In this document: in pieces, positions 1 through 59,508 of the stretch | How the letters are laid out: each line of letters starts with the position of its first letter | Numbering within the stretch: position 1 is the first letter of the stretch | DNA from: Planctomycetota bacterium | GTDB taxonomy: Bacteria > Planctomycetota > Phycisphaerae > Phycisphaerales > SM1A02 | Assembly (NCBI GenBank): GCA_018970045.1 | Contig: JAGWXC010000001.1 | Location: 1-59,508, forward strand | Direction of reading: 5' to 3' | Length of the DNA stretch: 59,508 bases | Position numbers and translations under genes: made by a program | Notes under the pieces: model-generated | The model's database searches: none | What the model saw: the letters and a program-made list of their open reading frames with translations, nothing else | What the model was told of the DNA's origin: nothing

Positions 1-2
1 CG

Positions 3-908
3 GCCGCGCAGCGCGGTCCGGGCGCGCCGCTCAACGGGCCCACCCCGGACGAGGACGCCCGCCCCTGGATGCGCGGCTACGGCTTCTACGAGGACATCGA
101 CGAGGAGAGCTGCGCCGACTGCGGCTACAACGCCTCGATCGGCGCCCTCATGGCCGGCGCCGACTGGGCCACCGACGGCGGCGGGATCGTCGGCGCGTTC
201 CTTGGGCTCGGCCCCGGCGCGATCTCCTACGACGTCGACTACGGCACGCAGAACGAGCAGGTCACGCAGGCCTTCGCCGGCATCTTCGGCAGCGTCGTGC
301 CGGGCGACGGCGCGCTCTACCTGCAGGGCTTCCTGATGGGCGGCTACTACGACTTCGACCGCACGCGCACGATCTCGCTGCCGGACGTGAGCACCCGCGT
401 CGCCGAGAGCGGCAACGACGCGTGGTCCATCTCCGCGGGCGGCGAGCTCGGCCTGAACCTCGAGGTGGCCGAGCGCACCTGGCTGCAGCCGTTCGCCGGC
501 GTCACCTGGGGCCAGTACTGGGGCGACGGCTACAACGAGACCGGCGCCGACAGCCTGAACCTCTCCGTGCAGGACCAGAGCGCCAACCAGTGGATGCCCA
601 CGGCGGGCGCGCGCCTGATGCACTCGATGGTCTCGGGGCGCGACCTGATCTCGCCGTACATCGGCGCCGCGTTCCTCGGCCAGGTGCCGGTCGGCGACGG
701 CTGGGCGCCCGTCTACACCAGCGACTTCAACCTCGGCGAGGCGACGCAGGCGGGCGACGGCCCGCCGGACCGCTACGGCGTCACCTTCCAGGCGGGCATC
801 GAGCTCGCCCGCATCACCGGCGTCACGCTGTACGCGGCGTTCGACGGCGCGGTGCTCACCGGCAAGCAGCGCTTCGGCGGGCAGTTCGGGGTGGTGGTGC
901 CGTTCTGA
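3..908 (+). CDS. autotransporter-type outer-membrane beta-barrel domain protein (5' end cut by window edge)
   Basis: Frame 3 is open from base 3 with no stop before the first Met at 69. Alternating beta-strand pattern rich in G/Y/W (WSISAGGELGLNLEV..WLQPFAGVTWGQYWG), ending in the aromatic C-terminus ..GVVVPF typical of autotransporter/OMP beta-domains. Confidence 0.6.
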   Translation, partial: AAQRGPGAPLNGPTPDEDARPWMRGYGFYEDIDEESCADCGYNASIGALMAGADWATDGGGIVGAFLGLGPGAISYDVDYGTQNEQVTQAFAGIFGSVVPGDGALYLQGFLMGGYYDFDRTRTISLPDVSTRVAESGNDAWSISAGGELGLNLEVAERTWLQPFAGVTWGQYWGDGYNETGADSLNLSVQDQSANQWMPTAGARLMHSMVSGRDLISPYIGAAFLGQVPVGDGWAPVYTSDFNLGEATQAGDGPPDRYGVTFQAGIELARITGVTLYAAFDGAVLTGKQRFGGQFGVVVPF

Positions 909-920
909 CGGCCCGGAACG

Positions 921-953
921 CCGAAGCGGAAGGCGCTGGGCCTTCCGCTTCGG
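921..953. terminator. perfect 14-bp hairpin between convergent autotransporter gene and tRNA-Pro
   Basis: CCGAAGCGGAAGGC (921-934), loop GCTGG, GCCTTCCGCTTCGG (940-953). No clear U-tract on either strand. Confidence 0.55.
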
Positions 954-962
954 AGTGAGGAG

Positions 963-1037
963 TCGGGCTGGCGGGATTTGAACCCACGACCTTTTGACCC
1001 CCAGTCAAACGCGCTAGCCAAGCTGCGCTACAGCCCG
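963..1037 (-). tRNA. tRNA-Pro (anticodon GGG)
   Basis: The reverse complement folds as a cloverleaf. Acceptor CGGGCTG/CAGCCCG plus discriminator A; D-arm GCGC..GCGC; anticodon stem TTTGA/TCAAA with loop CTGGGGG; T-arm GTGGG-TTCAAAT-CCCGC. 75 nt, CCA not encoded. Confidence 0.9.
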
Positions 1038-1094
1038 AGAGGGGGAGGAGTATAGCGGGATCCAAGTCGTGCCGAAACGCCACATAATGCTCTG

Positions 1095-1301
1095 GTGCTG
1101 CGACGCATTCGCGCGTTCCTGACCGAGCTCCAAGCCCGCTCCGCGCGCACGTGGTCCGCACGGTGCCTGACGTGCGGCCGGAACTTCCCGTTCCCGGGGA
1201 TCCGACTTGGTGCCGCAGGGCGACCCATCAAGCTCCTGCGCTGTCCGCAGTGCGACCGATGGCGCATGTGCCGCGTCGAGCGCTGGGAGGACCTCAGGTA
1301 G
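1095..1301 (+). CDS. possible small zinc-ribbon protein (68 aa, GTG start)
   Basis: Two CxxC pairs (CLTCGRNF...CPQCDRW). Third codon positions are mostly G/C, as in neighbouring real genes. Ends 12 nt before the lipoprotein gene. No homology check was possible. Confidence 0.35.
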   Translation: MLRRIRAFLTELQARSARTWSARCLTCGRNFPFPGIRLGAAGRPIKLLRCPQCDRWRMCRVERWEDLR

Positions 1302-1313
1302 AGTCCGTTTCCC

Positions 1314-1868
1314 ATGCATCGCGCTTTGATTCTCGTTGCGACCCTCGCGGTCATCGGCTGCTCCAGCACCACCGAGCACGGATCCCAGCCACTCGAGGCC
1401 CAAGGCCCCGCCGTCGCACCAGCGCTCGAACCGCTTGCCTTCATGGCTGGCGCATGGGTGCAGCAGCAGCCCAACGGCGCCATGATCGAGGAACACTGGA
1501 TGCCACCGCGTGGCTCGGCCATGCTTGGTTCGTTCCGGCGCATCCTGGGCAACGGCGCCGTGCCGTTCTATGAGTTCACGCAGATCGTGGCCGAGAAGGA
1601 CCGCGTGGTGCTGCGGCAAATCCACATCCATGGCAACTTCGAACCCGACCCCAAGCGCACCGAACCCATGGAGCTGGTGCTGGAGCGAATCGGCGCCGAA
1701 AGCGCAACCTTTGTCCCCGCTGGCGACCGGGCCAACGCCGGCGAGCTCGAGCGCATCACCTATGCACGCGATGGCGCTGACATGCTCGTGCTGACCGTGC
1801 AGCCCAAGGCCCGCGAGGGCAAGCCGGCGGATCCGCCGCTGGTCTTCCGCATGGTGCGTTGCCGCTGA
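1314..1868 (+). CDS. lipoprotein, DUF6265-like
   Basis: Signal peptide with lipobox LAVIGC|S. The AFMAGAWV...MIEEHWMPP...FYEF motif resembles the DUF6265 family (from memory, unverified). Confidence 0.6.
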   Translation: MHRALILVATLAVIGCSSTTEHGSQPLEAQGPAVAPALEPLAFMAGAWVQQQPNGAMIEEHWMPPRGSAMLGSFRRILGNGAVPFYEFTQIVAEKDRVVLRQIHIHGNFEPDPKRTEPMELVLERIGAESATFVPAGDRANAGELERITYARDGADMLVLTVQPKAREGKPADPPLVFRMVRCR

Positions 1869-1899
1869 GCCGAACCGTCGCACGCTCCCTCAACGACAA

Positions 1900-1935
1900 C
1901 CGCTGCGTGCCCCGGCGATCCGAGACACGCAGCGG
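1900..1935. terminator. 10-bp stem hairpin between lipoprotein gene and tRNA-Ser
   Basis: CCGCTGCGTG (1900-1909) pairs with CACGCAGCGG (1926-1935). The loop is 16 nt and there is no U-tract. Confidence 0.35.
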
Positions 1936-1942
1936 CATGAAG

Positions 1943-2029
1943 CGGACAGGGGGAGATTCGAACTCCCGATACGGTTACCCGTATACAGCATTTCCAATGC
2001 TGCTCCTTCAACCGCTCGGACACCTGTCC
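1943..2029 (-). tRNA. tRNA-Ser (anticodon GGA), class II with long variable arm
   Basis: Reverse complement: GGACAGG acceptor; anticodon stem CAGCA/TGCTG with loop TTGGAAA; variable arm ATACGG-GTAA-CCGTAT; T-arm GGGAG-TTCGAAT-CTCCC; CCTGTCC plus discriminator G. 87 nt. Confidence 0.9.
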
Positions 2030-2053
2030 AACGTGGGCCACTAGAGTAGCGGC

Positions 2054-2752
2054 ATGAGCGCACCCGCTGCGCCGCCTGATCTTCACGGCATCCTGGTGAT
2101 CGATAAGCCGCTCGGCATGACGAGCATGCGTGTTGTCGAGCGCGTGCGGTACCGGGCCCGCAAGGCTCGCACCGGCCACGCGGGCACGCTCGATCCACTG
2201 GCGACCGGCGTACTGGTCGTGGCGATTGGTCGCGCAACCAAGTCGATCGACCGGCTCATGGCCGGCGAGAAGCGCTACGAGACCACCATCGATCTCTCGG
2301 CCTTCACCACGACCGATGACAGCGAGGGCGAGCGCACCGAGGTCGCGGCCCCCGCACCCACGCTCGAGGCCGTTCGCGCCGCATGCTCGCGCTGGGTGGG
2401 TGAGGTCATGCAGCGGCCGCCAGCCTTCAGCGCGATCAAGGTGCAGGGGCGTCGCTCGTACGACCTGGCCCGCTCGGGCGAGGCGCGAGAACTCGCGGCG
2501 CGCCCCGTGATGATCCACGGCATCGAGCTCGATGCGTACGACTTTCCGATGCTCTCGCTGCGTGTGCACTGCGGCAAGGGGACCTACATCCGCAGTCTCG
2601 CCCGGGACGTTGGCACGGCCTTGGGCACCGGCGGCCACTGCCGCTCGATCCGCAGGACGCAGGTGGGCATCTACGACATCGGGCAGGCCATCCGCATGGA
2701 TGACCTGCCCGATTCGATCGTGCAGGAGATGCTCCGGCCGCTGCCGGAGTGA
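2054..2752 (+). CDS. truB: tRNA pseudouridine(55) synthase
   Basis: GILVIDKPLGMTSMRVV and GHAGTLDPLATGVLVVAIGRATK contain the catalytic Asp motif of TruB. Confidence 0.9.
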   Translation: MSAPAAPPDLHGILVIDKPLGMTSMRVVERVRYRARKARTGHAGTLDPLATGVLVVAIGRATKSIDRLMAGEKRYETTIDLSAFTTTDDSEGERTEVAAPAPTLEAVRAACSRWVGEVMQRPPAFSAIKVQGRRSYDLARSGEARELAARPVMIHGIELDAYDFPMLSLRVHCGKGTYIRSLARDVGTALGTGGHCRSIRRTQVGIYDIGQAIRMDDLPDSIVQEMLRPLPE

Positions 2753-2759
2753 ATGACGG

Positions 2760-4223
2760 TCAGAGCGTCCAGGACGAGAGCATGAGGCCCAGATCGTTGC
2801 CGTCGACGATGCCGTCATCGTTGATGTCGGCGATCGCGAGCGACGACCCCCACGCGGCCAGCAGGACGCCGAGGTCCGCCGCATTCACCGCACCGTCACC
2901 GTTGACGTCGGCCGGGAGCGCCGGCACCGGCGTGATGGTGAGGTTGGCGCTGTAGAGCTGCAGGTCGTTCGTCGTCGTCACGGGAGCCACGCGGAGGTAG
3001 TACGTGCCAGCGGTGGTGAACTCATAGTTCGACAGCACTTCGGCCTGCCCCAGGGTGTTGACGTCCTGGGTCGTCAGGATGGTCCCGGCGGAGTTCAGCA
3101 CGTCGATCTTCAGGTTCTGGATCGACGATGCCGTGATGCTGGTCCCGGTGTTGCACGCCTGGGTTTGCGGCCCCGCGGTGTAGGTGCCACCCTGCGGGAT
3201 CACGGTGAGCGACACCTTGGTGCCCGCGGTGGCCACGATCTTCCAGAGATCGACGTCGCTGTTGTCGTCGATCGAGAGATTCGTGTAGCTCGTCAGGCCT
3301 TCGGCATTCGTCGGGATCGCCGCGTTGGCCAACGCGTCGGATGCAGCTTCGAGGGCGTCGCCGTACTGGCGCTGGGCGCCGCGGATGTCATCGATCTGCG
3401 GACCATCCACGTTGGTGAAGATGAACGGCTCCATCAGCTTGGTGGTGGCGGCTGGGCACACATGCTCCAACCCGATGCCATGGCCGTGTTCGTGCGCGAC
3501 GATGTTGCGGAAGTAGCGGTAGTTGTTGGTGGTCGGACCCCAGTTCGCGTCGGAGTTCAGGACCATGTCGCCGTTGTTGGGGAACTGGTTGTAGGCCAGG
3601 ATCGAGGTGCTGGTGAGACCGCGCCCAGCGATGCGCACGTCGCCGCGCGTGGTGCCGCCAGCGCTGCCCCACGCCGCACCGTCATCCGAGACCTCGACGT
3701 AGGACAGACCTGTGAGGTCGCTCCAGCGCTGGAACACTTGGCGGATCAGGTTCTTGCCGTTCTCGAGCGAGCCGAAGCGAGCGGCGAGCGTGGCGTTGAC
3801 GTTGTTGGGTGCGCTGCCGATGCCCAGGCCAATCTCATCCGGAATCGTCACGCCGTCGGGCACCACCGACCAGCGGATCTGCAGCGGCTGGCCTTGCGCG
3901 CTGCTGCCATTGAGGTTCCAGCGGGGAGCCAACTGGTACGCGAGCCCTCCGTCCATGCCGCCATTGAGCCACACGTTGATCAGGCGTTGCGTGACGTCGG
4001 CCACGAAGGCTGGGTCGGCATCCTCGGTGAAGCACATCGAGATCGGCAGGCCAGCCGGCAGGTCGGCGCACTGGATCCCGTTGGGCTCTGCGTGGTGGTT
4101 GCACCCTGCGCCGCACGCATGCTTCGGGCGCTCCGCCGGGGTTGGGACGGCGCTCAGGCCAGCAGCCATCGAGCCGGCGAGCAGGGTGAACGCAGCAGCA
4201 ACCTTCGTGGGGCAGTTCTTCAT
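2760..4223 (-). CDS. secreted metzincin (M10/matrixin-like) zinc metalloprotease with C-terminal double dockerin-like module
   Basis: HEHGHGIGLEH matches the HExxHxxGxxH zinc site. Start taken at the internal Met (MKNCPTKVAAAFTLLAGSMAAG signal peptide), preceded by GGAGA. C-terminus is DVNGDGAVNAADLGVLLAAWG...DINDDGIVDGNDLGLMLSSWTL. Confidence 0.8.
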   Translation of the reverse strand: MKNCPTKVAAAFTLLAGSMAAGLSAVPTPAERPKHACGAGCNHHAEPNGIQCADLPAGLPISMCFTEDADPAFVADVTQRLINVWLNGGMDGGLAYQLAPRWNLNGSSAQGQPLQIRWSVVPDGVTIPDEIGLGIGSAPNNVNATLAARFGSLENGKNLIRQVFQRWSDLTGLSYVEVSDDGAAWGSAGGTTRGDVRIAGRGLTSTSILAYNQFPNNGDMVLNSDANWGPTTNNYRYFRNIVAHEHGHGIGLEHVCPAATTKLMEPFIFTNVDGPQIDDIRGAQRQYGDALEAASDALANAAIPTNAEGLTSYTNLSIDDNSDVDLWKIVATAGTKVSLTVIPQGGTYTAGPQTQACNTGTSITASSIQNLKIDVLNSAGTILTTQDVNTLGQAEVLSNYEFTTAGTYYLRVAPVTTTNDLQLYSANLTITPVPALPADVNGDGAVNAADLGVLLAAWGSSLAIADINDDGIVDGNDLGLMLSSWTL

Positions 4224-4314
4224 GATGCGGAATTCTCCGTGGGGTGCCTGACTGGATTCAGGGACTTCTGAAACAGTAGCCCGATTGGGCGGCAAGTCGA
4301 GCCCGGGGACACAT

Positions 4315-4329
4315 CGTTTGGGCAAATCG
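4315..4329 (-). promoter_or_regulatory. degenerate copy of the CGATTTxCCGGAAA element upstream of the metalloprotease gene
   Basis: In gene orientation it reads CGATTTGCCCAAACG. It shares CGATTTGCC with the proximal site of the 13816-14154 gene, but the CCGG core is not conserved. Confidence 0.25.
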
Positions 4330-4342
4330 TTGACCGGCAGGC

Positions 4343-5563
4343 TCAGCCATCCTGCAGGTGCGGCGCCGCGGGGACGTGTCGGTCCGCCCCGAACCAGTCG
4401 TCGTCCGCGGCACGAGGGGAGACGCGCTCGACCACGATGCGACGCAGGAATCGACTCCCATCGGGCCAGTCCGCGATCACGGACACGAGTTCGTTGGTTC
4501 GGGCGTCGGCAACGAGTCGCACGCGTGCCGGCAGCGGCGGCGCGCGCATGCCACGCCGACCCTTGCGGACCGAGGGGCCGTCGCGATCGTGCGGCTCATG
4601 CGGTGGCATCGAGGGCCGGGTGGCGGCCGCCGGATCGGATCGAAGCGTGGCCTCGATGACGACGAGCGGCTCGCCCTCGGCAGTCTGCGACTGTGCACCC
4701 GCCACGACCGCGAGGTCGAAGCCGTGCTCGAGTCGCTCGAGGAGCGGCTGCAGCGTCAGCAGTTCCTCGTCTTCGCCGTCGCTGTCCTGCTCGTTCGCCG
4801 GACCGCCCATGAGCGGCATGGGGTCGCGCATGCGCAGCGGATCCGCGCTGCGGGTCACGACTCCGTCAAGGTCGACTTGCCAATACTCGCTGCCATCGAA
4901 GCCCCACGCGATCGGCGGCGCACCGTGACGATCCCCAAGCCCAGGGCCATCCGGGCCGCGGGGCATCGAACCATCCGCCCGTGGTCGATCGCCGTGTTCG
5001 GGCCCCCGTCGGCCGCGAGCACCGGGAAGCGGCGTGGGGCCGTTCTCGCCGCGCATCCCGGGCTGCGTCGTGCCCGGCGGTGCAACGCCCGGCTGAAGGC
5101 GTGCGCCACCGCTGACCGGCGTGCGCGGGCCCATGGGCAACGCACTGAGATCGATGGCGAAGACGAAGCGACGGCCCGTGCCGACGTCGACCGTCGCCTC
5201 GCGCAGGGATTCGGTGCCATCCCGGTTGGCCAGCACGATCGTCTGGCGATACGAACGATTGCCCGTGGCCAGTCGATTCGAGATCGACTGCAGCGTGGCG
5301 AAGGCGGAGTTCGTGGCCGGGCCGATGGAGAGGATCACCGCGATGGTGAGCGTGGCTGCGAGTGCTCCCGCTGCGGCGAACCGAGCCACGCCGAATCGGC
5401 CCACGCGCGCGAGCACGCCGTCGCGGCGGTCAATGCGCGCGATCGCCGCGCGCACGCGTCGATCCTGCTTCGCCGCATGGTCCGGAGCGAGGTTGGCCAG
5501 CAGGCCGTGCACCAGCCGCTCGTTCGCCCGAGGTCGATCGGTCTGGTCGTCATGCGGCGTCAT
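4343..5563 (-). CDS. anti-sigma factor (single-pass membrane protein with P/G/R-rich extracytoplasmic region)
   Basis: Its ATG overlaps the sigma-factor stop in ATGA (5560-5563). Short cytoplasmic N-terminus, one TM (FAAAGALAATLTIAVILSIG), then a large C-terminal domain. Confidence 0.65.
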   Translation of the reverse strand: MTPHDDQTDRPRANERLVHGLLANLAPDHAAKQDRRVRAAIARIDRRDGVLARVGRFGVARFAAAGALAATLTIAVILSIGPATNSAFATLQSISNRLATGNRSYRQTIVLANRDGTESLREATVDVGTGRRFVFAIDLSALPMGPRTPVSGGARLQPGVAPPGTTQPGMRGENGPTPLPGARGRRGPEHGDRPRADGSMPRGPDGPGLGDRHGAPPIAWGFDGSEYWQVDLDGVVTRSADPLRMRDPMPLMGGPANEQDSDGEDEELLTLQPLLERLEHGFDLAVVAGAQSQTAEGEPLVVIEATLRSDPAAATRPSMPPHEPHDRDGPSVRKGRRGMRAPPLPARVRLVADARTNELVSVIADWPDGSRFLRRIVVERVSPRAADDDWFGADRHVPAAPHLQDG

Positions 5564-6108
5564 GCTGGTGCTCCGTCGAGGAATCCCTTGAGGCGCAGGC
5601 ACTCGGCGAGTTGCAGCCGCGCACGATAGAGGCGCTTGCGGAAGGTCTCGTCGTTCGTGCCGGCGGTCGATGCAGCCACGCGGGGATCGAGCGACTGCGC
5701 GTACACCAATTCGACGGCTTCACGCTGTTCGGGCGCAAGGCGCTGCATGCAGTCCAGGAGCGGCTGCAACCGATCGGCGAAGCGATCGGCGGGCGTGCTC
5801 TCGATGCGGGCGAGCTGCTCCTCGATGTGCAGCACCGCGGCCTCGCCCGCGATCTCGTGCCGACGTTGCTGCTTGCGCGCGAGCCCGAGCAGCGTGTTGC
5901 GCGCGATCCCGCGGAGCCATGGTGCGAAGGGCCGGCTGCGATCGAAGTCGGGGAGGCGACGCCACGCGACGATGATGGCCTCCTGGAACGCATCCTCGAC
6001 GAGCGCATCGTTCCAAGACATGGCCCGCAGGTACGCCATGAGCATGTCCGCATGCTCGCGCACGAGGATCTCGAAGGCTTGGCTGTCGCGGGGGTCCATC
6101 GGGGGCAT
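5560..6108 (-). CDS. ECF-type RNA polymerase sigma-70 family factor
   Basis: Region 2 (FEILVREHADMLMAYL...EDAFQEAIIVAWRRL..F....PFAPWLRGIARN) and region 4 (EAVELVYAQSL...FRKRLYRARLQL). The start is ambiguous: Met at 6108 preferred, ORF maximum 6183. Confidence 0.85.
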   Translation of the reverse strand: MPPMDPRDSQAFEILVREHADMLMAYLRAMSWNDALVEDAFQEAIIVAWRRLPDFDRSRPFAPWLRGIARNTLLGLARKQQRRHEIAGEAAVLHIEEQLARIESTPADRFADRLQPLLDCMQRLAPEQREAVELVYAQSLDPRVAASTAGTNDETFRKRLYRARLQLAECLRLKGFLDGAPA

Positions 6109-6163
6109 TGTCGCGCCCGCTGCCGCGTGGGACACGAGGCCGGATAGAGTTCGGCCCTTTCCC

Positions 6164-7336
6164 ATGCTGCGGATCGCGATCAAGATGCTCTTTGGCGACG
6201 GGGCCCGGTTCTACGGGATCCTGCTGGGACTGGCGTTCGCCAGCCTGCTGATCGCCCAGCAATCCAGCATCTTCGTCGGCCTGATGAGCCGGACGAGCGC
6301 CTTCATCCGCGATACCCCGCAGGCCGACATCTGGGTCACCGACCCGGACCTGCTTTCGGTGGACGATGCCAAGGCGCTCCGGGACACCGACCTCCAGCGC
6401 GTGCGCGGCGTTCCGGGTGTCGCCTGGGCCGTGCCGCTCTTCAAGGGCCTGCTCGGGGTGAAGCTCGGCGACGGGCGGCGCACCGTCTGCGAGGTCGTGG
6501 GCATCGACGACGCCACGCTGATCGGCGGGCCGCACACGATGCTCGACGGCCAGGTTGCCGACCTGCGCCAGGCCGATGCCGTCATCGTCGACAATCGGCG
6601 GCTCGCGCGCGAACTTCGCATGGCCACCGGTGAGCGTGGACCCGACGGCAAGCCCATCTACCGGCCGATGCGGGTCGGAGACGAAATGGAACTCAACGAG
6701 CGTCGCGCCGTGGTCGTGGGCATCTGCGACAACGGCGAGAGCTTCCAGTACGCGCCGCAGGTGTACACGACCTACTCGCGTGCGCTGCAGTTCCAGCCTG
6801 CGGTGCGGCGGGTGATGAGCATGGTGCTCGTCAAGGCGGAGCCCGGACAGGATCCCGCTGAGCTGGCGCGCCAGATCGAGGCACGCACCGGATTGAGCGC
6901 GCTGCCGGCATCGCCCTTCGAGTGGAAGACGATCGGGTTCTGGATGCGCGAGACGGGCATCCCCATCAACTTCGGGATCGCGATCGCGCTGGGGTTCTTC
7001 GTCGGCGTCGCGATCGCCGGCCAGATGTTCTACAACTTCACGCTCGAGAACCTGAAGTACTTCGGCGCGATGAAGGCGATGGGCGCGAGTTCGTGGCTGC
7101 TCCTGCGCATGGTGGCGCTGCAGGGCGTGGTCGCTGGTGCGATCGGCCTGGGCCTCGGGCTCGGACTCGCGAGTGCGTTCGGCCTCTCCAACAATCCCGA
7201 CCGTCTCGCCTTCGTCATGACCTGGCACATCCCGGTCATCACGGCCGGAGCTGTGCTGGTCATCGTGGTGGGGGCGAGCCTCATCAGCATGATCCGCGTG
7301 ATCCGGCTCGATCCCAAGAGCGTGTTCCAGGGATGA
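6164..7336 (+). CDS. ABC exporter permease, DevC/FtsX(MacB)-type
   Basis: MLRIAIKMLFGDGARFYGILLGLAFASLLIAQQSSIF N-terminal TM, a large periplasmic domain, then three C-terminal TMs. The long upstream ORF extension is antisense to the sigma gene and was discarded. Confidence 0.8.
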   Translation: MLRIAIKMLFGDGARFYGILLGLAFASLLIAQQSSIFVGLMSRTSAFIRDTPQADIWVTDPDLLSVDDAKALRDTDLQRVRGVPGVAWAVPLFKGLLGVKLGDGRRTVCEVVGIDDATLIGGPHTMLDGQVADLRQADAVIVDNRRLARELRMATGERGPDGKPIYRPMRVGDEMELNERRAVVVGICDNGESFQYAPQVYTTYSRALQFQPAVRRVMSMVLVKAEPGQDPAELARQIEARTGLSALPASPFEWKTIGFWMRETGIPINFGIAIALGFFVGVAIAGQMFYNFTLENLKYFGAMKAMGASSWLLLRMVALQGVVAGAIGLGLGLGLASAFGLSNNPDRLAFVMTWHIPVITAGAVLVIVVGASLISMIRVIRLDPKSVFQG

Positions 7337-8049
7337 GCGCCATGGCCACCAACCTGGCGATCGATGCCGCCGACGTGACCAAGGCGTACGGCAAGGGCGA
7401 GAATCGCGTAGTCGCGCTCGCTGGTGCCGATCTGCGCGTGCCCTACGGCGAGCTCGTGATGCTCGTCGGCCCATCGGGTTGCGGCAAGACCACGCTCATC
7501 TCGATCCTTGCCGGATTGCTCAGGCGCGACGGCGGGTCCTGCAGCGTGCTGGGCGTGGATCCGCAGGCCTTGCGCAACGGTCCTCGGACCGCCTGGCGCG
7601 GGCGCAACGTTGGCTTCGTGTTCCAGCAGTTCAACCTCGTGCCCACGGTCACGGCGCAGGAAAACGTGGCGATTCCGCTCCTGATCCAGGGCACGCCGCG
7701 CGCCGAGGCCATGGCCCGTGCGGGCGAGATGCTGCGCAAGGTCGGGCTCGGTGGGCGCGAATGCAGCCTGCCCCTGCAGATGTCGGGCGGGCAGCAGCAG
7801 CGCGTGGCCATCGCGCGGGCGCTCGCGCCCAACCCGCGGCTCCTGGTGTGCGATGAACCCACGAGCGCGCTCGACGGCGCCACCGGACAGAGTGTGATGG
7901 AACTCGTCGCCCGCGTGGCCCACGACGATGGCCACGCCGTGGTCGTGATCACGCACGATGAACGCATCTACCGATTCGCGAACCGGATCGTCCACATGGA
8001 CGATGGCCGCGTCACGCGCACCGATGTCCCACCGAAGGAGCACGCATGA
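7333..8049 (+). CDS. ABC transporter ATP-binding protein (DevA/MacB-NBD-like)
   Basis: Walker A GPSGCGKTT, signature LSGGQQQRVAIARAL-type (MSGGQQQRVAIARAL), Walker B LLVCDEPTSALD. ATGA overlap with the permease stop. Confidence 0.9.
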   Translation: MSAMATNLAIDAADVTKAYGKGENRVVALAGADLRVPYGELVMLVGPSGCGKTTLISILAGLLRRDGGSCSVLGVDPQALRNGPRTAWRGRNVGFVFQQFNLVPTVTAQENVAIPLLIQGTPRAEAMARAGEMLRKVGLGGRECSLPLQMSGGQQQRVAIARALAPNPRLLVCDEPTSALDGATGQSVMELVARVAHDDGHAVVVITHDERIYRFANRIVHMDDGRVTRTDVPPKEHA

Positions 8050-8939
8050 ACCTGCGCTCGATCGTCCTGCCCGTGCTGGCCGTTGCCGGCCTCGTCGCCA
8101 CCGTCGCCGCCGTGAAGAAGATGGAATTCCGCACGCTCGACGTGCCGGTGCCCGTGTCGCCCGCGCCAAGTCCCTTCGAAAGCCGCATCGCGGCCACTGG
8201 CCTGGTTGAGCCGCTCGGCGGCGTGACCTACGTGGATGCGGCCGATGCCGGCGTGGTCGGTCGTGTCGCCGTCGCGGAGGGCGATTCGGTCAAGGCTGGC
8301 GATGTCCTCTGGGAACTCGATCACGCTCGGACGAAGGCCGAGCTCGGTCTGGCCGAAGCCGAACGCGCCGTGGCCATGGCCCAGCTCGTCGATGAGCAGG
8401 CCAGGCTCAAGGCGCTCATGGAGAGCGGTGCGGCTGAGGTGGTGCCGCAGGTCGAGCGCGTGGCGCGCGAGCAGTCGGCCAAGGTCGCGGCGGCGCGGGT
8501 CCAACGTGCTGATGCGCAGGTCGAGGCAGCACAAGCCCAGCTCCACCGCGAGACCGTGCGCAGCCCGATCGATGGCACGGTGCTCTTCGTCGATGTCCGG
8601 CCCGGTGAGTACGCGCCCCCCGGCGGGCGCCGCATGGCGATCGGCTCCATCGACCCGATGCAGGTGCGTGTGGACATCGATGAAGTCGAGTTCGCACGCT
8701 TCGCGCAGGGCGGCAAGGCTCAGGCGAGCCTTCGTGGGGTGCCGGGCAGCTCGCTGCCCTTGCGCTTCCTGCGCGTGGTGCCGCTGGTGCAACCCAAGCG
8801 GACGCTGACGGGCGAGGCCGCCGAACGCATCGACACGCGCGTGGTGCAGGTCATCTACGAACTCGGCCAAGGCACGCATCGCGTGCAGCCGGGCCAGGTC
8901 GTCGACGTCTACATCGAAGTGCCCGACACGGCGCAGTGA
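8046..8939 (+). CDS. HlyD/DevB-family periplasmic adaptor (membrane fusion) protein
   Basis: N-terminal TM, a lipoyl-like segment (GRVAVAEGDSVKAGDVLWELD), coiled-coil and beta-barrel (SPIDGTVLFVDVRPGEY). ATGA overlap with the ATPase gene. Confidence 0.8.
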   Translation: MNLRSIVLPVLAVAGLVATVAAVKKMEFRTLDVPVPVSPAPSPFESRIAATGLVEPLGGVTYVDAADAGVVGRVAVAEGDSVKAGDVLWELDHARTKAELGLAEAERAVAMAQLVDEQARLKALMESGAAEVVPQVERVAREQSAKVAAARVQRADAQVEAAQAQLHRETVRSPIDGTVLFVDVRPGEYAPPGGRRMAIGSIDPMQVRVDIDEVEFARFAQGGKAQASLRGVPGSSLPLRFLRVVPLVQPKRTLTGEAAERIDTRVVQVIYELGQGTHRVQPGQVVDVYIEVPDTAQ

Positions 8940-8956
8940 TCGCCGCGCCGTCGGCC

Positions 8957-10360
<1,404 letters not shown>

Positions 10361-10380
10361 GATTGTGTCTTCGATTGGGC

Positions 10381-10935
10381 TCAGGATGGTAGAGGCAGGT
10401 CCGCTGCGGCAAGCAGCGGTGCAGCGGCATCCTTGGGGGACAGCAGCGCGCGCGCGGCGTTGGGCCACGCAATGCCGATCGCCGGATCGTCCCACCGAAT
10501 GCCGCGCTCGGCACTGCGCGACCAGGCAGCGGTGACCTTGTAGACGACTTCGGTCAGTTCCTCGAGAGCCATGAGCCCGTGCGCGAATCCGGGTGGCACC
10601 CACAACTGCCGCTTGGCCACCGCATCAAGAGTGATCGTGATGGCTCGACCGAACGACGGACTGCCGCGGCGGATGTCGACGACTGCGTGAAAGGACTGAC
10701 CGTGCACGACGCGAATGAGCTTTCCTTGCTCGCTCGGGGGGAGCTGGTAGTGCAGCCCTCGGACCACGCCTCGTGCACTGAGGGAGTGGTTGTCCTGCAC
10801 GAAGCGCACCGGGCTTCCTGCCGCTGCGGCGAATGCTTCGTCGCTGTGCGACTCCATGAACCAGCCCCGCTCGTCATGGTGCACGCGCGGTTCGATCACG
10901 AGCACACCAGGGAGCTCAGTGGCCGAGGCGATCAT
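10381..10935 (-). CDS. rfbC: dTDP-4-dehydrorhamnose 3,5-epimerase
   Basis: [22 protein letters not shown]...RGLHYQ...[24 protein letters not shown] overlap with rfbA. Confidence 0.9.
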
Positions 10936-11816
10936 GGGCGCGGCAGCTCCGCCGCGAGGCGAACCAGGTAGCGCCCGTACTCGGTGCTGGCCATCGGTGC
11001 CGCCAAACGCTCGAGCTGCACCCGATCGATCCAGCCCTGCCGGAAGGCGATCTCCTCTGGACACGCGATCTTCAGTCCTTGGCGGCGCTCGAGGGTGGCA
11101 ATGAACTGGCCTGCATCGAGGAGCGAGTCATGGGTGCCGGTATCGAGCCACGCGAAGCCCCGACCCATCACCTCGACCCGGAGCGTGCCGGCAGCGAGGT
11201 AGGCACGGTTGACATCGGTGATTTCGAGCTCGCCTCGTGCGCTGGGTCGAAGGCTGCGCGCGATCTCGACGACGGAGGCATCGTGGAAGTAGATGCCCGT
11301 CACCGCAAGGTTGGAGCGCGGAGCGGCGGGCTTTTCCTCGATCGACGCTGCGCGGCCATCAGGACCGAGCTCGACAACGCCGTAGCGCTGCGGGTCGAGG
11401 ACCGCGTGCGCCATCACGGTGGCGCCGTCGCTTGCCGCCGCTGCCCGTTGCAGCAGGCGCTGCAGGTCATGGCCGTGGAACAGATTGTCGCCGAGCACCA
11501 GCGCGGAAGGATTGCCTCCCAGGAAGCGCTCGCCGATCAGGAACGCCTGCGCGATTCCGGCGGGGGTCGGCTGCACCGCGTACTCGATCGAGAGTCCCCA
11601 GCGTGACCCATCGCCCAGCAATCGCTCGAATCGAGGCGTGTCGTCCGGCGTCGAGATGACGAGGATCTCGCGAATGCCCGCGAGCATCAGCGTGCTCAAC
11701 GGGTAGTAAATCATCGGCTTGTCATAGACCGGCAGCAGCTGCTTGCTCACGACCAGCGTGGCAGGGTGAAGCCGCGTTCCCGCACCACCGGCGAGCAGGA
11801 TGCCGCGACGGCTCAT
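10932..11816 (-). CDS. rfbA: glucose-1-phosphate thymidylyltransferase
   Basis: [56 protein letters not shown] overlaps at both ends. Confidence 0.95.
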
Positions 11817-12700
11817 GCGCCACCTCGGACGAGCGTGCGCACCGTCGCCTCCACGCCCACGGTCCACGACGGGCGCGCTGACGCGACGAGTGCATCGAGT
11901 CGACGACCGTCGAGTCGCGAGTTCATGGGTCGCATGGCCTTCAAAGGGTAATCGGCTGATGACACGGGCGTGACGGCATCGGCGGTGCAGCGGAGGCTGG
12001 CTCCCAGCGCGGATGCCGTCCGCAGCGCGTGGCACGCAACCTCGTGCCATGACGCGTGGCCCGACGGGACGGCGTGCACGATCGGGGGCACGTCGCTGCC
12101 CTGAGCGAATCGATCAGCCAGATCGACGATCGTCACAGCCAGCCAGCCAGCCTCGGTAGGCGCGCCGATCTGGTCGCTTACGACCCGGAGCGTGTTGCGG
12201 TCGGTTGCTGCACCGAGGATGCTCCGCACGAAGTTGCGGCCGGAGCCTCCATGAAGCCAGCTCGTCCGCACGATCATGGCATGCCCTGTCGTGAGGCACG
12301 CTCGCTCTCCCACGAGTTTGCTCCGTCCATAGGCATTCAGCGGCGACGGTTCGCTCTCCTCCGTCCATGGGCGATCACCGCTCCCATCAAAGACATAGTC
12401 CGTCGAGACCTGCACCAGTCGCGCGCCGACGTGGCCGCACGCCTGCGCCGCTTCGGCGACGGCGTGGCCATTGATGCGGGTGGCCAGCGCTTCAGACGAC
12501 TCGGCACCATCGACGTCGGTCCAGGCGGCGGCGTTGATCACGACCGCGGGCCTGATCCGAGCGATCAGGTCGGCAACCTGTCCTGGGGATGCAAGGTCTG
12601 CCACCGTCCGGTCGGCAGCCGTCAGGCCCCAGGCTGTCGGCGCAACGCGGCTGATCGCTGCACCGAGTTGCCCGCGTGCCCCAAGCAGCAGCACCTTCAT
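11813..12700 (-). CDS. rfbD: dTDP-4-dehydrorhamnose reductase
   Basis: [13 protein letters not shown] Rossmann motif, VSTDYVFDG and [13 protein letters not shown] overlaps at both ends. Confidence 0.9.
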
Positions 12701-13752
12701 GGACCGTACTGCTCCCGCACCCACGACGCGTAGGCACCCGAGCGGATGCGTCCAAGCCAGGCCTCGTTCGCGAGGTACCAGCGGGCCGTCTCGCGCAGGC
12801 CGTCCGTCAGGGACTGGCGTGGCAACCAGCCGAGTTCGTCGCGCGTTGACGAGGCATCGATGGCATACCGACGGTCGTGGCCGGGGCGATCCTCGACGAA
12901 CCGGATGAGGCTTGCGTGTGGCGCGCTGCTGGGCCGCAACTCATCGAGCGCACTGCACAGCGACTGCACGAGATCGATGTTGGCGCACTCCCCGTGACCG
13001 CCGACGAGGTAGGTCGATCCTGGAACGCCGCGATCGAGGACGGCGCGCAGGGCCGCGCAGTGATCGTCCACATGCAGCCAGTCGCGGACCTGGCGCCCGT
13101 CGCCGTAGATCGGGATGGTCTCGCCTGCGGTGGCGCGCGCGATGCACAAGGGGATCAACTTCTCCGGGAACTGGCGCGGGCCGTAGTTGTTGGAGCAGTG
13201 CGTCGTGATCGTTGGTAGTCCATGGGTGACATGCCACGCCCGCACGAGATGGTCGGCCGCGGCCTTGCTTGCCGCGTACGGGCTGTTGGGGCGGTAGTGG
13301 CTGGCGCGGTGAAATGCGGGTTCGTCGGGGCCGAGCGATCCGAAGACCTCGTCAGTTGACACGTGGACGAAACGGAATCCACTGCGTTCGGCAGGGCTTC
13401 GCGCGCTCAAGTGGTCGGTGCATGCCTGCAGCAGGCACGCTGTACCGCCGACGTTCGTGGACACGAATGCATCTGCGCCCTTGATGGATCGATCGACGTG
13501 CGTTTCCGCGGCGAAGTGCACGACGGCCCGCGGCTGGACCTCGTCGAGCAGCCGACGCACCGTCCCGGGATCGCGTACATCGCCGCGCACGAATCGGTGC
13601 GGAGCGGATGCCGGCAGCGTTGCAAGGTTGTCGAGGTTGCCCGCGTAGGTCAGCAGGTCAAGCGTGACGATCGGCTCAGGCGACTGGGCGCACCAAGCGT
13701 GCACGAAGGCACTGCCGATGAAACCTGCTCCGCCAGTGACCAGAATTGGCAC
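12697..13752 (-). CDS. rfbB: dTDP-glucose 4,6-dehydratase
   Basis: MPILVTGGAGFIGSAFV, HFAAETHVDRSI, YAASKAAADHLV and HCSNNYGPRQFPEKLIP. Confidence 0.95.
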   Translation of the reverse strand: MPILVTGGAGFIGSAFVHAWCAQSPEPIVTLDLLTYAGNLDNLATLPASAPHRFVRGDVRDPGTVRRLLDEVQPRAVVHFAAETHVDRSIKGADAFVSTNVGGTACLLQACTDHLSARSPAERSGFRFVHVSTDEVFGSLGPDEPAFHRASHYRPNSPYAASKAAADHLVRAWHVTHGLPTITTHCSNNYGPRQFPEKLIPLCIARATAGETIPIYGDGRQVRDWLHVDDHCAALRAVLDRGVPGSTYLVGGHGECANIDLVQSLCSALDELRPSSAPHASLIRFVEDRPGHDRRYAIDASSTRDELGWLPRQSLTDGLRETARWYLANEAWLGRIRSGAYASWVREQYGP

Positions 13753-13790
13753 AGCGGGGAGCGTATGGGGAGCACGATGATCCGAACGCG

Positions 13791-13809
13791 GCCTCGCTGA
13801 CAGCGAGGC
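13791..13809. terminator. weak hairpin after the small dockerin-module gene
   Basis: GCCTCGC-TGACA-GCGAGGC, a 7-bp stem with no U-tract. Confidence 0.25.
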
Positions 13810-13815
13810 GGGCGA

Positions 13816-14154
13816 TCACTGCGGGCAGGCGCCCCAGGCGCTGAGCAAGTAGCCGAGGTCCTCGCCGTCGGTGCTGCCGTCGCCGGAGATGTCGCCGCCT
13901 GAGGCCCCCCACGAGGAGAGCATCAGCCCAAGGTCGCCGCCGTCGACCGCGCCGCTGCCATCAAGGTCAGCCGGGCACGGCGGGGCGCCGGAGCCGGAAC
14001 CCGATCCCATCAGCTGGTGACCGCTGGAAAAGTCGTCATTCTTGGGGGCCTGCAGCCCGCTGTCGCCTCGGTCGCGCGGTGCCGGAAGAGCGGACGGGAT
14101 CAGGGCGGCGAGTCCGACGGAACAGACAACGACGGTGGCAATGGCATGGGTCAT
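13816..14154 (-). CDS. small secreted protein consisting essentially of the double dockerin-like module
   Basis: Signal/TM segment MTHAIATVVVCSVGLAALIPSALPA, then CPADLDGSGAVDGGDLGLMLSSWGASGGDISGDGSTDGEDLGYLLSAWGACPQ. Confidence 0.7.
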   Translation of the reverse strand: MTHAIATVVVCSVGLAALIPSALPAPRDRGDSGLQAPKNDDFSSGHQLMGSGSGSGAPPCPADLDGSGAVDGGDLGLMLSSWGASGGDISGDGSTDGEDLGYLLSAWGACPQ

Positions 14155-14177
14155 GGCGGAGGAACCATACCCTCTTG

Positions 14178-14198
14178 TGAATTTCCGGCAAATCGCGG
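14178..14198 (-). promoter_or_regulatory. proximal CGCGATTTGCCGGAAATTCA element (gene orientation)
   Basis: The CCGG core at 14185-14188 lies 34 nt upstream of the 14154 start. It shares CGCGATTT..CCGGAAA with the site at 35048-35067. Confidence 0.5.
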
Positions 14199-14200
14199 TT

Positions 14201-14220
14201 GAGAAATTTCCGGAATTCCG
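14201..14220 (-). promoter_or_regulatory. distal GAATTCCGGAAATTTC element (gene orientation)
   Basis: Shares the 13-mer TTCCGGAAATTTC with the site at 31584-31600. It is 25 bp centre-to-centre from the proximal site. Confidence 0.5.
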
Positions 14221-14238
14221 TCACCCCGGATCGATACC

Positions 14239-14589
14239 TCAGGTGTTTCGGGGGCGCTGGTCCCGGTCCGCGTCGTCGAGGGCCATCCGGCGGACCAGCA
14301 CGGTCATGTCGCGTCGGACCGCGCGCAGGCGCATGTACATGCTCAGGAATCCCCATGACGTGGCCAAGACCAGCAGGTAGAGCACGAGGTCGGCGCCTCG
14401 GCCGATGCCCAGAAGCCGCGCGACGCCGGTCGACCAATCGGGCTCGACCACGAAGACCGCGCCCAGGGAACACCCGGCCACCAGGATCGCCGCAATGCCT
14501 CTGGGCAGGCTGCCCCTGCGTCCCAGGACCAAGCTCGCAGCGACGGTGGTTGCGATGGCCGCCAACAGCGCGATCTGGAAGACATTCAT
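14239..14589 (-). CDS. DUF2304-like small membrane protein
   Basis: Hydrophobic segments (NVFQIALLAAIATTVAASLVL; IAAILVAGCSLGAVFVV; LVLYLLVLATSWGFL). ATGA overlap with the upstream GT2 gene. GT2-DUF2304 pairing is common (from memory). Confidence 0.6.
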   Translation of the reverse strand: MNVFQIALLAAIATTVAASLVLGRRGSLPRGIAAILVAGCSLGAVFVVEPDWSTGVARLLGIGRGADLVLYLLVLATSWGFLSMYMRLRAVRRDMTVLVRRMALDDADRDQRPRNT

Positions 14590-15293
14590 CGGAAAACCCT
14601 TCCCACGGCATAGTGGACCAGGATGCGTGCGCTGGCCGACGCCCGCTGCCCCTTGGCGAGCGAGTATTCGGTGTATTCGATCGTGGTGGGGAATTGCCCC
14701 ACGCGCATGCCCGAGCGCGCGATCAGGTCGATGAGTTCGCTCGCGTGCGCCATGCGATCGGAGTGGAGCTCGCATCGGCGAGCGGCCTCGGCGCTGAGCA
14801 CGCGGAGTCCGTTGTGGACGTCGTTCAGCGCGATGCCGCTGGTCAATCGATGCATGAGCGCAGCCAGCCGGATGAGGGCCGCCCGGACCGCAGGAATGCG
14901 AGAGGCACCGCGAAACCGATCGCCGAGGGCGATGTCGCACTCGCCACGGGCCACGGCGCAGGCCATGCGCACCAGATCCTCCACCCGGTGCTGGCCGTCA
15001 GCGTCGAAGTGCGCGATCCGGTGTGCACCCTTGGCGAGCGCAAAGTCAGTCCCGGTCTGCAGTGCGGCACCCTGGCCGCGGTTCACCGCGTGGCGCAGCG
15101 CATGCGTCGCATGCGTCTGCAGCACCCTCCAGGATCCGTCCGACGAGCCGTCATCCACGGCAACGACGTTGGGAAATGTGCGGCCGAGCTCGCGGAGCAC
15201 CGACTCCACGGCGGCGCATTCGTTGAAGACCGGCACCACGACCCATGTCCCCGCGAGGATCTGCTCGTCAGTGAGGTCGCTCAACGCGGTCAT
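14586..15293 (-). CDS. glycosyltransferase family 2 (polyprenol-phosphate sugar transferase-like)
   Basis: VVVPVFNECAAVESVL...VVAVDDGSSDGS...NRGQGAALQTG. Start taken at MTALSDL. Confidence 0.8.
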   Translation of the reverse strand: MTALSDLTDEQILAGTWVVVPVFNECAAVESVLRELGRTFPNVVAVDDGSSDGSWRVLQTHATHALRHAVNRGQGAALQTGTDFALAKGAHRIAHFDADGQHRVEDLVRMACAVARGECDIALGDRFRGASRIPAVRAALIRLAALMHRLTSGIALNDVHNGLRVLSAEAARRCELHSDRMAHASELIDLIARSGMRVGQFPTTIEYTEYSLAKGQRASASARILVHYAVGRVFR

Positions 15294-15349
15294 GGAATCC
15301 ACGGGTCGAAGGTACCATCGGCCATGACGGTCGCAAGGAACCACCGAGC

Positions 15350-17119
15350 ATGACATCGACTTCGCTGGCCATGACCGCTCGGCCCGTCATGCTCGCGGCC
15401 TCCGTGCTCTGGCTCCTGGTGATCCTTGTGTGGCGCCCCGTAGTGAACGCGCCGTTCGTCCACGATGACCTTGTGCAGATCGTCGACCGGGAGCAGCAGG
15501 TCGAGGCCCCGTGGCGGAGTTGGTCGGCCCTCTCGGCGGGCCAGCGGCCGCTCGTGCAACTCACGCTTGGGGTCAACCATCAGCTTAGTGGCTTGGATCC
15601 GCGCGGATATCACGCGCTGAACATTGCGCTTCACGGCGTGGCAGCCGCACTGTGTCTGATCGTCCTCTGGACGGCCGCGTGCACGCTCGTGGAGCGGGGC
15701 GCGCTGACCGCCCAACCACCGTTGATCCTCGGCTCGTGCATGGCCGCCGCAGCATTGTGGGCGCTCCATCCGATCCAGACGGCCTCGGTGAGCTACGTGA
15801 TCCAACGAGCGGAGCTGCTCGTGGGCAGTGGCGCGCTGCTGGCAGTGTGGGGCCTCCTGCGAGCCTCCTGCCCAGGAGCCTCGATGCGGTGGCAGGCGCT
15901 CGCCGTTGGTGGATGCACCGCAGCGGTCCTTTCCAAGCCATCCGCGGTCACCGTGCCTGCCCTTGTGCTTGCCGTAGACGCCGCGATCTGCACTGGATCG
16001 TTGGCGGCGAGCGTGCGCGAGCGGTGGATCATGCACGCGGCCTGCTGGGCTTCGCTGCTTCTGCTGTTGCCGCTTGGCGTGGTGGGTTCGCTGATCGGCG
16101 ACGGCGGCGTCGCTCGGTCCGCCGGGTTCAGCGTGCCGGGCGTGGATCCGTTGACGTATGCGTGGGCCGAACTCGGGGCCTTGGGGATCTACGCGGGCGA
16201 GCTGATCCGGCCAGCGTTGATGAGCATCGATCATGGGTGGACCGTGATTGATGCTGCACCGTGGCCGAGGTTCGTCGGAGCGGCGGCGGTGCTGTCCATG
16301 CTGGCGACGCTCGTCGTTGGCCTTGCTCGGCGAGCATGGTGGTGGATCCTCGGTGCGCTGCCGATGCTCATGCTGCTCCCGACGTCGAGCGTTGTCCCCC
16401 TGCGTGATCCAGTCGCGGACCACCGGCTTTACCTCGCGCTGCTCGGTCCGGTGCTGGCGTTCGTCGCGCTCGCCGCAGGGACGGCGGGGCGTGCCGGAAG
16501 AGGGTGGAGGCGCCTGGGCAGCCTCGCGGTCATGGCCGCGATCGTGACGGCCGTCGTCACCACCATCAACCGAAACCAAGCGTGGTGCTCGCCGAGTCGA
16601 TTGTGGGACCCGGTCATCGCCATGCGACCAGATGATGCCACCGCACTGATGAATCGGTCGCTGAGCCGTCTTGCGGCGGGCGACGACGATGGTGCGCGCC
16701 GCGATGCATCGGCCGCGTTCGACGCGCGCCCCTCCGATGGCTCGGCCGCCGCGATGCTCGGGCTGCTCGAGGTGCGCGCCGGGCGATCGGAGGAGGCGCT
16801 TGGCTGGCTGCTTCGAGCCGAATCCCTCGGCACCAGGACGGCCAGCGTTCGTGGCGCCAAGGGAGATGCGCTCCGGGCGCTCGGTCGCCATGCTGAGGCT
16901 GCCGAGGCGTATGAGAAAGCGTCGCGACGATCACCATCATCTGAACGACTGGCGTTGCTCCACGGCCTTTCGCTTGCGGAGAGTGGCAACATGAAGGCGG
17001 CATCGGTCGTGCTCCAGCGCCTCGCCGCCGACGCGCGCGATCCGGCGGTGATGGAGCGTGCGCGCGAATGCCTGGGTGCGCTCCCGGGCGGTGCCGGCAG
17101 CGGAGCCGCAGAACCATGA
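15350..17119 (+). CDS. polytopic membrane protein with C-terminal TPR domain (GT-C/PMT-like)
   Basis: About 10 hydrophobic helices, an early FVHDD motif and a C-terminal TPR-like region (ALMNRSLSRLAAGDDDGA...EAAEAYEKASRRSP). Confidence 0.6.
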   Translation: MTSTSLAMTARPVMLAASVLWLLVILVWRPVVNAPFVHDDLVQIVDREQQVEAPWRSWSALSAGQRPLVQLTLGVNHQLSGLDPRGYHALNIALHGVAAALCLIVLWTAACTLVERGALTAQPPLILGSCMAAAALWALHPIQTASVSYVIQRAELLVGSGALLAVWGLLRASCPGASMRWQALAVGGCTAAVLSKPSAVTVPALVLAVDAAICTGSLAASVRERWIMHAACWASLLLLLPLGVVGSLIGDGGVARSAGFSVPGVDPLTYAWAELGALGIYAGELIRPALMSIDHGWTVIDAAPWPRFVGAAAVLSMLATLVVGLARRAWWWILGALPMLMLLPTSSVVPLRDPVADHRLYLALLGPVLAFVALAAGTAGRAGRGWRRLGSLAVMAAIVTAVVTTINRNQAWCSPSRLWDPVIAMRPDDATALMNRSLSRLAAGDDDGARRDASAAFDARPSDGSAAAMLGLLEVRAGRSEEALGWLLRAESLGTRTASVRGAKGDALRALGRHAEAAEAYEKASRRSPSSERLALLHGLSLAESGNMKAASVVLQRLAADARDPAVMERARECLGALPGGAGSGAAEP

Positions 17120-18114
17120 ACGCGCGCGACCACGACGTGACCTTGGTCATTCCTGCGCGCGATGCTGCACGCACGATCGGACCGTGCCTCGACGCTGCGC
17201 TCGCCGTCCGAGCTCGGGTCGCATCACGACTCGCGCGCATCGTGCTCGTTGATGACGGTTCGCGTGATGGCACAGCAGCCGAGGCTGAGCGACGTGGGAT
17301 CGACGTCGTGCGCGGGACGGGGCAGGGACCCGCCGCGGCACGCAACCTCGGCTGGCGGCATGCGACCACGGACCTCGTGTGGTTCGTCGATGCGGACTGT
17401 GTGGCTGCGCCGGATGCGCTGGAGCGGCTGCTGCCGGCGCTCGACGACGATGGTGTCGCCGGCGTTGGCGGGACGTACGGGATTGCGCCGGCTGCGACGC
17501 TCCTGGAGCGCCTGATCCACGAGGAGATCATGGTGCGCCACGCACGCATGCCGGAAGAGGTCGACTTTCTCGCGACCTTCGATGTGCTCTATCGGCGCAG
17601 CGTGCTCGAGCAGCTCGGCGGCTTCGACGAGCGTTACCTGAAGGCGCAGGATGCCGAGTTCGCGTTCCGGGTGGTTGAGTCGGGCTGGCGCCTGCGGTTC
17701 GAGCGCGCGTCGATCGTGCAGCACTTTCACGCCGATCGACTCTCGAGGTACCTGCGGGTGCAATGCGGGCAGGGGCGTTGGCGCGTGGCCCTGCATCTGG
17801 AACACCGTGGCCGCGGCGCGCGCAACTCCTACAGCTCGGCGCTCGATCATCTGCAGCCGTTCATCCCGCTCACGCTGCCAGTCGCTGCAGCAGCACCATG
17901 GTGGGGTGCGCCGTGGTGGAGCGTTGCGGTGCCACTGGCGCTGCTCGCGCTGCTGCAGGTGCCGATGGCTGCAGCGATGGTCTCCCGTGCCGGTCCGTCG
18001 ATGGTGGCCTTCGTGCCGCTTGGCGTTGCACGCAGCGTCGCACGGTGTGTCGGGCTCTGCCAAGGTCTCGCCGATCGGCTCCGAGGCCGGCGGCTGCCCG
18101 GAGGAGTTCCATGA
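17116..18114 (+). CDS. glycosyltransferase family 2
   Basis: VTLVIPARDAARTI...LVDDGSRDGT...ARNLGWRHA...FVDADC. ATGA overlap with the upstream gene. Confidence 0.85.
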   Translation: MNARDHDVTLVIPARDAARTIGPCLDAALAVRARVASRLARIVLVDDGSRDGTAAEAERRGIDVVRGTGQGPAAARNLGWRHATTDLVWFVDADCVAAPDALERLLPALDDDGVAGVGGTYGIAPAATLLERLIHEEIMVRHARMPEEVDFLATFDVLYRRSVLEQLGGFDERYLKAQDAEFAFRVVESGWRLRFERASIVQHFHADRLSRYLRVQCGQGRWRVALHLEHRGRGARNSYSSALDHLQPFIPLTLPVAAAAPWWGAPWWSVAVPLALLALLQVPMAAAMVSRAGPSMVAFVPLGVARSVARCVGLCQGLADRLRGRRLPGGVP

Positions 18115-20636
18115 GTCTGCTCCCGATGCTGTGTTGGCTGCTGCTTGCGTTGCCCGGTGCAGCGATCGTGCGGCGTCGAGTCCCGGCAGCGTGGGGTGGC
18201 GGTCCCGCTGCGTGGCTCGGGATCGGTTGGATGGCGTCGCTCATCGCGCTGGCACCCGTCGTGGTTGCCGCGTACCTGCTGCGGCTGCCGACCGGCGCGG
18301 TCGCCGTGGTGGCCGCGGGGTTCGTGTGTTGGGGAGCATTTGAGCTCATCCGGCAGCGCGCGTGGCGCGATCTTCGCGGCAGCGTCACGGTCGTCGCCAT
18401 CCTTGCGGCATGCGTCGTCATCCTCGATGCGGCGCTTGCCGAACGCATCGGGGCGATCCTCGACAATGACGCGCGCGTCCACATCGCGAGGATCCGCTTT
18501 CTCCTGGACCAGGGTTTCTCCAACGTGGATCCGTTCGTACGGACTCCCGGCGAGTATCCCTATCCGCTCTACCACACCAACGTCCTGCACGCCGTGCACG
18601 CGATCATGGCGTGGCTGACGGGGCTCGACCCGCTTGATGTCTGGTTTGGCTCGCTCGGAGCGTCACGCCTGATGATCGCCGGTGCCGCCGCGTGGACCGC
18701 GTGGGTCATCGTCGGTGGCCGCTGGGCACCGTGGATCGCAGCGGTTCTGGCAGTGCTGTCACGCGTCGACTGCAACTACACGCTCTACCCCAATCAGCTT
18801 GCGCCGTGGTTCGCTGTCCCCATCACGGTGGGTGGCGTTGCACTTGCGCTGGCGCGCGATGGCCGTGCCTGGCACACTGCGCTGGCGTGCGCGTGTCTCA
18901 CACTGGTCGTCGCCATGGTCCATCCGCTCTACGCCGGCTTCGTGCTGGTGCTGCTCCTGCCGGTCCTTGGAGGCTCGATGCTGCGACGATGGCTGCGTGG
19001 CATCGGTAAGCCGATCACGCCGTGGGCATGCGCTGCCGGTCTCGTGATCGCTGCGGTCCCGATGTTGGCGACGGTGAAAGCCATGACCGCCGCTCCGGGA
19101 CGCGCCGGTGATGTCGCCTCTGCGTCGGCGTGGGAGCGATCGCAATGGAAACTCGATGGGACCGCAGGGAGCGAGTCACAGGCCGGCAGCGGCACGCCCG
19201 ATGCCCTCGGCCGAGCCCGAACGACGGCGATGCACCGCCAGGACGGCTTCACCATGAGCGAGTCCGGTGGCCGCCGGTTCATCGCGAGGGATTGGGGCCG
19301 AGGCTTCACGGGCGGTTTCGGCGGCGTGCGTGCGTGGCGCCTCTGGTCCGCGCTCGCCGCGACGATCCTCGCGCTCTCGGTGCTCGGCAGGCCGCAGGCA
19401 GCCGTGGCGATGGGGGCGATCCTCGTCGTCGTGGGCGTCATGTCGGTTCCGACGCTGTGCACTTCGGCGATCGGGTTTCTCGGCGCGCAGTGGATGGTGC
19501 TCAGATTCGAGGCACTCGCCACGATCCTGTGGTGCATGCTCGCACTACCGGCCATCGCAGCAAGCCTTGAGCGTTCGACCCATGCACGTCGGGCATGGTC
19601 GTTCGTGGGGGGGCTGGGCACGATGCTGCTCGCCGCATGGGTCGGGGTTGCGAATGCCGGACGTGACGCACCCGTTCGGATGGAGCAGTGGTGGCATCGC
19701 GCGACGGCCTCGTCAGGCACTCGATGCGGCGTTGCGTTCGATGGCCTGGTTGAGAATCGTGGGTGGATGGAGCAGGCGATTCCCGATGGGGCCGTGGTCG
19801 CCTGCGGTCGGCTGACCGGGACATGGGTCGCCATGCTTCGTGGTCCGGCGCTCGTGTGCAGCGAGCGAAGTTCAACCGGGGTCCCTGCCGGAGCAACGCG
19901 CACCCGTCACGTGATCGAGATGCTCGACGACCGGACCGACGACGCTCGTCGAGCAGAGCTGTTCAGGCACTACCGAGTCAGTCACGTGCTGCTCGCCGGT
20001 CGAGCGCCCGCCTGGACCGAGTATTGGACGGCCGAGATCGACGTAGGGGAGGGCCATCGATTGATCCAGCTCTTGGATGCCCCCGATCCGCGCAAAGCGT
20101 GGGAGCGCGAGGTGTCGGATGCCACGCGCGAGGTGCTTCGTGGCTGCGCCGACCACGCGGAACCCGCGCTCGAGGCACTCGTCGACGAGCGGCCGCAGTC
20201 GTGGCGAGGATGGAACGCACTGGGCAACGCGCAGTGGGAGCTCGGCCGCGTGCAGGCGGCGGAACGGTCCTATCTCGAGGCCAGGCGGTGCGATCCCGGT
20301 GAGCCGATGCCCGAACTGATGCTGGGCAACTGCGCTGAATCGCTCGAACGCCCCTCCGAGGCACTCACGCGATTTGAGTCTGCGGAGGCGATCGCCATCG
20401 CTGCCGGGGATCCCGGCGTCGCGGCGTCGGCGAGCTTCAACCGCGCCAACGTGCTGCGGCGGCAGGGTCGCCTTCAGGAGGCCGAGTTCGCGTATCGGCG
20501 CGCCCTGCTGCTGAATCCGACGCATGCCGGAGCGCAGGAAGAATTGAAGCGGGCCGGACGCTGGATCGCCCCCGCAGAAGGGCCGGCTGACGAAGGCGAC
20601 GAAGGCCAGCCATCGAGCGAGCATGGCAGAAGATGA
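18111..20636 (+). CDS. large polytopic membrane protein with C-terminal TPR repeats
   Basis: More than 12 predicted TM helices over about 560 aa, then TPR-like repeats (GWNALGNAQWELGRVQAAERSYLEARRCDP...FNRANVLRRQGRLQEAEFAYRRALLLNP). ATGA overlap at the start. Confidence 0.6.
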   Translation: MSLLPMLCWLLLALPGAAIVRRRVPAAWGGGPAAWLGIGWMASLIALAPVVVAAYLLRLPTGAVAVVAAGFVCWGAFELIRQRAWRDLRGSVTVVAILAACVVILDAALAERIGAILDNDARVHIARIRFLLDQGFSNVDPFVRTPGEYPYPLYHTNVLHAVHAIMAWLTGLDPLDVWFGSLGASRLMIAGAAAWTAWVIVGGRWAPWIAAVLAVLSRVDCNYTLYPNQLAPWFAVPITVGGVALALARDGRAWHTALACACLTLVVAMVHPLYAGFVLVLLLPVLGGSMLRRWLRGIGKPITPWACAAGLVIAAVPMLATVKAMTAAPGRAGDVASASAWERSQWKLDGTAGSESQAGSGTPDALGRARTTAMHRQDGFTMSESGGRRFIARDWGRGFTGGFGGVRAWRLWSALAATILALSVLGRPQAAVAMGAILVVVGVMSVPTLCTSAIGFLGAQWMVLRFEALATILWCMLALPAIAASLERSTHARRAWSFVGGLGTMLLAAWVGVANAGRDAPVRMEQWWHRATASSGTRCGVAFDGLVENRGWMEQAIPDGAVVACGRLTGTWVAMLRGPALVCSERSSTGVPAGATRTRHVIEMLDDRTDDARRAELFRHYRVSHVLLAGRAPAWTEYWTAEIDVGEGHRLIQLLDAPDPRKAWEREVSDATREVLRGCADHAEPALEALVDERPQSWRGWNALGNAQWELGRVQAAERSYLEARRCDPGEPMPELMLGNCAESLERPSEALTRFESAEAIAIAAGDPGVAASASFNRANVLRRQGRLQEAEFAYRRALLLNPTHAGAQEELKRAGRWIAPAEGPADEGDEGQPSSEHGRR

Positions 20637-21604
20637 CTCCAGCCGTGAACGAGCATGAGCCCGATGTCTCGATCGTGATCGTGAGCTACAACACGGTCGA
20701 CCTCTTGCGGGACTGCCTGCGATCGATTCCGCGGTCGGTCGAGCCCTTCACGCACGAGACGATCGTCGTCGACAACCTGTCGCGCGATGGGAGCGCCGAC
20801 ATGGTCGAGCGTGAGTTCCCCGGCGTTCGGCTCGTGCGGGCGGAGCGCAACCTGGGCTTTGCCGGCGGGAACAACGCGGCATTCAAGATCGCCCGAGGGC
20901 GCCTCGTCTACTGCCTCAACCCCGACACCGTGAGCCATCCCGGATCGCTTGCGACGCTCGTGAGGCTCCTCGACGGCGATTCGACGCTCGGGTACGTCGG
21001 TCCGAAGCTGCTGAACGCCGATGGGACCCATCAGCTCAGTGCGTATCGCTTCCACACTGTGCTCTCGGGATTCGTGAGCTGGTCGATGCTGGGTCTTGAT
21101 CGCCGATACCCACGTTCGCGTCATTGCCTCACGCTTCACCACCTGCATGGATGCGACACTCCCTTCGAGGTCGACTGGCTGACGGGTGCGGCCATTTTGA
21201 CGCGCCGTTCGATCATCGATCGGGTCGGAGGCTACGACGAGCGCTACTTCCTGTATGCGGAGGAGATCGAGTGGTGCTGGCGCATGCACCGTGCCGGCTG
21301 GCGGGGGTGGTATGAGCCGGGCGCGGTCGTCACGCACATCCGCGCGGCGAGCACATCCCACCTCGATGACTCGCATGCATTCCATGGACATGATCCGTCG
21401 CTGCTCATCGAGAGCCATCGCCGCCTGGCGGTGCAGACGCTCGGGCTGCCGGCGGCCGTCGCGTCGCAAGCGCTGCACCTGGCAGGAGTCACCCTGGCAT
21501 GGTTGCGCAACGTGCCACCCATGCCACGACGCAGCCCCGGCACGCGGCGAAAAGCCTGGCTGTGGATGCGCTACCTCGTCCGACCGACACCGCGGGGGCG
21601 CTGA
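20633..21604 (+). CDS. glycosyltransferase family 2 (rhamnosyltransferase-like)
   Basis: VSIVIVSYNTVDLLRDCLRSI...VVDNLSRDGS...RNLGFAGGNN. ATGA overlap at the start. Confidence 0.85.
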   Translation: MTPAVNEHEPDVSIVIVSYNTVDLLRDCLRSIPRSVEPFTHETIVVDNLSRDGSADMVEREFPGVRLVRAERNLGFAGGNNAAFKIARGRLVYCLNPDTVSHPGSLATLVRLLDGDSTLGYVGPKLLNADGTHQLSAYRFHTVLSGFVSWSMLGLDRRYPRSRHCLTLHHLHGCDTPFEVDWLTGAAILTRRSIIDRVGGYDERYFLYAEEIEWCWRMHRAGWRGWYEPGAVVTHIRAASTSHLDDSHAFHGHDPSLLIESHRRLAVQTLGLPAAVASQALHLAGVTLAWLRNVPPMPRRSPGTRRKAWLWMRYLVRPTPRGR

Positions 21605-21610
21605 CCGAGC

Positions 21611-22255
21611 ATGCCGATCTCACACGCCCATCGCTGCATCTTCATCCACGTGCCAAAGTGCGGCGGGACGAGCATCGAGGCTGCCCTTGGCGTGCTCGGC
21701 GACTGGCGCCACGAGGACCGCGAGCGGATGTTCGGCCGCATGACGTCGAGCGATCTTCTGGCCATGCGATGCCGCTCCCGATTCCTGCAGCACCTGACGT
21801 GGGATGAACTGCGACGAGTCGTTCCCGAGCACGAGCGGCGTGGGTACCGCTCGTTCGCGATGGTGCGCCACCCCTTGACGCGCCTTGAATCCGCGTGGTC
21901 CCGGCCCGACCACGACCTTGTCGAGGAAGCTCGCTGGCAGGGCATCCGGCTCGATGGCGTGGGGTTCGCGCGGTTCGTCGAAGGCGTTCTGCGGCTGGAT
22001 CATCCGCACGTCCGGCCGCAGGTGGAGTACATCGTCGATGCCACCGGCCGGATCTTGGTTGATGCGCTTGGTCGCTACGAGCGCTTCGGGGAAGACGCTC
22101 GATCGTTGCTGTCGTCGGTCGGTGTTTACCGGAGTCTCGAGCATCGCAACCCGCCGCTCCGTGCGCGCCACGGCATTGAGTGGCCAGCCGAGCTGCGCGC
22201 GCGCGCCATCGAGCGATATGGCGATGACTTCAGGATCCTGGGGTACGAGCCATGA
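21611..22255 (+). CDS. sulfotransferase family 2 protein
   Basis: CIFIHVPKCGGTSIEAAL matches the PAPS 5'-phosphosulfate-binding loop of Sulfotransfer_2. A later RHP..R segment is also present. Confidence 0.7.
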   Translation: MPISHAHRCIFIHVPKCGGTSIEAALGVLGDWRHEDRERMFGRMTSSDLLAMRCRSRFLQHLTWDELRRVVPEHERRGYRSFAMVRHPLTRLESAWSRPDHDLVEEARWQGIRLDGVGFARFVEGVLRLDHPHVRPQVEYIVDATGRILVDALGRYERFGEDARSLLSSVGVYRSLEHRNPPLRARHGIEWPAELRARAIERYGDDFRILGYEP

Positions 22256-23097
22256 TCCTCGTGATGACGCTGCTCGTGCGCGACGAGGAGGACATCCTCG
22301 AGGCGAACCTCGCGTTCCACCGAAGCCGGGGCGTGGATCACTTCATCGTGACCGACAACCTGTCGACCGATCGCACCCCTGCGATCCTCGCGCGATGGCG
22401 CGACAGGGGGCTCGTGACGATCATCGAGGAACGCCAGGACGACTACGCACAGCACGCGTGGGTCACGCGCATGGCGCGGATGGCGGCTTCGGACTACGGT
22501 GCCGACTGGGTGATCAACAACGACGCTGACGAATTCTGGTGGCCCGCCTGCGGCTCGCTCAAGGAGGCGCTTGCATCGCTGCCGGCCTCCGCCTGCGCGG
22601 CGGTGGTCGAGCGCACGAACCTCCCCGCGCTCGATGGTGCCGGTCCATTCTGGGATCGACTGGTCTGGCGCGACACGCAATCACGCAACCCGACCGGCGG
22701 TCCGCTTGGTCCGAAGGTGGCGCACCGCGGTGATCGCTCCATCGAGGTCGAGCAGGGCAACCACTTCGTGCGTCAGCGCGGTCTCCGATTGGTGCCGGTT
22801 CCGGCCCCGATCGAGATCCTGCATGTGCCGTGTCGATCGTGGCCCCAGTTCGAGCGCAAGATCCGACTCGGTGGGGCGGCGTACGCGCGCAACACGAACC
22901 TCAAGCCCTCGATCGGCAAGACGTGGCGGGACCTTCACCAGCGGCTGCTCGAAGGGTCGCTGCGTCGTGAGTACGACCGGCAGAATCCCACGGGCACGGA
23001 GCACGCCGCGCAAGTCGCCTCTGGCCGCCTCGTTCGTGACGAGCGGCTCCGCGGAGCATTGGGCGAACTCATGCACGATGAGGCGGGCGCAGCGTGA
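22252..23097 (+). CDS. glycosyltransferase family 2-like (Glyco_tranf_2_4 type)
   Basis: LLVRDEEDILEANLAFHRSRGVDHFIVTDNLSTDRT...WVINNDADEFWWP. ATGA overlap at the start. Confidence 0.65.
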   Translation: MILVMTLLVRDEEDILEANLAFHRSRGVDHFIVTDNLSTDRTPAILARWRDRGLVTIIEERQDDYAQHAWVTRMARMAASDYGADWVINNDADEFWWPACGSLKEALASLPASACAAVVERTNLPALDGAGPFWDRLVWRDTQSRNPTGGPLGPKVAHRGDRSIEVEQGNHFVRQRGLRLVPVPAPIEILHVPCRSWPQFERKIRLGGAAYARNTNLKPSIGKTWRDLHQRLLEGSLRREYDRQNPTGTEHAAQVASGRLVRDERLRGALGELMHDEAGAA

Positions 23098-24815
23098 ACG
23101 AAGCCATCGGCCGTGCATGGGCGCTCCTGGGGCCGCGAGATCGCCGCGTGGCCGCGATGCTCTGTGCGGCGATGCTCGTGTCGGCGGCGCTTGAGTGCGT
23201 CGGGCTGGGGCTCGTCTTCCCAGTGCTCGCGCTGCTGTCGGACGATGCATCGATGCTGCGTCATGCGCCCGACATCGTGGTGCAGTCCATCGGCTCGATG
23301 CCCCGCCCCCGGCTCATCGTGCTGTGCATGGGCGGTCTCGTCGCCATCTATGTCACGAAGGGCATCTTCCGCTGGACCCTGGTGCGGCAGGTCAATCGGT
23401 TCGGCTTCGCGCTGCAGCGCGAACTCTCCACCCGTTTGTTCGGGCGATTCATCGCGCGGCCGTGGGCGTTCCATCTCGCTCGCAACACAACCGGTCTGCT
23501 GCACGGCGTAACCCATGATGTCGACCAGGTGGCCTTCGGTGTGATCGTTCCGGCGCTGTCAGCGGCCAGCGAGCTGCTGGTGATCGTGGGAGTGACGGCA
23601 CTGCTGCTGGCCATCGAGCCGGTTGGTGGACTGGTGTGCCTTGGGCTGGTCGGCGCTGCGGGCTGGTGGTTCCACCGCAACACCGAGGCCCGGGCTGCGG
23701 CGCTCGGTCAGCGAAGGCGTGAACTCGACCGCTCACGATTCCGGCTGATTCGCCAAGCGTTGGAAGGCGTCAAGGAGATCCAGGCGCTCGGCCGCGAGCG
23801 CGGTTTCGCCGATCTGGTGGATGACGCCTCGTGCCGAAGCGGTGCGATGGGCGCTCAGGTGCAGTCGCTGAAGGACATGCCGCGGAGCTGGATCGAGGTC
23901 CTTGCGGTGGTCGGGTTGGCGACCCTCGTCAGCACATTGGAGTTGCGTGGTCGCGACCCCGGGTCGGTGCTGGGGATCGCCGGGCTCTTCGCGATCGCGG
24001 TCTTCCGACTCGTTCCAAGCGGCACGCGGCTCATGTCGAGCGTGCAGTTGATGGTGCTTGCGGCTCCGAGCCTTCGCGCCGTCGCCAACGAACTGGCGCA
24101 GTCGACGGCTGCACCCACAGGGTCGGCAGGTGATGACGATTGGACCTCGATTGACTTCGATGGGGTGTCCTTCCGCTATGCGGATGATCGTCCGGCCGTG
24201 CTCGAGGGTCTCGATGCGCGTGTCGGTCGCGGCGAATCGGTGGGGGTGATCGGAGCGAGCGGCTCGGGCAAGTCCACGGTCGTGGACCTCGTCCTTGGGC
24301 TGCTGCGGCCCTCCGCCGGACGGATCATGATCGGTCGCGTCGATCTGGCCGACTGCACGCGATGGTGGCGAGCGCAGGTCGGCTATGTGCCTCAGGCGAT
24401 CTACCTGATGGATGACTCCATCCGCCGAAACGTCGCCTTCGGCCTTCCCGAGCGTGACATCGACGAGTCGGCCGTCGTCCGCGCCCTGCGCCTGGCGCAA
24501 CTTGATGACTTCGTGGCGTCGCTGCCCGACGGCCTGTCCACCGTCGTGGGCGAACGTGGCGTCCGTTTGAGCGGGGGACAGCGACAGCGCATCGGGATTG
24601 CGCGGGCGCTCTACGCACGGCCGACGGTGCTCATCCTCGACGAGGCGACGAGTGCACTCGATCCCGCGACCGAGGCGGAGCTGCTCAAGGCCATTCACGC
24701 GTTGCAGGGCACCGTGACGATGATCGTGGTCGCCCATCGTGAAGCAACCGTCGCGCGGTGCGACCGTGTGCTGCGCCTCGATGCGGACGGGCTCGGGGAG
24801 GCCGAACGTGCCTGA
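23094..24815 (+). CDS. fused TMD-NBD ABC exporter (MsbA/type-1 exporter-like)
   Basis: Six N-terminal TM helices; Walker A GASGSGKST; signature LSGGQRQRIGIARAL; Walker B LILDEATSALD. GTGA overlap at the start. Confidence 0.85.
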   Translation: MNEAIGRAWALLGPRDRRVAAMLCAAMLVSAALECVGLGLVFPVLALLSDDASMLRHAPDIVVQSIGSMPRPRLIVLCMGGLVAIYVTKGIFRWTLVRQVNRFGFALQRELSTRLFGRFIARPWAFHLARNTTGLLHGVTHDVDQVAFGVIVPALSAASELLVIVGVTALLLAIEPVGGLVCLGLVGAAGWWFHRNTEARAAALGQRRRELDRSRFRLIRQALEGVKEIQALGRERGFADLVDDASCRSGAMGAQVQSLKDMPRSWIEVLAVVGLATLVSTLELRGRDPGSVLGIAGLFAIAVFRLVPSGTRLMSSVQLMVLAAPSLRAVANELAQSTAAPTGSAGDDDWTSIDFDGVSFRYADDRPAVLEGLDARVGRGESVGVIGASGSGKSTVVDLVLGLLRPSAGRIMIGRVDLADCTRWWRAQVGYVPQAIYLMDDSIRRNVAFGLPERDIDESAVVRALRLAQLDDFVASLPDGLSTVVGERGVRLSGGQRQRIGIARALYARPTVLILDEATSALDPATEAELLKAIHALQGTVTMIVVAHREATVARCDRVLRLDADGLGEAERA

Positions 24816-25659
24816 AGCAGCGCTCTCGCGTACGGCCGACTGCGGGATCGTGACGCTCGCCGATGCGCGCTACGCGCCCGGCGTCGACATGCTGTGCCGG
24901 TCCGTCCGCGAGAGCCTCGATCTGCCGGTCGCCTGCTTCGACCTAGGCCTGGGTGCGGCGGTGATCCAGCGGCTCTGCACGAACCACCCTTCGTTGCGCG
25001 TGCTGCCGATGCCAGAGAGCGCCGATCTCTTGGCCGTGCGCCGCGCGTTCGAGTCAGCAGGACCGCTTGCGAAGCCCGGCAAGCGCGTCTGGCCGATCTG
25101 GGCGTGTCCGTTCCTGATCGCGGCCAGCCCATTCGCGCGGACCTTCTGGATCGATGCCGACATCGTCGTGCTGCGGCACCTTGCAGGGCTGGTCTCGTTG
25201 CTCGACGCTGGACCGGTGCTCACGCCGGAGAACTTCGCACCGGCAGTCACACCCAACAAGCCAGAGCTCTATCGGCTGCTGCCCATCGCGCGCCGGTTCG
25301 ATCCGCTCGAGCCACGGTTGAACGCGGGCATCTCCGGTTGGGATCATGCTCGCGCCGAGGATCGTGCACTGCTCGACGCCTATTGCCATGCCGTACGCTC
25401 GGCGTGCGCCGATCCTCGGATCGCGAACGCCATCTCGTGGTGGGACCAAGGATCCCTGATCTGGGCGGTGCAGTCGTGCGGGCTCGAGCATCGGGTGGTG
25501 CGGACGAACGCGTGGAACCTCTGCATCCGCAACACGCGCGCCAAGGGCATCGACGTCGGCTGGGATGATGGCACGCTCGCTCGTCTGCGGGACCTCGTCC
25601 CCGAGGGCAACCTCCTCCACTGGAACGGGACTGCGCCACCGTGGGGCGTGGTGGCATGA
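24808..25659 (+). CDS. nucleotide-diphospho-sugar transferase, GT8-like
   Basis: GIVTLADARYAPGVDMLCRSV and the DxD-type WIDADIVV motif. Start is uncertain: GTG at 24808 overlaps the ABC stop, ORF maximum 24739. Confidence 0.5.
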   Translation: MPEAALSRTADCGIVTLADARYAPGVDMLCRSVRESLDLPVACFDLGLGAAVIQRLCTNHPSLRVLPMPESADLLAVRRAFESAGPLAKPGKRVWPIWACPFLIAASPFARTFWIDADIVVLRHLAGLVSLLDAGPVLTPENFAPAVTPNKPELYRLLPIARRFDPLEPRLNAGISGWDHARAEDRALLDAYCHAVRSACADPRIANAISWWDQGSLIWAVQSCGLEHRVVRTNAWNLCIRNTRAKGIDVGWDDGTLARLRDLVPEGNLLHWNGTAPPWGVVA

Positions 25660-26411
25660 GGTCGTTGGCGTCGTGGCTGCGGTCGCTCGTCCGTGGCGCA
25701 GGAGCGCCGCCGCGTGCGCCCTCGCGGCGTGACGGCCTCGACAGCGAGACCGCATTCTGGGATGGCTGGCTCGCGCGACGCGAGCATGCCGGATTCGCGT
25801 TCCGGACGGACCCAACCAGCCAACTGCAGCCATGGCTCTGGTGCCATCTCGATCCGACCAGGCCGATCCACCGAGTGCTCGATGTCGGATCGGGGCCACT
25901 CTCGGTGGTCGGGCGTGTCGCGCCGGCCGGTCGGCTCGAACTGACCTGCTGCGATCCCCTCGCATCGGTCTACCACGCGCTGCTCGCCAAGCACGGCATC
26001 ACGCCGGTCCACTCGATCGATGACGTCGCCGGTGAAGCGCTGGTGCAGCGCTATGGCAACGCAGGCTTCGATCTCGCGCTCTCCAACAATGCCGTCGACC
26101 ACGCGGCGTCGCCGATCGACGTGCTCCGACAGATGGCACTTGTCGTCCGCGTTGGAGGCACCGTGCTCGTGCAGGTGGGTGAGCGCGAGGGCCAGCACGG
26201 CGGGTACGGAGGGCTGCACCAGTGGGATTTCTGGGAGGATCGCGGGCGCCTCTGGCTGGCCGCTCGTGCCGGTGATCCCGCAGACGTGACGCACGCGCTT
26301 GAGCCGTGGCTGGAGCAGTGCTCGATCGCGCGCGTCGACACGAATCCGGCGGGGGTGCGGTGGGATCGACCGCACCTGCGCATCGTGTGGCGGCGTCGCG
26401 ACCCTCGCTAG
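25656..26411 (+). CDS. class I SAM-dependent methyltransferase
   Basis: Motif I VLDVGSGPLSVVG, then CCDPL, then FDLALSNNAVDH. ATGA overlap at the start. Confidence 0.75.
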   Translation: MRSLASWLRSLVRGAGAPPRAPSRRDGLDSETAFWDGWLARREHAGFAFRTDPTSQLQPWLWCHLDPTRPIHRVLDVGSGPLSVVGRVAPAGRLELTCCDPLASVYHALLAKHGITPVHSIDDVAGEALVQRYGNAGFDLALSNNAVDHAASPIDVLRQMALVVRVGGTVLVQVGEREGQHGGYGGLHQWDFWEDRGRLWLAARAGDPADVTHALEPWLEQCSIARVDTNPAGVRWDRPHLRIVWRRRDPR

Positions 26412-27364
26412 TCCTGCGCCGCGACGGGCCGTCCGGCGGTCGAAGGAACCCACGCGCCTTCGAGCAAGCCGATGCCCCACGCACGCTGCATGCGGGCGCG
26501 GACCGCATGTTCCGTGCGTCGTGCACAGGCGTGCCGCGCCGAGCCGATCACGATCCACGCGATGCCTTTCACCGAGCAGAGCGCCAACGCCGAGGCGCGC
26601 CCCCGCAGATCACGTTCGATGGGTGCGACGCAGCGTCCAACGCTTCGTTGGCGCCGCACGAGCCACGCCTCGGTCGCCCGTGAGGGAGGGATCGACTCCA
26701 CGACCCGGGCCTCGTCGACCCATCGAATGGGCACGCCGCGGCGCACCAGCCGCTGGAAGAAGTGGCGATCCTCCCCGGCGCGCAGGAACCCGGTCGCGAA
26801 TCGAGGTCCCGCATCGTCCACCAGAGCCGCATCGAACAGCACGTTGTTGGTGAACGCCCACGGCCTGCGTTCCCCGGTCGTGTGCACGGCTGCCGCGAAG
26901 AAACCCCCATCAATCACCCATGGTGCAGGGGGCTCGTCGAACGCCGGATCGACTGGACCAGTCACGATGCCCGGTCCGAATCGATCGCGCGCGGCGAGCA
27001 GTGCTGCCAGCCAGCCACGTCCAGCGGTTTCGTCGTCATCAATGAACGCGATCAGTCCCATTGATCCAACAGCCTGCCGCGCCAGCCCGAGGGCTCGATT
27101 GCGCGGGAATGCCACGCCCCGTTGCGGCTCGGCCTCGAGGATCACGTCGATCCCGGTGTCGCGACGCACGCGTGCGACGACCTCGGCAGGGGCGGGATCG
27201 TCAGGATCGTTGCTCACGACGATGGCGACCACACCGACCCCCGCCGGCAGTGTCGAGCGCTGCTCTGCGAGGCTGCGCAGCGTGGCCTCGAGCCCGGCTG
27301 CGCGGTGGAGCGTCGACACGCAGCAGGCGATCGTTCGCGCGTCAGGTGCCATGGTGGGTTGCAT
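26408..27364 (-). CDS. glycosyltransferase family 2 (ExoM/ExoO-like)
   Basis: IACCVSTLHRAAGLEATLRSL...IVVSNDPDD...FPRNRAL...FIDDDE. Confidence 0.75.
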   Translation of the reverse strand: MQPTMAPDARTIACCVSTLHRAAGLEATLRSLAEQRSTLPAGVGVVAIVVSNDPDDPAPAEVVARVRRDTGIDVILEAEPQRGVAFPRNRALGLARQAVGSMGLIAFIDDDETAGRGWLAALLAARDRFGPGIVTGPVDPAFDEPPAPWVIDGGFFAAAVHTTGERRPWAFTNNVLFDAALVDDAGPRFATGFLRAGEDRHFFQRLVRRGVPIRWVDEARVVESIPPSRATEAWLVRRQRSVGRCVAPIERDLRGRASALALCSVKGIAWIVIGSARHACARRTEHAVRARMQRAWGIGLLEGAWVPSTAGRPVAAQD

Positions 27365-28262
27365 ACTCCTCGAATCGGTCGATGCCGAGCGCGCCGGCCA
27401 CGAGCCCCACCGCCTTGGCCGCGTCGAGCGCCGTGTGCATCGTCGCCGCGGCGACCTGCCCTCGCAGCGTGCTCATCACGGCACGGACCACGCCGCGAGC
27501 GAGGTAGCGCAGCGCCACGCCGATGCATCCGAGTCGTGATGCTGCGTGCAGGTCGAGCATGATCCACGCGTTCGTCGCGCCGACGCGGTAGGCACGCTGC
27601 AGGGCCCACCGGCGCGTCATCCGAGAGCGTGGATAGTGCTCGAACGTGATCGCCTGGGCACACCAACGGATGCGATGGCCATCGCGCGCAAGCCTTCGGA
27701 AGAGGTGCGTGTCGCTGCCGCCGGTCTTGAGCAGGCGGTCGTCGAACCGGCACGCCGGATCCGCGACCACGCCATGACGCAGCGCCACGTTGTTGGTGTA
27801 GGCCTCCTGCAACCGCGTCCCGTCGGGATGATCGGGCTGCTCGTAGCACCGGGTCTGGAGCGCCCACGCGGGGACGGGATCCGGCAGCACGGGTCGCGCA
27901 GGGCCCGTCAGGATGTCGGCGTCACCACGGGCGGCAGCGTGTGCCAAGGCGCCGAGCCATGAGGGATCGACGGTCTCGTCATCGTCGACGAAGGCGATCC
28001 AGTCCGCGCACGGTTTGATCCTTCGAGCTTCATCGAGCGCGCGGTTGCGGGCGAGGGGGATTCCCGCCCGTGGCTCGAGCACGTGGGTGCACGGCCATCG
28101 GCTTGCTGGCAAGGGCGAACGGCGGTCGTCGTTCTCGACCACGATGACGGAGAGTGCGAGGGGAGCGGCTCCGTCAGTCGCGACCAGGCGGTCGAGTGAT
28201 GCGAAGAGCCGCGCGAGCCCGTCAGGCCTGCGTCTCGTGATGACAGCGACAGCGAATCGCAT
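27342..28262 (-). CDS. glycosyltransferase family 2 (tandem paralogue of 26408-27364)
   Basis: AVAVITRRRPDGLARLFASL...IVVENDD...LARNRAL...FVDDDE. Same motif order as the downstream neighbour. Confidence 0.75.
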   Translation of the reverse strand: MRFAVAVITRRRPDGLARLFASLDRLVATDGAAPLALSVIVVENDDRRSPLPASRWPCTHVLEPRAGIPLARNRALDEARRIKPCADWIAFVDDDETVDPSWLGALAHAAARGDADILTGPARPVLPDPVPAWALQTRCYEQPDHPDGTRLQEAYTNNVALRHGVVADPACRFDDRLLKTGGSDTHLFRRLARDGHRIRWCAQAITFEHYPRSRMTRRWALQRAYRVGATNAWIMLDLHAASRLGCIGVALRYLARGVVRAVMSTLRGQVAAATMHTALDAAKAVGLVAGALGIDRFEEYATHHGT

Positions 28263-28283
28263 GGCGTCCGATCGAGTCTAGCG

Positions 28284-29447
28284 GTGGGTGCCTCGCCGCG
28301 GAGGTCGAAGCACCGTACGCTCGTGTCCATGCCGACGCGGGACACGGCCATCGACACACCGAGCACCGTCGCCGAGGGAGTCTCCGTGGTCATACCGACC
28401 TGCAACCGCCGCGAGCAGATCGTGCGGTGTGTTCGCTCGCTTCTGAAGCAGACCGCACCGCCGCGCGAGATCATCGTGGTCGATGATGGCTCGACCGATG
28501 GCAGTGCCGACGCCATCCGCGCGCTGTCGACCGACGCCGGGCAGACCAACCTCCGGGTGATCTGCAATGACCGCACGCTCGGGGCCAACGCAAGCCGCAA
28601 CGTCGGCATCCGCGTTGCTGCGGGCGCGCTCGTGGCCTTCCTCGACTCCGACTGCGTCGCCGATGCGCAGTGGATCGAGCGCCTCCGTGAACCGTTCGCG
28701 GATCCCGTGGTTGGTGCCGCGTCCGGGCTCGTCGAGGACACGTGCCGATCAAACGCCTGGGAGCGGGCCTTCGCTGGCACGCACCGCTTGCCGCGACGCG
28801 GGCCCGCTCGGCGCTTCACCTCGTGCAACCTGATGGTCCGTCGATGCCTCCTCACGGCCCATCGGTGGGAGGAGGACTTCTCCGATGCCACTCGCGCCGG
28901 CCGGCGTCCAGACACCACGTTTTCCGGGCGTTGCGATGAGGAGGGGCTGTATCTGGCGATCAGGGCAGCGGGGTGGACCGTCGTGGCCGAGCCCTCGGCC
29001 AGGCTGGACCACGAGCACCCATACGGTTGGCACAGCTTCCGTCGGCAGGCGTGGCATGGTGGTCGAGCGGCGGCCGAGTTGGTCTGGAAGTTCCGACTGC
29101 ACGATCGTCTCGATGTCGCACCGTTCGTGCTCGCGGCACTGCTGCTGGTCATCTCGACATCGGTCGCAGCCTGCATCGATGCCCCCTGGCGGTGGTGGCT
29201 CCCGCTCGTCGCGCTTGCGCCGTTCGCGGCCGGTTGCGCCGCAGTTACCTGGAACGAGATCGCCAACAAGGGCAAATCTCCCGGTGGCTTGATCGCCGCG
29301 ATCCCGGCGCTGTCGGCGTACTACGCGCTGCGCAGCGTTGGCTATGCGCTGCGCCGCGCGGAGTTGTTCCTCGGGATCAGCCCTCTGTCGCGCATCGAGC
29401 CTGGCTCGCTCGGTCGGTCAATGCCCCGGCCTGGAGCGACGCCATGA
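28284..29447 (+). CDS. glycosyltransferase family 2 with C-terminal TM segments
   Basis: VSVVIPTCNRREQIVRCVRSL...IVVDDGSTDGS...ASRNVGI...FLDSDC. Alternative ATG start at 28329. Confidence 0.8.
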   Translation: MGASPRRSKHRTLVSMPTRDTAIDTPSTVAEGVSVVIPTCNRREQIVRCVRSLLKQTAPPREIIVVDDGSTDGSADAIRALSTDAGQTNLRVICNDRTLGANASRNVGIRVAAGALVAFLDSDCVADAQWIERLREPFADPVVGAASGLVEDTCRSNAWERAFAGTHRLPRRGPARRFTSCNLMVRRCLLTAHRWEEDFSDATRAGRRPDTTFSGRCDEEGLYLAIRAAGWTVVAEPSARLDHEHPYGWHSFRRQAWHGGRAAAELVWKFRLHDRLDVAPFVLAALLLVISTSVAACIDAPWRWWLPLVALAPFAAGCAAVTWNEIANKGKSPGGLIAAIPALSAYYALRSVGYALRRAELFLGISPLSRIEPGSLGRSMPRPGATP

Positions 29448-30673
29448 CGGCGTTTCGGATGTTGCTGGTGACCGGTGGATTCCCGCTGCGCAGCGAGACG
29501 TTCATCCGTGATCATGTCACCGGGCTGCTCGAGGCGGGCGTCGACCTCACCATCCTCTCGCTGCACGCGGGCGACGACTCGACGTGGGTCGCTGACGAGG
29601 AGCGCCTTGGTGTCCCGGGTCGCATCAGGTGTGCTCGGATCGATTCGCCGCTCCTGCAACGAATCATCGGGCTTCCCTGGCGTTGGGCCGCACACGCTTG
29701 CCGATCGCCAGCGATTGCCTGTCGGTTGTGCTCACCATCGCAAGGATGGAGAGGCCCCTCCGGCGTGCTGCTCGAGGCAGCATCGGCGCTGGGTGCACGC
29801 GGGTGCCCGCATGCGTATGACCGCATCCACGCGGAGTTCGGCCCAAGCGGCGTGGTCGCGGCGAAACTCCGGCGCGCCGGGTGCATCACGGGTCCGCTGT
29901 CGTGTGCCTTCTACGGCTACGACGCAACCCGTGCCATCATGCAGTCGGGGACGGGTTTCTACAGCGAGCTCTTCGAGGACGCGGACATGCTCTTGCCGAA
30001 TTCGGAGTTCCTGGCGTCGAAGCTGAAGGCCGCAGGCGCGCCGGCTCGCAAGGTCATCGTGCATCGACTCGGTGTCGTCACCTCGCGGTTTCGACCTGTC
30101 GGCGGTCGATCAGCAGGCGCGGGTCCGTGGCATGCCACCGCGATCGGGCGCTTCGTGCCCAAGAAGGGTTTCGGGACGCTGCTGCGCGCGCTCGCACTCG
30201 CGGGTCCGTCCGCGCCAACGCTCACGCTCATCGGCGATGGCCCACTGGCGCCCGCGTTGCGAGCGCTCGCCACGGAGCTCGGCGTCGCCGAACGCGTGCG
30301 CTTTGCGGGCTGGCTGTCACGCGACGCGGTATTGGCGGAGTTGGGGTCCTCCGATGCCCTGATCGCGCCGAGCGAGACGGCGGACGATGGCGACGTCGAG
30401 GGCATGCCGGTCGTCGTGATGGAAGCGATGGCGTGCGGCCTTCCCGTCATCGGCACGGACCACAGCGGGATTCCCGAGATCGTGCGTGACGGCGTGAATG
30501 GACTCATCGTGGCGGAGCGCGATCCCGCAGCACTCGCGGTCGCGATGGAGCGCATGGCGGATCCGCTCCTGCGACACTCGTTCGGCACACGGTCACGCGA
30601 TATCGCCGAAGTCGAACTCGACCACGTCGCCCTCATGGGCCGCTTGCTCTGCATGCTGCGCGGGCAGCGGTAG
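29444..30673 (+). CDS. glycosyltransferase family 4 (GT-B, group 1)
   Basis: MLLVTGGFPLRSETFI...GRFVPKKGF..LL.A...; the E-x7-E region reads SETADDGDVEGMPVVVMEAMACGLPVIGTDHSGIPEIV. ATGA overlap at the start. Confidence 0.85.
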   Translation: MTAFRMLLVTGGFPLRSETFIRDHVTGLLEAGVDLTILSLHAGDDSTWVADEERLGVPGRIRCARIDSPLLQRIIGLPWRWAAHACRSPAIACRLCSPSQGWRGPSGVLLEAASALGARGCPHAYDRIHAEFGPSGVVAAKLRRAGCITGPLSCAFYGYDATRAIMQSGTGFYSELFEDADMLLPNSEFLASKLKAAGAPARKVIVHRLGVVTSRFRPVGGRSAGAGPWHATAIGRFVPKKGFGTLLRALALAGPSAPTLTLIGDGPLAPALRALATELGVAERVRFAGWLSRDAVLAELGSSDALIAPSETADDGDVEGMPVVVMEAMACGLPVIGTDHSGIPEIVRDGVNGLIVAERDPAALAVAMERMADPLLRHSFGTRSRDIAEVELDHVALMGRLLCMLRGQR

Positions 30674-30686
30674 GCTCCTGACCGCC

Positions 30687-31586
30687 ATGGCCATCGCGTT
30701 CAAGCGTCACTTCCGCGAGTTCAGTCGCTTCCTGCGCACGGAACGTCGTAGCTTTGGGAATCGTCGCGTCCCCGGCCCGTGGATTCCCGGGAGCCAACAC
30801 CCCGATTCGCTGCTGCTGGTCACGCTCGATTCGTGCCGATGGGACACCTTCGATCGTGTGCCGACCCCAAACATCGATGCGGTGGGCACGCCACACCGCG
30901 TCATGGCACCGTCCTACTTCACCTTTGCATCGCACGCGGCCATGTTCGTCGGCTTCACGCCCGGCGATGGACTGCGTTCGGAACCGATCGTGAATCCGAA
31001 GTACGGCAAGCTCGTCCGGCTCGACGGGGGTGGGACGCGGTCGCAGGGCCGGGATCGGTTCGTGCTCGGGGGTCGCTCGATCATCGATGGCTTCAATCGT
31101 CGCGGGTACATCACCGCGGGCACGGGTGCCGTCAAGTGGTTCGATGACAGTTCGCCGGCTGGAACCACCCTCGTGCGCGACTTCCAGCACTATCGGTACG
31201 CGGGCAACTGCTGGTCCCTCGGTCGGCAACTCGAGTTCCTCGCCGACAAGGTGGGGGGGGCGCGCCAACCGGTCTTCTGTTTCCTCAACGTCGGTGAGAC
31301 GCACGTGCCGTATTGGCATGAGGGAGCGCCGTGGGACCGCACGCGGGTGCCGTGCCGTGCCTTCGCGGAGACGAACGACCGCGAGGAGAGCGCTCGCCGG
31401 CAGGGCGAATGCCTCGCGTTCGTCGATCGCACGCTCGGCCCGCTGCTGCAGGCCTTTTCCGCCGCCAACATCATGGTGTGCGGGGACCACGGCGATGTGT
31501 GGGGTGAGGACGGCGTCTGGGAGCACGGCTTCCATCACCCCAAGGTGATGGAGGTTCCGATGGCGTTTCGGTTGTCCGTGAGCTGA
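30687..31586 (+). CDS. alkaline-phosphatase/sulfatase-superfamily hydrolase-like protein
   Basis: LLLVTLDSCRWDTF metal-site-like N-terminal motif and a later GDHGDVWGEDGVWEHG segment (the GDHG of AP-superfamily enzymes). The family call is tentative. Confidence 0.45.
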   Translation: MAIAFKRHFREFSRFLRTERRSFGNRRVPGPWIPGSQHPDSLLLVTLDSCRWDTFDRVPTPNIDAVGTPHRVMAPSYFTFASHAAMFVGFTPGDGLRSEPIVNPKYGKLVRLDGGGTRSQGRDRFVLGGRSIIDGFNRRGYITAGTGAVKWFDDSSPAGTTLVRDFQHYRYAGNCWSLGRQLEFLADKVGGARQPVFCFLNVGETHVPYWHEGAPWDRTRVPCRAFAETNDREESARRQGECLAFVDRTLGPLLQAFSAANIMVCGDHGDVWGEDGVWEHGFHHPKVMEVPMAFRLSVS

Positions 31587-31600
31587 TTTCCGGAAATTTC
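31584..31600 (+). promoter_or_regulatory. palindromic TGATTTCCGGAAATTTC element
   Basis: Contains the 12-bp perfect palindrome ATTTCCGGAAAT. The CCGG core lies 76 nt upstream of the ATG at 31666. It overlaps the stop codon of the preceding gene. Confidence 0.5.
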
Positions 31601-31665
31601 GCTTGCGGCTGCCGGGGCGGAGGCAACACTCCAAAGTCTCCCCGAGACCCAAGGAACCCCCTGAC

Positions 31666-33768
31666 ATGCTGCGTACCTGCCTTGCCGTCCTGTGTGTCGC
31701 CCTCTTCGCGCCAGTTCCAACCGCCATCGCCCAGGATTGCAATGGCGACGGGCTTCCCGAGTCGCAGCAGATCGGCGTGCAGGGCCTGACCGCGCAGTAC
31801 TTCGCCAACCGCACGTGGAGCGGCCCCCCGGCAGCCGTGCAGGTTGATCTCACAGGCTCGGGCGGATTCGACCTCTCCGATTGGCCCCTGCCAGCCGGTG
31901 TGCCGCAGGATCTCTTCAGCGTGCGATGGACGGGCTCGATCAACTTCAGCACGACAGGTCTCTTCCAGTTCCGGGTGTCCTCTGACGATGGATACCGCCT
32001 CTACCTCGATGGCGTGCTCATCGGGACGTCAGAGGGCAACGTTGGGAACCAGGTGGTCCCGGCCGCTCCGATCAACGTCACAGCGGGTGCCCACTACCTG
32101 AGGGTGGAGCTTCGCGAGGACTTCGGCGGACAGAAGATGCGACTTGAACGCAAGCAGTCCACGGCCACCACGTGGAATGTCATCGCCAACAGCAATTTCC
32201 TCGCTGGGGCTGACCGGGATTCCAATGGAACGCTGGACGTGTGCCAGTTCGGCGACTGCAACGCGAACTTCGTGCCTGACTCGGTCGACATCGCCAACGC
32301 GCCGTCCATCGACTGCAACGGCAATGGCGTTCTGGATACCTGCGAGGCTCCGTCAAACGACTGCGATGCCAACGGCATTCCCGAGTCGTGCGAAACCACC
32401 GGCGGCGGCCTGGCGGGGTTCTACTTCGCGACGCCTGACTTCACGGGGCCGGTCACGGCGCGTCGTCGTGATGCGATGGGCCCACTCGGGCTCGACTTCA
32501 ACGTCACCCAGGAAGGCCTCAACGATTGGCAGCCCGCAGGCATTCCCACGGACAACTTTTCCGCGCGGTGGGTCGGCAGCCTGATCGTCCCAGCCTCGGG
32601 CCAGTACGACTTCGAGCTTCGCTCGGACGACGTCGGCGAACTGGTCATCGATGGCGTCCCGCTCGCAGCGACCAACAACAGCACCGAGGAGCGCGGGCCG
32701 TTCTTCCTCTCGGCCGGGCCGCACTTCTTCACCGTGTCCTTCCGTGAGTTTGGTGGCGACCAGCGTGTGCGGGTTCGATGGCGCGTCTCGGGGCAGTCGA
32801 GCTGGCAACCGATTCCCGGCAGTGCCTTCATCCCCCGGTACGACGGCGACGCCGATGGCCTCAACGACGCCTGCGAGTCCGGAGACTGCAACGGAAACCA
32901 GATGCCTGACGGCCTCGAGCTCTCGCTCGGGCTGGCCAGCGACTGCGATGGTGATGGCACGCTCGATGCGTGCGAGGTCGCGTCGGGTGCACCGGATTGC
33001 AACGACAATCTCGTTCCTGATGCGTGCGAAGCCTCGGTCAGCGGTCTGTTTGGCCGCTACTTCGTCCGACTCGGTTCGAGCAATCCCGCGAATCCGTACC
33101 AGCCGGGCCAGCTGTTGGCGGCGCGTCGGGATTCCAACGTCGCATTCTCCAACTCCTTCTGGATGCCCACAGGCGTCCCCGCTGACGAGTTCATCGTCGT
33201 CTGGACGGGCTCGATCACCGCTGGTCCTGAGTCCGGTGTCTGGTCGTTCCGCACGGACTCCGATGATGGAGCGCGCTTGACCATCGACGGAACGACCGTG
33301 ATCGACGGCTGGCTGGGCGACTCCGGCATCCGAACCGGATCCATCACCCTGCAAGCGGGCGCGACCTATGACCTCAAGCTCGAGTACCACGAGGGCAACG
33401 GGGGGCAGTACTGCGTCCTGGGGTGGTCGCCGCCATCGGCGAGTGGAGCCCCCGTCTTCACCACTGTCCCATCGACAGCGCTGCGTGTGGCCACGCCTGA
33501 CTGCAATGCCAACGGCATCCCCGACGATTGCGACATCGCATCGGGTTCGCTGCCGGATCCGGGGTTCGGCATCCCTGCGCCCTGCGCCGCCGGCCCAGCT
33601 TGCCCGGCCGACCTAACCTCCGACGGCGTGATCGACGGCGCGGACCTTGGCTCACTGCTCACGCAGTGGGGGTGCGCGTCGGCGTGCAGCGCTGACCTCG
33701 ATGCGAGCGGGACCGTCGACGGTGCTGACCTCGGCATCATGCTCACGTCGTGGGGTTCGTGCCCGTGA
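31666..33768 (+). CDS. secreted protein with three PA14 domains, Cys-rich DCNxNGxPDxC mini-repeats and C-terminal double dockerin-like module
   Basis: Signal peptide MLRTCLAVLCVALFAPVPTAIA|QD. PA14 hallmarks appear three times (GLTAQYF...FSVRWTG...FRVSSDDGYRLYLDG; GLAGFYF...FSARWVG...SDDVGELVIDG; GLFGRYF...VVWTG...DSDDGARLTIDG). C-terminus is [24 protein letters not shown]...[24 protein letters not shown]. Confidence 0.8.
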   Translation: MLRTCLAVLCVALFAPVPTAIAQDCNGDGLPESQQIGVQGLTAQYFANRTWSGPPAAVQVDLTGSGGFDLSDWPLPAGVPQDLFSVRWTGSINFSTTGLFQFRVSSDDGYRLYLDGVLIGTSEGNVGNQVVPAAPINVTAGAHYLRVELREDFGGQKMRLERKQSTATTWNVIANSNFLAGADRDSNGTLDVCQFGDCNANFVPDSVDIANAPSIDCNGNGVLDTCEAPSNDCDANGIPESCETTGGGLAGFYFATPDFTGPVTARRRDAMGPLGLDFNVTQEGLNDWQPAGIPTDNFSARWVGSLIVPASGQYDFELRSDDVGELVIDGVPLAATNNSTEERGPFFLSAGPHFFTVSFREFGGDQRVRVRWRVSGQSSWQPIPGSAFIPRYDGDADGLNDACESGDCNGNQMPDGLELSLGLASDCDGDGTLDACEVASGAPDCNDNLVPDACEASVSGLFGRYFVRLGSSNPANPYQPGQLLAARRDSNVAFSNSFWMPTGVPADEFIVVWTGSITAGPESGVWSFRTDSDDGARLTIDGTTVIDGWLGDSGIRTGSITLQAGATYDLKLEYHEGNGGQYCVLGWSPPSASGAPVFTTVPSTALRVATPDCNANGIPDDCDIASGSLPDPGFGIPAPCAAGPACPADLTSDGVIDGADLGSLLTQWGCASACSADLDASGTVDGADLGIMLTSWGSCP

Positions 33769-33805
33769 GCGACCGAGGTACAACGCTTGCCGTTACGATC
33801 CTGTC

Positions 33806-35023
33806 ATGAGCCGCCCCCGCGCCGCCCATGAAGCCTCAGGTGCAGCATCGGTCAGGATCGCGCTGCTTGAACTCAAGTCCGCGATGCAGGAACTGCTGAG
33901 CGCGGTACCCGGTCTCACGGGATTCCGGCCGGTCGACATCGAGAGCGCTCTCGGGATCGATCTCAAGCTCGCCTGGAAGGTGTCGCATATCGCGCATGCC
34001 GGCGATCCGTTCGATGCGGTTCGTCATCTTCCGGGTGACTTGGCTGGATCGATCGTCGCCGAGGCTGCTCGGCAGCGGGGCGTGCCTCTGGCCCGGATCG
34101 TGGCCATGCGAAAGGCGCTCGCCAACGTGCAGGAACTCGGGACGGCATGGGCCGGCAGCAAACGCGCCTTCGCCCTGCTCAGTGCCAACTTGGCCACTGC
34201 GGAGGACGGACGTTTCGCGCTGGAGCGCCGCAAGGAACTCTTCAATGGCGGCATGCACGTCTGGGGCATGCGTGCGTCCAGCGCATTTCGTGTCGACATC
34301 CTGCATCCAGCGACCAACGGTCGCGTGATCGATTGTCTGACGGTGCGTGGATTCGTGGATCTTGAGCGCCTTCGATTCGATGCTGCCTGGCGGCTCGATG
34401 GACCAGCGGTGGTCGACGATCGCGGCCGTTCGAGCTCGCGATCGTTCGTAGAGGCTCCGAAGGGCGTGAAGGGGGCACGTTCTCCGTTCCTTGTTCCCGA
34501 GCTGTGCAGCGGGACCATGCCGACGCTTGATCGAGTCACGGGTGATCACTCCCTCCACCTCGCCACTGGTGAAGTCGGACGCGCTAGCGCCAGCACGGTC
34601 GTCCAGGCCGCCATCGTTCGCCGCGTCCAGCCGCGGGGGCCAAGCAAGGACTATTCGGGCTTCTTTCAGGTGTTCCGCCTCCGCACACCCAGCGAGTCGC
34701 AGGAATTCGTGGTTGGCGTGCACCGGAGTCTGGTACCCGTTGGCGTGCAGCCGGATGCGGTCGTCTACGGCGATCTGTACGGGGCACCGGAGCGGCGTGT
34801 TCCATACCACCTCGGTGACCGGCTCCAATGCAGCGCGAGCGTCGAACAGATCGCTCCTCGGCCGAAACTTCGTGTGGCGGGCGTGCCGGAGTTGGACCAT
34901 TGGGTCGACGGCCAACTCTCAGCGCTCGGCTGGCCACGCGGTGACCTCCTCTGGTTCAAGGCCACGGTGAGCTTTCCACCGGTACCGAGCACGCTCGTGG
35001 TCCAGATGCCGCAGGCCGAGTGA
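33806..35023 (+). CDS. hypothetical cytoplasmic protein (405 aa), no recognisable motif
   Basis: No signal peptide or TM segment. Only 37 nt downstream of the PA14 gene, so probably co-transcribed. The upstream ORF extension overlaps the PA14 gene and was discarded. Confidence 0.55.
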   Translation: MSRPRAAHEASGAASVRIALLELKSAMQELLSAVPGLTGFRPVDIESALGIDLKLAWKVSHIAHAGDPFDAVRHLPGDLAGSIVAEAARQRGVPLARIVAMRKALANVQELGTAWAGSKRAFALLSANLATAEDGRFALERRKELFNGGMHVWGMRASSAFRVDILHPATNGRVIDCLTVRGFVDLERLRFDAAWRLDGPAVVDDRGRSSSRSFVEAPKGVKGARSPFLVPELCSGTMPTLDRVTGDHSLHLATGEVGRASASTVVQAAIVRRVQPRGPSKDYSGFFQVFRLRTPSESQEFVVGVHRSLVPVGVQPDAVVYGDLYGAPERRVPYHLGDRLQCSASVEQIAPRPKLRVAGVPELDHWVDGQLSALGWPRGDLLWFKATVSFPPVPSTLVVQMPQAE

Positions 35024-35047
35024 GCCACGCCCAACAGCGTGAAGTCG

Positions 35048-35067
35048 CGCGATTTCCGGAAAATCGG
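35048..35067 (+). promoter_or_regulatory. palindromic CGCGATTTCCGGAAAATCGG element
   Basis: Contains the 10-bp perfect palindrome TTTCCGGAAA. The CCGG core lies 77 nt upstream of the ATG at 35133. Confidence 0.5.
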
Positions 35068-35132
35068 TTTCACGAGCGCCTGACTTTGGTGCATAGTTAC
35101 CCCGTGCGACGGTCGCATCCCGCACCCCACCC

Positions 35133-38100
35133 ATGATCCTGACATCGATCCTGACCGCCATCGTTGCCCTCACGCCCCCTGATTGCAACGCCAATGGTGT
35201 CGCCGACTGGCAGGACATCGCGACGGCGACCTCAAACGATGTCGGCAACGACGGGGTACCCGACGAGTGCCAGGACTGTGCCGACGGTGATGGCAACGGC
35301 ATGCCGGACTCCCTCGAGCAGGGTGCCGGACTGATCGGGCAGTACTGGAACGATTCGATCGGCACGACCGGCACCTTTCGGCAGCGCGTCCTCGTGCGCA
35401 TCGATCCCACCGTGAACTTCGACTGGGCTGGGGGCTCTCCCGACCCCTCGCTGCCGATTGACGATTTTTCCGTTCGTTGGACCGCCACCATGACGGCGCC
35501 GACCACCGGTCCTTGCACCTTCTACTCGCGCAGCGACGACGGGTTCCGGCTCTGGATCGATGGCATGCCCATCATCGACGCGTGGGTCGCCCAAAGCGGG
35601 ACGCTCTGGTACTCGGGAACCGTCGACCTCGTCGCCGGCCAACGCTACGCCTTCCGCGTTGACTACTACGAGGGTGGAGGCCAGGCCAAGGCGTTCCTTG
35701 AGTGGCAGCCGAACGGCCTGCCCCGTGCCGTCGTGCCAACCTCGGCGTTCCGTGCGATGACTGACCTCGACGGCGATGGAGTGCCCGATCTTGCGCGTGA
35801 TTGCGATGGCGACGGCATCTCCGACGGTGCCGAACTCGAGGCTGGTACTGCCTTCGACTGCAACGAAAATTGTCTCGTGGACGACTGTGAGCCGGAGGTG
35901 GCGGCGGTGTCGGGCTACTGGCGATTCGAGGAGGATGGACAAGTAGTCGCAGACAGCGGTCCGTTCGGTCTCTCCGGCACGGGATCTGCACTCGCGCGGG
36001 GAGCCGCGGTAGCGGTCGACGTCGTGCCTGCGACGGCGCAAGCGAATCTTCGGAGCACGCTGATCGCGCCTCCAACGGGTTCGACAGGACAGGCGGTGGT
36101 GCAGGATCCGCAGGGGCGCTTGGCGTCCTCGGGAGAGAGTTTCACGGTCGAGGCGTGGGTCAAGCTGGATTCGCTCGCCAACGGGTCCACGGCCGAAGAA
36201 CGCCAGGTGCTCGTGCAGCGCAAGCCGACCAATCTCGGCGATCGATCGGCGGATTACATCTTCTGCGTGCAGGCGGGGGACTACCCCCAAAAGGGCATCC
36301 GGAACTTCGGCGACGGCAGCGGCGGTCGGAACATCACCATGCTGTTCGGCAATGGCGGCGCCGCCAACGCCAGCTTCTGGACCGTCACGAGCGATCTCAC
36401 GATCAGCGACAACCAGTGGCACTACGTCGCTGCGATCGTTGACGCGGACCGCAGCGAGGTGACCTTCATCGTTGACCAGCGGATCGACGTCGTGACCTTC
36501 CTCAGCCTCGGTCGGGTCATCGTCGATGCCCCGCTCGTCATAGGCGCGCACACCAACACCGCCGGCCAGTTCAACCAACGCCTGCGCGGCAGCGTCGATG
36601 AGCTACGCATCTGCAGCGGCACGGTGCCGGTCGCGGCGTTGCTGCAGCGGGCCGGCACCAGCGATTGCAATGCATCCGGCCAGCCGGACAGCTGCGACAT
36701 CCAGCAGGGAGCCATCGACTGCGACGTGAACGGGGTGCCCGACGATTGCCAGTTCGATTGCGACCGCAACGGACTCGCCGATGTCTGCGACATTGCCAAC
36801 GGCGGGGCTGACTGCAACGCGGACGGCCTGCTCGACTCCTGCCAGATCGTCGGCAACGACTGCGACGGCAATGGCGTGCTGGATGCCTGCCAGCTTGCCC
36901 AGGGTGACTGCAACGACAATGGCGAGCTCGATTCGTGCGAAGTGGCGAGCGATCCGTCGATCGACTGCGACGCCAGCGGCACGCCCGACGTCTGCCAGAT
37001 CGAGGAAGAGACCACCTATCGCACGAGTGACTCCTTCCCCGAGTTCGGCATCCGCGCACTCGGCGACCATATGGCGTGGCTCACGAGCCATCGGGTTGTC
37101 GGCGGGGCAGGCATGATCGAGGCCGTGGAGGCCATGTTCGTCTTCCTTCCCGAGGACCATCCGGTCAAGGTGTGCCTGTGGTCCGATCCGAACAACGATG
37201 GCGAACCGAGCGATGCCCAGCTCCTGGCATCGGTCGACGACGTCGCCGCTCCGCTCACCCTCCTGCGCCGGTTCGACATTCCGGACACCGAGATCGGTGG
37301 GGATGGCACCTCGTTCTTCGTGGGCGCGATCGTCACCACGGACTCCATCTCAACGCTCTTCCCTGGCCCGCTCGACAGCAGCGGAAACGCGCTCAACCGT
37401 CGCTCGTGGATCGTGGGCAGCGACTCGCCGATCGATCCGAACAACCTCTCGGCGAACGCCGCCGAGTTCAGCACGGTTGAGGTCGCACTGCCGTTCCCCG
37501 GCAAGTGGCTGCTTGGTGCGGTCGCTGTCGCACGCAACGGCGATTGCAATGACAACCAAGTGCTCGATGGATGCGACATCACGGCCGGCACGAGCAGTGA
37601 CGCTGACCAATCGGGTCGGCCGGATGAATGCGAGGACTGCAACTCCAACGGCACGCTCGATTCAATCGACATCGCTTCCGGCGCGAGCCTTGACTGCCAG
37701 AGGGACCTCGTGCCTGACGAATGCCAGGCGAGCGGGCTCGGCGAGGATTGCAACCAGGACCTGGTGCCTGACGCCTGCCAGCTCGAGGGCAACGATTGCA
37801 ACACCAATGCCGTGCTCGACTCCTGCGACATCGCCCAAGCGACCAGCCCCGACCTCGATGGATCAGGGATCCCTGACGAGTGCGAGGATTGCAATGGCAA
37901 CGGTGCCCTTGACAGCGCTGACGTCGCCACCGGATTCAGCCCCGATTGCCAGCCCGACGGCATCCCGGACGAGTGCCAGCTCGGGACGCCGCCGACTGCT
38001 GTGCAGTACCGCGTGGACGACGGAACCCGCGAGGGCAACTACGGCGTCTCGGGCCGATCCGACATGGTCTGGCTGAATGCCTTCACCGTCGAACCCGGGG

Positions 38101-38783
38101 GCGAGTGGATCGGCAGCGTGTCGGTGGTCATCGGCAACGGGTTTGCGGGCAGCCCCTATGAGGTGCTTGTCTGGAGCGATCCCAATGGCGACGGCATCCC
38201 TGCGGATGCGCAGGTCCTGACCCGAGCGCCGGCGCGAGTGCGCGATGGCAACACAAGCATCTTCAACGATGCCGCCATCGACCCCACCTACATCGGCCCG
38301 GTCGGTACGCGGTTCTTTGCCGGGGTGCGGTATCAGGATCCCTACGGGAACCAGGCCGTGATCCCCGCGGATCTCGGCGGCCCGCTCAACCAGAGCTGGA
38401 TCGCGGTGGGGGCGATCGACACGGTCGACGTCAACAACCTCTCCGCAGCACCGATCTATGGCTATCTGACGCAGGCGAACACGCTGCTGCGGGCCAATGG
38501 ATTCGACGGCGTGCTGCCGTTCGACTGCAATCGCAACCAGGTGCCCGACGCATGCGATCTTGCGAGCGGCCAAGGCACCGACGGCAACGGCGACGGGATC
38601 CCCGACCAGTGCCAGGGATGTCGTGCCGACCTGAACGGCAATGGCGAGGTCGATGGCGCTGACCTCGGGATCATCCTCGTGAATTGGGGCGGCTCCTCTG
38701 GGCTCGCCGACCTGAACGGCGATGGCACGATCGATGGTGCCGACCTCGGCATCATTCTGGTGTCGTGGGGCTCGTGCGGCTGA
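35133..38783 (+). CDS. giant secreted protein (1216 aa): PA14, LamG/ConA-like, two blocks each of Cys-repeats plus an unknown domain, then a double dockerin-like module
   Basis: PA14 (GLIGQYW...FSVRWTA...SRSDDGFRLWIDG...YYEGGG). LamG-like (SGYWRFEE...FTVEAWVKLD...WHYVAAIVD...VDELRICSG). C-terminus is CRADLNGNGEVDGADLGIILVNWG...DLNGDGTIDGADLGIILVSWGSCG. Confidence 0.8.
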   Translation: MILTSILTAIVALTPPDCNANGVADWQDIATATSNDVGNDGVPDECQDCADGDGNGMPDSLEQGAGLIGQYWNDSIGTTGTFRQRVLVRIDPTVNFDWAGGSPDPSLPIDDFSVRWTATMTAPTTGPCTFYSRSDDGFRLWIDGMPIIDAWVAQSGTLWYSGTVDLVAGQRYAFRVDYYEGGGQAKAFLEWQPNGLPRAVVPTSAFRAMTDLDGDGVPDLARDCDGDGISDGAELEAGTAFDCNENCLVDDCEPEVAAVSGYWRFEEDGQVVADSGPFGLSGTGSALARGAAVAVDVVPATAQANLRSTLIAPPTGSTGQAVVQDPQGRLASSGESFTVEAWVKLDSLANGSTAEERQVLVQRKPTNLGDRSADYIFCVQAGDYPQKGIRNFGDGSGGRNITMLFGNGGAANASFWTVTSDLTISDNQWHYVAAIVDADRSEVTFIVDQRIDVVTFLSLGRVIVDAPLVIGAHTNTAGQFNQRLRGSVDELRICSGTVPVAALLQRAGTSDCNASGQPDSCDIQQGAIDCDVNGVPDDCQFDCDRNGLADVCDIANGGADCNADGLLDSCQIVGNDCDGNGVLDACQLAQGDCNDNGELDSCEVASDPSIDCDASGTPDVCQIEEETTYRTSDSFPEFGIRALGDHMAWLTSHRVVGGAGMIEAVEAMFVFLPEDHPVKVCLWSDPNNDGEPSDAQLLASVDDVAAPLTLLRRFDIPDTEIGGDGTSFFVGAIVTTDSISTLFPGPLDSSGNALNRRSWIVGSDSPIDPNNLSANAAEFSTVEVALPFPGKWLLGAVAVARNGDCNDNQVLDGCDITAGTSSDADQSGRPDECEDCNSNGTLDSIDIASGASLDCQRDLVPDECQASGLGEDCNQDLVPDACQLEGNDCNTNAVLDSCDIAQATSPDLDGSGIPDECEDCNGNGALDSADVATGFSPDCQPDGIPDECQLGTPPTAVQYRVDDGTREGNYGVSGRSDMVWLNAFTVEPGGEWIGSVSVVIGNGFAGSPYEVLVWSDPNGDGIPADAQVLTRAPARVRDGNTSIFNDAAIDPTYIGPVGTRFFAGVRYQDPYGNQAVIPADLGGPLNQSWIAVGAIDTVDVNNLSAAPIYGYLTQANTLLRANGFDGVLPFDCNRNQVPDACDLASGQGTDGNGDGIPDQCQGCRADLNGNGEVDGADLGIILVNWGGSSGLADLNGDGTIDGADLGIILVSWGSCG
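36660..37010 (+). repeat. coding tandem array of about 7 DCNxxGxxDxC(x)I mini-repeats (13-19 aa each)
   Basis: DCNASGQPDSCDIQQGAI / DCDVNGVPDDCQF / DCDRNGLADVCDIANGGA / DCNADGLLDSCQIVGN / DCDGNGVLDACQLAQG / DCNDNGELDSCEVASDPSI / DCDASGTPDVCQIEEE. Confidence 0.8.
37550..37985 (+). repeat. second coding array of the same Cys mini-repeat (about 7-9 units)
   Basis: DCNDNQVLDGCDI.., DQSGRPDECE, DCNSNGTLDSIDI.., DCQRDLVPDECQ.., DCNQDLVPDACQ.., DCNTNAVLDSCDI.., DGSGIPDECE, DCNGNGALDSADV.., DCQPDGIPDECQLG. Confidence 0.8.
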
Positions 38784-38837
38784 TCAGGCGGCACGGTTCG
38801 ATGGCGGTCCCGTCGCCAAGCCGGTCGTGAGCCAGGA

Positions 38838-39242
38838 TCAGCAACCGCCCCACGGCAGATCGGCTGGGACAGGCAGCAGCCTTCCTGCTCGATCGATGCA
38901 CGCGAGCGTCGTGGCGCCCTCGACCAGCAGCGTGCCGTCGCGGACGACGCGGTAGCGATGCTCAATCTTGACGGGTCCGCTCGAGAGCAGGTCGCAGCGC
39001 ACGGTGACGAGATCGTCGTAGCGCGCGGGCGCCCGGTAGCGGGCCTCGAGCCTGACCACGGCGAGCAAGAGCCCAGCCTCTTCCATCGCGCGGTAACTGC
39101 CGCCCTTGGAACGCAGCAGTTCCGTGCGCGCCATCTCGAACCACACGGGATACACCGTGTGGTGCACCACACCCATCGGATCGCACTCGACGTAGCGCAC
39201 GCGGACGGGGAGGTCGATCGATGCGATGGGCGCGGTCGTCAT
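38838..39242 (-). CDS. acyl-CoA thioesterase, YbgC/4HBT hotdog family
   Basis: VRVRYVECDPMGVVHHTVYPVWFEMARTELLR...LAVVRLEARYRAPARYDD. ATGA overlap with the upstream gene. Confidence 0.85.
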   Translation of the reverse strand: MTTAPIASIDLPVRVRYVECDPMGVVHHTVYPVWFEMARTELLRSKGGSYRAMEEAGLLLAVVRLEARYRAPARYDDLVTVRCDLLSSGPVKIEHRYRVVRDGTLLVEGATTLACIDRAGRLLPVPADLPWGGC

Positions 39243-40081
39243 GCGGGCCCCAGCACGGCCATGCGCATGCCACTGTCCTCGGGGCTCCTGAACATCAGGG
39301 TCCGGCCGTTGCGCGCCAGTTCCATGGAGCTCGGATCCGCCCACGACAGCGGGATCGCCCCGCTCCGCAGGCAAAACTCACTTGGGTCGAAGGACTGCAG
39401 CCCCGGCAGGCCGATGTGCGAGGCGAGGTAGCCGTGGTAGGCGGCGGTGCGCGCGCGGACGTCATCACGCATCAGGTGGTGCGCCAGCCCGAACTCGATC
39501 ACCGCTCGGTTGGAAGGGTGGAACGTGAGGGCCGCTCGCAGCAGTGCGGCGAAATGGTCCGGTGCGAGGTAGTACGCCAGTCCCTCGGCGACCCAGAGCG
39601 TGGGTCGATCCGCACGCCAGCCGTTCGCACGAAGCCCCATGAGCAGCATGCCGAGGTTTGACAGGTCCGCCTCGATCATCCGCATGCGCGTGGCGACGAC
39701 CGGGAAGAGCCGCTGAACCAGCGTTTCCTTGTCGGCCTGATGATGCAGATCGACCTCCCAGATGCGTGCCTCCGCGCAGTGATGCGCCCAGTCGATGCCC
39801 ATGGCGCTCCACCCGGCACCCAGCACCACCACCTGCCGTCCGACCGCTGGCGTGTTCACGGCGATCGCGTTCATCCAGGTCCAGAGCTGCCACTTCCGCA
39901 GCACGAAGTGCATGCGCGCGTGTGGCCACTGCTGCGCGACGTGGTCCGCCATCTCGCGACCGGACCCGGTGTCGAGCTTGGCGACGAAGGTCCGTCCGGC
40001 ATCGGTGTGTGCCGCCTCCTCGCCCGCGAGTCGCATGACCATGGCGGCGGTCACGCCCACGTGCAGATTCTGCAACGGCAC
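39239..40081 (-). CDS. SAM-dependent methyltransferase, LCM (leucine carboxyl methyltransferase)-like
   Basis: VVVLGAGWSAMG motif I, WEVDL and WVAEGLAYYL. The start is uncertain: GTG at 40081 chosen so as not to overlap the divergent PEBP gene. Confidence 0.6.
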   Translation of the reverse strand: MPLQNLHVGVTAAMVMRLAGEEAAHTDAGRTFVAKLDTGSGREMADHVAQQWPHARMHFVLRKWQLWTWMNAIAVNTPAVGRQVVVLGAGWSAMGIDWAHHCAEARIWEVDLHHQADKETLVQRLFPVVATRMRMIEADLSNLGMLLMGLRANGWRADRPTLWVAEGLAYYLAPDHFAALLRAALTFHPSNRAVIEFGLAHHLMRDDVRARTAAYHGYLASHIGLPGLQSFDPSEFCLRSGAIPLSWADPSSMELARNGRTLMFRSPEDSGMRMAVLGPA

Positions 40082-40155
40082 GTCATGGGCATCCGGGGCC
40101 TGATCCACGCCGCGATGGTACGGCGCGAGCGCCGGCGCGCGGTACGCTCTCGCGC

Positions 40156-40797
40156 ATGAGCACGCTCTCTTCGATCGTTGTTGCGTCGTTCGCGTTGCCT
40201 GTCGTTGCGGCCCTTGCAGCGCAGGCTCCGCCGGCATCGGCACCCGCAGCTCCCGGCACCGCTCCCGCCACGACCGACGCGGCGAAGCCCGCTGACGCTG
40301 CAGCGCCCAAGGATGCCGCCAAGGCAGAGTTCGCCGTGAAGAGCCCTGCATTCAAGAACAACGAGCGCTTGCCCGTCGAGTACTCGACCGATGGCGAGAA
40401 CGTCTCGCCGGAGATCACCTGGGAAGGCACGCCAACGGGCACCAAGTCCTTCGCGCTGATCTGCCACGATCCCGATGCGGGCCAGTTCATCCACTGGATC
40501 GCCTGGAACATCCCCGCCGACTGCAAGGGCTTGCCGCGTGGCCTGAAGCGCGCCGCCACGCTCGATGATCCCAAGGGCATGCGCCAGGGCTTCACGGACT
40601 GGGGCAAGGCCAAGGGCGAGGGCTACCTCGGCCCGGCTCCGGGCAAGGGCTCGGGCGATCACCACTACACCTTCACGGTGGTGGCCTTGGATACCGACTT
40701 CCCCGCCGACAAGGTCTTCACGGCACGCGAGCTGCGCTCGGCCATGAAGGGACACGTGCTCGGCAAGGCCGAACTCGTGGGGATCTTCAGCCGCTGA
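40156..40797 (+). CDS. YbhB/YbcL-family PEBP (Raf kinase inhibitor-like) protein, secreted, with Ala/Pro-rich linker
   Basis: Signal peptide, then NVSPEITWEG.P.GTKSFALICHDPDA...HWIAWNIP...GDHHYTFTVVALD. Confidence 0.85.
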   Translation: MSTLSSIVVASFALPVVAALAAQAPPASAPAAPGTAPATTDAAKPADAAAPKDAAKAEFAVKSPAFKNNERLPVEYSTDGENVSPEITWEGTPTGTKSFALICHDPDAGQFIHWIAWNIPADCKGLPRGLKRAATLDDPKGMRQGFTDWGKAKGEGYLGPAPGKGSGDHHYTFTVVALDTDFPADKVFTARELRSAMKGHVLGKAELVGIFSR

Positions 40798-40925
40798 GGT
40801 CGCGCCTGTCGCCGGGGGCTGGGCGCGCTGTCCCGGAAGACGCCGTGCTGTCCATTGAAACGCCTCGTTGGCCCGCGAGGAAATGGTCGCTGGCTTGCAA
40901 GCCCCACGGCGCGCTGCATCGCGCC

Positions 40926-41993
40926 TCAGGGCGCGCCGGCGGGTGAGATCACGGTCGGCTGCGTACCGGGCGCGGGCTGATCGGCGTTCGCCGGCGCCGG
41001 TGGCGGCGGGAACAGAATCGCCGACAGGCTCGTCGCGCGCCACGACGGCAGTTTGAACTCGAAGCCCGCGCAGCGGGTGCCGGCCTGGTCGAGGTTCGTC
41101 ACGCGGTCGCGCTCGACCTCGTCGGTCGGCTCAGGCTGGTCGGGCAGGCGCTCCACGTTGATCTTCATCCAGAGATCGTTGCCATCCTTCGCGATGTCAA
41201 GGTCGATCGCCCGCGAACGCGAGATCACGCGGATCAGGCGGTGTTCAGGGTGTTCCTTCGCGGCACGGACGTCGTCGATCTCCAAGCGCGCCAGGAGTTC
41301 CGGGATCGTCCGCTGCGCGCTCTCACGCTGCGTTTCAAGCAGCATGGCCACCGGCTCGACCTGGGCAGCGGTCCAGGCGCCGGCGTCGCCGCGCGTGAAC
41401 TCGACGCCACCAACCGTGAACCGGTCAAGATCGCCGCTGGGCAGCGTCATGAGCTGGCGGTCGATGTAATTCACCAGCTCGAGCGTGCTGCGAAACGTGC
41501 CGGAGCACTTCCATGCCTGCGATTCCCCAAGCAGGCGCGCGAACTGCGCTTCCGGGCTGAATCGCTCCTTGCCGATCACGACCTCGGCGATCGGGGCCTC
41601 ACCTGCCAGCACCCGCACCAGCTTGGCCGCCCCCTGGTCATCGGGCCATGCCAGGCTGAGTTCACCGAGTCGCTCCTTCACGCTCGTCATGGCTTCGATG
41701 CGCTCGAGGCTGGCGAGCGCAGCCAGGATCTCGTTCACGCGAACGGTCTCGGCGCGGAAGCTGCCGGCATCGGGGAGCACCCATGCATCGCCGTCCTTGC
41801 GATAGCGAAGGGTCTTGGCACCCTGCACCAGCTCGATCGCGGTGATCTCCTTGGCACGCGGGGCGAGCGTGCCCACCAGGGGTTCCCGGGTGGCGGCGGG
41901 CGCCTCGCCGGTCTCGGCGGTCGGCTTCACGAGGATCGCCACGACGACGAGCGCCGCCGCGACCACGCTGATGGCAAGGATCGGTCGCTTCAT
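40926..41993 (-). CDS. DUF4340-like protein, last gene of the GldG-type ABC-2 cassette
   Basis: N-terminal TM (MKRPILAISVVAAALVVVAILV). Its position immediately downstream of the GldG-like gene (3-nt gap) matches the usual cassette. Confidence 0.55.
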   Translation of the reverse strand: MKRPILAISVVAAALVVVAILVKPTAETGEAPAATREPLVGTLAPRAKEITAIELVQGAKTLRYRKDGDAWVLPDAGSFRAETVRVNEILAALASLERIEAMTSVKERLGELSLAWPDDQGAAKLVRVLAGEAPIAEVVIGKERFSPEAQFARLLGESQAWKCSGTFRSTLELVNYIDRQLMTLPSGDLDRFTVGGVEFTRGDAGAWTAAQVEPVAMLLETQRESAQRTIPELLARLEIDDVRAAKEHPEHRLIRVISRSRAIDLDIAKDGNDLWMKINVERLPDQPEPTDEVERDRVTNLDQAGTRCAGFEFKLPSWRATSLSAILFPPPPAPANADQPAPGTQPTVISPAGAP

Positions 41994-41996
41994 GGG

Positions 41997-44135
41997 TCAG
42001 GCCTTCTTGGTGCTTCGGTGCAGATGGGAACGGCGGACGAGCATGATGGCCGCCAGACCCGCCACGACCAGTGGCCACGCGACCACATTGACGAGCATCA
42101 GGCGCGTGCCAAGCCCCTCGTACTCGCGGCGAAGGTTGAACTGCACCGAGCGCAGTTCCTTGCGCGCGGCGAGCGTTTGCTCCTCGAGCTTCACGACTTC
42201 CGCTTCCTGCTCAGGTGACAGGATCAACTGGTTTTCCGGGGTCTTCTGCGCCTGCAGCTCGGTGAGCCGCGCTTCGGACTGGCGAATCTGGTTCTGCAGC
42301 TCGCGTTCACGATCGAGGTACTGCTTCTCGGCGGCCTTGCGGATCTCCTCCACGCGGTCGAACGGGCGCTGGTACTTCCCGCGGGCACGAAGGTTCAGCA
42401 AGGCCTCGTCGCCCGTGAACATCTCGAGCACGTTGAGCACGAAGGCGCCGTTGTCGGCCATCACGCGTGAGCCGAGCACGAGGTTGCCCATGCGCTGCTG
42501 CTCGATCCAGTTCTGGTCGGCGAGCAGGTCAGCATCCGCCACGATGACGATGTTGCCGGTGCCGGTGCGCGGAGCCTTGGCGGGTGATGTCGGGGTCGAT
42601 GCCGACGGTGTTGCCGCCGGAGCTTGCTCCGGTGCCGGAGCAGGCTGGGCGAGCGTTGGCGATGCCGCCGGCGCCGGATCCTGGAAGGGGCCCTTGCCCG
42701 GAGTTGCGTCCGCTGGTGCGGGCGCGGCTGGTGGAGTCGCTGGCGCGGGCGCTGGAGCGGCTGGAGCCGATGCCGGTGCGGTCGGCGCTGCCGGGAGCTC
42801 GCTGCCATCCGGCGCGAGCATCACGGGCTTGCTTGACTCCGGCGGTGCGATGGTCGGGTTGCCGGCCTCGTCGTAGGCCGCCTCGATCGGCCCCTGCACG
42901 CGCACCGCGAGCACGTTGCGCTTGCCCTCAGGCTTGAAGTCGCGCATCAAGCCCTCGGGATCAGGGAAGAACTGGATCCGCACGCCATCGAGCCGCATGG
43001 ACTCGGCGCTTGATTCCATGAGCGGCTTCACGGCTGCCTTGTTCGACTCGCGGATGTCGATCGCGCCCATGGTCTGCGTGTTGATCTGCGACAGTCGGCC
43101 CGTGCTCGGATCGTCCTTGGCCAACGCATCCTCACGCAGTGCAAGCCAAATCAGATAGTCCATCACTTGCACGGGGCCTTGGCTGCGCACGCGCACGCGC
43201 TGTGCGAAGGTCGAGTCGGCCACCACCTTGCTGCGGGTCCACTCGATGCCCCAGGCGCGCGTGAGCGGGCCCAGATCGCTGGACTTGTCGCCCGAGCCGC
43301 CGCTGAAGCGATCCTCCGAAGGCTGCGCTTCGCAGTGCGGATCGAGGAACGCCAGGATCCGGCCGCCCTTCAGCGCGAAGCCGTCGATCGAGCGCAGCAG
43401 ATCCGTCGAGAGTTCGCGTGGATGCACGAGGATCAGCGCATCGAGGCCTTCCGGCAGCGCCGAGTCGGTCGTGGCGATGTCCTTGACCTGGTAGAGCTGC
43501 TTCAGTTGCAGGTAGATCTGCCACGGCTCGGCGGGCTGGCGCGGGTCGGCTGGATTCACGCCGCCGCCGGCCAGCGGCAGCGAGGACAGCAGGCCGATCG
43601 TCGGCTTCTTCACCTTGCCGATCGATTGCACGAGCCGCATGACGTCGTACTCAAGGAACGGCTCCTTGTTGGGGTCGAGGAACGGCATCGCCTCGGACTG
43701 GTCGACGGAGTTCTTCGCGACCAGGCCGAGCATGAGTTCCTTGCCCGAACCATCGAGCCGCAGTGGTGCGATGCCAGCGGCGCGCGCCTCGTCCTGCGCC
43801 TCACTGAAGGGTGCGGGGTCGATCACGCGCAGCGTGATGCGGCCCTTGCTGGCCTGCGCCACTTCCTGCAGGAACTCGCGCACGCGATTCGCGTACGACT
43901 GGATCTGCGGCATGCCTTGCGCCGCCTCGGCCGAGTAGTAGAAGTCGAGCTTCACCGGCTCATCGAGCCGCTGCACGAGCGGCGCGACAGCGGGGGAGAG
44001 CGAGTACAGGCGATCCTCGGTCAGGTCCAGGCGCAGGCCGCGGACCGCATAGGTGCTGGCGACGGCAAAGGCGCACAGCGCCACCGTCACGCCGGCGAAG
44101 GCCCCGATGATCCCGATCGTTCGTGCGTTGGTCAT
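41997..44135 (-). CDS. GldG-family ABC-transport auxiliary protein with Ala/Pro-rich insertion
   Basis: N- and C-terminal TMs, DLTEDRLYSLS motif, and a coiled-coil near the C-terminus. Low-complexity APAPAPATPPAAPAPA... segment is encoded at about 42560-42800. Confidence 0.75.
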   Translation of the reverse strand: MTNARTIGIIGAFAGVTVALCAFAVASTYAVRGLRLDLTEDRLYSLSPAVAPLVQRLDEPVKLDFYYSAEAAQGMPQIQSYANRVREFLQEVAQASKGRITLRVIDPAPFSEAQDEARAAGIAPLRLDGSGKELMLGLVAKNSVDQSEAMPFLDPNKEPFLEYDVMRLVQSIGKVKKPTIGLLSSLPLAGGGVNPADPRQPAEPWQIYLQLKQLYQVKDIATTDSALPEGLDALILVHPRELSTDLLRSIDGFALKGGRILAFLDPHCEAQPSEDRFSGGSGDKSSDLGPLTRAWGIEWTRSKVVADSTFAQRVRVRSQGPVQVMDYLIWLALREDALAKDDPSTGRLSQINTQTMGAIDIRESNKAAVKPLMESSAESMRLDGVRIQFFPDPEGLMRDFKPEGKRNVLAVRVQGPIEAAYDEAGNPTIAPPESSKPVMLAPDGSELPAAPTAPASAPAAPAPAPATPPAAPAPADATPGKGPFQDPAPAASPTLAQPAPAPEQAPAATPSASTPTSPAKAPRTGTGNIVIVADADLLADQNWIEQQRMGNLVLGSRVMADNGAFVLNVLEMFTGDEALLNLRARGKYQRPFDRVEEIRKAAEKQYLDRERELQNQIRQSEARLTELQAQKTPENQLILSPEQEAEVVKLEEQTLAARKELRSVQFNLRREYEGLGTRLMLVNVVAWPLVVAGLAAIMLVRRSHLHRSTKKA

Positions 44136-44138
44136 GGC

Positions 44139-44873
44139 TCAGTCCGCCTTCTTCCACTCGATGAGCAGGATGTTCAGCCACAGGAATGCGGCCACCACGG
44201 CAGCGAAGAAGAGCACGTCGCGCAGGTCGATGACCCCGCGCTCCATCGGCTCGAAGTGCGTGAGCAGGCTCACGCTGGCGACCGCCTCGGCCACGCCGGG
44301 GTTGGCCCAGCCGCCGAGGAAGTCGAGCACGACCGGATAGCCAGCCATGAGCAGCAGGAAGCAGACCACCGCGCAGAGCACGAAGGCCACCACCTGGTTC
44401 TTGGTGACCGCGCTGAGGGCGCTGCCGATCGCCAGGAACGCACCGGCCATGAGCGCGCTGCCCACGTAGCCCGCGAGGATCGCTCCGCGGTCAGGTTCAC
44501 CGAGGTACTCGACCGTGAGCCAGATCGGCACCGTGAGCGCGAGCGCGACGCACGCGAACGCCCACGCCGCCAGCCACTTGCCCACCACGAGATCGCGGAT
44601 CGAGATCGGCAGCGTGGTCACGAGCTCGATCGTGCCGATGCGGCGCTCCTCGGCCCAGAGCCGCATGCTGATCGCCGGAACCAGGAAGAGGAAGAGCCAT
44701 GGGTTGAAGTCGAAGAAGGGCCGCAGGTCTGCCTGGCCGCGCTCGTAGAGCTGGCCCACGTTGAAGGTGAAGATCCCCGTCAGGAACAGGAACATCACCA
44801 GGAAGACCGCTGCGAGCGGCGTGTTGAAGTACGCCGAGAACTCTCGGCGCACGATCGGTGTGAGGCGGCTCAT
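44139..44873 (-). CDS. ABC-2 family transporter permease (GldF-like)
   Basis: VRREFSAYFNTPLAAVFLVMFLFLTGIFTF...LWAEERRIGTIELVTTLPI. Six TM helices. Confidence 0.85.
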   Translation of the reverse strand: MSRLTPIVRREFSAYFNTPLAAVFLVMFLFLTGIFTFNVGQLYERGQADLRPFFDFNPWLFLFLVPAISMRLWAEERRIGTIELVTTLPISIRDLVVGKWLAAWAFACVALALTVPIWLTVEYLGEPDRGAILAGYVGSALMAGAFLAIGSALSAVTKNQVVAFVLCAVVCFLLLMAGYPVVLDFLGGWANPGVAEAVASVSLLTHFEPMERGVIDLRDVLFFAAVVAAFLWLNILLIEWKKAD

Positions 44874-45622
44874 CGTCGGGACTCCGTGTCGGCGGTCGTC
44901 AGGGTGCGGAAGACGTGATCCAGTCGGTTCTTGGCGATCGAAGCAGGCGCCTTGCCATCAAGCGCCTGCGGCGTGCCGTCGAAGACGATCGTGCCGCGGT
45001 TGATGATGACCGCGCGCGTGCAGACTGCCTCGACTTCCTCCAGGATGTGCGTGCTGAGCACGATCGCCTTGTCCTTGGCCATCGTGCGGATCAGTTCGCG
45101 AACTTGGTGCTTCTGGTTCGGGTCGAGGCCGTCGGTCGGCTCGTCCATGATCAGGACCGGCGGATCGTGCAGGATCGCCTGCGCCAGACCCACGCGGCGC
45201 TTGAAGCCCTTCGAGAGCGTTTCGATCGGCTGGTGATAGACGCCCTGCAGGTTGGTGCGCTCGACTGCCGCGTCGACTCGCCGTGCGCGTTCGGCACCGC
45301 TGAAGCCACGCACGGCGCCGATGAACCCCAGGAACTCCGCGACGGTCATGTCGGGGTAGCACGGCGCACCTTCAGGCAGGTAGCCCATGTGCTCCTTGGC
45401 CTTCAAGGGTTCATCGAGCATGTCCGTGCCGCAGATCCGCACCGTGCCTGCGGTGGGCGCGAGGAATCCCGTGATCATGCGCATGGTGGTGCTCTTCCCT
45501 GCACCGTTTGGCCCAAGGAAACCAAGCACTTCACCGTGCTTCACGACGAGATCGATGCCTTGCACCGCGTCGAATGAACCGAATCGCTTGCGCAATCCGT
45601 GTGCTGCGATGGCCGCTTCCAT
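44870..45622 (-). CDS. ABC transporter ATP-binding protein (GldA-like)
   Basis: Walker A GPNGAGKSTT, signature LSKGFKRRVGLAQAI, Walker B VLIMDEPTDGLD. ATGA overlap with the permease gene. Confidence 0.9.
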   Translation of the reverse strand: MEAAIAAHGLRKRFGSFDAVQGIDLVVKHGEVLGFLGPNGAGKSTTMRMITGFLAPTAGTVRICGTDMLDEPLKAKEHMGYLPEGAPCYPDMTVAEFLGFIGAVRGFSGAERARRVDAAVERTNLQGVYHQPIETLSKGFKRRVGLAQAILHDPPVLIMDEPTDGLDPNQKHQVRELIRTMAKDKAIVLSTHILEEVEAVCTRAVIINRGTIVFDGTPQALDGKAPASIAKNRLDHVFRTLTTADTESRR

Positions 45623-46160
45623 GTGTAGGGTCACCTCTGGTTGATGCAAAGCCCCGACGGCCACCACGGGCCGCGCGCGCGTGGAGGGTAGGGGAGCGCG
45701 AGAACGTGCGGCAACGGGGCGAGGTTCGTTGGAGCCGCGGAGCGAGGCGGACTTCGCAGGACCTTGACGATTCCGCAAGTCGATTCAGGACAGGATGTTG
45801 CACTCGTCCATAATCCCGGTTCCAACTTTCCCATCAAAAAACTGAGCCCCTCGCTTGCCCACTTTCGGGGTCGGGCTATGGTCTTCCCGCATCCCCCACG
45901 GATGCGGTTGGGCTGGGAAAAGGGACCACCCGACATCGCGGCACGAGGAAGGAAAGCCCGTGCTGCAACCTTGCGCGCCTCGCGTGCAGGACCCTGGGCT
46001 TGGAAACCCCAGGAGTCGGACAAATCGTTCGCTTGGCTTGGCGTGGCGCCAATCCAAGCAACCCTCGATCTATGTGTTCGAGGGAGAAGGTTGATCCATG
46101 CCCATTTGGGGCAGGCATGGTGTTCCATCCCCCGCCCCGGAGTCCTGAGAGGAGAAATCC

Positions 46161-46814
46161 ATGACCCGTTTCGTGCTCGCTACCGTCGTCGCTTCGACCC
46201 TCGCCTCTGCCGCTTCCGCCAGCTTCACCGGGTACTCGGTTGAGCGCGTGCTGACCGCCGGTGGCAACTCGCGCTACTCGGTGTACGCAAACTTCAACGC
46301 CAGCAACCTGGTGTTCCTGAACGCCTTCAGCTTCGTCAACGTCTCGGGCACCATGAACGCCCGTCACCAGGACTTCTTCACGGCTGACGGCCTCGTCGGC
46401 ACGTGGACGGCCGGTACCTCGGTTTCCGCTGCTGATCGCGGCGAGGACTCGTGGGTCACCGCCAGCGGCCTGGCGACCAGCTCGGGCTGGGGCACCGCTC
46501 TCGACCCCGGCTTCACCGCTGGTGGCGAAGTCGGTGACATCAACAACGGCGCTGGCTGGTACGACGCCACCCCCGGCACGGCCAACGCCATCGGCGCTGG
46601 CGGCACCCAGGGCGGCTTCCGCATGCTGATCGCCCAGATCGTCCGCTCGGGCGATGACTCGGCGCAGGCAGTGTCGAACCACTCGCTGCAGCTCTCGTGG
46701 AAGGTCGCCGGCACCACCACCGCGATCTTCGGCAACGGCTCGTTCACCATCCCGGCCCCCGGCGCGATGGCGCTCCTCGGCCTCGCTGGCCTCACTGGCC
46801 GCCGTCGCCGCTGA
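46161..46814 (+). CDS. PEP-CTERM sorting-domain secreted protein
   Basis: Signal peptide MTRFVLATVVASTLASAASA. C-terminus is IPAPGAMALLGLAGLTGRRRR (P-x-P motif, TM, Arg cluster). GGAG ribosome-binding site at -9. Confidence 0.85.
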   Translation: MTRFVLATVVASTLASAASASFTGYSVERVLTAGGNSRYSVYANFNASNLVFLNAFSFVNVSGTMNARHQDFFTADGLVGTWTAGTSVSAADRGEDSWVTASGLATSSGWGTALDPGFTAGGEVGDINNGAGWYDATPGTANAIGAGGTQGGFRMLIAQIVRSGDDSAQAVSNHSLQLSWKVAGTTTAIFGNGSFTIPAPGAMALLGLAGLTGRRRR

Positions 46815-46847
46815 ACCGTCCTCAGGACTGATCAGCTCAATGATCAT

Positions 46848-46885
46848 CGCCGGCGCGGAGTTTCTCCGCGCCGGCGGTTGCTTTT
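46848..46885. terminator. strong bidirectional terminator between PEP-CTERM gene and OLD nuclease gene
   Basis: Perfect 13-bp stem CGCCGGCGCGGAG-TTT-CTCCGCGCCGGCG, followed by GTTGCTTTT. Confidence 0.8.
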
Positions 46886-46893
46886 GGGGTGCG

Positions 46894-48519
46894 TCACCCG
46901 CGGATGGACTGGCGGGCCAGACTGATGGCGCTGGCCACCACGTCGCCAAGTTCCTTGGGAACCAGTTGCTCTGGGTCGGCCGCCATCGCATCGAGCAGTC
47001 GTCGCGCCAGCCCCGGCTTGGTGTGACGGCGGATGGCATCGTCGATGGCACGGCCCGGGGATCGCCCGCTCCCAGCCTCGGCACCGTAGGCAGATTCAAG
47101 GATCGCGCCCTCCAGGCCTCGGTCCCAGAAGTAGCGCTCGATCGAGTTGGCTGGCAGCACGGTCAGCCGGCAAGGGGCGATGGCATCGTGTCGGTGGATG
47201 ACGTCTGCGTACCCGCGTCCGGCTGCATCGCCATCCACGAGCGCGTGCACCGGCATGGCCAGTGATGCTGCAAGCCGGAGCACGGACTCGAGTCCAGCTT
47301 GCGCGAACTCAACCACCCGAACACCCTCAGCATCCAAGTCATGGTCCAGCAAGGAGGCGACTCCCGGCAGGCTCCAGAACTCGGTCTCGCCTTCGACCAG
47401 GATCCAGGCGCGTGCAAAGAACGCCCCGCCCCGCAGTGTGCGGATGTGGTACGACAGCCGTCGCACGTCACTCTCGGAAAGATCCTTTGACTTCACGCCG
47501 TGGGCGAGGGTCCGGTCCGGTCGACGGACCAGCCTGCGGATCGCGCGAAGGTCGATGGCGCCAAGGAAATCCGGCGAGTTCGTCGTGACCAGTCGCTGCG
47601 CCGGAAGCTGCTCGACCAGGCTCCAAAGGTTGGACAGCAGGGTTGGGTGCAAGTGGGTTTCTGGGTCCTCGACCAAGAGGATCGGCCGAACGGCTTCGCC
47701 CACCCCGCGTCGGTCAGCCTTCAAGAGCGCGTGTGCCGCGATCAGCATGGCGCACACTCGGTCGGCGTTCGCAGGCCGTCGCTCCGCATGCCGCCACGCG
47801 CTGGGAAGTCCCCGGAGTTCAGACACGAGGTCAAGACTCGCGGCATCGCGCAGTCGGCGATCGGAGAGCTCCATGGTCGCGGCCTCGGCACTGCGTAGGA
47901 GTGCCTGGCGAGAGGGTGGCCCCTCGCGATCGGGAGACATCCAAGCCCCCATGGCGGAGGTCCACGCGGCGTCAGCCTGGGGTGAAGCCCGTTCCTGACC
48001 AACGACATCCCACAACGAGAGCCGGATGACGGGGAGCTGGCGTCGAAGTTCCGCATGCGCGGCCTGTGCCTCGGACGGGGCCAGCGGAATGGGATGTCCC
48101 GCGCCGTCGAGGATGGCTGGAGTGGTCGCTCCGCCTTGATGGGTCAGGGCCAACCGAACTGCGCGATGCCCGAAGATGGTGCAATGAAGCTTGGCCAAGG
48201 GCGGACAGCAGTCGAACTCCCCTGGCTGGGATTCCCCGATGTCGAGCGAGATGACGATGGGATCCGTCACGCCCGCCGTGCGGTCCGCTTCGCTGAGCCC
48301 TTGTTCGTCAGGACCAAGGACCGACTCGAGCGCTCGTCCCAGGCTGGTCCGGCCCCACTGGTTTTCGCCGATCAGCACCGTGGTGTCGCGACGAAGTCTG
48401 AGCTGAAGGCTGCGAAGGCCCCGAAAGTTGCGAATGCTGAGGTGACGAAGGTGCACAGCAGGGCTCGTTTGGTCCAATAATAGGTAATTCAGCTGTCCGC
48501 GGCGAGTTCGGACCGTCAC
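46894..48519 (-). CDS. OLD-family (YbjD/DUF2813-like) ATPase-Toprim nuclease
   Basis: N-terminal LRHLSIRNFRGL...VLIGENQWGRTSL (Walker A-like), ILLVEDPETHLHP (Walker B/D-loop), and Toprim ILVEGETEFW...LVDGDAAG. The ORF-track start is a GTG; another in-frame GTG at 48456 is also possible. Confidence 0.8.
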   Translation of the reverse strand: MTVRTRRGQLNYLLLDQTSPAVHLRHLSIRNFRGLRSLQLRLRRDTTVLIGENQWGRTSLGRALESVLGPDEQGLSEADRTAGVTDPIVISLDIGESQPGEFDCCPPLAKLHCTIFGHRAVRLALTHQGGATTPAILDGAGHPIPLAPSEAQAAHAELRRQLPVIRLSLWDVVGQERASPQADAAWTSAMGAWMSPDREGPPSRQALLRSAEAATMELSDRRLRDAASLDLVSELRGLPSAWRHAERRPANADRVCAMLIAAHALLKADRRGVGEAVRPILLVEDPETHLHPTLLSNLWSLVEQLPAQRLVTTNSPDFLGAIDLRAIRRLVRRPDRTLAHGVKSKDLSESDVRRLSYHIRTLRGGAFFARAWILVEGETEFWSLPGVASLLDHDLDAEGVRVVEFAQAGLESVLRLAASLAMPVHALVDGDAAGRGYADVIHRHDAIAPCRLTVLPANSIERYFWDRGLEGAILESAYGAEAGSGRSPGRAIDDAIRRHTKPGLARRLLDAMAADPEQLVPKELGDVVASAISLARQSIRG

Positions 48520-48681
48520 ACGATCAAGCCTGAATGAAAATCCGGCTCAAATGGGGCCTTACCTCCTTGCCTTGCGCAGAACTGGCGGCACCTTCTGGCC
48601 ACGTGACGGCGATGCTGCAGTCACCCGGCAGGCGTAAGCCAGCCGTCCAACTCGAGGGATCAGGGGTCTGGAGAATGACCC

Positions 48682-49272
48682 ATGCGATTCCTCGCCCTGA
48701 GCATCACGGCTGCTGCACTCACCGCGTCTGCGCACGCGAAGTTCATCACCACCAACGACAAGAGCGTGTTTGATCTGCTGAGCCAGCAGGGCGGTTACGC
48801 GCTCGCTGGAGAGAACTTCGGCGGCTACAGCGGCTTCTATTCATCGCTCTCGGGCGGCACTGGCGCAACGGCCTGGCAGGCCACCGCGCTCGGCGGCCTC
48901 TACGTCGGTTCGGGCGGCCAGCTCAGCACCAACAATGCCGACGCCGCGCTCACCATGAGCTTCTCCTCGGGAGACGTGTACGCCATCGGCGGGAACTTCT
49001 TCCTCACGGACTTCAACTTCGGGTTCCTGCCCGGATTGGTGCAGGTCGAGTTGGCTGACGGCAGTTCCTACATTGCCAACATCCAGAACGCGAACTCCTT
49101 CAGCGGGTTCGTGAGCTTGGGCTCCGCCATCAGCCAGATCACGATTTCGCCCTTCGGCGTGCAGCCGAACGCGTATGTGACGGCGACCAACCTGTGCTTC
49201 GGTGTTGTGCCGGCGCCGGGCGCGGTGGCGCTGATGGCCGTTGCCGGCTTGGTGAGCCGCCGACGTCGCTGA
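48682..49272 (+). CDS. PEP-CTERM sorting-domain secreted protein
   Basis: Signal peptide MRFLALSITAAALTASAHA. C-terminus is VVPAPGAVALMAVAGLVSRRRR. Confidence 0.85.
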   Translation: MRFLALSITAAALTASAHAKFITTNDKSVFDLLSQQGGYALAGENFGGYSGFYSSLSGGTGATAWQATALGGLYVGSGGQLSTNNADAALTMSFSSGDVYAIGGNFFLTDFNFGFLPGLVQVELADGSSYIANIQNANSFSGFVSLGSAISQITISPFGVQPNAYVTATNLCFGVVPAPGAVALMAVAGLVSRRRR

Positions 49273-49296
49273 AATCGAAGCGAAACGTGGATTACC

Positions 49297-49329
49297 GGAC
49301 AGGCGCCGAGTGGCGTCTGTTCTGTTTTT
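49297..49329 (+). terminator. rho-independent terminator
   Basis: ACAGGCGCC-GAGT-GGCGTCTGT stem (one G-U pair), followed by TCTGTTTTT. Confidence 0.7.
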
Positions 49330-49454
49330 GCAAAGTGCGTTGAAGAGGCTTGCCAAAGATCCCCCCTCGCGTCATCATGCGCCGCGCCCGGGGGCGGAGC
49401 AAGATCCAATCGTTGGAGGGATAAGGAAGGTGATCACTTCCCTCGGAGATCACC

Positions 49455-50072
49455 ATGTTTCGTATGACTTGCCTTGCCGCCGCGACCGCGTTCGTGGCCT
49501 CGTCCGCTCAGGCGGCGCTCATCGGTGTCAATTCGCTCTCGCTCTACCAGTCGTTCGTCGGCGGGCAGGCTTTCCAAGATCAGTCGATCGACCTGAACGC
49601 CTTCGGCGTCGGCGTCGTCACCAGCCCGCTGCAGGGCGTGACCGGCGGTACGGCATGGTCGGCCTCGGCCAACGATGGTCTTTACCTGGGCACGCTGACC
49701 TCCGGAACCCGGTTCCTGAGCACGTTTGCCGCCAATCGCGAACTAACCATCTCGTTTGACGGCGCGGGCGTGATGGCCTTCGGCGCCAACACCTTCCTGA
49801 CCAATGATGGCGACCAGGTCATCGCCGGCAACGTGCTGATGCGGCTCTCCGATGGCACCACCTTCGCTGGAACGGTCGGCTCCGAGTCGTCGTTCTATGG
49901 TTGGGTCAGCGAAGGGGATGTCACGATCACCTCGGTCACGTACCGCCCGTTCCTCTCCGGAACCGGCTCCTTCGCCAGCCTGTCAGACCTTCGCTTCGCC
50001 TTGATTCCCAGCAGCGGCGCCATGGCCATTCTGGCACTGGGTGGCTTCGTGGCCGTCCGCTCACGTCCCTGA
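49455..50072 (+). CDS. paralogue of 48682-49272 with degenerate PEP-CTERM-like tail
   Basis: Signal peptide MFRMTCLAAATAFVASSAQA. Shared core (GGTAW.A.A..GLY.G...FL.ND/TDF...L.DG..F/Y). The tail LIPSSGAMAILALGGFVAVRSRP lacks the P-x-P. Confidence 0.7.
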   Translation: MFRMTCLAAATAFVASSAQAALIGVNSLSLYQSFVGGQAFQDQSIDLNAFGVGVVTSPLQGVTGGTAWSASANDGLYLGTLTSGTRFLSTFAANRELTISFDGAGVMAFGANTFLTNDGDQVIAGNVLMRLSDGTTFAGTVGSESSFYGWVSEGDVTITSVTYRPFLSGTGSFASLSDLRFALIPSSGAMAILALGGFVAVRSRP

Positions 50073-50101
50073 GCACCTGCACCACCAACGATGGTCATCC
50101 G

Positions 50102-50129
50102 ACGGGGCGCCTCCCACGGGGCGCCCCGT
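50102..50129. terminator. 10-bp perfect hairpin between convergent PEP-CTERM-like gene and cls
   Basis: ACGGGGCGCC, an 8-nt loop, then GGCGCCCCGT, followed by TCTCGTT. Confidence 0.5.
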
Positions 50130-50160
50130 TCTCGTTGGAGTCGCTGATGACGGGCGATCC

Positions 50161-51603
50161 CTACTGAATCGGTGCCATGAGCCGTGCAGCTCGGCAAGCG
50201 CCTCGGAAGAACCATGATCTCCCGCTCCACTCGCGTGCCCCGATGCCGTGGCAGCCCTGGAAGTCGCTGTGGAACATGGCCTCCACCTGTTTCGACAGCG
50301 TGCCGCCGTGGGCGAGCGCGCTGATCTCGAAGTTGATGCGCAGGCTGCGGTTGTCCAGATTGGCTGTTCCGACGCACGCCAGATCGTCGCTCAGCATCAC
50401 CTTCTGGTGCATGAAGCCGACGGTGTGGGAGTAGGCGCGGATGCCTGCGGCCGTCGCCTCCGGGATGAAGGTCAGCGCCGACATGCGGACGAGGAGGTTG
50501 TCCGGCTTGCGCGGCATGATGACGCGCACGTCGACACCCCGCAGCGCCGCCAACTGCAGTGCGGCGAAGGTGGCCTGGTCCGGCACGAAGTACGGGGATG
50601 CCACCCACAACCGTCGCTGGGCGCGGCTGATGAGGTGCAGGTACATGAGGGAGCAGGACTCAAGTTCATCGGCCGGACCGGTCGGCAGGATCGCGACGTG
50701 GTCATGTCCGCGCTCGGGCGGCACGGCCCACTCCACGGTGCTCAGCTCCTCGCCGGTGGCCCAGCGCCAGTCCTCGGCGAAGGAGAGTTGCACCGCCAGT
50801 GCCGCGGGTCCAGCGATGCGCACGTGCGTATCGCGCCACGGTCCGAAGACAGGGCTCTCGCCCATGTACTCGTCACCGACGTTGAGGCCGCCGAGGAAGG
50901 CCACGCCGCCGTCGACGATGACGACCTTGCGGTGGTTGCGGAAGTTGATGTTGATGGGCAGCGCGGTGCGGGAGGTGCGAAAAGCGCGGACCTCCACGCC
51001 TTCAGCTCGCAGACGATCGCACCACCCTTCGGCCAAGTGCATGCTGCCGATGGCGTCATAGAGCACCATCACCCGTACGCCGCGGGCCCGGGCGCGAGCC
51101 AGCGCAGCGGCCATGCGGCGGCCCAGGCGATCATCGCGGATGATGTAGAACTGGAAGGCGATGCAACGCTCGGCGGCATCGATCGCGCGCTCGATCGCAT
51201 CGAAGGTGGCCTTGCCGTCGATGAGCAGCTCGCAGTCGTTGCCCCGCGTCGGGGGCACGCGGCACAGCGGTGCCACCGACACGAGCGCCGGATCGAGCGA
51301 GTGCAGCGACGCCGTGGCTCGTGTGACCTCACCCACACGCCGATCCAGCGCGTGGCGACCGCGGCGATGGGCCAGCACCTTGCCGTCGAATCGACGCTGG
51401 CCGAACGCCACGTACAGCGGCACGCTCACGATGGGCAGGAACACCAGCGCCAGCGCCCAGGCGATCGAACCCTGAGGGGTCCTCGCCCGCATGACCGAAT
51501 CGAGGGCGCACAGGATGCCGATGGCCTCGATCAGCAGCACGATCGCGGTGATCGCGCCGCCATCGAGGATCCAGCGGGCCACGTCTGCGCCGGCTTCAGG
51601 CAT
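50161..51603 (-). CDS. cls: cardiolipin synthase (PLD superfamily)
   Basis: Two N-terminal TMs. Two HKD motifs: HRKVVIVDGGVAFLGGLNVGDEY and HQKVMLSDDLACVGTANLDNRS. Start at MPEAGADV overlaps the upstream gene by 8 nt. Confidence 0.9.
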   Translation of the reverse strand: MPEAGADVARWILDGGAITAIVLLIEAIGILCALDSVMRARTPQGSIAWALALVFLPIVSVPLYVAFGQRRFDGKVLAHRRGRHALDRRVGEVTRATASLHSLDPALVSVAPLCRVPPTRGNDCELLIDGKATFDAIERAIDAAERCIAFQFYIIRDDRLGRRMAAALARARARGVRVMVLYDAIGSMHLAEGWCDRLRAEGVEVRAFRTSRTALPININFRNHRKVVIVDGGVAFLGGLNVGDEYMGESPVFGPWRDTHVRIAGPAALAVQLSFAEDWRWATGEELSTVEWAVPPERGHDHVAILPTGPADELESCSLMYLHLISRAQRRLWVASPYFVPDQATFAALQLAALRGVDVRVIMPRKPDNLLVRMSALTFIPEATAAGIRAYSHTVGFMHQKVMLSDDLACVGTANLDNRSLRINFEISALAHGGTLSKQVEAMFHSDFQGCHGIGAREWSGRSWFFRGACRAARLMAPIQ

Positions 51604-53071
51604 GGTTCCAGCCTCCCCACGGCACGAGCAGCGCGCGGCTGCGCGCACGGATCCGCTGGATCCGCGTGAGCAAGTCATGCACGAACGCCGTGGTCTCGAG
51701 CAAGCACGGTCCGATCCCGAGCATCACGGCATCGGCGCGGGCGCTGTCGGCCGCATCCGTGACCTCGCCGCGCGTGGGGAAGCCATGCTCGGTCATCGAT
51801 TCAAGGACTTGCGTGGCCCAGATCACGGGCATGTGTGCGGCTTCGCAGAGCGCGAGCACCTCGTCCTGAGCGATCGGCAGGTTTTCGAAGCCGATCTCGA
51901 CGCCGAGGTCGCCTCGGGCGAGCATGACTCCGCACGCCGGGCGCCGCATGAGGGCAAGGAGGATCGCCGGAAGATCCCGGCATGCTTGTGGCGTCTCGAC
52001 CTTCGCGACGACGGCCATGGACGCCAGTCCACGGGCGTCGAGCGCCTGGTGCAGGTCAAGGATGTCCTTCGGGCTGCGCACGAAGCTCAGCGCGACCATG
52101 TCGGCCACGCCGGCGACGGCATCAAGCGTGGCATGGTCTGCGTCGGTGAGCGATGGGATCGGCACGTCACTGTCGGGGACGTTGACGCCCTTGCGATCCT
52201 TCAGCGGCCATGCACCGTCGCGAACGCGCTCAATGACCAACTCGGCTCCGCAAGCGGACGAGGACACGCATCGGCCGCGAATGTTGCCATCATCGATGAG
52301 CACCCGATGACCGGGCTTCAGCGCACCCAGAAGTTCCGGCGGCGTGATGGCGATGCGGTGGGGTGCGGGCAGCGATCCATCGGCCGCGCGCGTGGCAGAC
52401 CTCGAGACGCCGTCGTCGGCGTGCAGCCAAAGCCGGTCGCCTGGCCGGATCTCGATCGGACCTTCGCTGCAGAGGCCTGTGCGGACCTTCGGACCGGCCA
52501 GGTCGACGCAGAGCCGGATGGTGCGCCCGGCCCGTGCTGCCGCCGCGCGAAGGGCCGCAGCGTTGGCGCGCCACTGTCCCGGATGGCCGTGCGCCGCGTT
52601 GATGCGTGCGACGTCCATGCCGGCCTCGATGAGCCGATCAGCGAGCGAAGGATCGTCCGCCATCGTGGGCGGCAGGCTCACCATGATGCGCGTGCCCTTG
52701 GGATGGGCCGGACCGAGAAGATCGTCCGCGTGCCGCTCGAGTGCCGCGACGCCCGCGTCCATGTCGGCGGCGGGGGCGTCGTCCGTCCAGCCACCGCCAT
52801 TCATGGCGACCAGCGCCGCGCGCACGGCGCGCAGCGTGGGCTCGACATGTGCCTCGCGCCGTGACAGGGAACTCAGGCCCAGTCGCACCAGGTCCGCCTG
52901 CAACCCGACAGGCAGCGCGCTGCGAAGGTCGGCGTACTGCACCAGGTTGGTGGCGCTCATGGTCCAGTCGGATGCAGCACCCGAGATGGCCGGCTTCTCG
53001 CGGGCCGCGGTCGCCGTGATCGACTCGAGAAGAGCGTCGACCGAAGCAAGGATCGTTGGGACCGACTGCAT
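51596..53071 (-). CDS. divergent pyruvate-kinase-family protein (N-terminal extension, no C-terminal regulatory domain)
   Basis: GMDVARINAAHG, DLAGPKVRTG, MLARGDLGVEIG and VIWATQVLESM...PTRGEVTDAA. About 120 aa precede the barrel, and the protein ends shortly after the A domain. Confidence 0.65.
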   Translation of the reverse strand: MQSVPTILASVDALLESITATAAREKPAISGAASDWTMSATNLVQYADLRSALPVGLQADLVRLGLSSLSRREAHVEPTLRAVRAALVAMNGGGWTDDAPAADMDAGVAALERHADDLLGPAHPKGTRIMVSLPPTMADDPSLADRLIEAGMDVARINAAHGHPGQWRANAAALRAAAARAGRTIRLCVDLAGPKVRTGLCSEGPIEIRPGDRLWLHADDGVSRSATRAADGSLPAPHRIAITPPELLGALKPGHRVLIDDGNIRGRCVSSSACGAELVIERVRDGAWPLKDRKGVNVPDSDVPIPSLTDADHATLDAVAGVADMVALSFVRSPKDILDLHQALDARGLASMAVVAKVETPQACRDLPAILLALMRRPACGVMLARGDLGVEIGFENLPIAQDEVLALCEAAHMPVIWATQVLESMTEHGFPTRGEVTDAADSARADAVMLGIGPCLLETTAFVHDLLTRIQRIRARSRALLVPWGGWNHA

Positions 53072-53123
53072 GCACGAACGCTACCCGAGGTGGCAGGTGG
53101 ACCGCGCAGGTAGCCTTCGGGTC

Positions 53124-53777
53124 ATGCCGGTTGCGTGGCGAAAGCACCTTTGGATCGCCTTGGGCCTGGTCATCGTGTCGCTCGCGAGCGTTCGTCTGGC
53201 GGACGAGTCGGTGGCCCGGTTCGTGCATGACCATCGAGGGTGGTCGACGGCTGCAGCATGGATCGCCGAGTTCGGTGACAGCTTGTACTGGTTCATCGCG
53301 CTGGGCATCGGATTCGGGGTCTTTCACCTGCGCCGAGCGCACGACGCCGCACGATGGTGTTTTCTGGCGATCGCTTCGCTTGCCGCAAGTGGCATCGTCT
53401 CGGGCATCCTGAAGGCCACGCTCGCTCGTTGGCGACCGCGTGCATTCGTTGCCGATGGTGCGTTCGACGGTGATGCAGGCTTCGCCTTCCCGGCCTTCAT
53501 CATCGAGCACGTGCGCAACTCGTATCCGAGCGGCCATGCGACCACGGCGTTCACGCTGGCTGCCTTGGCCACGTTGAAATGGCCTCGGGCGGCGGCGCTC
53601 TGGGTGGTTCTGGGTGCGGTCGTCGCTGGTTCCCGCGTGGTGCAGAACAGCCACTGGCTCGGTGACATGCTCGCGGGCAGCGCGCTCGGGTGGGCCACGC
53701 CGTGGATCGTGATGTCCTTCTGGCGCGCACGGTGGCCTGCATCGGCTCCGGTTCAGCGCGCGGGCACCACGGCGTAG
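53124..53777 (+). CDS. PAP2-family phosphatase (membrane)
   Basis: KxxxxxxRP-like ...LARWRPR, SYPSGHAT and SRVVQNSHWLGD (PAP2 motifs C1-C3). Alternative start at 53070. Confidence 0.8.
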   Translation: MPVAWRKHLWIALGLVIVSLASVRLADESVARFVHDHRGWSTAAAWIAEFGDSLYWFIALGIGFGVFHLRRAHDAARWCFLAIASLAASGIVSGILKATLARWRPRAFVADGAFDGDAGFAFPAFIIEHVRNSYPSGHATTAFTLAALATLKWPRAAALWVVLGAVVAGSRVVQNSHWLGDMLAGSALGWATPWIVMSFWRARWPASAPVQRAGTTA

Positions 53778-55558
53778 AGCATCACCTCGACGATTCGCCC
53801 CTTGCTGTAGTTGAAGCCACGGGTCCGGCTCGAGTCGATGGGCTGCAGTCGGGCGGCGACCGCACTGGCAGGGCCGTTCCCGTCGAGCGCATCCGTCGTC
53901 GCGATGACCAGTCCATCCGGATGGCGATCGATCCATCCGGCGAGTTCATCGGCGCCGAGCCGCTCGACGCGGCGACCTGATTCAAAGAGCAGGGAATCCT
54001 CGATGTATCCCACGGCGGCCATGCTGGGAAGCGTGGTCAGGCCTCGGTTGGCGGCTTCGTGCCAGGCATGATCGAGGATCCGCGTGGTGATCCATGGTGC
54101 GGGCACGCGCGGCAGCACGATGCCCATCGTGCAGACGAGACTCATCACCGTGATGGCGATTCCACCACGGATGGCGGCGCCGAAGTCGCCCCGAAGGGCG
54201 TTCGCGCGCGCTCGCCACATGAGCAGGCTGCCGTAGCCGCCCGCGACCACGACCAAGATGAACGCGCTTGAGGCGAGTGGCAGCGACCAGCCGAGGTTCG
54301 GATCGGTGAGCAAGCCCGCACGATCCAGGGCCACCATCAGTCCGGCGGGCATCCAGCCGATGAGGCAGCCGATCACGGCCCAGACGCCGTAGCCGAATCG
54401 ATTCACCGGTTCGAGCGCGCGCGGCAGGCTCGACAGGCCGCCGATGACTGCGCGAGCCGACAGCACCGCGATCGCCGGATAGCAGGGCAGCACGTAATGC
54501 GGCAGCTTGGTCGCCACGAGTTCAAAGGCGATCCATGTCGGCACGAGCCAGCAGAGCAGGAAGAGCTCAGGATGGCGGCCGCCACGAGCCATGAGACTCG
54601 ACCAGATCCGAGATGGCAGCGACCCGGAGCGGCGCGCCCGCCGTGCACGCGACCACGCCCACTGGATCGACAGGCCTGTGAGCAGTGAACCGGGGAAGAA
54701 GAGCACTGGCAGCAAGACCAGGTGGTAGCCGGGCGGAGCCCAGTGGCCCTCCATGCCGCTGCCTGCGCGCTCGAACACCTCGCGACGGATCGCACCCACG
54801 ATCGTGTCGCCGCCGATCTCGCGTGCGGCGAGGATGACCCAAGGCACCACGAAGGCAAGCACGATCAGCGCGCCGGTCCACGGCTGCGCGCGCACGATCC
54901 ACGACCACGAGCGCGTGGCTGCTGCCATGCACAGCACCGTCGATCCGAGGACGAACGGCGTGATGGGCCCCTTGAGCAGGATGCCGACGGCGCACAGCGC
55001 GTACAGCCCCAGCAGCGTGAACCATGGCGTGGCGGCGTCGCGCGTCTGCCAGAGCCTCCACAGCAGCACCATCATCCACGTGGTGACCGCGACCATGACC
55101 TGGTCTGCGCGGGCTTGATGGGCATCGAACGCGACCAAAGGACAGATCCCGATGAGGATGCCTGCGAGCGTGCCCGTGAGCGCGCCGAACATGCTCCGCC
55201 CGAGCCACCACGTCGCGAGTGCGGTCGCGATCGCTGCGATCGCACCGGGGAGCCGGTACATCCAGATCGCTTCTGGGCCACGGTCCATGCCGCCGAGCGC
55301 GGCCACGCTCGCGCTCTGCACCCAGTAGATGGCGGGGGGCTTCTGCAGCCGAAGCTGGTCGCCAAAACGCGGCACAACGTAGCCGTGCCAATCGGCGGAG
55401 TCGAGCATCTGGCGGGTTGCCTGCACGAACCGCGCCTCGTCGCGATCGATCGTCGGGATCGAGCCGATGCCGGGCAGGACGCAGAGCGCCGTGAGCAGCG
55501 CGACCATGAACGCCTGTCCAATCGGTCGTCGCAGGAGCGGGGTCAGGTCAAGCCGCAT
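53753..55558 (-). CDS. ArnT/PMT-like glycosyltransferase family 39 membrane protein
   Basis: TIDRDEARFVQATRQMLDSADW...LQKPPAIYW, followed by more than 10 TMs and a soluble C-terminal domain. The 3' end overlaps the convergent PAP2 gene by 25 nt. Confidence 0.8.
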   Translation of the reverse strand: MRLDLTPLLRRPIGQAFMVALLTALCVLPGIGSIPTIDRDEARFVQATRQMLDSADWHGYVVPRFGDQLRLQKPPAIYWVQSASVAALGGMDRGPEAIWMYRLPGAIAAIATALATWWLGRSMFGALTGTLAGILIGICPLVAFDAHQARADQVMVAVTTWMMVLLWRLWQTRDAATPWFTLLGLYALCAVGILLKGPITPFVLGSTVLCMAAATRSWSWIVRAQPWTGALIVLAFVVPWVILAAREIGGDTIVGAIRREVFERAGSGMEGHWAPPGYHLVLLPVLFFPGSLLTGLSIQWAWSRARRARRSGSLPSRIWSSLMARGGRHPELFLLCWLVPTWIAFELVATKLPHYVLPCYPAIAVLSARAVIGGLSSLPRALEPVNRFGYGVWAVIGCLIGWMPAGLMVALDRAGLLTDPNLGWSLPLASSAFILVVVAGGYGSLLMWRARANALRGDFGAAIRGGIAITVMSLVCTMGIVLPRVPAPWITTRILDHAWHEAANRGLTTLPSMAAVGYIEDSLLFESGRRVERLGADELAGWIDRHPDGLVIATTDALDGNGPASAVAARLQPIDSSRTRGFNYSKGRIVEVMLYAVVPAR

Positions 55559-55613
55559 GCGCCACGATGCTAGATCGATCCGGACGATTTGCCCAGCACC
55601 GTAGACTCCGGCG

Positions 55614-56579
55614 ATGCGGCGTGATCACGTCATCGTTCTCTCCTTGCTCAACCTTTCCGTGAGCGTGGCGATTGCTCAGGACACCAACGTCATCGAACGT
55701 CCCATCGATGAGCAGGAGGCCGCGGCGATCGGACGCGGCTCCACGTTCTTGGTGGGTGGCGGTGTGGTCTGGCAGGCGCCGGCCACGTTCACTGGCGGTG
55801 GCGATCTCTCGATCCTGCGCGGCTACGGGGCGGTGGACGTCAGCACGCCCGTCGATCGCGGCATGGCCGTCATTGCCGGCATCGAGTGGGATGGCAATTG
55901 GTACGACTTCGGATCGGGCACGCCCTTGGGCAATGCGATCGGCGGCGCGGATCCTTGGGACACGATCGTGAATGCCACGGTGAATCTGGGCACCACGATC
56001 CGCGTCGACTCCGACTGGACGGTCTTGCTGCAGGGATTCGCCAGCACCAATGGCGAAGATGGTGCGGACTTCAGCGACACCATCACCGGTGGCGGTTTCG
56101 GCGCCTTCTCTTACCGCATGGGCCCGGACTTCAACCTCGGCCTCGGCGTGATCGGCAGCTCGCGCATCGAGGATGACCCGCTCATCGTGCCGGTGATCCT
56201 CATCGACTGGGAACTCGAGCAGGGGATCCGACTGACCAACGTGGATGCCCCGCAGGCGTTCCCGACCGGGCCTGGCATCGAGCTCGTGTTCGACGTGAGC
56301 AAGGAGTGTCACCTCGCGTTCGGCGGGCGATGGTCCTACCAGCGGTTCCGGCTGGACGACGGCGGTCCGGCCGCCCGCAGCGACGGAGTGGGCGAGGATC
56401 AGTCGATCCCGCTGTGGGTCCGCAGCGGATGGCGGCGGGGCGCCGCCCGGATGGATGTCGTGTTCGGGTTCAACGCCATGCAGGAGCTCACCATCTCCGA
56501 CAGTTCGGGTGATCAGCTTGCGGCCGCCGACATGAATCCGGCGATCCTGCTTGGCGCGTTCTTCTCGGTCGACTTCTGA
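55614..56579 (+). CDS. putative outer-membrane beta-barrel protein
   Basis: Signal peptide ..SVSVAIA|QD, alternating-hydrophobicity strands and a C-terminal ..FFSVDF. Confidence 0.45.
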   Translation: MRRDHVIVLSLLNLSVSVAIAQDTNVIERPIDEQEAAAIGRGSTFLVGGGVVWQAPATFTGGGDLSILRGYGAVDVSTPVDRGMAVIAGIEWDGNWYDFGSGTPLGNAIGGADPWDTIVNATVNLGTTIRVDSDWTVLLQGFASTNGEDGADFSDTITGGGFGAFSYRMGPDFNLGLGVIGSSRIEDDPLIVPVILIDWELEQGIRLTNVDAPQAFPTGPGIELVFDVSKECHLAFGGRWSYQRFRLDDGGPAARSDGVGEDQSIPLWVRSGWRRGAARMDVVFGFNAMQELTISDSSGDQLAAADMNPAILLGAFFSVDF

Positions 56580-56606
56580 TCCGCTTGCGGATCACGGAGC
56601 GGAGCG

Positions 56607-57617
56607 TCAGGCAATCGCCGGTGCCTCGTGCAGCGTCACGCCCGCGGCCGTGCCCAGCGCGTAGGTGAAGCCCGGTTGCAACGCACCCGCAGCATGCGAG
56701 CCGTCGCGGGCGAGCACGATCAGTCCGACCTGAACGTTCGCCGCCAGCGGCCCGGATTCGATCAGACGGTGCAGGGCATCGCGGCAGGCTTCGGTGGGGC
56801 TCGCTCCGGAACGCAACCGTTCGACAGCGATGCATGACGTGAGCTTGCGCATCACGACTTCACCCAGCCCGGTGCAGACCGCGGCCCCGGCCTTGTGATC
56901 CACATAGAGCCCCGCGCCAACGAGTGGCGAATCGCCGACGCGGCCATGCATCTTCCATGCCAGTCCGCTGGTGGTGCAGCTGGCAGCCATGCGGCCGTCG
57001 GCATCACGCACCACCATGCCGATGGTGTCGTGATTCTCCGAGTTGGCGCGAGGGCTGTACTGCCGCTCGCGAAGCCATTCGCGCCAGGCGCGCTCCTGCT
57101 CGGGGTCGAGCGGGCGTGGTCCGGTGTGGAGCCCTTCGCTGCGCGCGAAATCCTCGGCGCCGGGGCCGACGAGCAGCGCATGTGGCGTGCGCTCCATCAC
57201 GCAGCGTGCCAAGGCAATCGGATGAGCCACGCCCCGTACGCACGCCACGGCTCCCGATCGGCCCGTGTCATCCATGATCGCAGCGTCGAGCGTGACGATG
57301 CCATCGCGGTCGGGCCAGCCCTGCAACCCGACCGATCGATCGGGGCACTCCGACTCGACCACCATCACGCCGCGCTCGGCGGCGTCGAGCGCGCACTGTC
57401 CTGCGGCAAGTTCGGCGAGCGCCCGTTCAGTGGCGGGCTTGCCATGGTTCCAGGTGGCGATGACGATGGGTGCATCAGGCATTGGTGTTGCTCCGGGAGC
57501 GCTCACGGTGAGAGGTGCCGACGCTGGGCGGCCGCATGCGGCCAGGAGCGATGAGCCGGCGACGAGCCGCACGGCATGCCGTCGGGTCATCGGGACTGGC
57601 ATCGAAGGACCCATCAT
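56607..57617 (-). CDS. Ntn-hydrolase isoaspartyl peptidase / glycosylasparaginase-type L-asparaginase
   Basis: Tat-like signal (TRRHAVRLVAGSSLLAAC), autoprocessing site HDTIGMVV, and GRVGDSPLVGAGLYVD. Confidence 0.85.
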   Translation of the reverse strand: MMGPSMPVPMTRRHAVRLVAGSSLLAACGRPASAPLTVSAPGATPMPDAPIVIATWNHGKPATERALAELAAGQCALDAAERGVMVVESECPDRSVGLQGWPDRDGIVTLDAAIMDDTGRSGAVACVRGVAHPIALARCVMERTPHALLVGPGAEDFARSEGLHTGPRPLDPEQERAWREWLRERQYSPRANSENHDTIGMVVRDADGRMAASCTTSGLAWKMHGRVGDSPLVGAGLYVDHKAGAAVCTGLGEVVMRKLTSCIAVERLRSGASPTEACRDALHRLIESGPLAANVQVGLIVLARDGSHAAGALQPGFTYALGTAAGVTLHEAPAIA

Positions 57618-58192
57618 CGAGCCGGTCGGTCCAGGCCTTCGGGCGGCATGGCGATCACGTCGGCGATGAACACCATGCGCGTGCGTGGTTCCGTGATGCG
57701 AGCGATCTCATCGGCACTCGCACCCGCGTCCTCGGCGATGTGGCGAAGCGTCTCGACCGATTGCTCGCGGGCCACGGCTCGACCATAGGCACGAGCTCGG
57801 ACGCCCGTTGCGTTTCGAGGCACGAAGAACTCATGGTCGCGTGTCATGACGAGCAGCGGTTCGCCGCTGGTCTTCATCTCGACCCAACAGCCCATCGTCA
57901 GGCAGACCTTGGAGAGTTCTCCCTCGATGACGACCGGCATGGCGCCATCCTGACCGGCTTCACCTCGCATGACCTGGTCCGGGGTCATTCGGGGCCACGC
58001 ACCCATCGCGTCGATGGATGCTTGGGGCTGCAGCGAGTACGTGTTCCAGCGCTGTTGGGCCGCCGGTGCTGGCTCGTGCAGTGGGGTTCTATGGCTGACG
58101 CACCCCGTCGTGATGCTGAGGGCGACGGTGGTCAGGATCGCACCGGCGAGGCGCAAGCGTGCGGGGCGTTCGTGGCTTCGTGGCAGCATCAT
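57614..58192 (-). CDS. DUF4920-like lipoprotein
   Basis: Lipobox LSITTGC. The VCLTMGCWVEM motif is typical of DUF4920 (from memory). ATGA overlap with the asparaginase gene. Confidence 0.6.
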   Translation of the reverse strand: MMLPRSHERPARLRLAGAILTTVALSITTGCVSHRTPLHEPAPAAQQRWNTYSLQPQASIDAMGAWPRMTPDQVMRGEAGQDGAMPVVIEGELSKVCLTMGCWVEMKTSGEPLLVMTRDHEFFVPRNATGVRARAYGRAVAREQSVETLRHIAEDAGASADEIARITEPRTRMVFIADVIAMPPEGLDRPAR

Positions 58193-58286
58193 GGCTCGAT
58201 CCTACCGGTCAGCAGGGGTCCATAAGCAAACTTGCGGGGTTCGTGGCAGGTTGACTGGCGAGGCCCCTGCGCTTGGTCGACGAACC

Positions 58287-59354
58287 ATGGCCGTGCGCTC
58301 TCCCGGTTCCATGATCTGTTCGGTTGCCTTCGCCATCGGCGTGGCGGCGTGGACCCGCATCGGGGTCGAGGCGTGGCAGCACGCCGCCTCCGCCGAGCCT
58401 GTGGCTGGCCAAGGCGCTGTGGTTCGCGTGGTGTCCATGCCGCGTGTCCAGCGGCGCGCCGGTGGTTCTGCCGCGATCCGCGTGGATCGAGCGCGCATCG
58501 AGTCTCCGGCTCCAGTCGATGCTTCATCGTGGACGCCGCCACGACATGTCCCTGCCGCAGAGCGATCATGGATCTGTCCGGACGCCGTGGTCACCTGGCG
58601 CGATCCCAATGCGGAGCGGATTCGCTCCTGGCGTGGGGATGTGCGCGATTGCGGAACGCACGGCCCCGAGATCGGAGTCTCGATCGAGATCGACTCGGCG
58701 GATGTCGAGGACGCGGTCAGCGGCTTCGGGTTCCATCCTGACGAGATCACGTTCCGGTACCGCACGCAGGAGGAATACGACCTCGGCGCGCTCCAGCGCG
58801 ACCGATTGCTCGATGCGCGCGGGGTTCGATTGCATGACGAGGTCGTCTCACCGGACTATCCATGGATGCTCCGTCGCGGCGTGCCCACCGTGCACGCGAT
58901 GGCCGACCGCCTCGAGGAGGCCGCACGTCGTGCCGGTGCCACCAGCATCCGTGGGCGTGCGAGCATCATGGCCGGCTTCGTGCAGGCACTGGCCTATCGG
59001 GAGAATCTCGAAGCCACCGACGATGCTGAACACGAGCAGATGGGCGTGATGCTGCCGGCTGCGACGCTCTCCCGCGCCAGCGGCGACTGTGATTCGAAGG
59101 CTGTCCTCTTGTGCTCGCTGCTGCACTCGACGCAGGTCTGTGACAGCGTGCTGGTGCACACCGAGGATCACACGCTGGTTGGCCTCGGTCTGCAGTTGCG
59201 GACCGGTGATGACAGCATCCGCGCGTGGCGCCGCGACTGGGTGCTGCTGGAGACGACCGACCGCTGGCCCGTCGGTCGCGTGGCCCGCCGCCATGTCGGC
59301 GAGAGCGTCACGGTCGAGGAACCTCTGTCGCTCGTCGTCAGGACCAAGCGCTGA
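58287..59354 (+). CDS. hypothetical exported protein with transglutaminase/papain-like Cys-His-Asp signature
   Basis: N-terminal hydrophobic segment. [15 protein letters not shown] (Cys), [10 protein letters not shown] (His) and WVLLETTD (acidic) occur in the order and spacing of transglutaminase-core domains. Confidence 0.45.
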
Positions 59355-59508
59355 GCAAGAGGCCGAGGTCCGCGCCGTCGACGGTGCCATCGCCACTCAA
59401 GTCACCGGTGCCGGTGCCGCCCCAATTGCTCAAGAGCAGGCCGAGGTCGGCGCCATCGATGACGCCGTCACCATTGAGGTCGCCGGGCACAGCGGTCACA
59501 TCGACGAT
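59338..59508 (-). CDS. 3' end of a gene encoding another double dockerin-like C-terminal module (5' end outside window)
   Basis: The reverse complement reads ..[50 protein letters not shown]. The stop codon is at 59338-59340. Not in the ORF track because no start lies within the window. Confidence 0.75.

Follow-up and report, generated by a model that had tools for sequence, protein, structure and literature searches.

A conserved palindrome upstream of PA14/dockerin genes in a planctomycete: a candidate operator with a possible link to rhamnose metabolism

Rhamnose regulons have been described in which control is exerted by RhaS/RhaR of the AraC family or by RhaR proteins of the DeoR and LacI families, in a study that does not cover Planctomycetota (Rodionova et al. 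2013, PMC3870299). The system that we describe here, in a 59,508-nt stretch of planctomycete DNA (the window), resembles these regulons in several respects: it was deduced by comparative genomics, a short symmetric motif recurs upstream of its genes, and the gene of a candidate regulator, linked to the pathway, adjoins or diverges from rhaI/rhaD-type genes. However, the candidate, an uncharacterised 405-aa protein, belongs to none of the AraC, DeoR and LacI families and has no Pfam domain, and the palindrome TTTCCGGAAA is not among the rhamnose motifs described, as far as we have checked. Moreover, in contrast to known rhamnose regulons, genes for secreted PA14/dockerin proteins and for dTDP-rhamnose synthesis dominate here rather than catabolic genes.

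The element also invites comparison with other classes of bacterial operators. CRP/FNR activator sites (class I and class II) are found at -61.5 and -41.5, and the predicted geometry of our sites is similar in that symmetric dimer sites stand at a few set positions, one helical turn apart, which either abut the -35 box or lie upstream of it. However, their positions would be approximately -45.5 and -55.5, no CRP/FNR-like protein is implicated, and it is the spacing that suggests activation. LacI-family operators have a central CG, for example the E. coli GntR operator TTACCGGTAA (family consensus TGnAAnCGnTTnCA). The palindrome is reminiscent of these in its even length, CCGG centre, T/A-rich arms and association with sugar-related genes, while the sequence of its arms differs from the consensus. 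Neither the window nor the surroundings of any site yielded a LacI-family gene. As for exact matches to TTTCCGGAAA, the literature returned eukaryotic NF-kB/STAT oligonucleotides only. The STAT GAS element TTCCnGGAA and NF-kB probes have letters near-identical to those of the palindrome, a resemblance that is coincidental for such a short palindrome and reflects no evolutionary or mechanistic relation.

Palindromic sites, target genes and predicted promoters

A preliminary description of this DNA had reported two palindromes at equal distances from two large genes, and when we rechecked the window, their coordinates, letters and core spacing proved exact. The segment TGATTTCCGGAAATTTC (31584-31600) holds the perfect 12-bp palindrome ATTTCCGGAAAT, CGCGATTTCCGGAAAATCGG (35048-35067) holds the perfect 10-bp palindrome noted above, and from the starts of their CCGG cores (31590 and 35056) it is 76 and 77 nt to the ATGs at 31666 and 35133, respectively. 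The two sites are thus confirmed, but a third exact copy of TTCCGGAA (14208-14215) had been overlooked, and with it a third target, since this copy lies upstream of a minus-strand gene for a 112-aa protein. The palindrome is A/T-rich in DNA of 67% GC. Three copies of TTCCGGAA in the window compare with 0.48 expected (three or more were seen in 0 of 100 shuffles), GATTTCCGGAAA with up to two mismatches matches eight times against 1.55 expected, and all three exact copies are at most 80 nt upstream of genes with a dockerin-like tail. The putative operators are site 1 (GATTTCCGGAAATT, 31585-31598, plus strand, centred between 31591 and 31592), site 2 (GATTTCCGGAAAAT, 35051-35064, plus strand, centred between 35057 and 35058) and site 3 (GAATTCCGGAAATT, 14205-14218, minus strand, centred between 14211 and 14212).

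The products of the two large genes have the common architecture attributed to them earlier, PA14 combined with a C-terminal dockerin-like double repeat. Gene 1 (31666-33768, plus strand) encodes a secreted protein of 700 aa in which three PA14 domains are accompanied by Cys-rich spacers, and its orthologues form a series of 52-97% identity. Gene 2 (35133-38783, plus strand) encodes a protein of 1216 aa with PA14 and Laminin_G_3 domains; its ATG at 35133 was retained as the start because L005, a locus from a relative, does not share the alternative GTG at 35105. Gene 3 (13816-14154, minus strand), which we call the small dockerin gene, encodes a secreted 112-aa protein with little beyond a signal peptide and a GC-type dockerin double repeat (NF041540, E 6.5e-4, below the cut-off). 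In one distant relative, the small dockerin gene directly adjoins a PA14 gene. In the window, it is followed after 63 nt, on the same strand, by rmlB (12697-13752; TIGR01181, 4.5e-128) and rmlD (11813-12724; TIGR01214, 2.1e-79), which open a dTDP-rhamnose synthesis cluster (11813-13752 for the two genes). This gene order is conserved in relatives; rmlB and rmlD are possibly co-transcribed with gene 3 and may hence belong to the same regulon.

A strict sigma70 scan found promoters in none of the three site regions. The boxes proposed below fall under the strict consensus threshold, and their positions therefore rest on conservation. The predicted gene-1 promoter (31603-31630, plus strand) consists of a -35 box TTGCGG (31603-31608), a 16-nt spacer and a -10 box AACACT (31625-31630), the latter lying 33 nt downstream of the centre of site 1, and an automated scan found the same architecture in four relatives (L005, L085, L087 and L088). 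For gene 2 (35069-35097, plus strand), a -35 box TTCACG (35069-35074) and a 17-nt spacer precede a -10 box CATAGT (35092-35097) whose distance from the centre of site 2 is 34 nt; this -10 box is kept as CATAnT/TACnTT in eight species, 32-34 nt from the operator centre. The gene-3 promoter (14164-14191, minus strand) is predicted to comprise TTGCCG (14191-14186), a 16-nt spacer and TATGGT (14169-14164), a -10 box that ends 9 nt before the ATG, which would make the transcript near-leaderless. From these boxes, transcription of genes 1, 2 and 3 would begin at about 31637, 35104 and 14157 (minus strand), respectively. Small-dockerin promoters in seven species read TTGCCS or TTGACT, N16, TAnnnT. 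These good -35 and -10 boxes are unusual for activator-dependent promoters. A second operator, TTCCGGCA at 14183-14190, was considered and rejected: orthologues retain only TTGCCn there, and we therefore read this segment as the gene-3 -35 box.

The distance from site to -10 box is 32-34 nt at 12 of 15 gene-1 and gene-2 promoters in the automated scan. At the seven small-dockerin promoters, and at that of a homologue of the 405-aa gene (L102), this distance, measured from the operator centre, is 42-44 nt; the two values differ by one helical turn. Equal distance to the ATG, as proposed in the preliminary description, holds in the window and in the closest relative, but among orthologues this distance ranges from 25 to 83 nt. 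It is thus the spacing to the predicted -10 box that is conserved, rather than that to the ATG.

Conservation, specificity and symmetry of the element

Loci of relatives (L-numbers) were fetched either around dockerin genes or by homology to genes of the window. In seven to eight species, the orthologues of all three genes are preceded by the core wTTC[C/T]-[G/A]GAAAw. Site 1 precedes gene-1 orthologues in L005, L085, L087-L090 and L094-L097, at identities of 61-97%; site 2 precedes gene-2 orthologues in L005, L085, L087, L088, L094-L099 and L108, at 54-96% and with diverging upstream flanks; and site 3 precedes small-dockerin orthologues in L091-L093, L098, L099 and L108, at 73-84%, in the forms AATTCC[G/A]GAAAT or CTTTC[C/T]GGAAAT. 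The motif is thus retained while the flanks diverge. The DNA upstream is wholly different in L089 and L090 (Peptidase_M48), with an additional 1.1-kb MITE-like repeat block in L089, and genes 1 and 2 are fused there in one operon, which keeps a single motif. This motif is merely 25 nt from the start codon in L090, and a convincing -10 box at the usual distance was found in neither locus.

Variation within the element is itself symmetric. The 16 sites of the matrix all share T-4, C-2, G+2, A+3 and A+4. At the centre, the pair changes either from C to T on the left or from G to A on the right, both together at none of the sites, and TTCT-GGAA and TTCC-AGAA each occur in either orientation. When 8-mers were counted without bias in 20 upstream regions, pieces of the motif came out on top (10 and 9 of the 20), whereas no 8-mer exceeded a count of 4 in 300 shuffles. 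The element is also specific. A position weight matrix scan of 261,594 bp of DNA from the clade, which is the extent of this specificity test, returned no site of at least 17 bits, coding or intergenic, besides the known ones, and the 11 matches to TTTC[CT]GGAAA in 1.36 Mb are all intergenic, none being coding.

It is very improbable that the palindrome has no regulatory role, being instead a REP/MITE-like repeat, a terminator, a target of recombination or insertion, a restriction-methylation site or a product of chance. Such a reading would fit the position of site 1, which starts 1 nt past the T of the TGA stop codon of an upstream hydrolase gene and falls within a local hairpin (-17.3 kcal/mol, z = -2.2). 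However, this hairpin has no U tract, a terminator search of the three site regions found no intrinsic terminator, no stable structure is predicted at sites 2 and 3 (z = +0.3), and in an Rfam scan of the window the only match was a tRNA (963-1037), the palindrome matching no family. A known type II restriction site, TCCGGA, is contained in the palindrome, but the tolerated variants CTGG/CCAG break it. The preliminary description had named REP-like scatter as the observation that would speak against it; what we found instead was no extra copy in the 262 kb from the clade and one strong copy in 1.17 Mb from other Phycisphaerales. Moreover, where the upstream gene changes, the element remains in front of the gene that follows it. 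The terminator, REP or chance reading is largely refuted.

Nor is the element likely to be an intrinsic part of the promoter, either an UP-like element contacted by the alpha subunit of RNA polymerase or a GGAAAT -35 box of an alternative/ECF sigma factor. Its A/T-rich sequence at around -40 to -60, where UP elements lie, the invariant GGAAA in its promoter-proximal half and an ECF sigma gene in the window (5560-6183) would all suit such a role, which we nevertheless regard as improbable. Invariant C and G positions and two-fold symmetric variation argue against an UP element. An ECF -35 box is at odds with the lack of a conserved CGT/GTT-type -10 box 16-18 nt after GGAAA and with the sigma70-like -35 and -10 boxes further downstream; an ECF or sigma54 promoter was likewise rejected for want of a conserved partner box. 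Both versions fit poorly with an element that takes two phases, 10 bp from each other, and that also lies past the rhaI promoter, within the 5' part of the gene. We therefore favour the reading as a protein-binding site: judged in silico by conservation, specificity, symmetric variation and fixed spacing, the earlier suggestion of a dimeric-factor operator or shared promoter element of a small regulon gains support, and TTTCC-GGAAA is very probably a conserved cis-regulatory site, predicted to bind protein, that defines a regulon.

The dockerin tag does not define this regulon. The preliminary description proposed a test for enrichment of the motif upstream of genes with the dockerin module, an enrichment that is not seen in other genomes: among 80 loci fetched around dockerin genes of Phycisphaerales (1.17 Mb), the motif is absent from 79, and the single strong copy (L051:12830, GTGATTTCCGGAAAATCAC) heads a non-dockerin gene. 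No site was found at the M10 protease-dockerin gene of the window (2760-4223), at L036, which has four dockerin genes, or at L073. A regulon of all GC-type dockerin (NF041540) genes was accordingly rejected, on the strength of the 79 loci and of dockerin genes from the same clade without the motif. A literature search on GC-type dockerins found nothing.

A 405-aa candidate regulator and a possible rhamnose connection

The 405-aa protein (33806-35023, plus strand), a cytoplasmic protein of an uncharacterised family, is encoded between the two PA14 genes and is our candidate for the regulator that binds the palindrome. Its gene begins 37 nt downstream of gene 1, with which it is probably co-transcribed. 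The protein has an all-helical N-terminal domain, which contains the invariant segment RPVD...DLKLAWK...VRHLPG, and a β-rich C-terminal domain. The family comprises 2204 cluster representatives at 50% identity; all sampled members are annotated as hypothetical, and the few labelled with an organism are mostly from Phycisphaerales metagenome-assembled genomes. Pfam searches with 25 + 10 members found no domain, NCBIfam searches with two members no match, and a PDB profile search no hit. The whole structural model gave weak matches to the β-sandwich of M1 aminopeptidases (TM 0.2-0.26). For the N-terminal domain, Foldseek returned no significant match; the most probable ones, to XRE/lambda-type HTH domains (RodZ, lambda cI and an XRE regulator), had probabilities of 0.33-0.57 and E of at least 1, and an hhalign comparison with a hand-made XRE alignment gave a probability of 0.2%.

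Motif and gene family are observed together beyond the window. In the dockerin loci, a 405-aa homologue is present in one of 80, L051, the same locus as the strong motif, and the two features are adjacent. Among loci retrieved because they contain a homologue of the 405-aa gene, the motif lies 100-180 nt upstream of this homologue in L102, L103, L104, L106 and L111, and weakly so in L110. It is absent in L107, where the homologue is divergent from rhaI, and directly upstream of the homologues in L098, L099 and L108.

Several of these neighbourhoods point to rhamnose. In L103, L104 and L106, the gene divergent from the homologue encodes RhaI (L-rhamnose isomerase; TIGR02635, ~1e-148) and is followed by that for RhaD (NF006189), and in distant relatives the palindrome is located between the 405-aa homologue and a head-to-head operon of rhaI and rhamnulose-1-phosphate aldolase. 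A 257-kb contig with a pair of gene-1 and gene-2 orthologues also encodes a 405-aa homologue and carries, beside this pair, rhaM, a rhaD-type gene, an FGGY kinase gene and an AP_endonuc_2 gene. In the window, site 3 precedes the small dockerin gene and then rmlB and rmlD. In L103, L104, L106 and L111, the motif overlaps rhaI codons 4-8 (F-S-G-K/N), and some of its conservation there could therefore reflect protein sequence.

The operator might be real and its factor encoded elsewhere, the 405-aa protein then being no more than a constant component of the regulon, such as a cytoplasmic β-sandwich protein with a role related to rhamnose or glycans. This is unlikely, though a good deal less so than the alternatives above. 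In its favour, the family has no recognisable DNA-binding domain, the motif in L089 and L090 would function with no 405-aa gene nearby, and three homologues have no motif directly upstream. In L106, an unrelated HTH_20 gene comes right after the homologue, but it is conserved beside no other homologue and was rejected as the regulator; more generally, no classical or other regulator recurs near the sites in the neighbourhoods examined. Furthermore, the 405-aa gene occupies a classic divergent-regulator position beside rhaI, the most invariant segment of the protein is a helix-turn-helix-like stretch at its N terminus, and motif and gene are paired in the single positive locus among 80 independent ones. 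On these grounds, the 405-aa protein is probably the regulator of the palindrome, to which we infer that it binds.

A proposed rhamnose-related regulon

In the mechanism that we propose, wTTC[C/T]-[G/A]GAAAw would be bound by a dimeric transcription factor in a freshwater Phycisphaerales-type clade. Its targets in the window would be the transcription unit of gene 1 and the 405-aa gene (31666-35023), gene 2, and the small dockerin gene, the last probably with the downstream rml dTDP-rhamnose genes. If the 405-aa protein is the regulator, it would be autoregulated through site 1. At the PA14/dockerin promoters, the site would immediately precede the -35 box, at about -45.5 or -55.5 and on one face of the helix, a position that suggests contact with RNA polymerase and favours activation. 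At rhaI, a site at approximately +16 of a leaderless transcript suggests repression.

Taken jointly, the claims that the palindrome is the operator of a dimeric factor, that the regulon is rhamnose-related and that the 405-aa protein is its regulator have, in our estimate from sequence comparison, an even chance of being correct. Somewhat short of that, and hence tentative, is a fuller proposal in which the 405-aa protein founds an unrecognised family of one-component regulators: its helical domain would read TTTCC-GGAAA, its β-sandwich would sense rhamnose or a rhamnose-containing glycan, and rhamnose catabolism and dTDP-rhamnose synthesis would thereby be coupled to the production of secreted, lectin-like PA14/dockerin proteins.

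We found almost nothing published on transcriptional control in Phycisphaerae, and the lineages that bear the element, including the uncultured lake planctomycete from which the window comes, are known here from metagenome-assembled sequence alone. The palindrome gives this clade a concrete predicted operator, together with a first picture of its promoters: TTGnnn, a 16-nt spacer and TAnnnT, from which it is often 6-9 nt to the start codon, a distance that implies leaderless mRNAs. Through the regulon, rhamnose metabolism would be linked to secreted, dockerin-tagged proteins that bind carbohydrates (PA14/LamG), and a large family of hypothetical 405-aa proteins acquires a named candidate function. 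If it is true that the 405-aa protein binds the site, it would represent a new DNA-binding family among one-component regulators.

Palindromic sites and their conservation

The preliminary description reported palindromic sequences upstream of two large genes encoding PA14 proteins with a C-terminal dockerin-like double repeat, and placed both exactly. Sites 1 and 2, ATTTCCGGAAAT and TTTCCGGAAA, are perfect palindromes whose CCGG cores begin 76 nt ahead of the ATG of gene 1 (31666-33768, plus strand; three PA14 domains) and 77 nt ahead of that of gene 2 (35133-38783, plus strand; PA14 and Laminin_G_3). Between these genes lies a gene for a 405-aa protein (33806-35023, plus strand). In the window, whose GC content is 65-72%, TTCCGGAA occurs three times against an expected 0.48, and no shuffle reached three. 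The third copy (14208-14215, site 3), previously unlisted, is located 57 nt before a small dockerin gene (13816-14154, minus strand), whose 112-aa product consists of a signal peptide followed by a DLxGDGxVDGxDLGxxLxxWG double repeat and matches NF041540 "GC-type dockerin" (E 6.5e-4, below the cut-off). Given the domain content of these genes, all three exact copies thus precede genes bearing this module. Two more module-bearing genes are present in the window, one cut by its right end and one without the motif (2760-4223, minus strand), which encodes an M10 (matrixin) protease whose C-terminal modules are PPC and dockerin-like. The protease gene belongs to an apparent operon (2760-6183, minus strand) with genes for an ECF sigma factor (5560-6183) and a 419-aa protein without Pfam match, possibly an anti-sigma factor (4343-5602). 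This operon lacks TTCCGGAA; the CGATTTGCCCAAACG ahead of its protease gene is similar in sequence to the -35 region at the small dockerin gene.

Of the three sites, site 1 alone falls within a local hairpin. This longer imperfect structure, CCGUGAGC...GCUUGCGG (31576-31612; -17.3 kcal/mol, z = -2.2), extends across the stop codon of the preceding gene, which encodes an STM4013-family hydrolase, and has no counterpart at sites 2 and 3. The three regions contain no terminator-like site and match no Rfam family. Elsewhere in the window, the lowest-GC stretch (46149-50072; 63-66% over 46-50 kb, minimum 62.7% at 49-50 kb), with an OLD-family nuclease gene (46894-48519, minus strand; DUF2813, TOPRIM and AAA) flanked by three small ORFs without Pfam match (46161-46814, 48682-49272 and 49455-50072), may be a defence or mobile islet. 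Near the left end, an ORF for an autotransporter beta-domain (69-908) comes before a tRNA gene (963-1037, minus strand); the open frame of the ORF reaches the window edge, so the gene may be cut there.

The window comes from an uncultured freshwater Phycisphaerales-type planctomycete, and contigs near-identical to it are found in metagenome assemblies only. A 92% identical contig, CAMDAQ010000001.1 (loci L005, L036 and L073 are from this assembly), is labelled "Singulisphaera sp. GP187 MAG," which looks wrong because all relatives found are labelled Phycisphaerales/Phycisphaerae. Gene 1 has a clear series of orthologues (97, 78, 63, 63, 62 and 61% protein identity). For footprinting we used the loci of six orthologues, with more from a later metagenome scan. 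The motif is present upstream of all gene-1 orthologues and of all gene-2 orthologues with their own intergenic region, while the surrounding intergenic sequence has diverged. Likewise, all orthologues of the small dockerin gene (73-84% identity) and its more distant homologues in L098, L099 and L108 keep AATTCC[G/A]GAAAT or CTTTC[C/T]GGAAAT. In L089 and L090, a Peptidase_M48 gene replaces the upstream glycosyltransferase/hydrolase cluster, only 20-33 nt separate genes 1 and 2, and the pair shares one motif ahead of it. Since the motif is retained despite this different neighbor, the element travels with the downstream genes and not with the 3' end of the upstream gene. The L089 operator (9931-9944) lies just beyond a 1.1-kb non-coding block of MITE-like architecture between the Peptidase_M48 and PA14 genes (8728-9815), in which two 98% identical 220-nt direct repeats, each with terminal inverted repeats of ~40 nt, are nested in 47-52-nt inverted repeats (92-94% complementary).

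A matrix of 16 sites consists of the half-sites w-T-T-C-[C/T] and [G/A]-G-A-A-A-w, with seven invariant positions and T-3 in 15/16 sites. Variation of the central pair is symmetric, and the doubly mutated core TTCTAGAA occurs at no site. Distant lineages have an additional GGAAAT 12 nt upstream of the palindrome. This extra half-site is seen at small dockerin genes as GGAAAT(A/G)TCTTTC(C/T)GGAAAT (minus strand; L098, ~440-460; L099, ~535-555; L108, ~465-485) and at L-rhamnose isomerase (rhaI) genes of L103, L104 and L111 as GGAAATCTTTCC(G/A)GAAAA. With a third half-site spaced by one helical turn, the binding species may be larger than a dimer.

Specificity and promoter geometry

When 261,594 bp of clade DNA were scanned with a matrix built from known sites (threshold 17 bits), nothing was found beyond those sites bar one -35 box in the window, a partial mimic of the motif. 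The scatter of a generic REP-like element, raised in the preliminary description as a refutation, is therefore not seen there. TTTC[CT]GGAAA has 11 matches in 1.36 Mb, all intergenic. In an unbiased 8-mer count over 20 upstream regions, the top ten words were all pieces of the motif (10/20 and 9/20); 300 shuffles gave at most 4.

The proposal that the dockerin module defines the regulon did not hold. Judging by 80 loci from GTDB species genomes, chosen for their GC-type dockerin genes, the motif is not a dockerin-gene signal: outside the window's clade TTCCGGAA occurs at background frequency and within coding sequence, and the A/T-flanked extended form is absent save a strong copy in L051 and a weak match in L077. 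L036 and L073, which share a MAG with the 92% relative and have four and one dockerin genes, respectively, contain no site. A weaker variant, AAATCCCGGAAATC (17.9 bits), is found in a divergent intergenic region of an unrelated Phycisphaerales MAG (L078:9015), upstream of a 704-aa gene with a dockerin-like repeat; the 20 kb of this locus contain no homologue of the 405-aa gene.

A strict sigma70 scan found no promoter in the three regions of the window, and cross-species comparison revealed conserved -35/-10 box pairs. These are TTGCCS or TTGACT, N16 and TAnnnT for the small gene; TTGCnn, N16 and nACnCT or TAGGAT for gene 1; and a variable -35 box, N16-17 and CATAnT or TACnTT for gene 2. With the best box pair after each site picked automatically, we measured 32-34 nt from site centre to -10 box at 12/15 gene-1 and gene-2 promoters, and 42-44 nt at seven small-gene promoters and that of the 405-aa homologue in L102. 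If the -10 box occupies -12 to -7, the predicted site centres fall near -45.5 and -55.5, a separation of one helical turn. The equal distance to the ATG noted earlier applies in the window (76/77 nt) but ranges over 25-83 nt in orthologues and is therefore a by-product of the fixed distance to the -10 box. No convincing promoter is seen at the usual spacing in L089 or L090, the L090 site being only 25 nt from the start codon. In many clade genes a TAnnnT box lies only 6-9 nt ahead of the start codon (ATG or GTG), implying that leaderless or near-leaderless mRNAs are common. Examples are the small dockerin gene (14164-14169, minus strand), rhaI (TATCTT) and 405-aa homologues (TAGGAT, TAGATT, TAAACT, TAGAGT and TACGAT); loci with such boxes upstream of the latter two are L051, L098, L099, L102-L108 and L111.

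A candidate regulator and a rhamnose link

The product of the 405-aa gene matches no Pfam or NCBIfam family. When the gene was searched against all loci with tblastn, the only match from beyond the clade was in L051 (BLASTP E 3e-22), directly downstream of the sole strong out-of-clade motif, GTGATTTCCGGAAAATCAC. One motif and one homologue, adjacent, in 1.17 Mb cannot be chance. A metagenome scan with the family alignment as query yielded 18 loci. With homologues of 66-91% identity (L094-L097 and L100), the motif precedes gene 1 and, save in L100, whose sequence stops within the homologue, gene 2 as well. With those of 52-54% (L098, L099 and L108), it immediately follows the homologue, ahead of gene 2, and recurs before a small dockerin gene at a distance of 5.5 kb. 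With those of 36-44% (L102, L103, L104, L106, L111 and, weakly, L110), it lies 100-180 nt upstream of the homologue itself. L107, without motif, is the sole informative exception.

The family comprises 25 close members and 2204 cluster representatives at E <=1e-3, all of about 400-430 aa; the members sampled are unnamed and carry no Pfam domain. Its most conserved stretch, RPVDxxxxLgIDLKLAWKxxxIAxxGDPFxxVRHLPG, is N-terminal. A confident AlphaFold model (pLDDT 84.6) has an eight-helix N-terminal and a beta-rich C-terminal domain, and as a whole matches only, and weakly, the beta-sandwich of M1 aminopeptidases (TM 0.2-0.26). The N-terminal domain alone (pLDDT 87) has no significant PDB match; three of its four best-probability matches are XRE/lambda-type HTH proteins (RodZ 0.57, XRE regulator 0.41 and lambda cI 0.33; E >=1), and profile comparison with a hand-made XRE alignment gave 0.2%. 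The 405-aa protein is a candidate binder of the palindrome, with roughly an even chance of being so, because of where its gene lies, because this gene co-occurs with the motif, and because the N-terminal segment and the TTCC/GGAA core are invariant in parallel. No classical regulator recurs near the sites in the neighborhoods examined; L106 alone has an HTH_20 gene.

In L103, L104, L106 and L111, rhaI (TIGR02635, E about 1e-148) is divergent from the 405-aa homologue. In L103 and L106 it is followed by a gene for a bifunctional rhamnulose-1-phosphate aldolase/dehydrogenase (Aldolase_II and adh_short; NF006189 in L106, E 2e-294). In all four loci the palindrome overlaps rhaI codons 4-8 (E/L-F-S-G-K/N) and a TAyCtT box precedes the start codon by 6-7 nt, which puts the site centre at ~+16 of a predicted leaderless transcript. 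In the window, rmlB and then rmlD follow 63 nt after the small dockerin gene, and rmlA and rmlC come next according to Pfam families of identical and orthologous loci. On a 257-kb contig that also encodes a 405-aa homologue, rhaM, rhaD-type, FGGY kinase and AP_endonuc_2 genes adjoin the gene-1/gene-2 orthologue pair. In another relative, the small dockerin gene is adjacent to a PA14 gene.

Proposed mechanism

The element is very probably a cis-regulatory protein-binding site that defines a regulon. The full explanation, in which it is the operator of a dimeric factor, the 405-aa protein is the regulator and the regulon is rhamnose-related, strikes us as evenly balanced between right and wrong. 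A dimer would bind the palindrome and, at the PA14, dockerin and rml promoters, would sit on one helix face just upstream of the -35 box, the same arrangement as for activators touching RNA polymerase. Activation at these promoters is tentatively favored over repression, which seems rather unlikely, because a repressor needs no two fixed phases 10 bp apart. At rhaI, the position of the site at +16 implies that binding would repress. Since site 1 heads the unit of gene 1 and the 405-aa gene, the regulator may be autoregulated through it. Rhamnose or a derivative is our guess for the effector.

The scheme follows that of known sugar regulons whose regulator is encoded locally. Published regulators of rhamnose genes come from the AraC, DeoR and LacI families, in a survey that lay outside Planctomycetota (PMC3870299), and a literature search for the motif returned only eukaryotic STAT/NF-kB probes with the same letters. 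As an operator with its regulon, the element is a new case of a familiar kind; genuine novelty could lie in the candidate regulator family.
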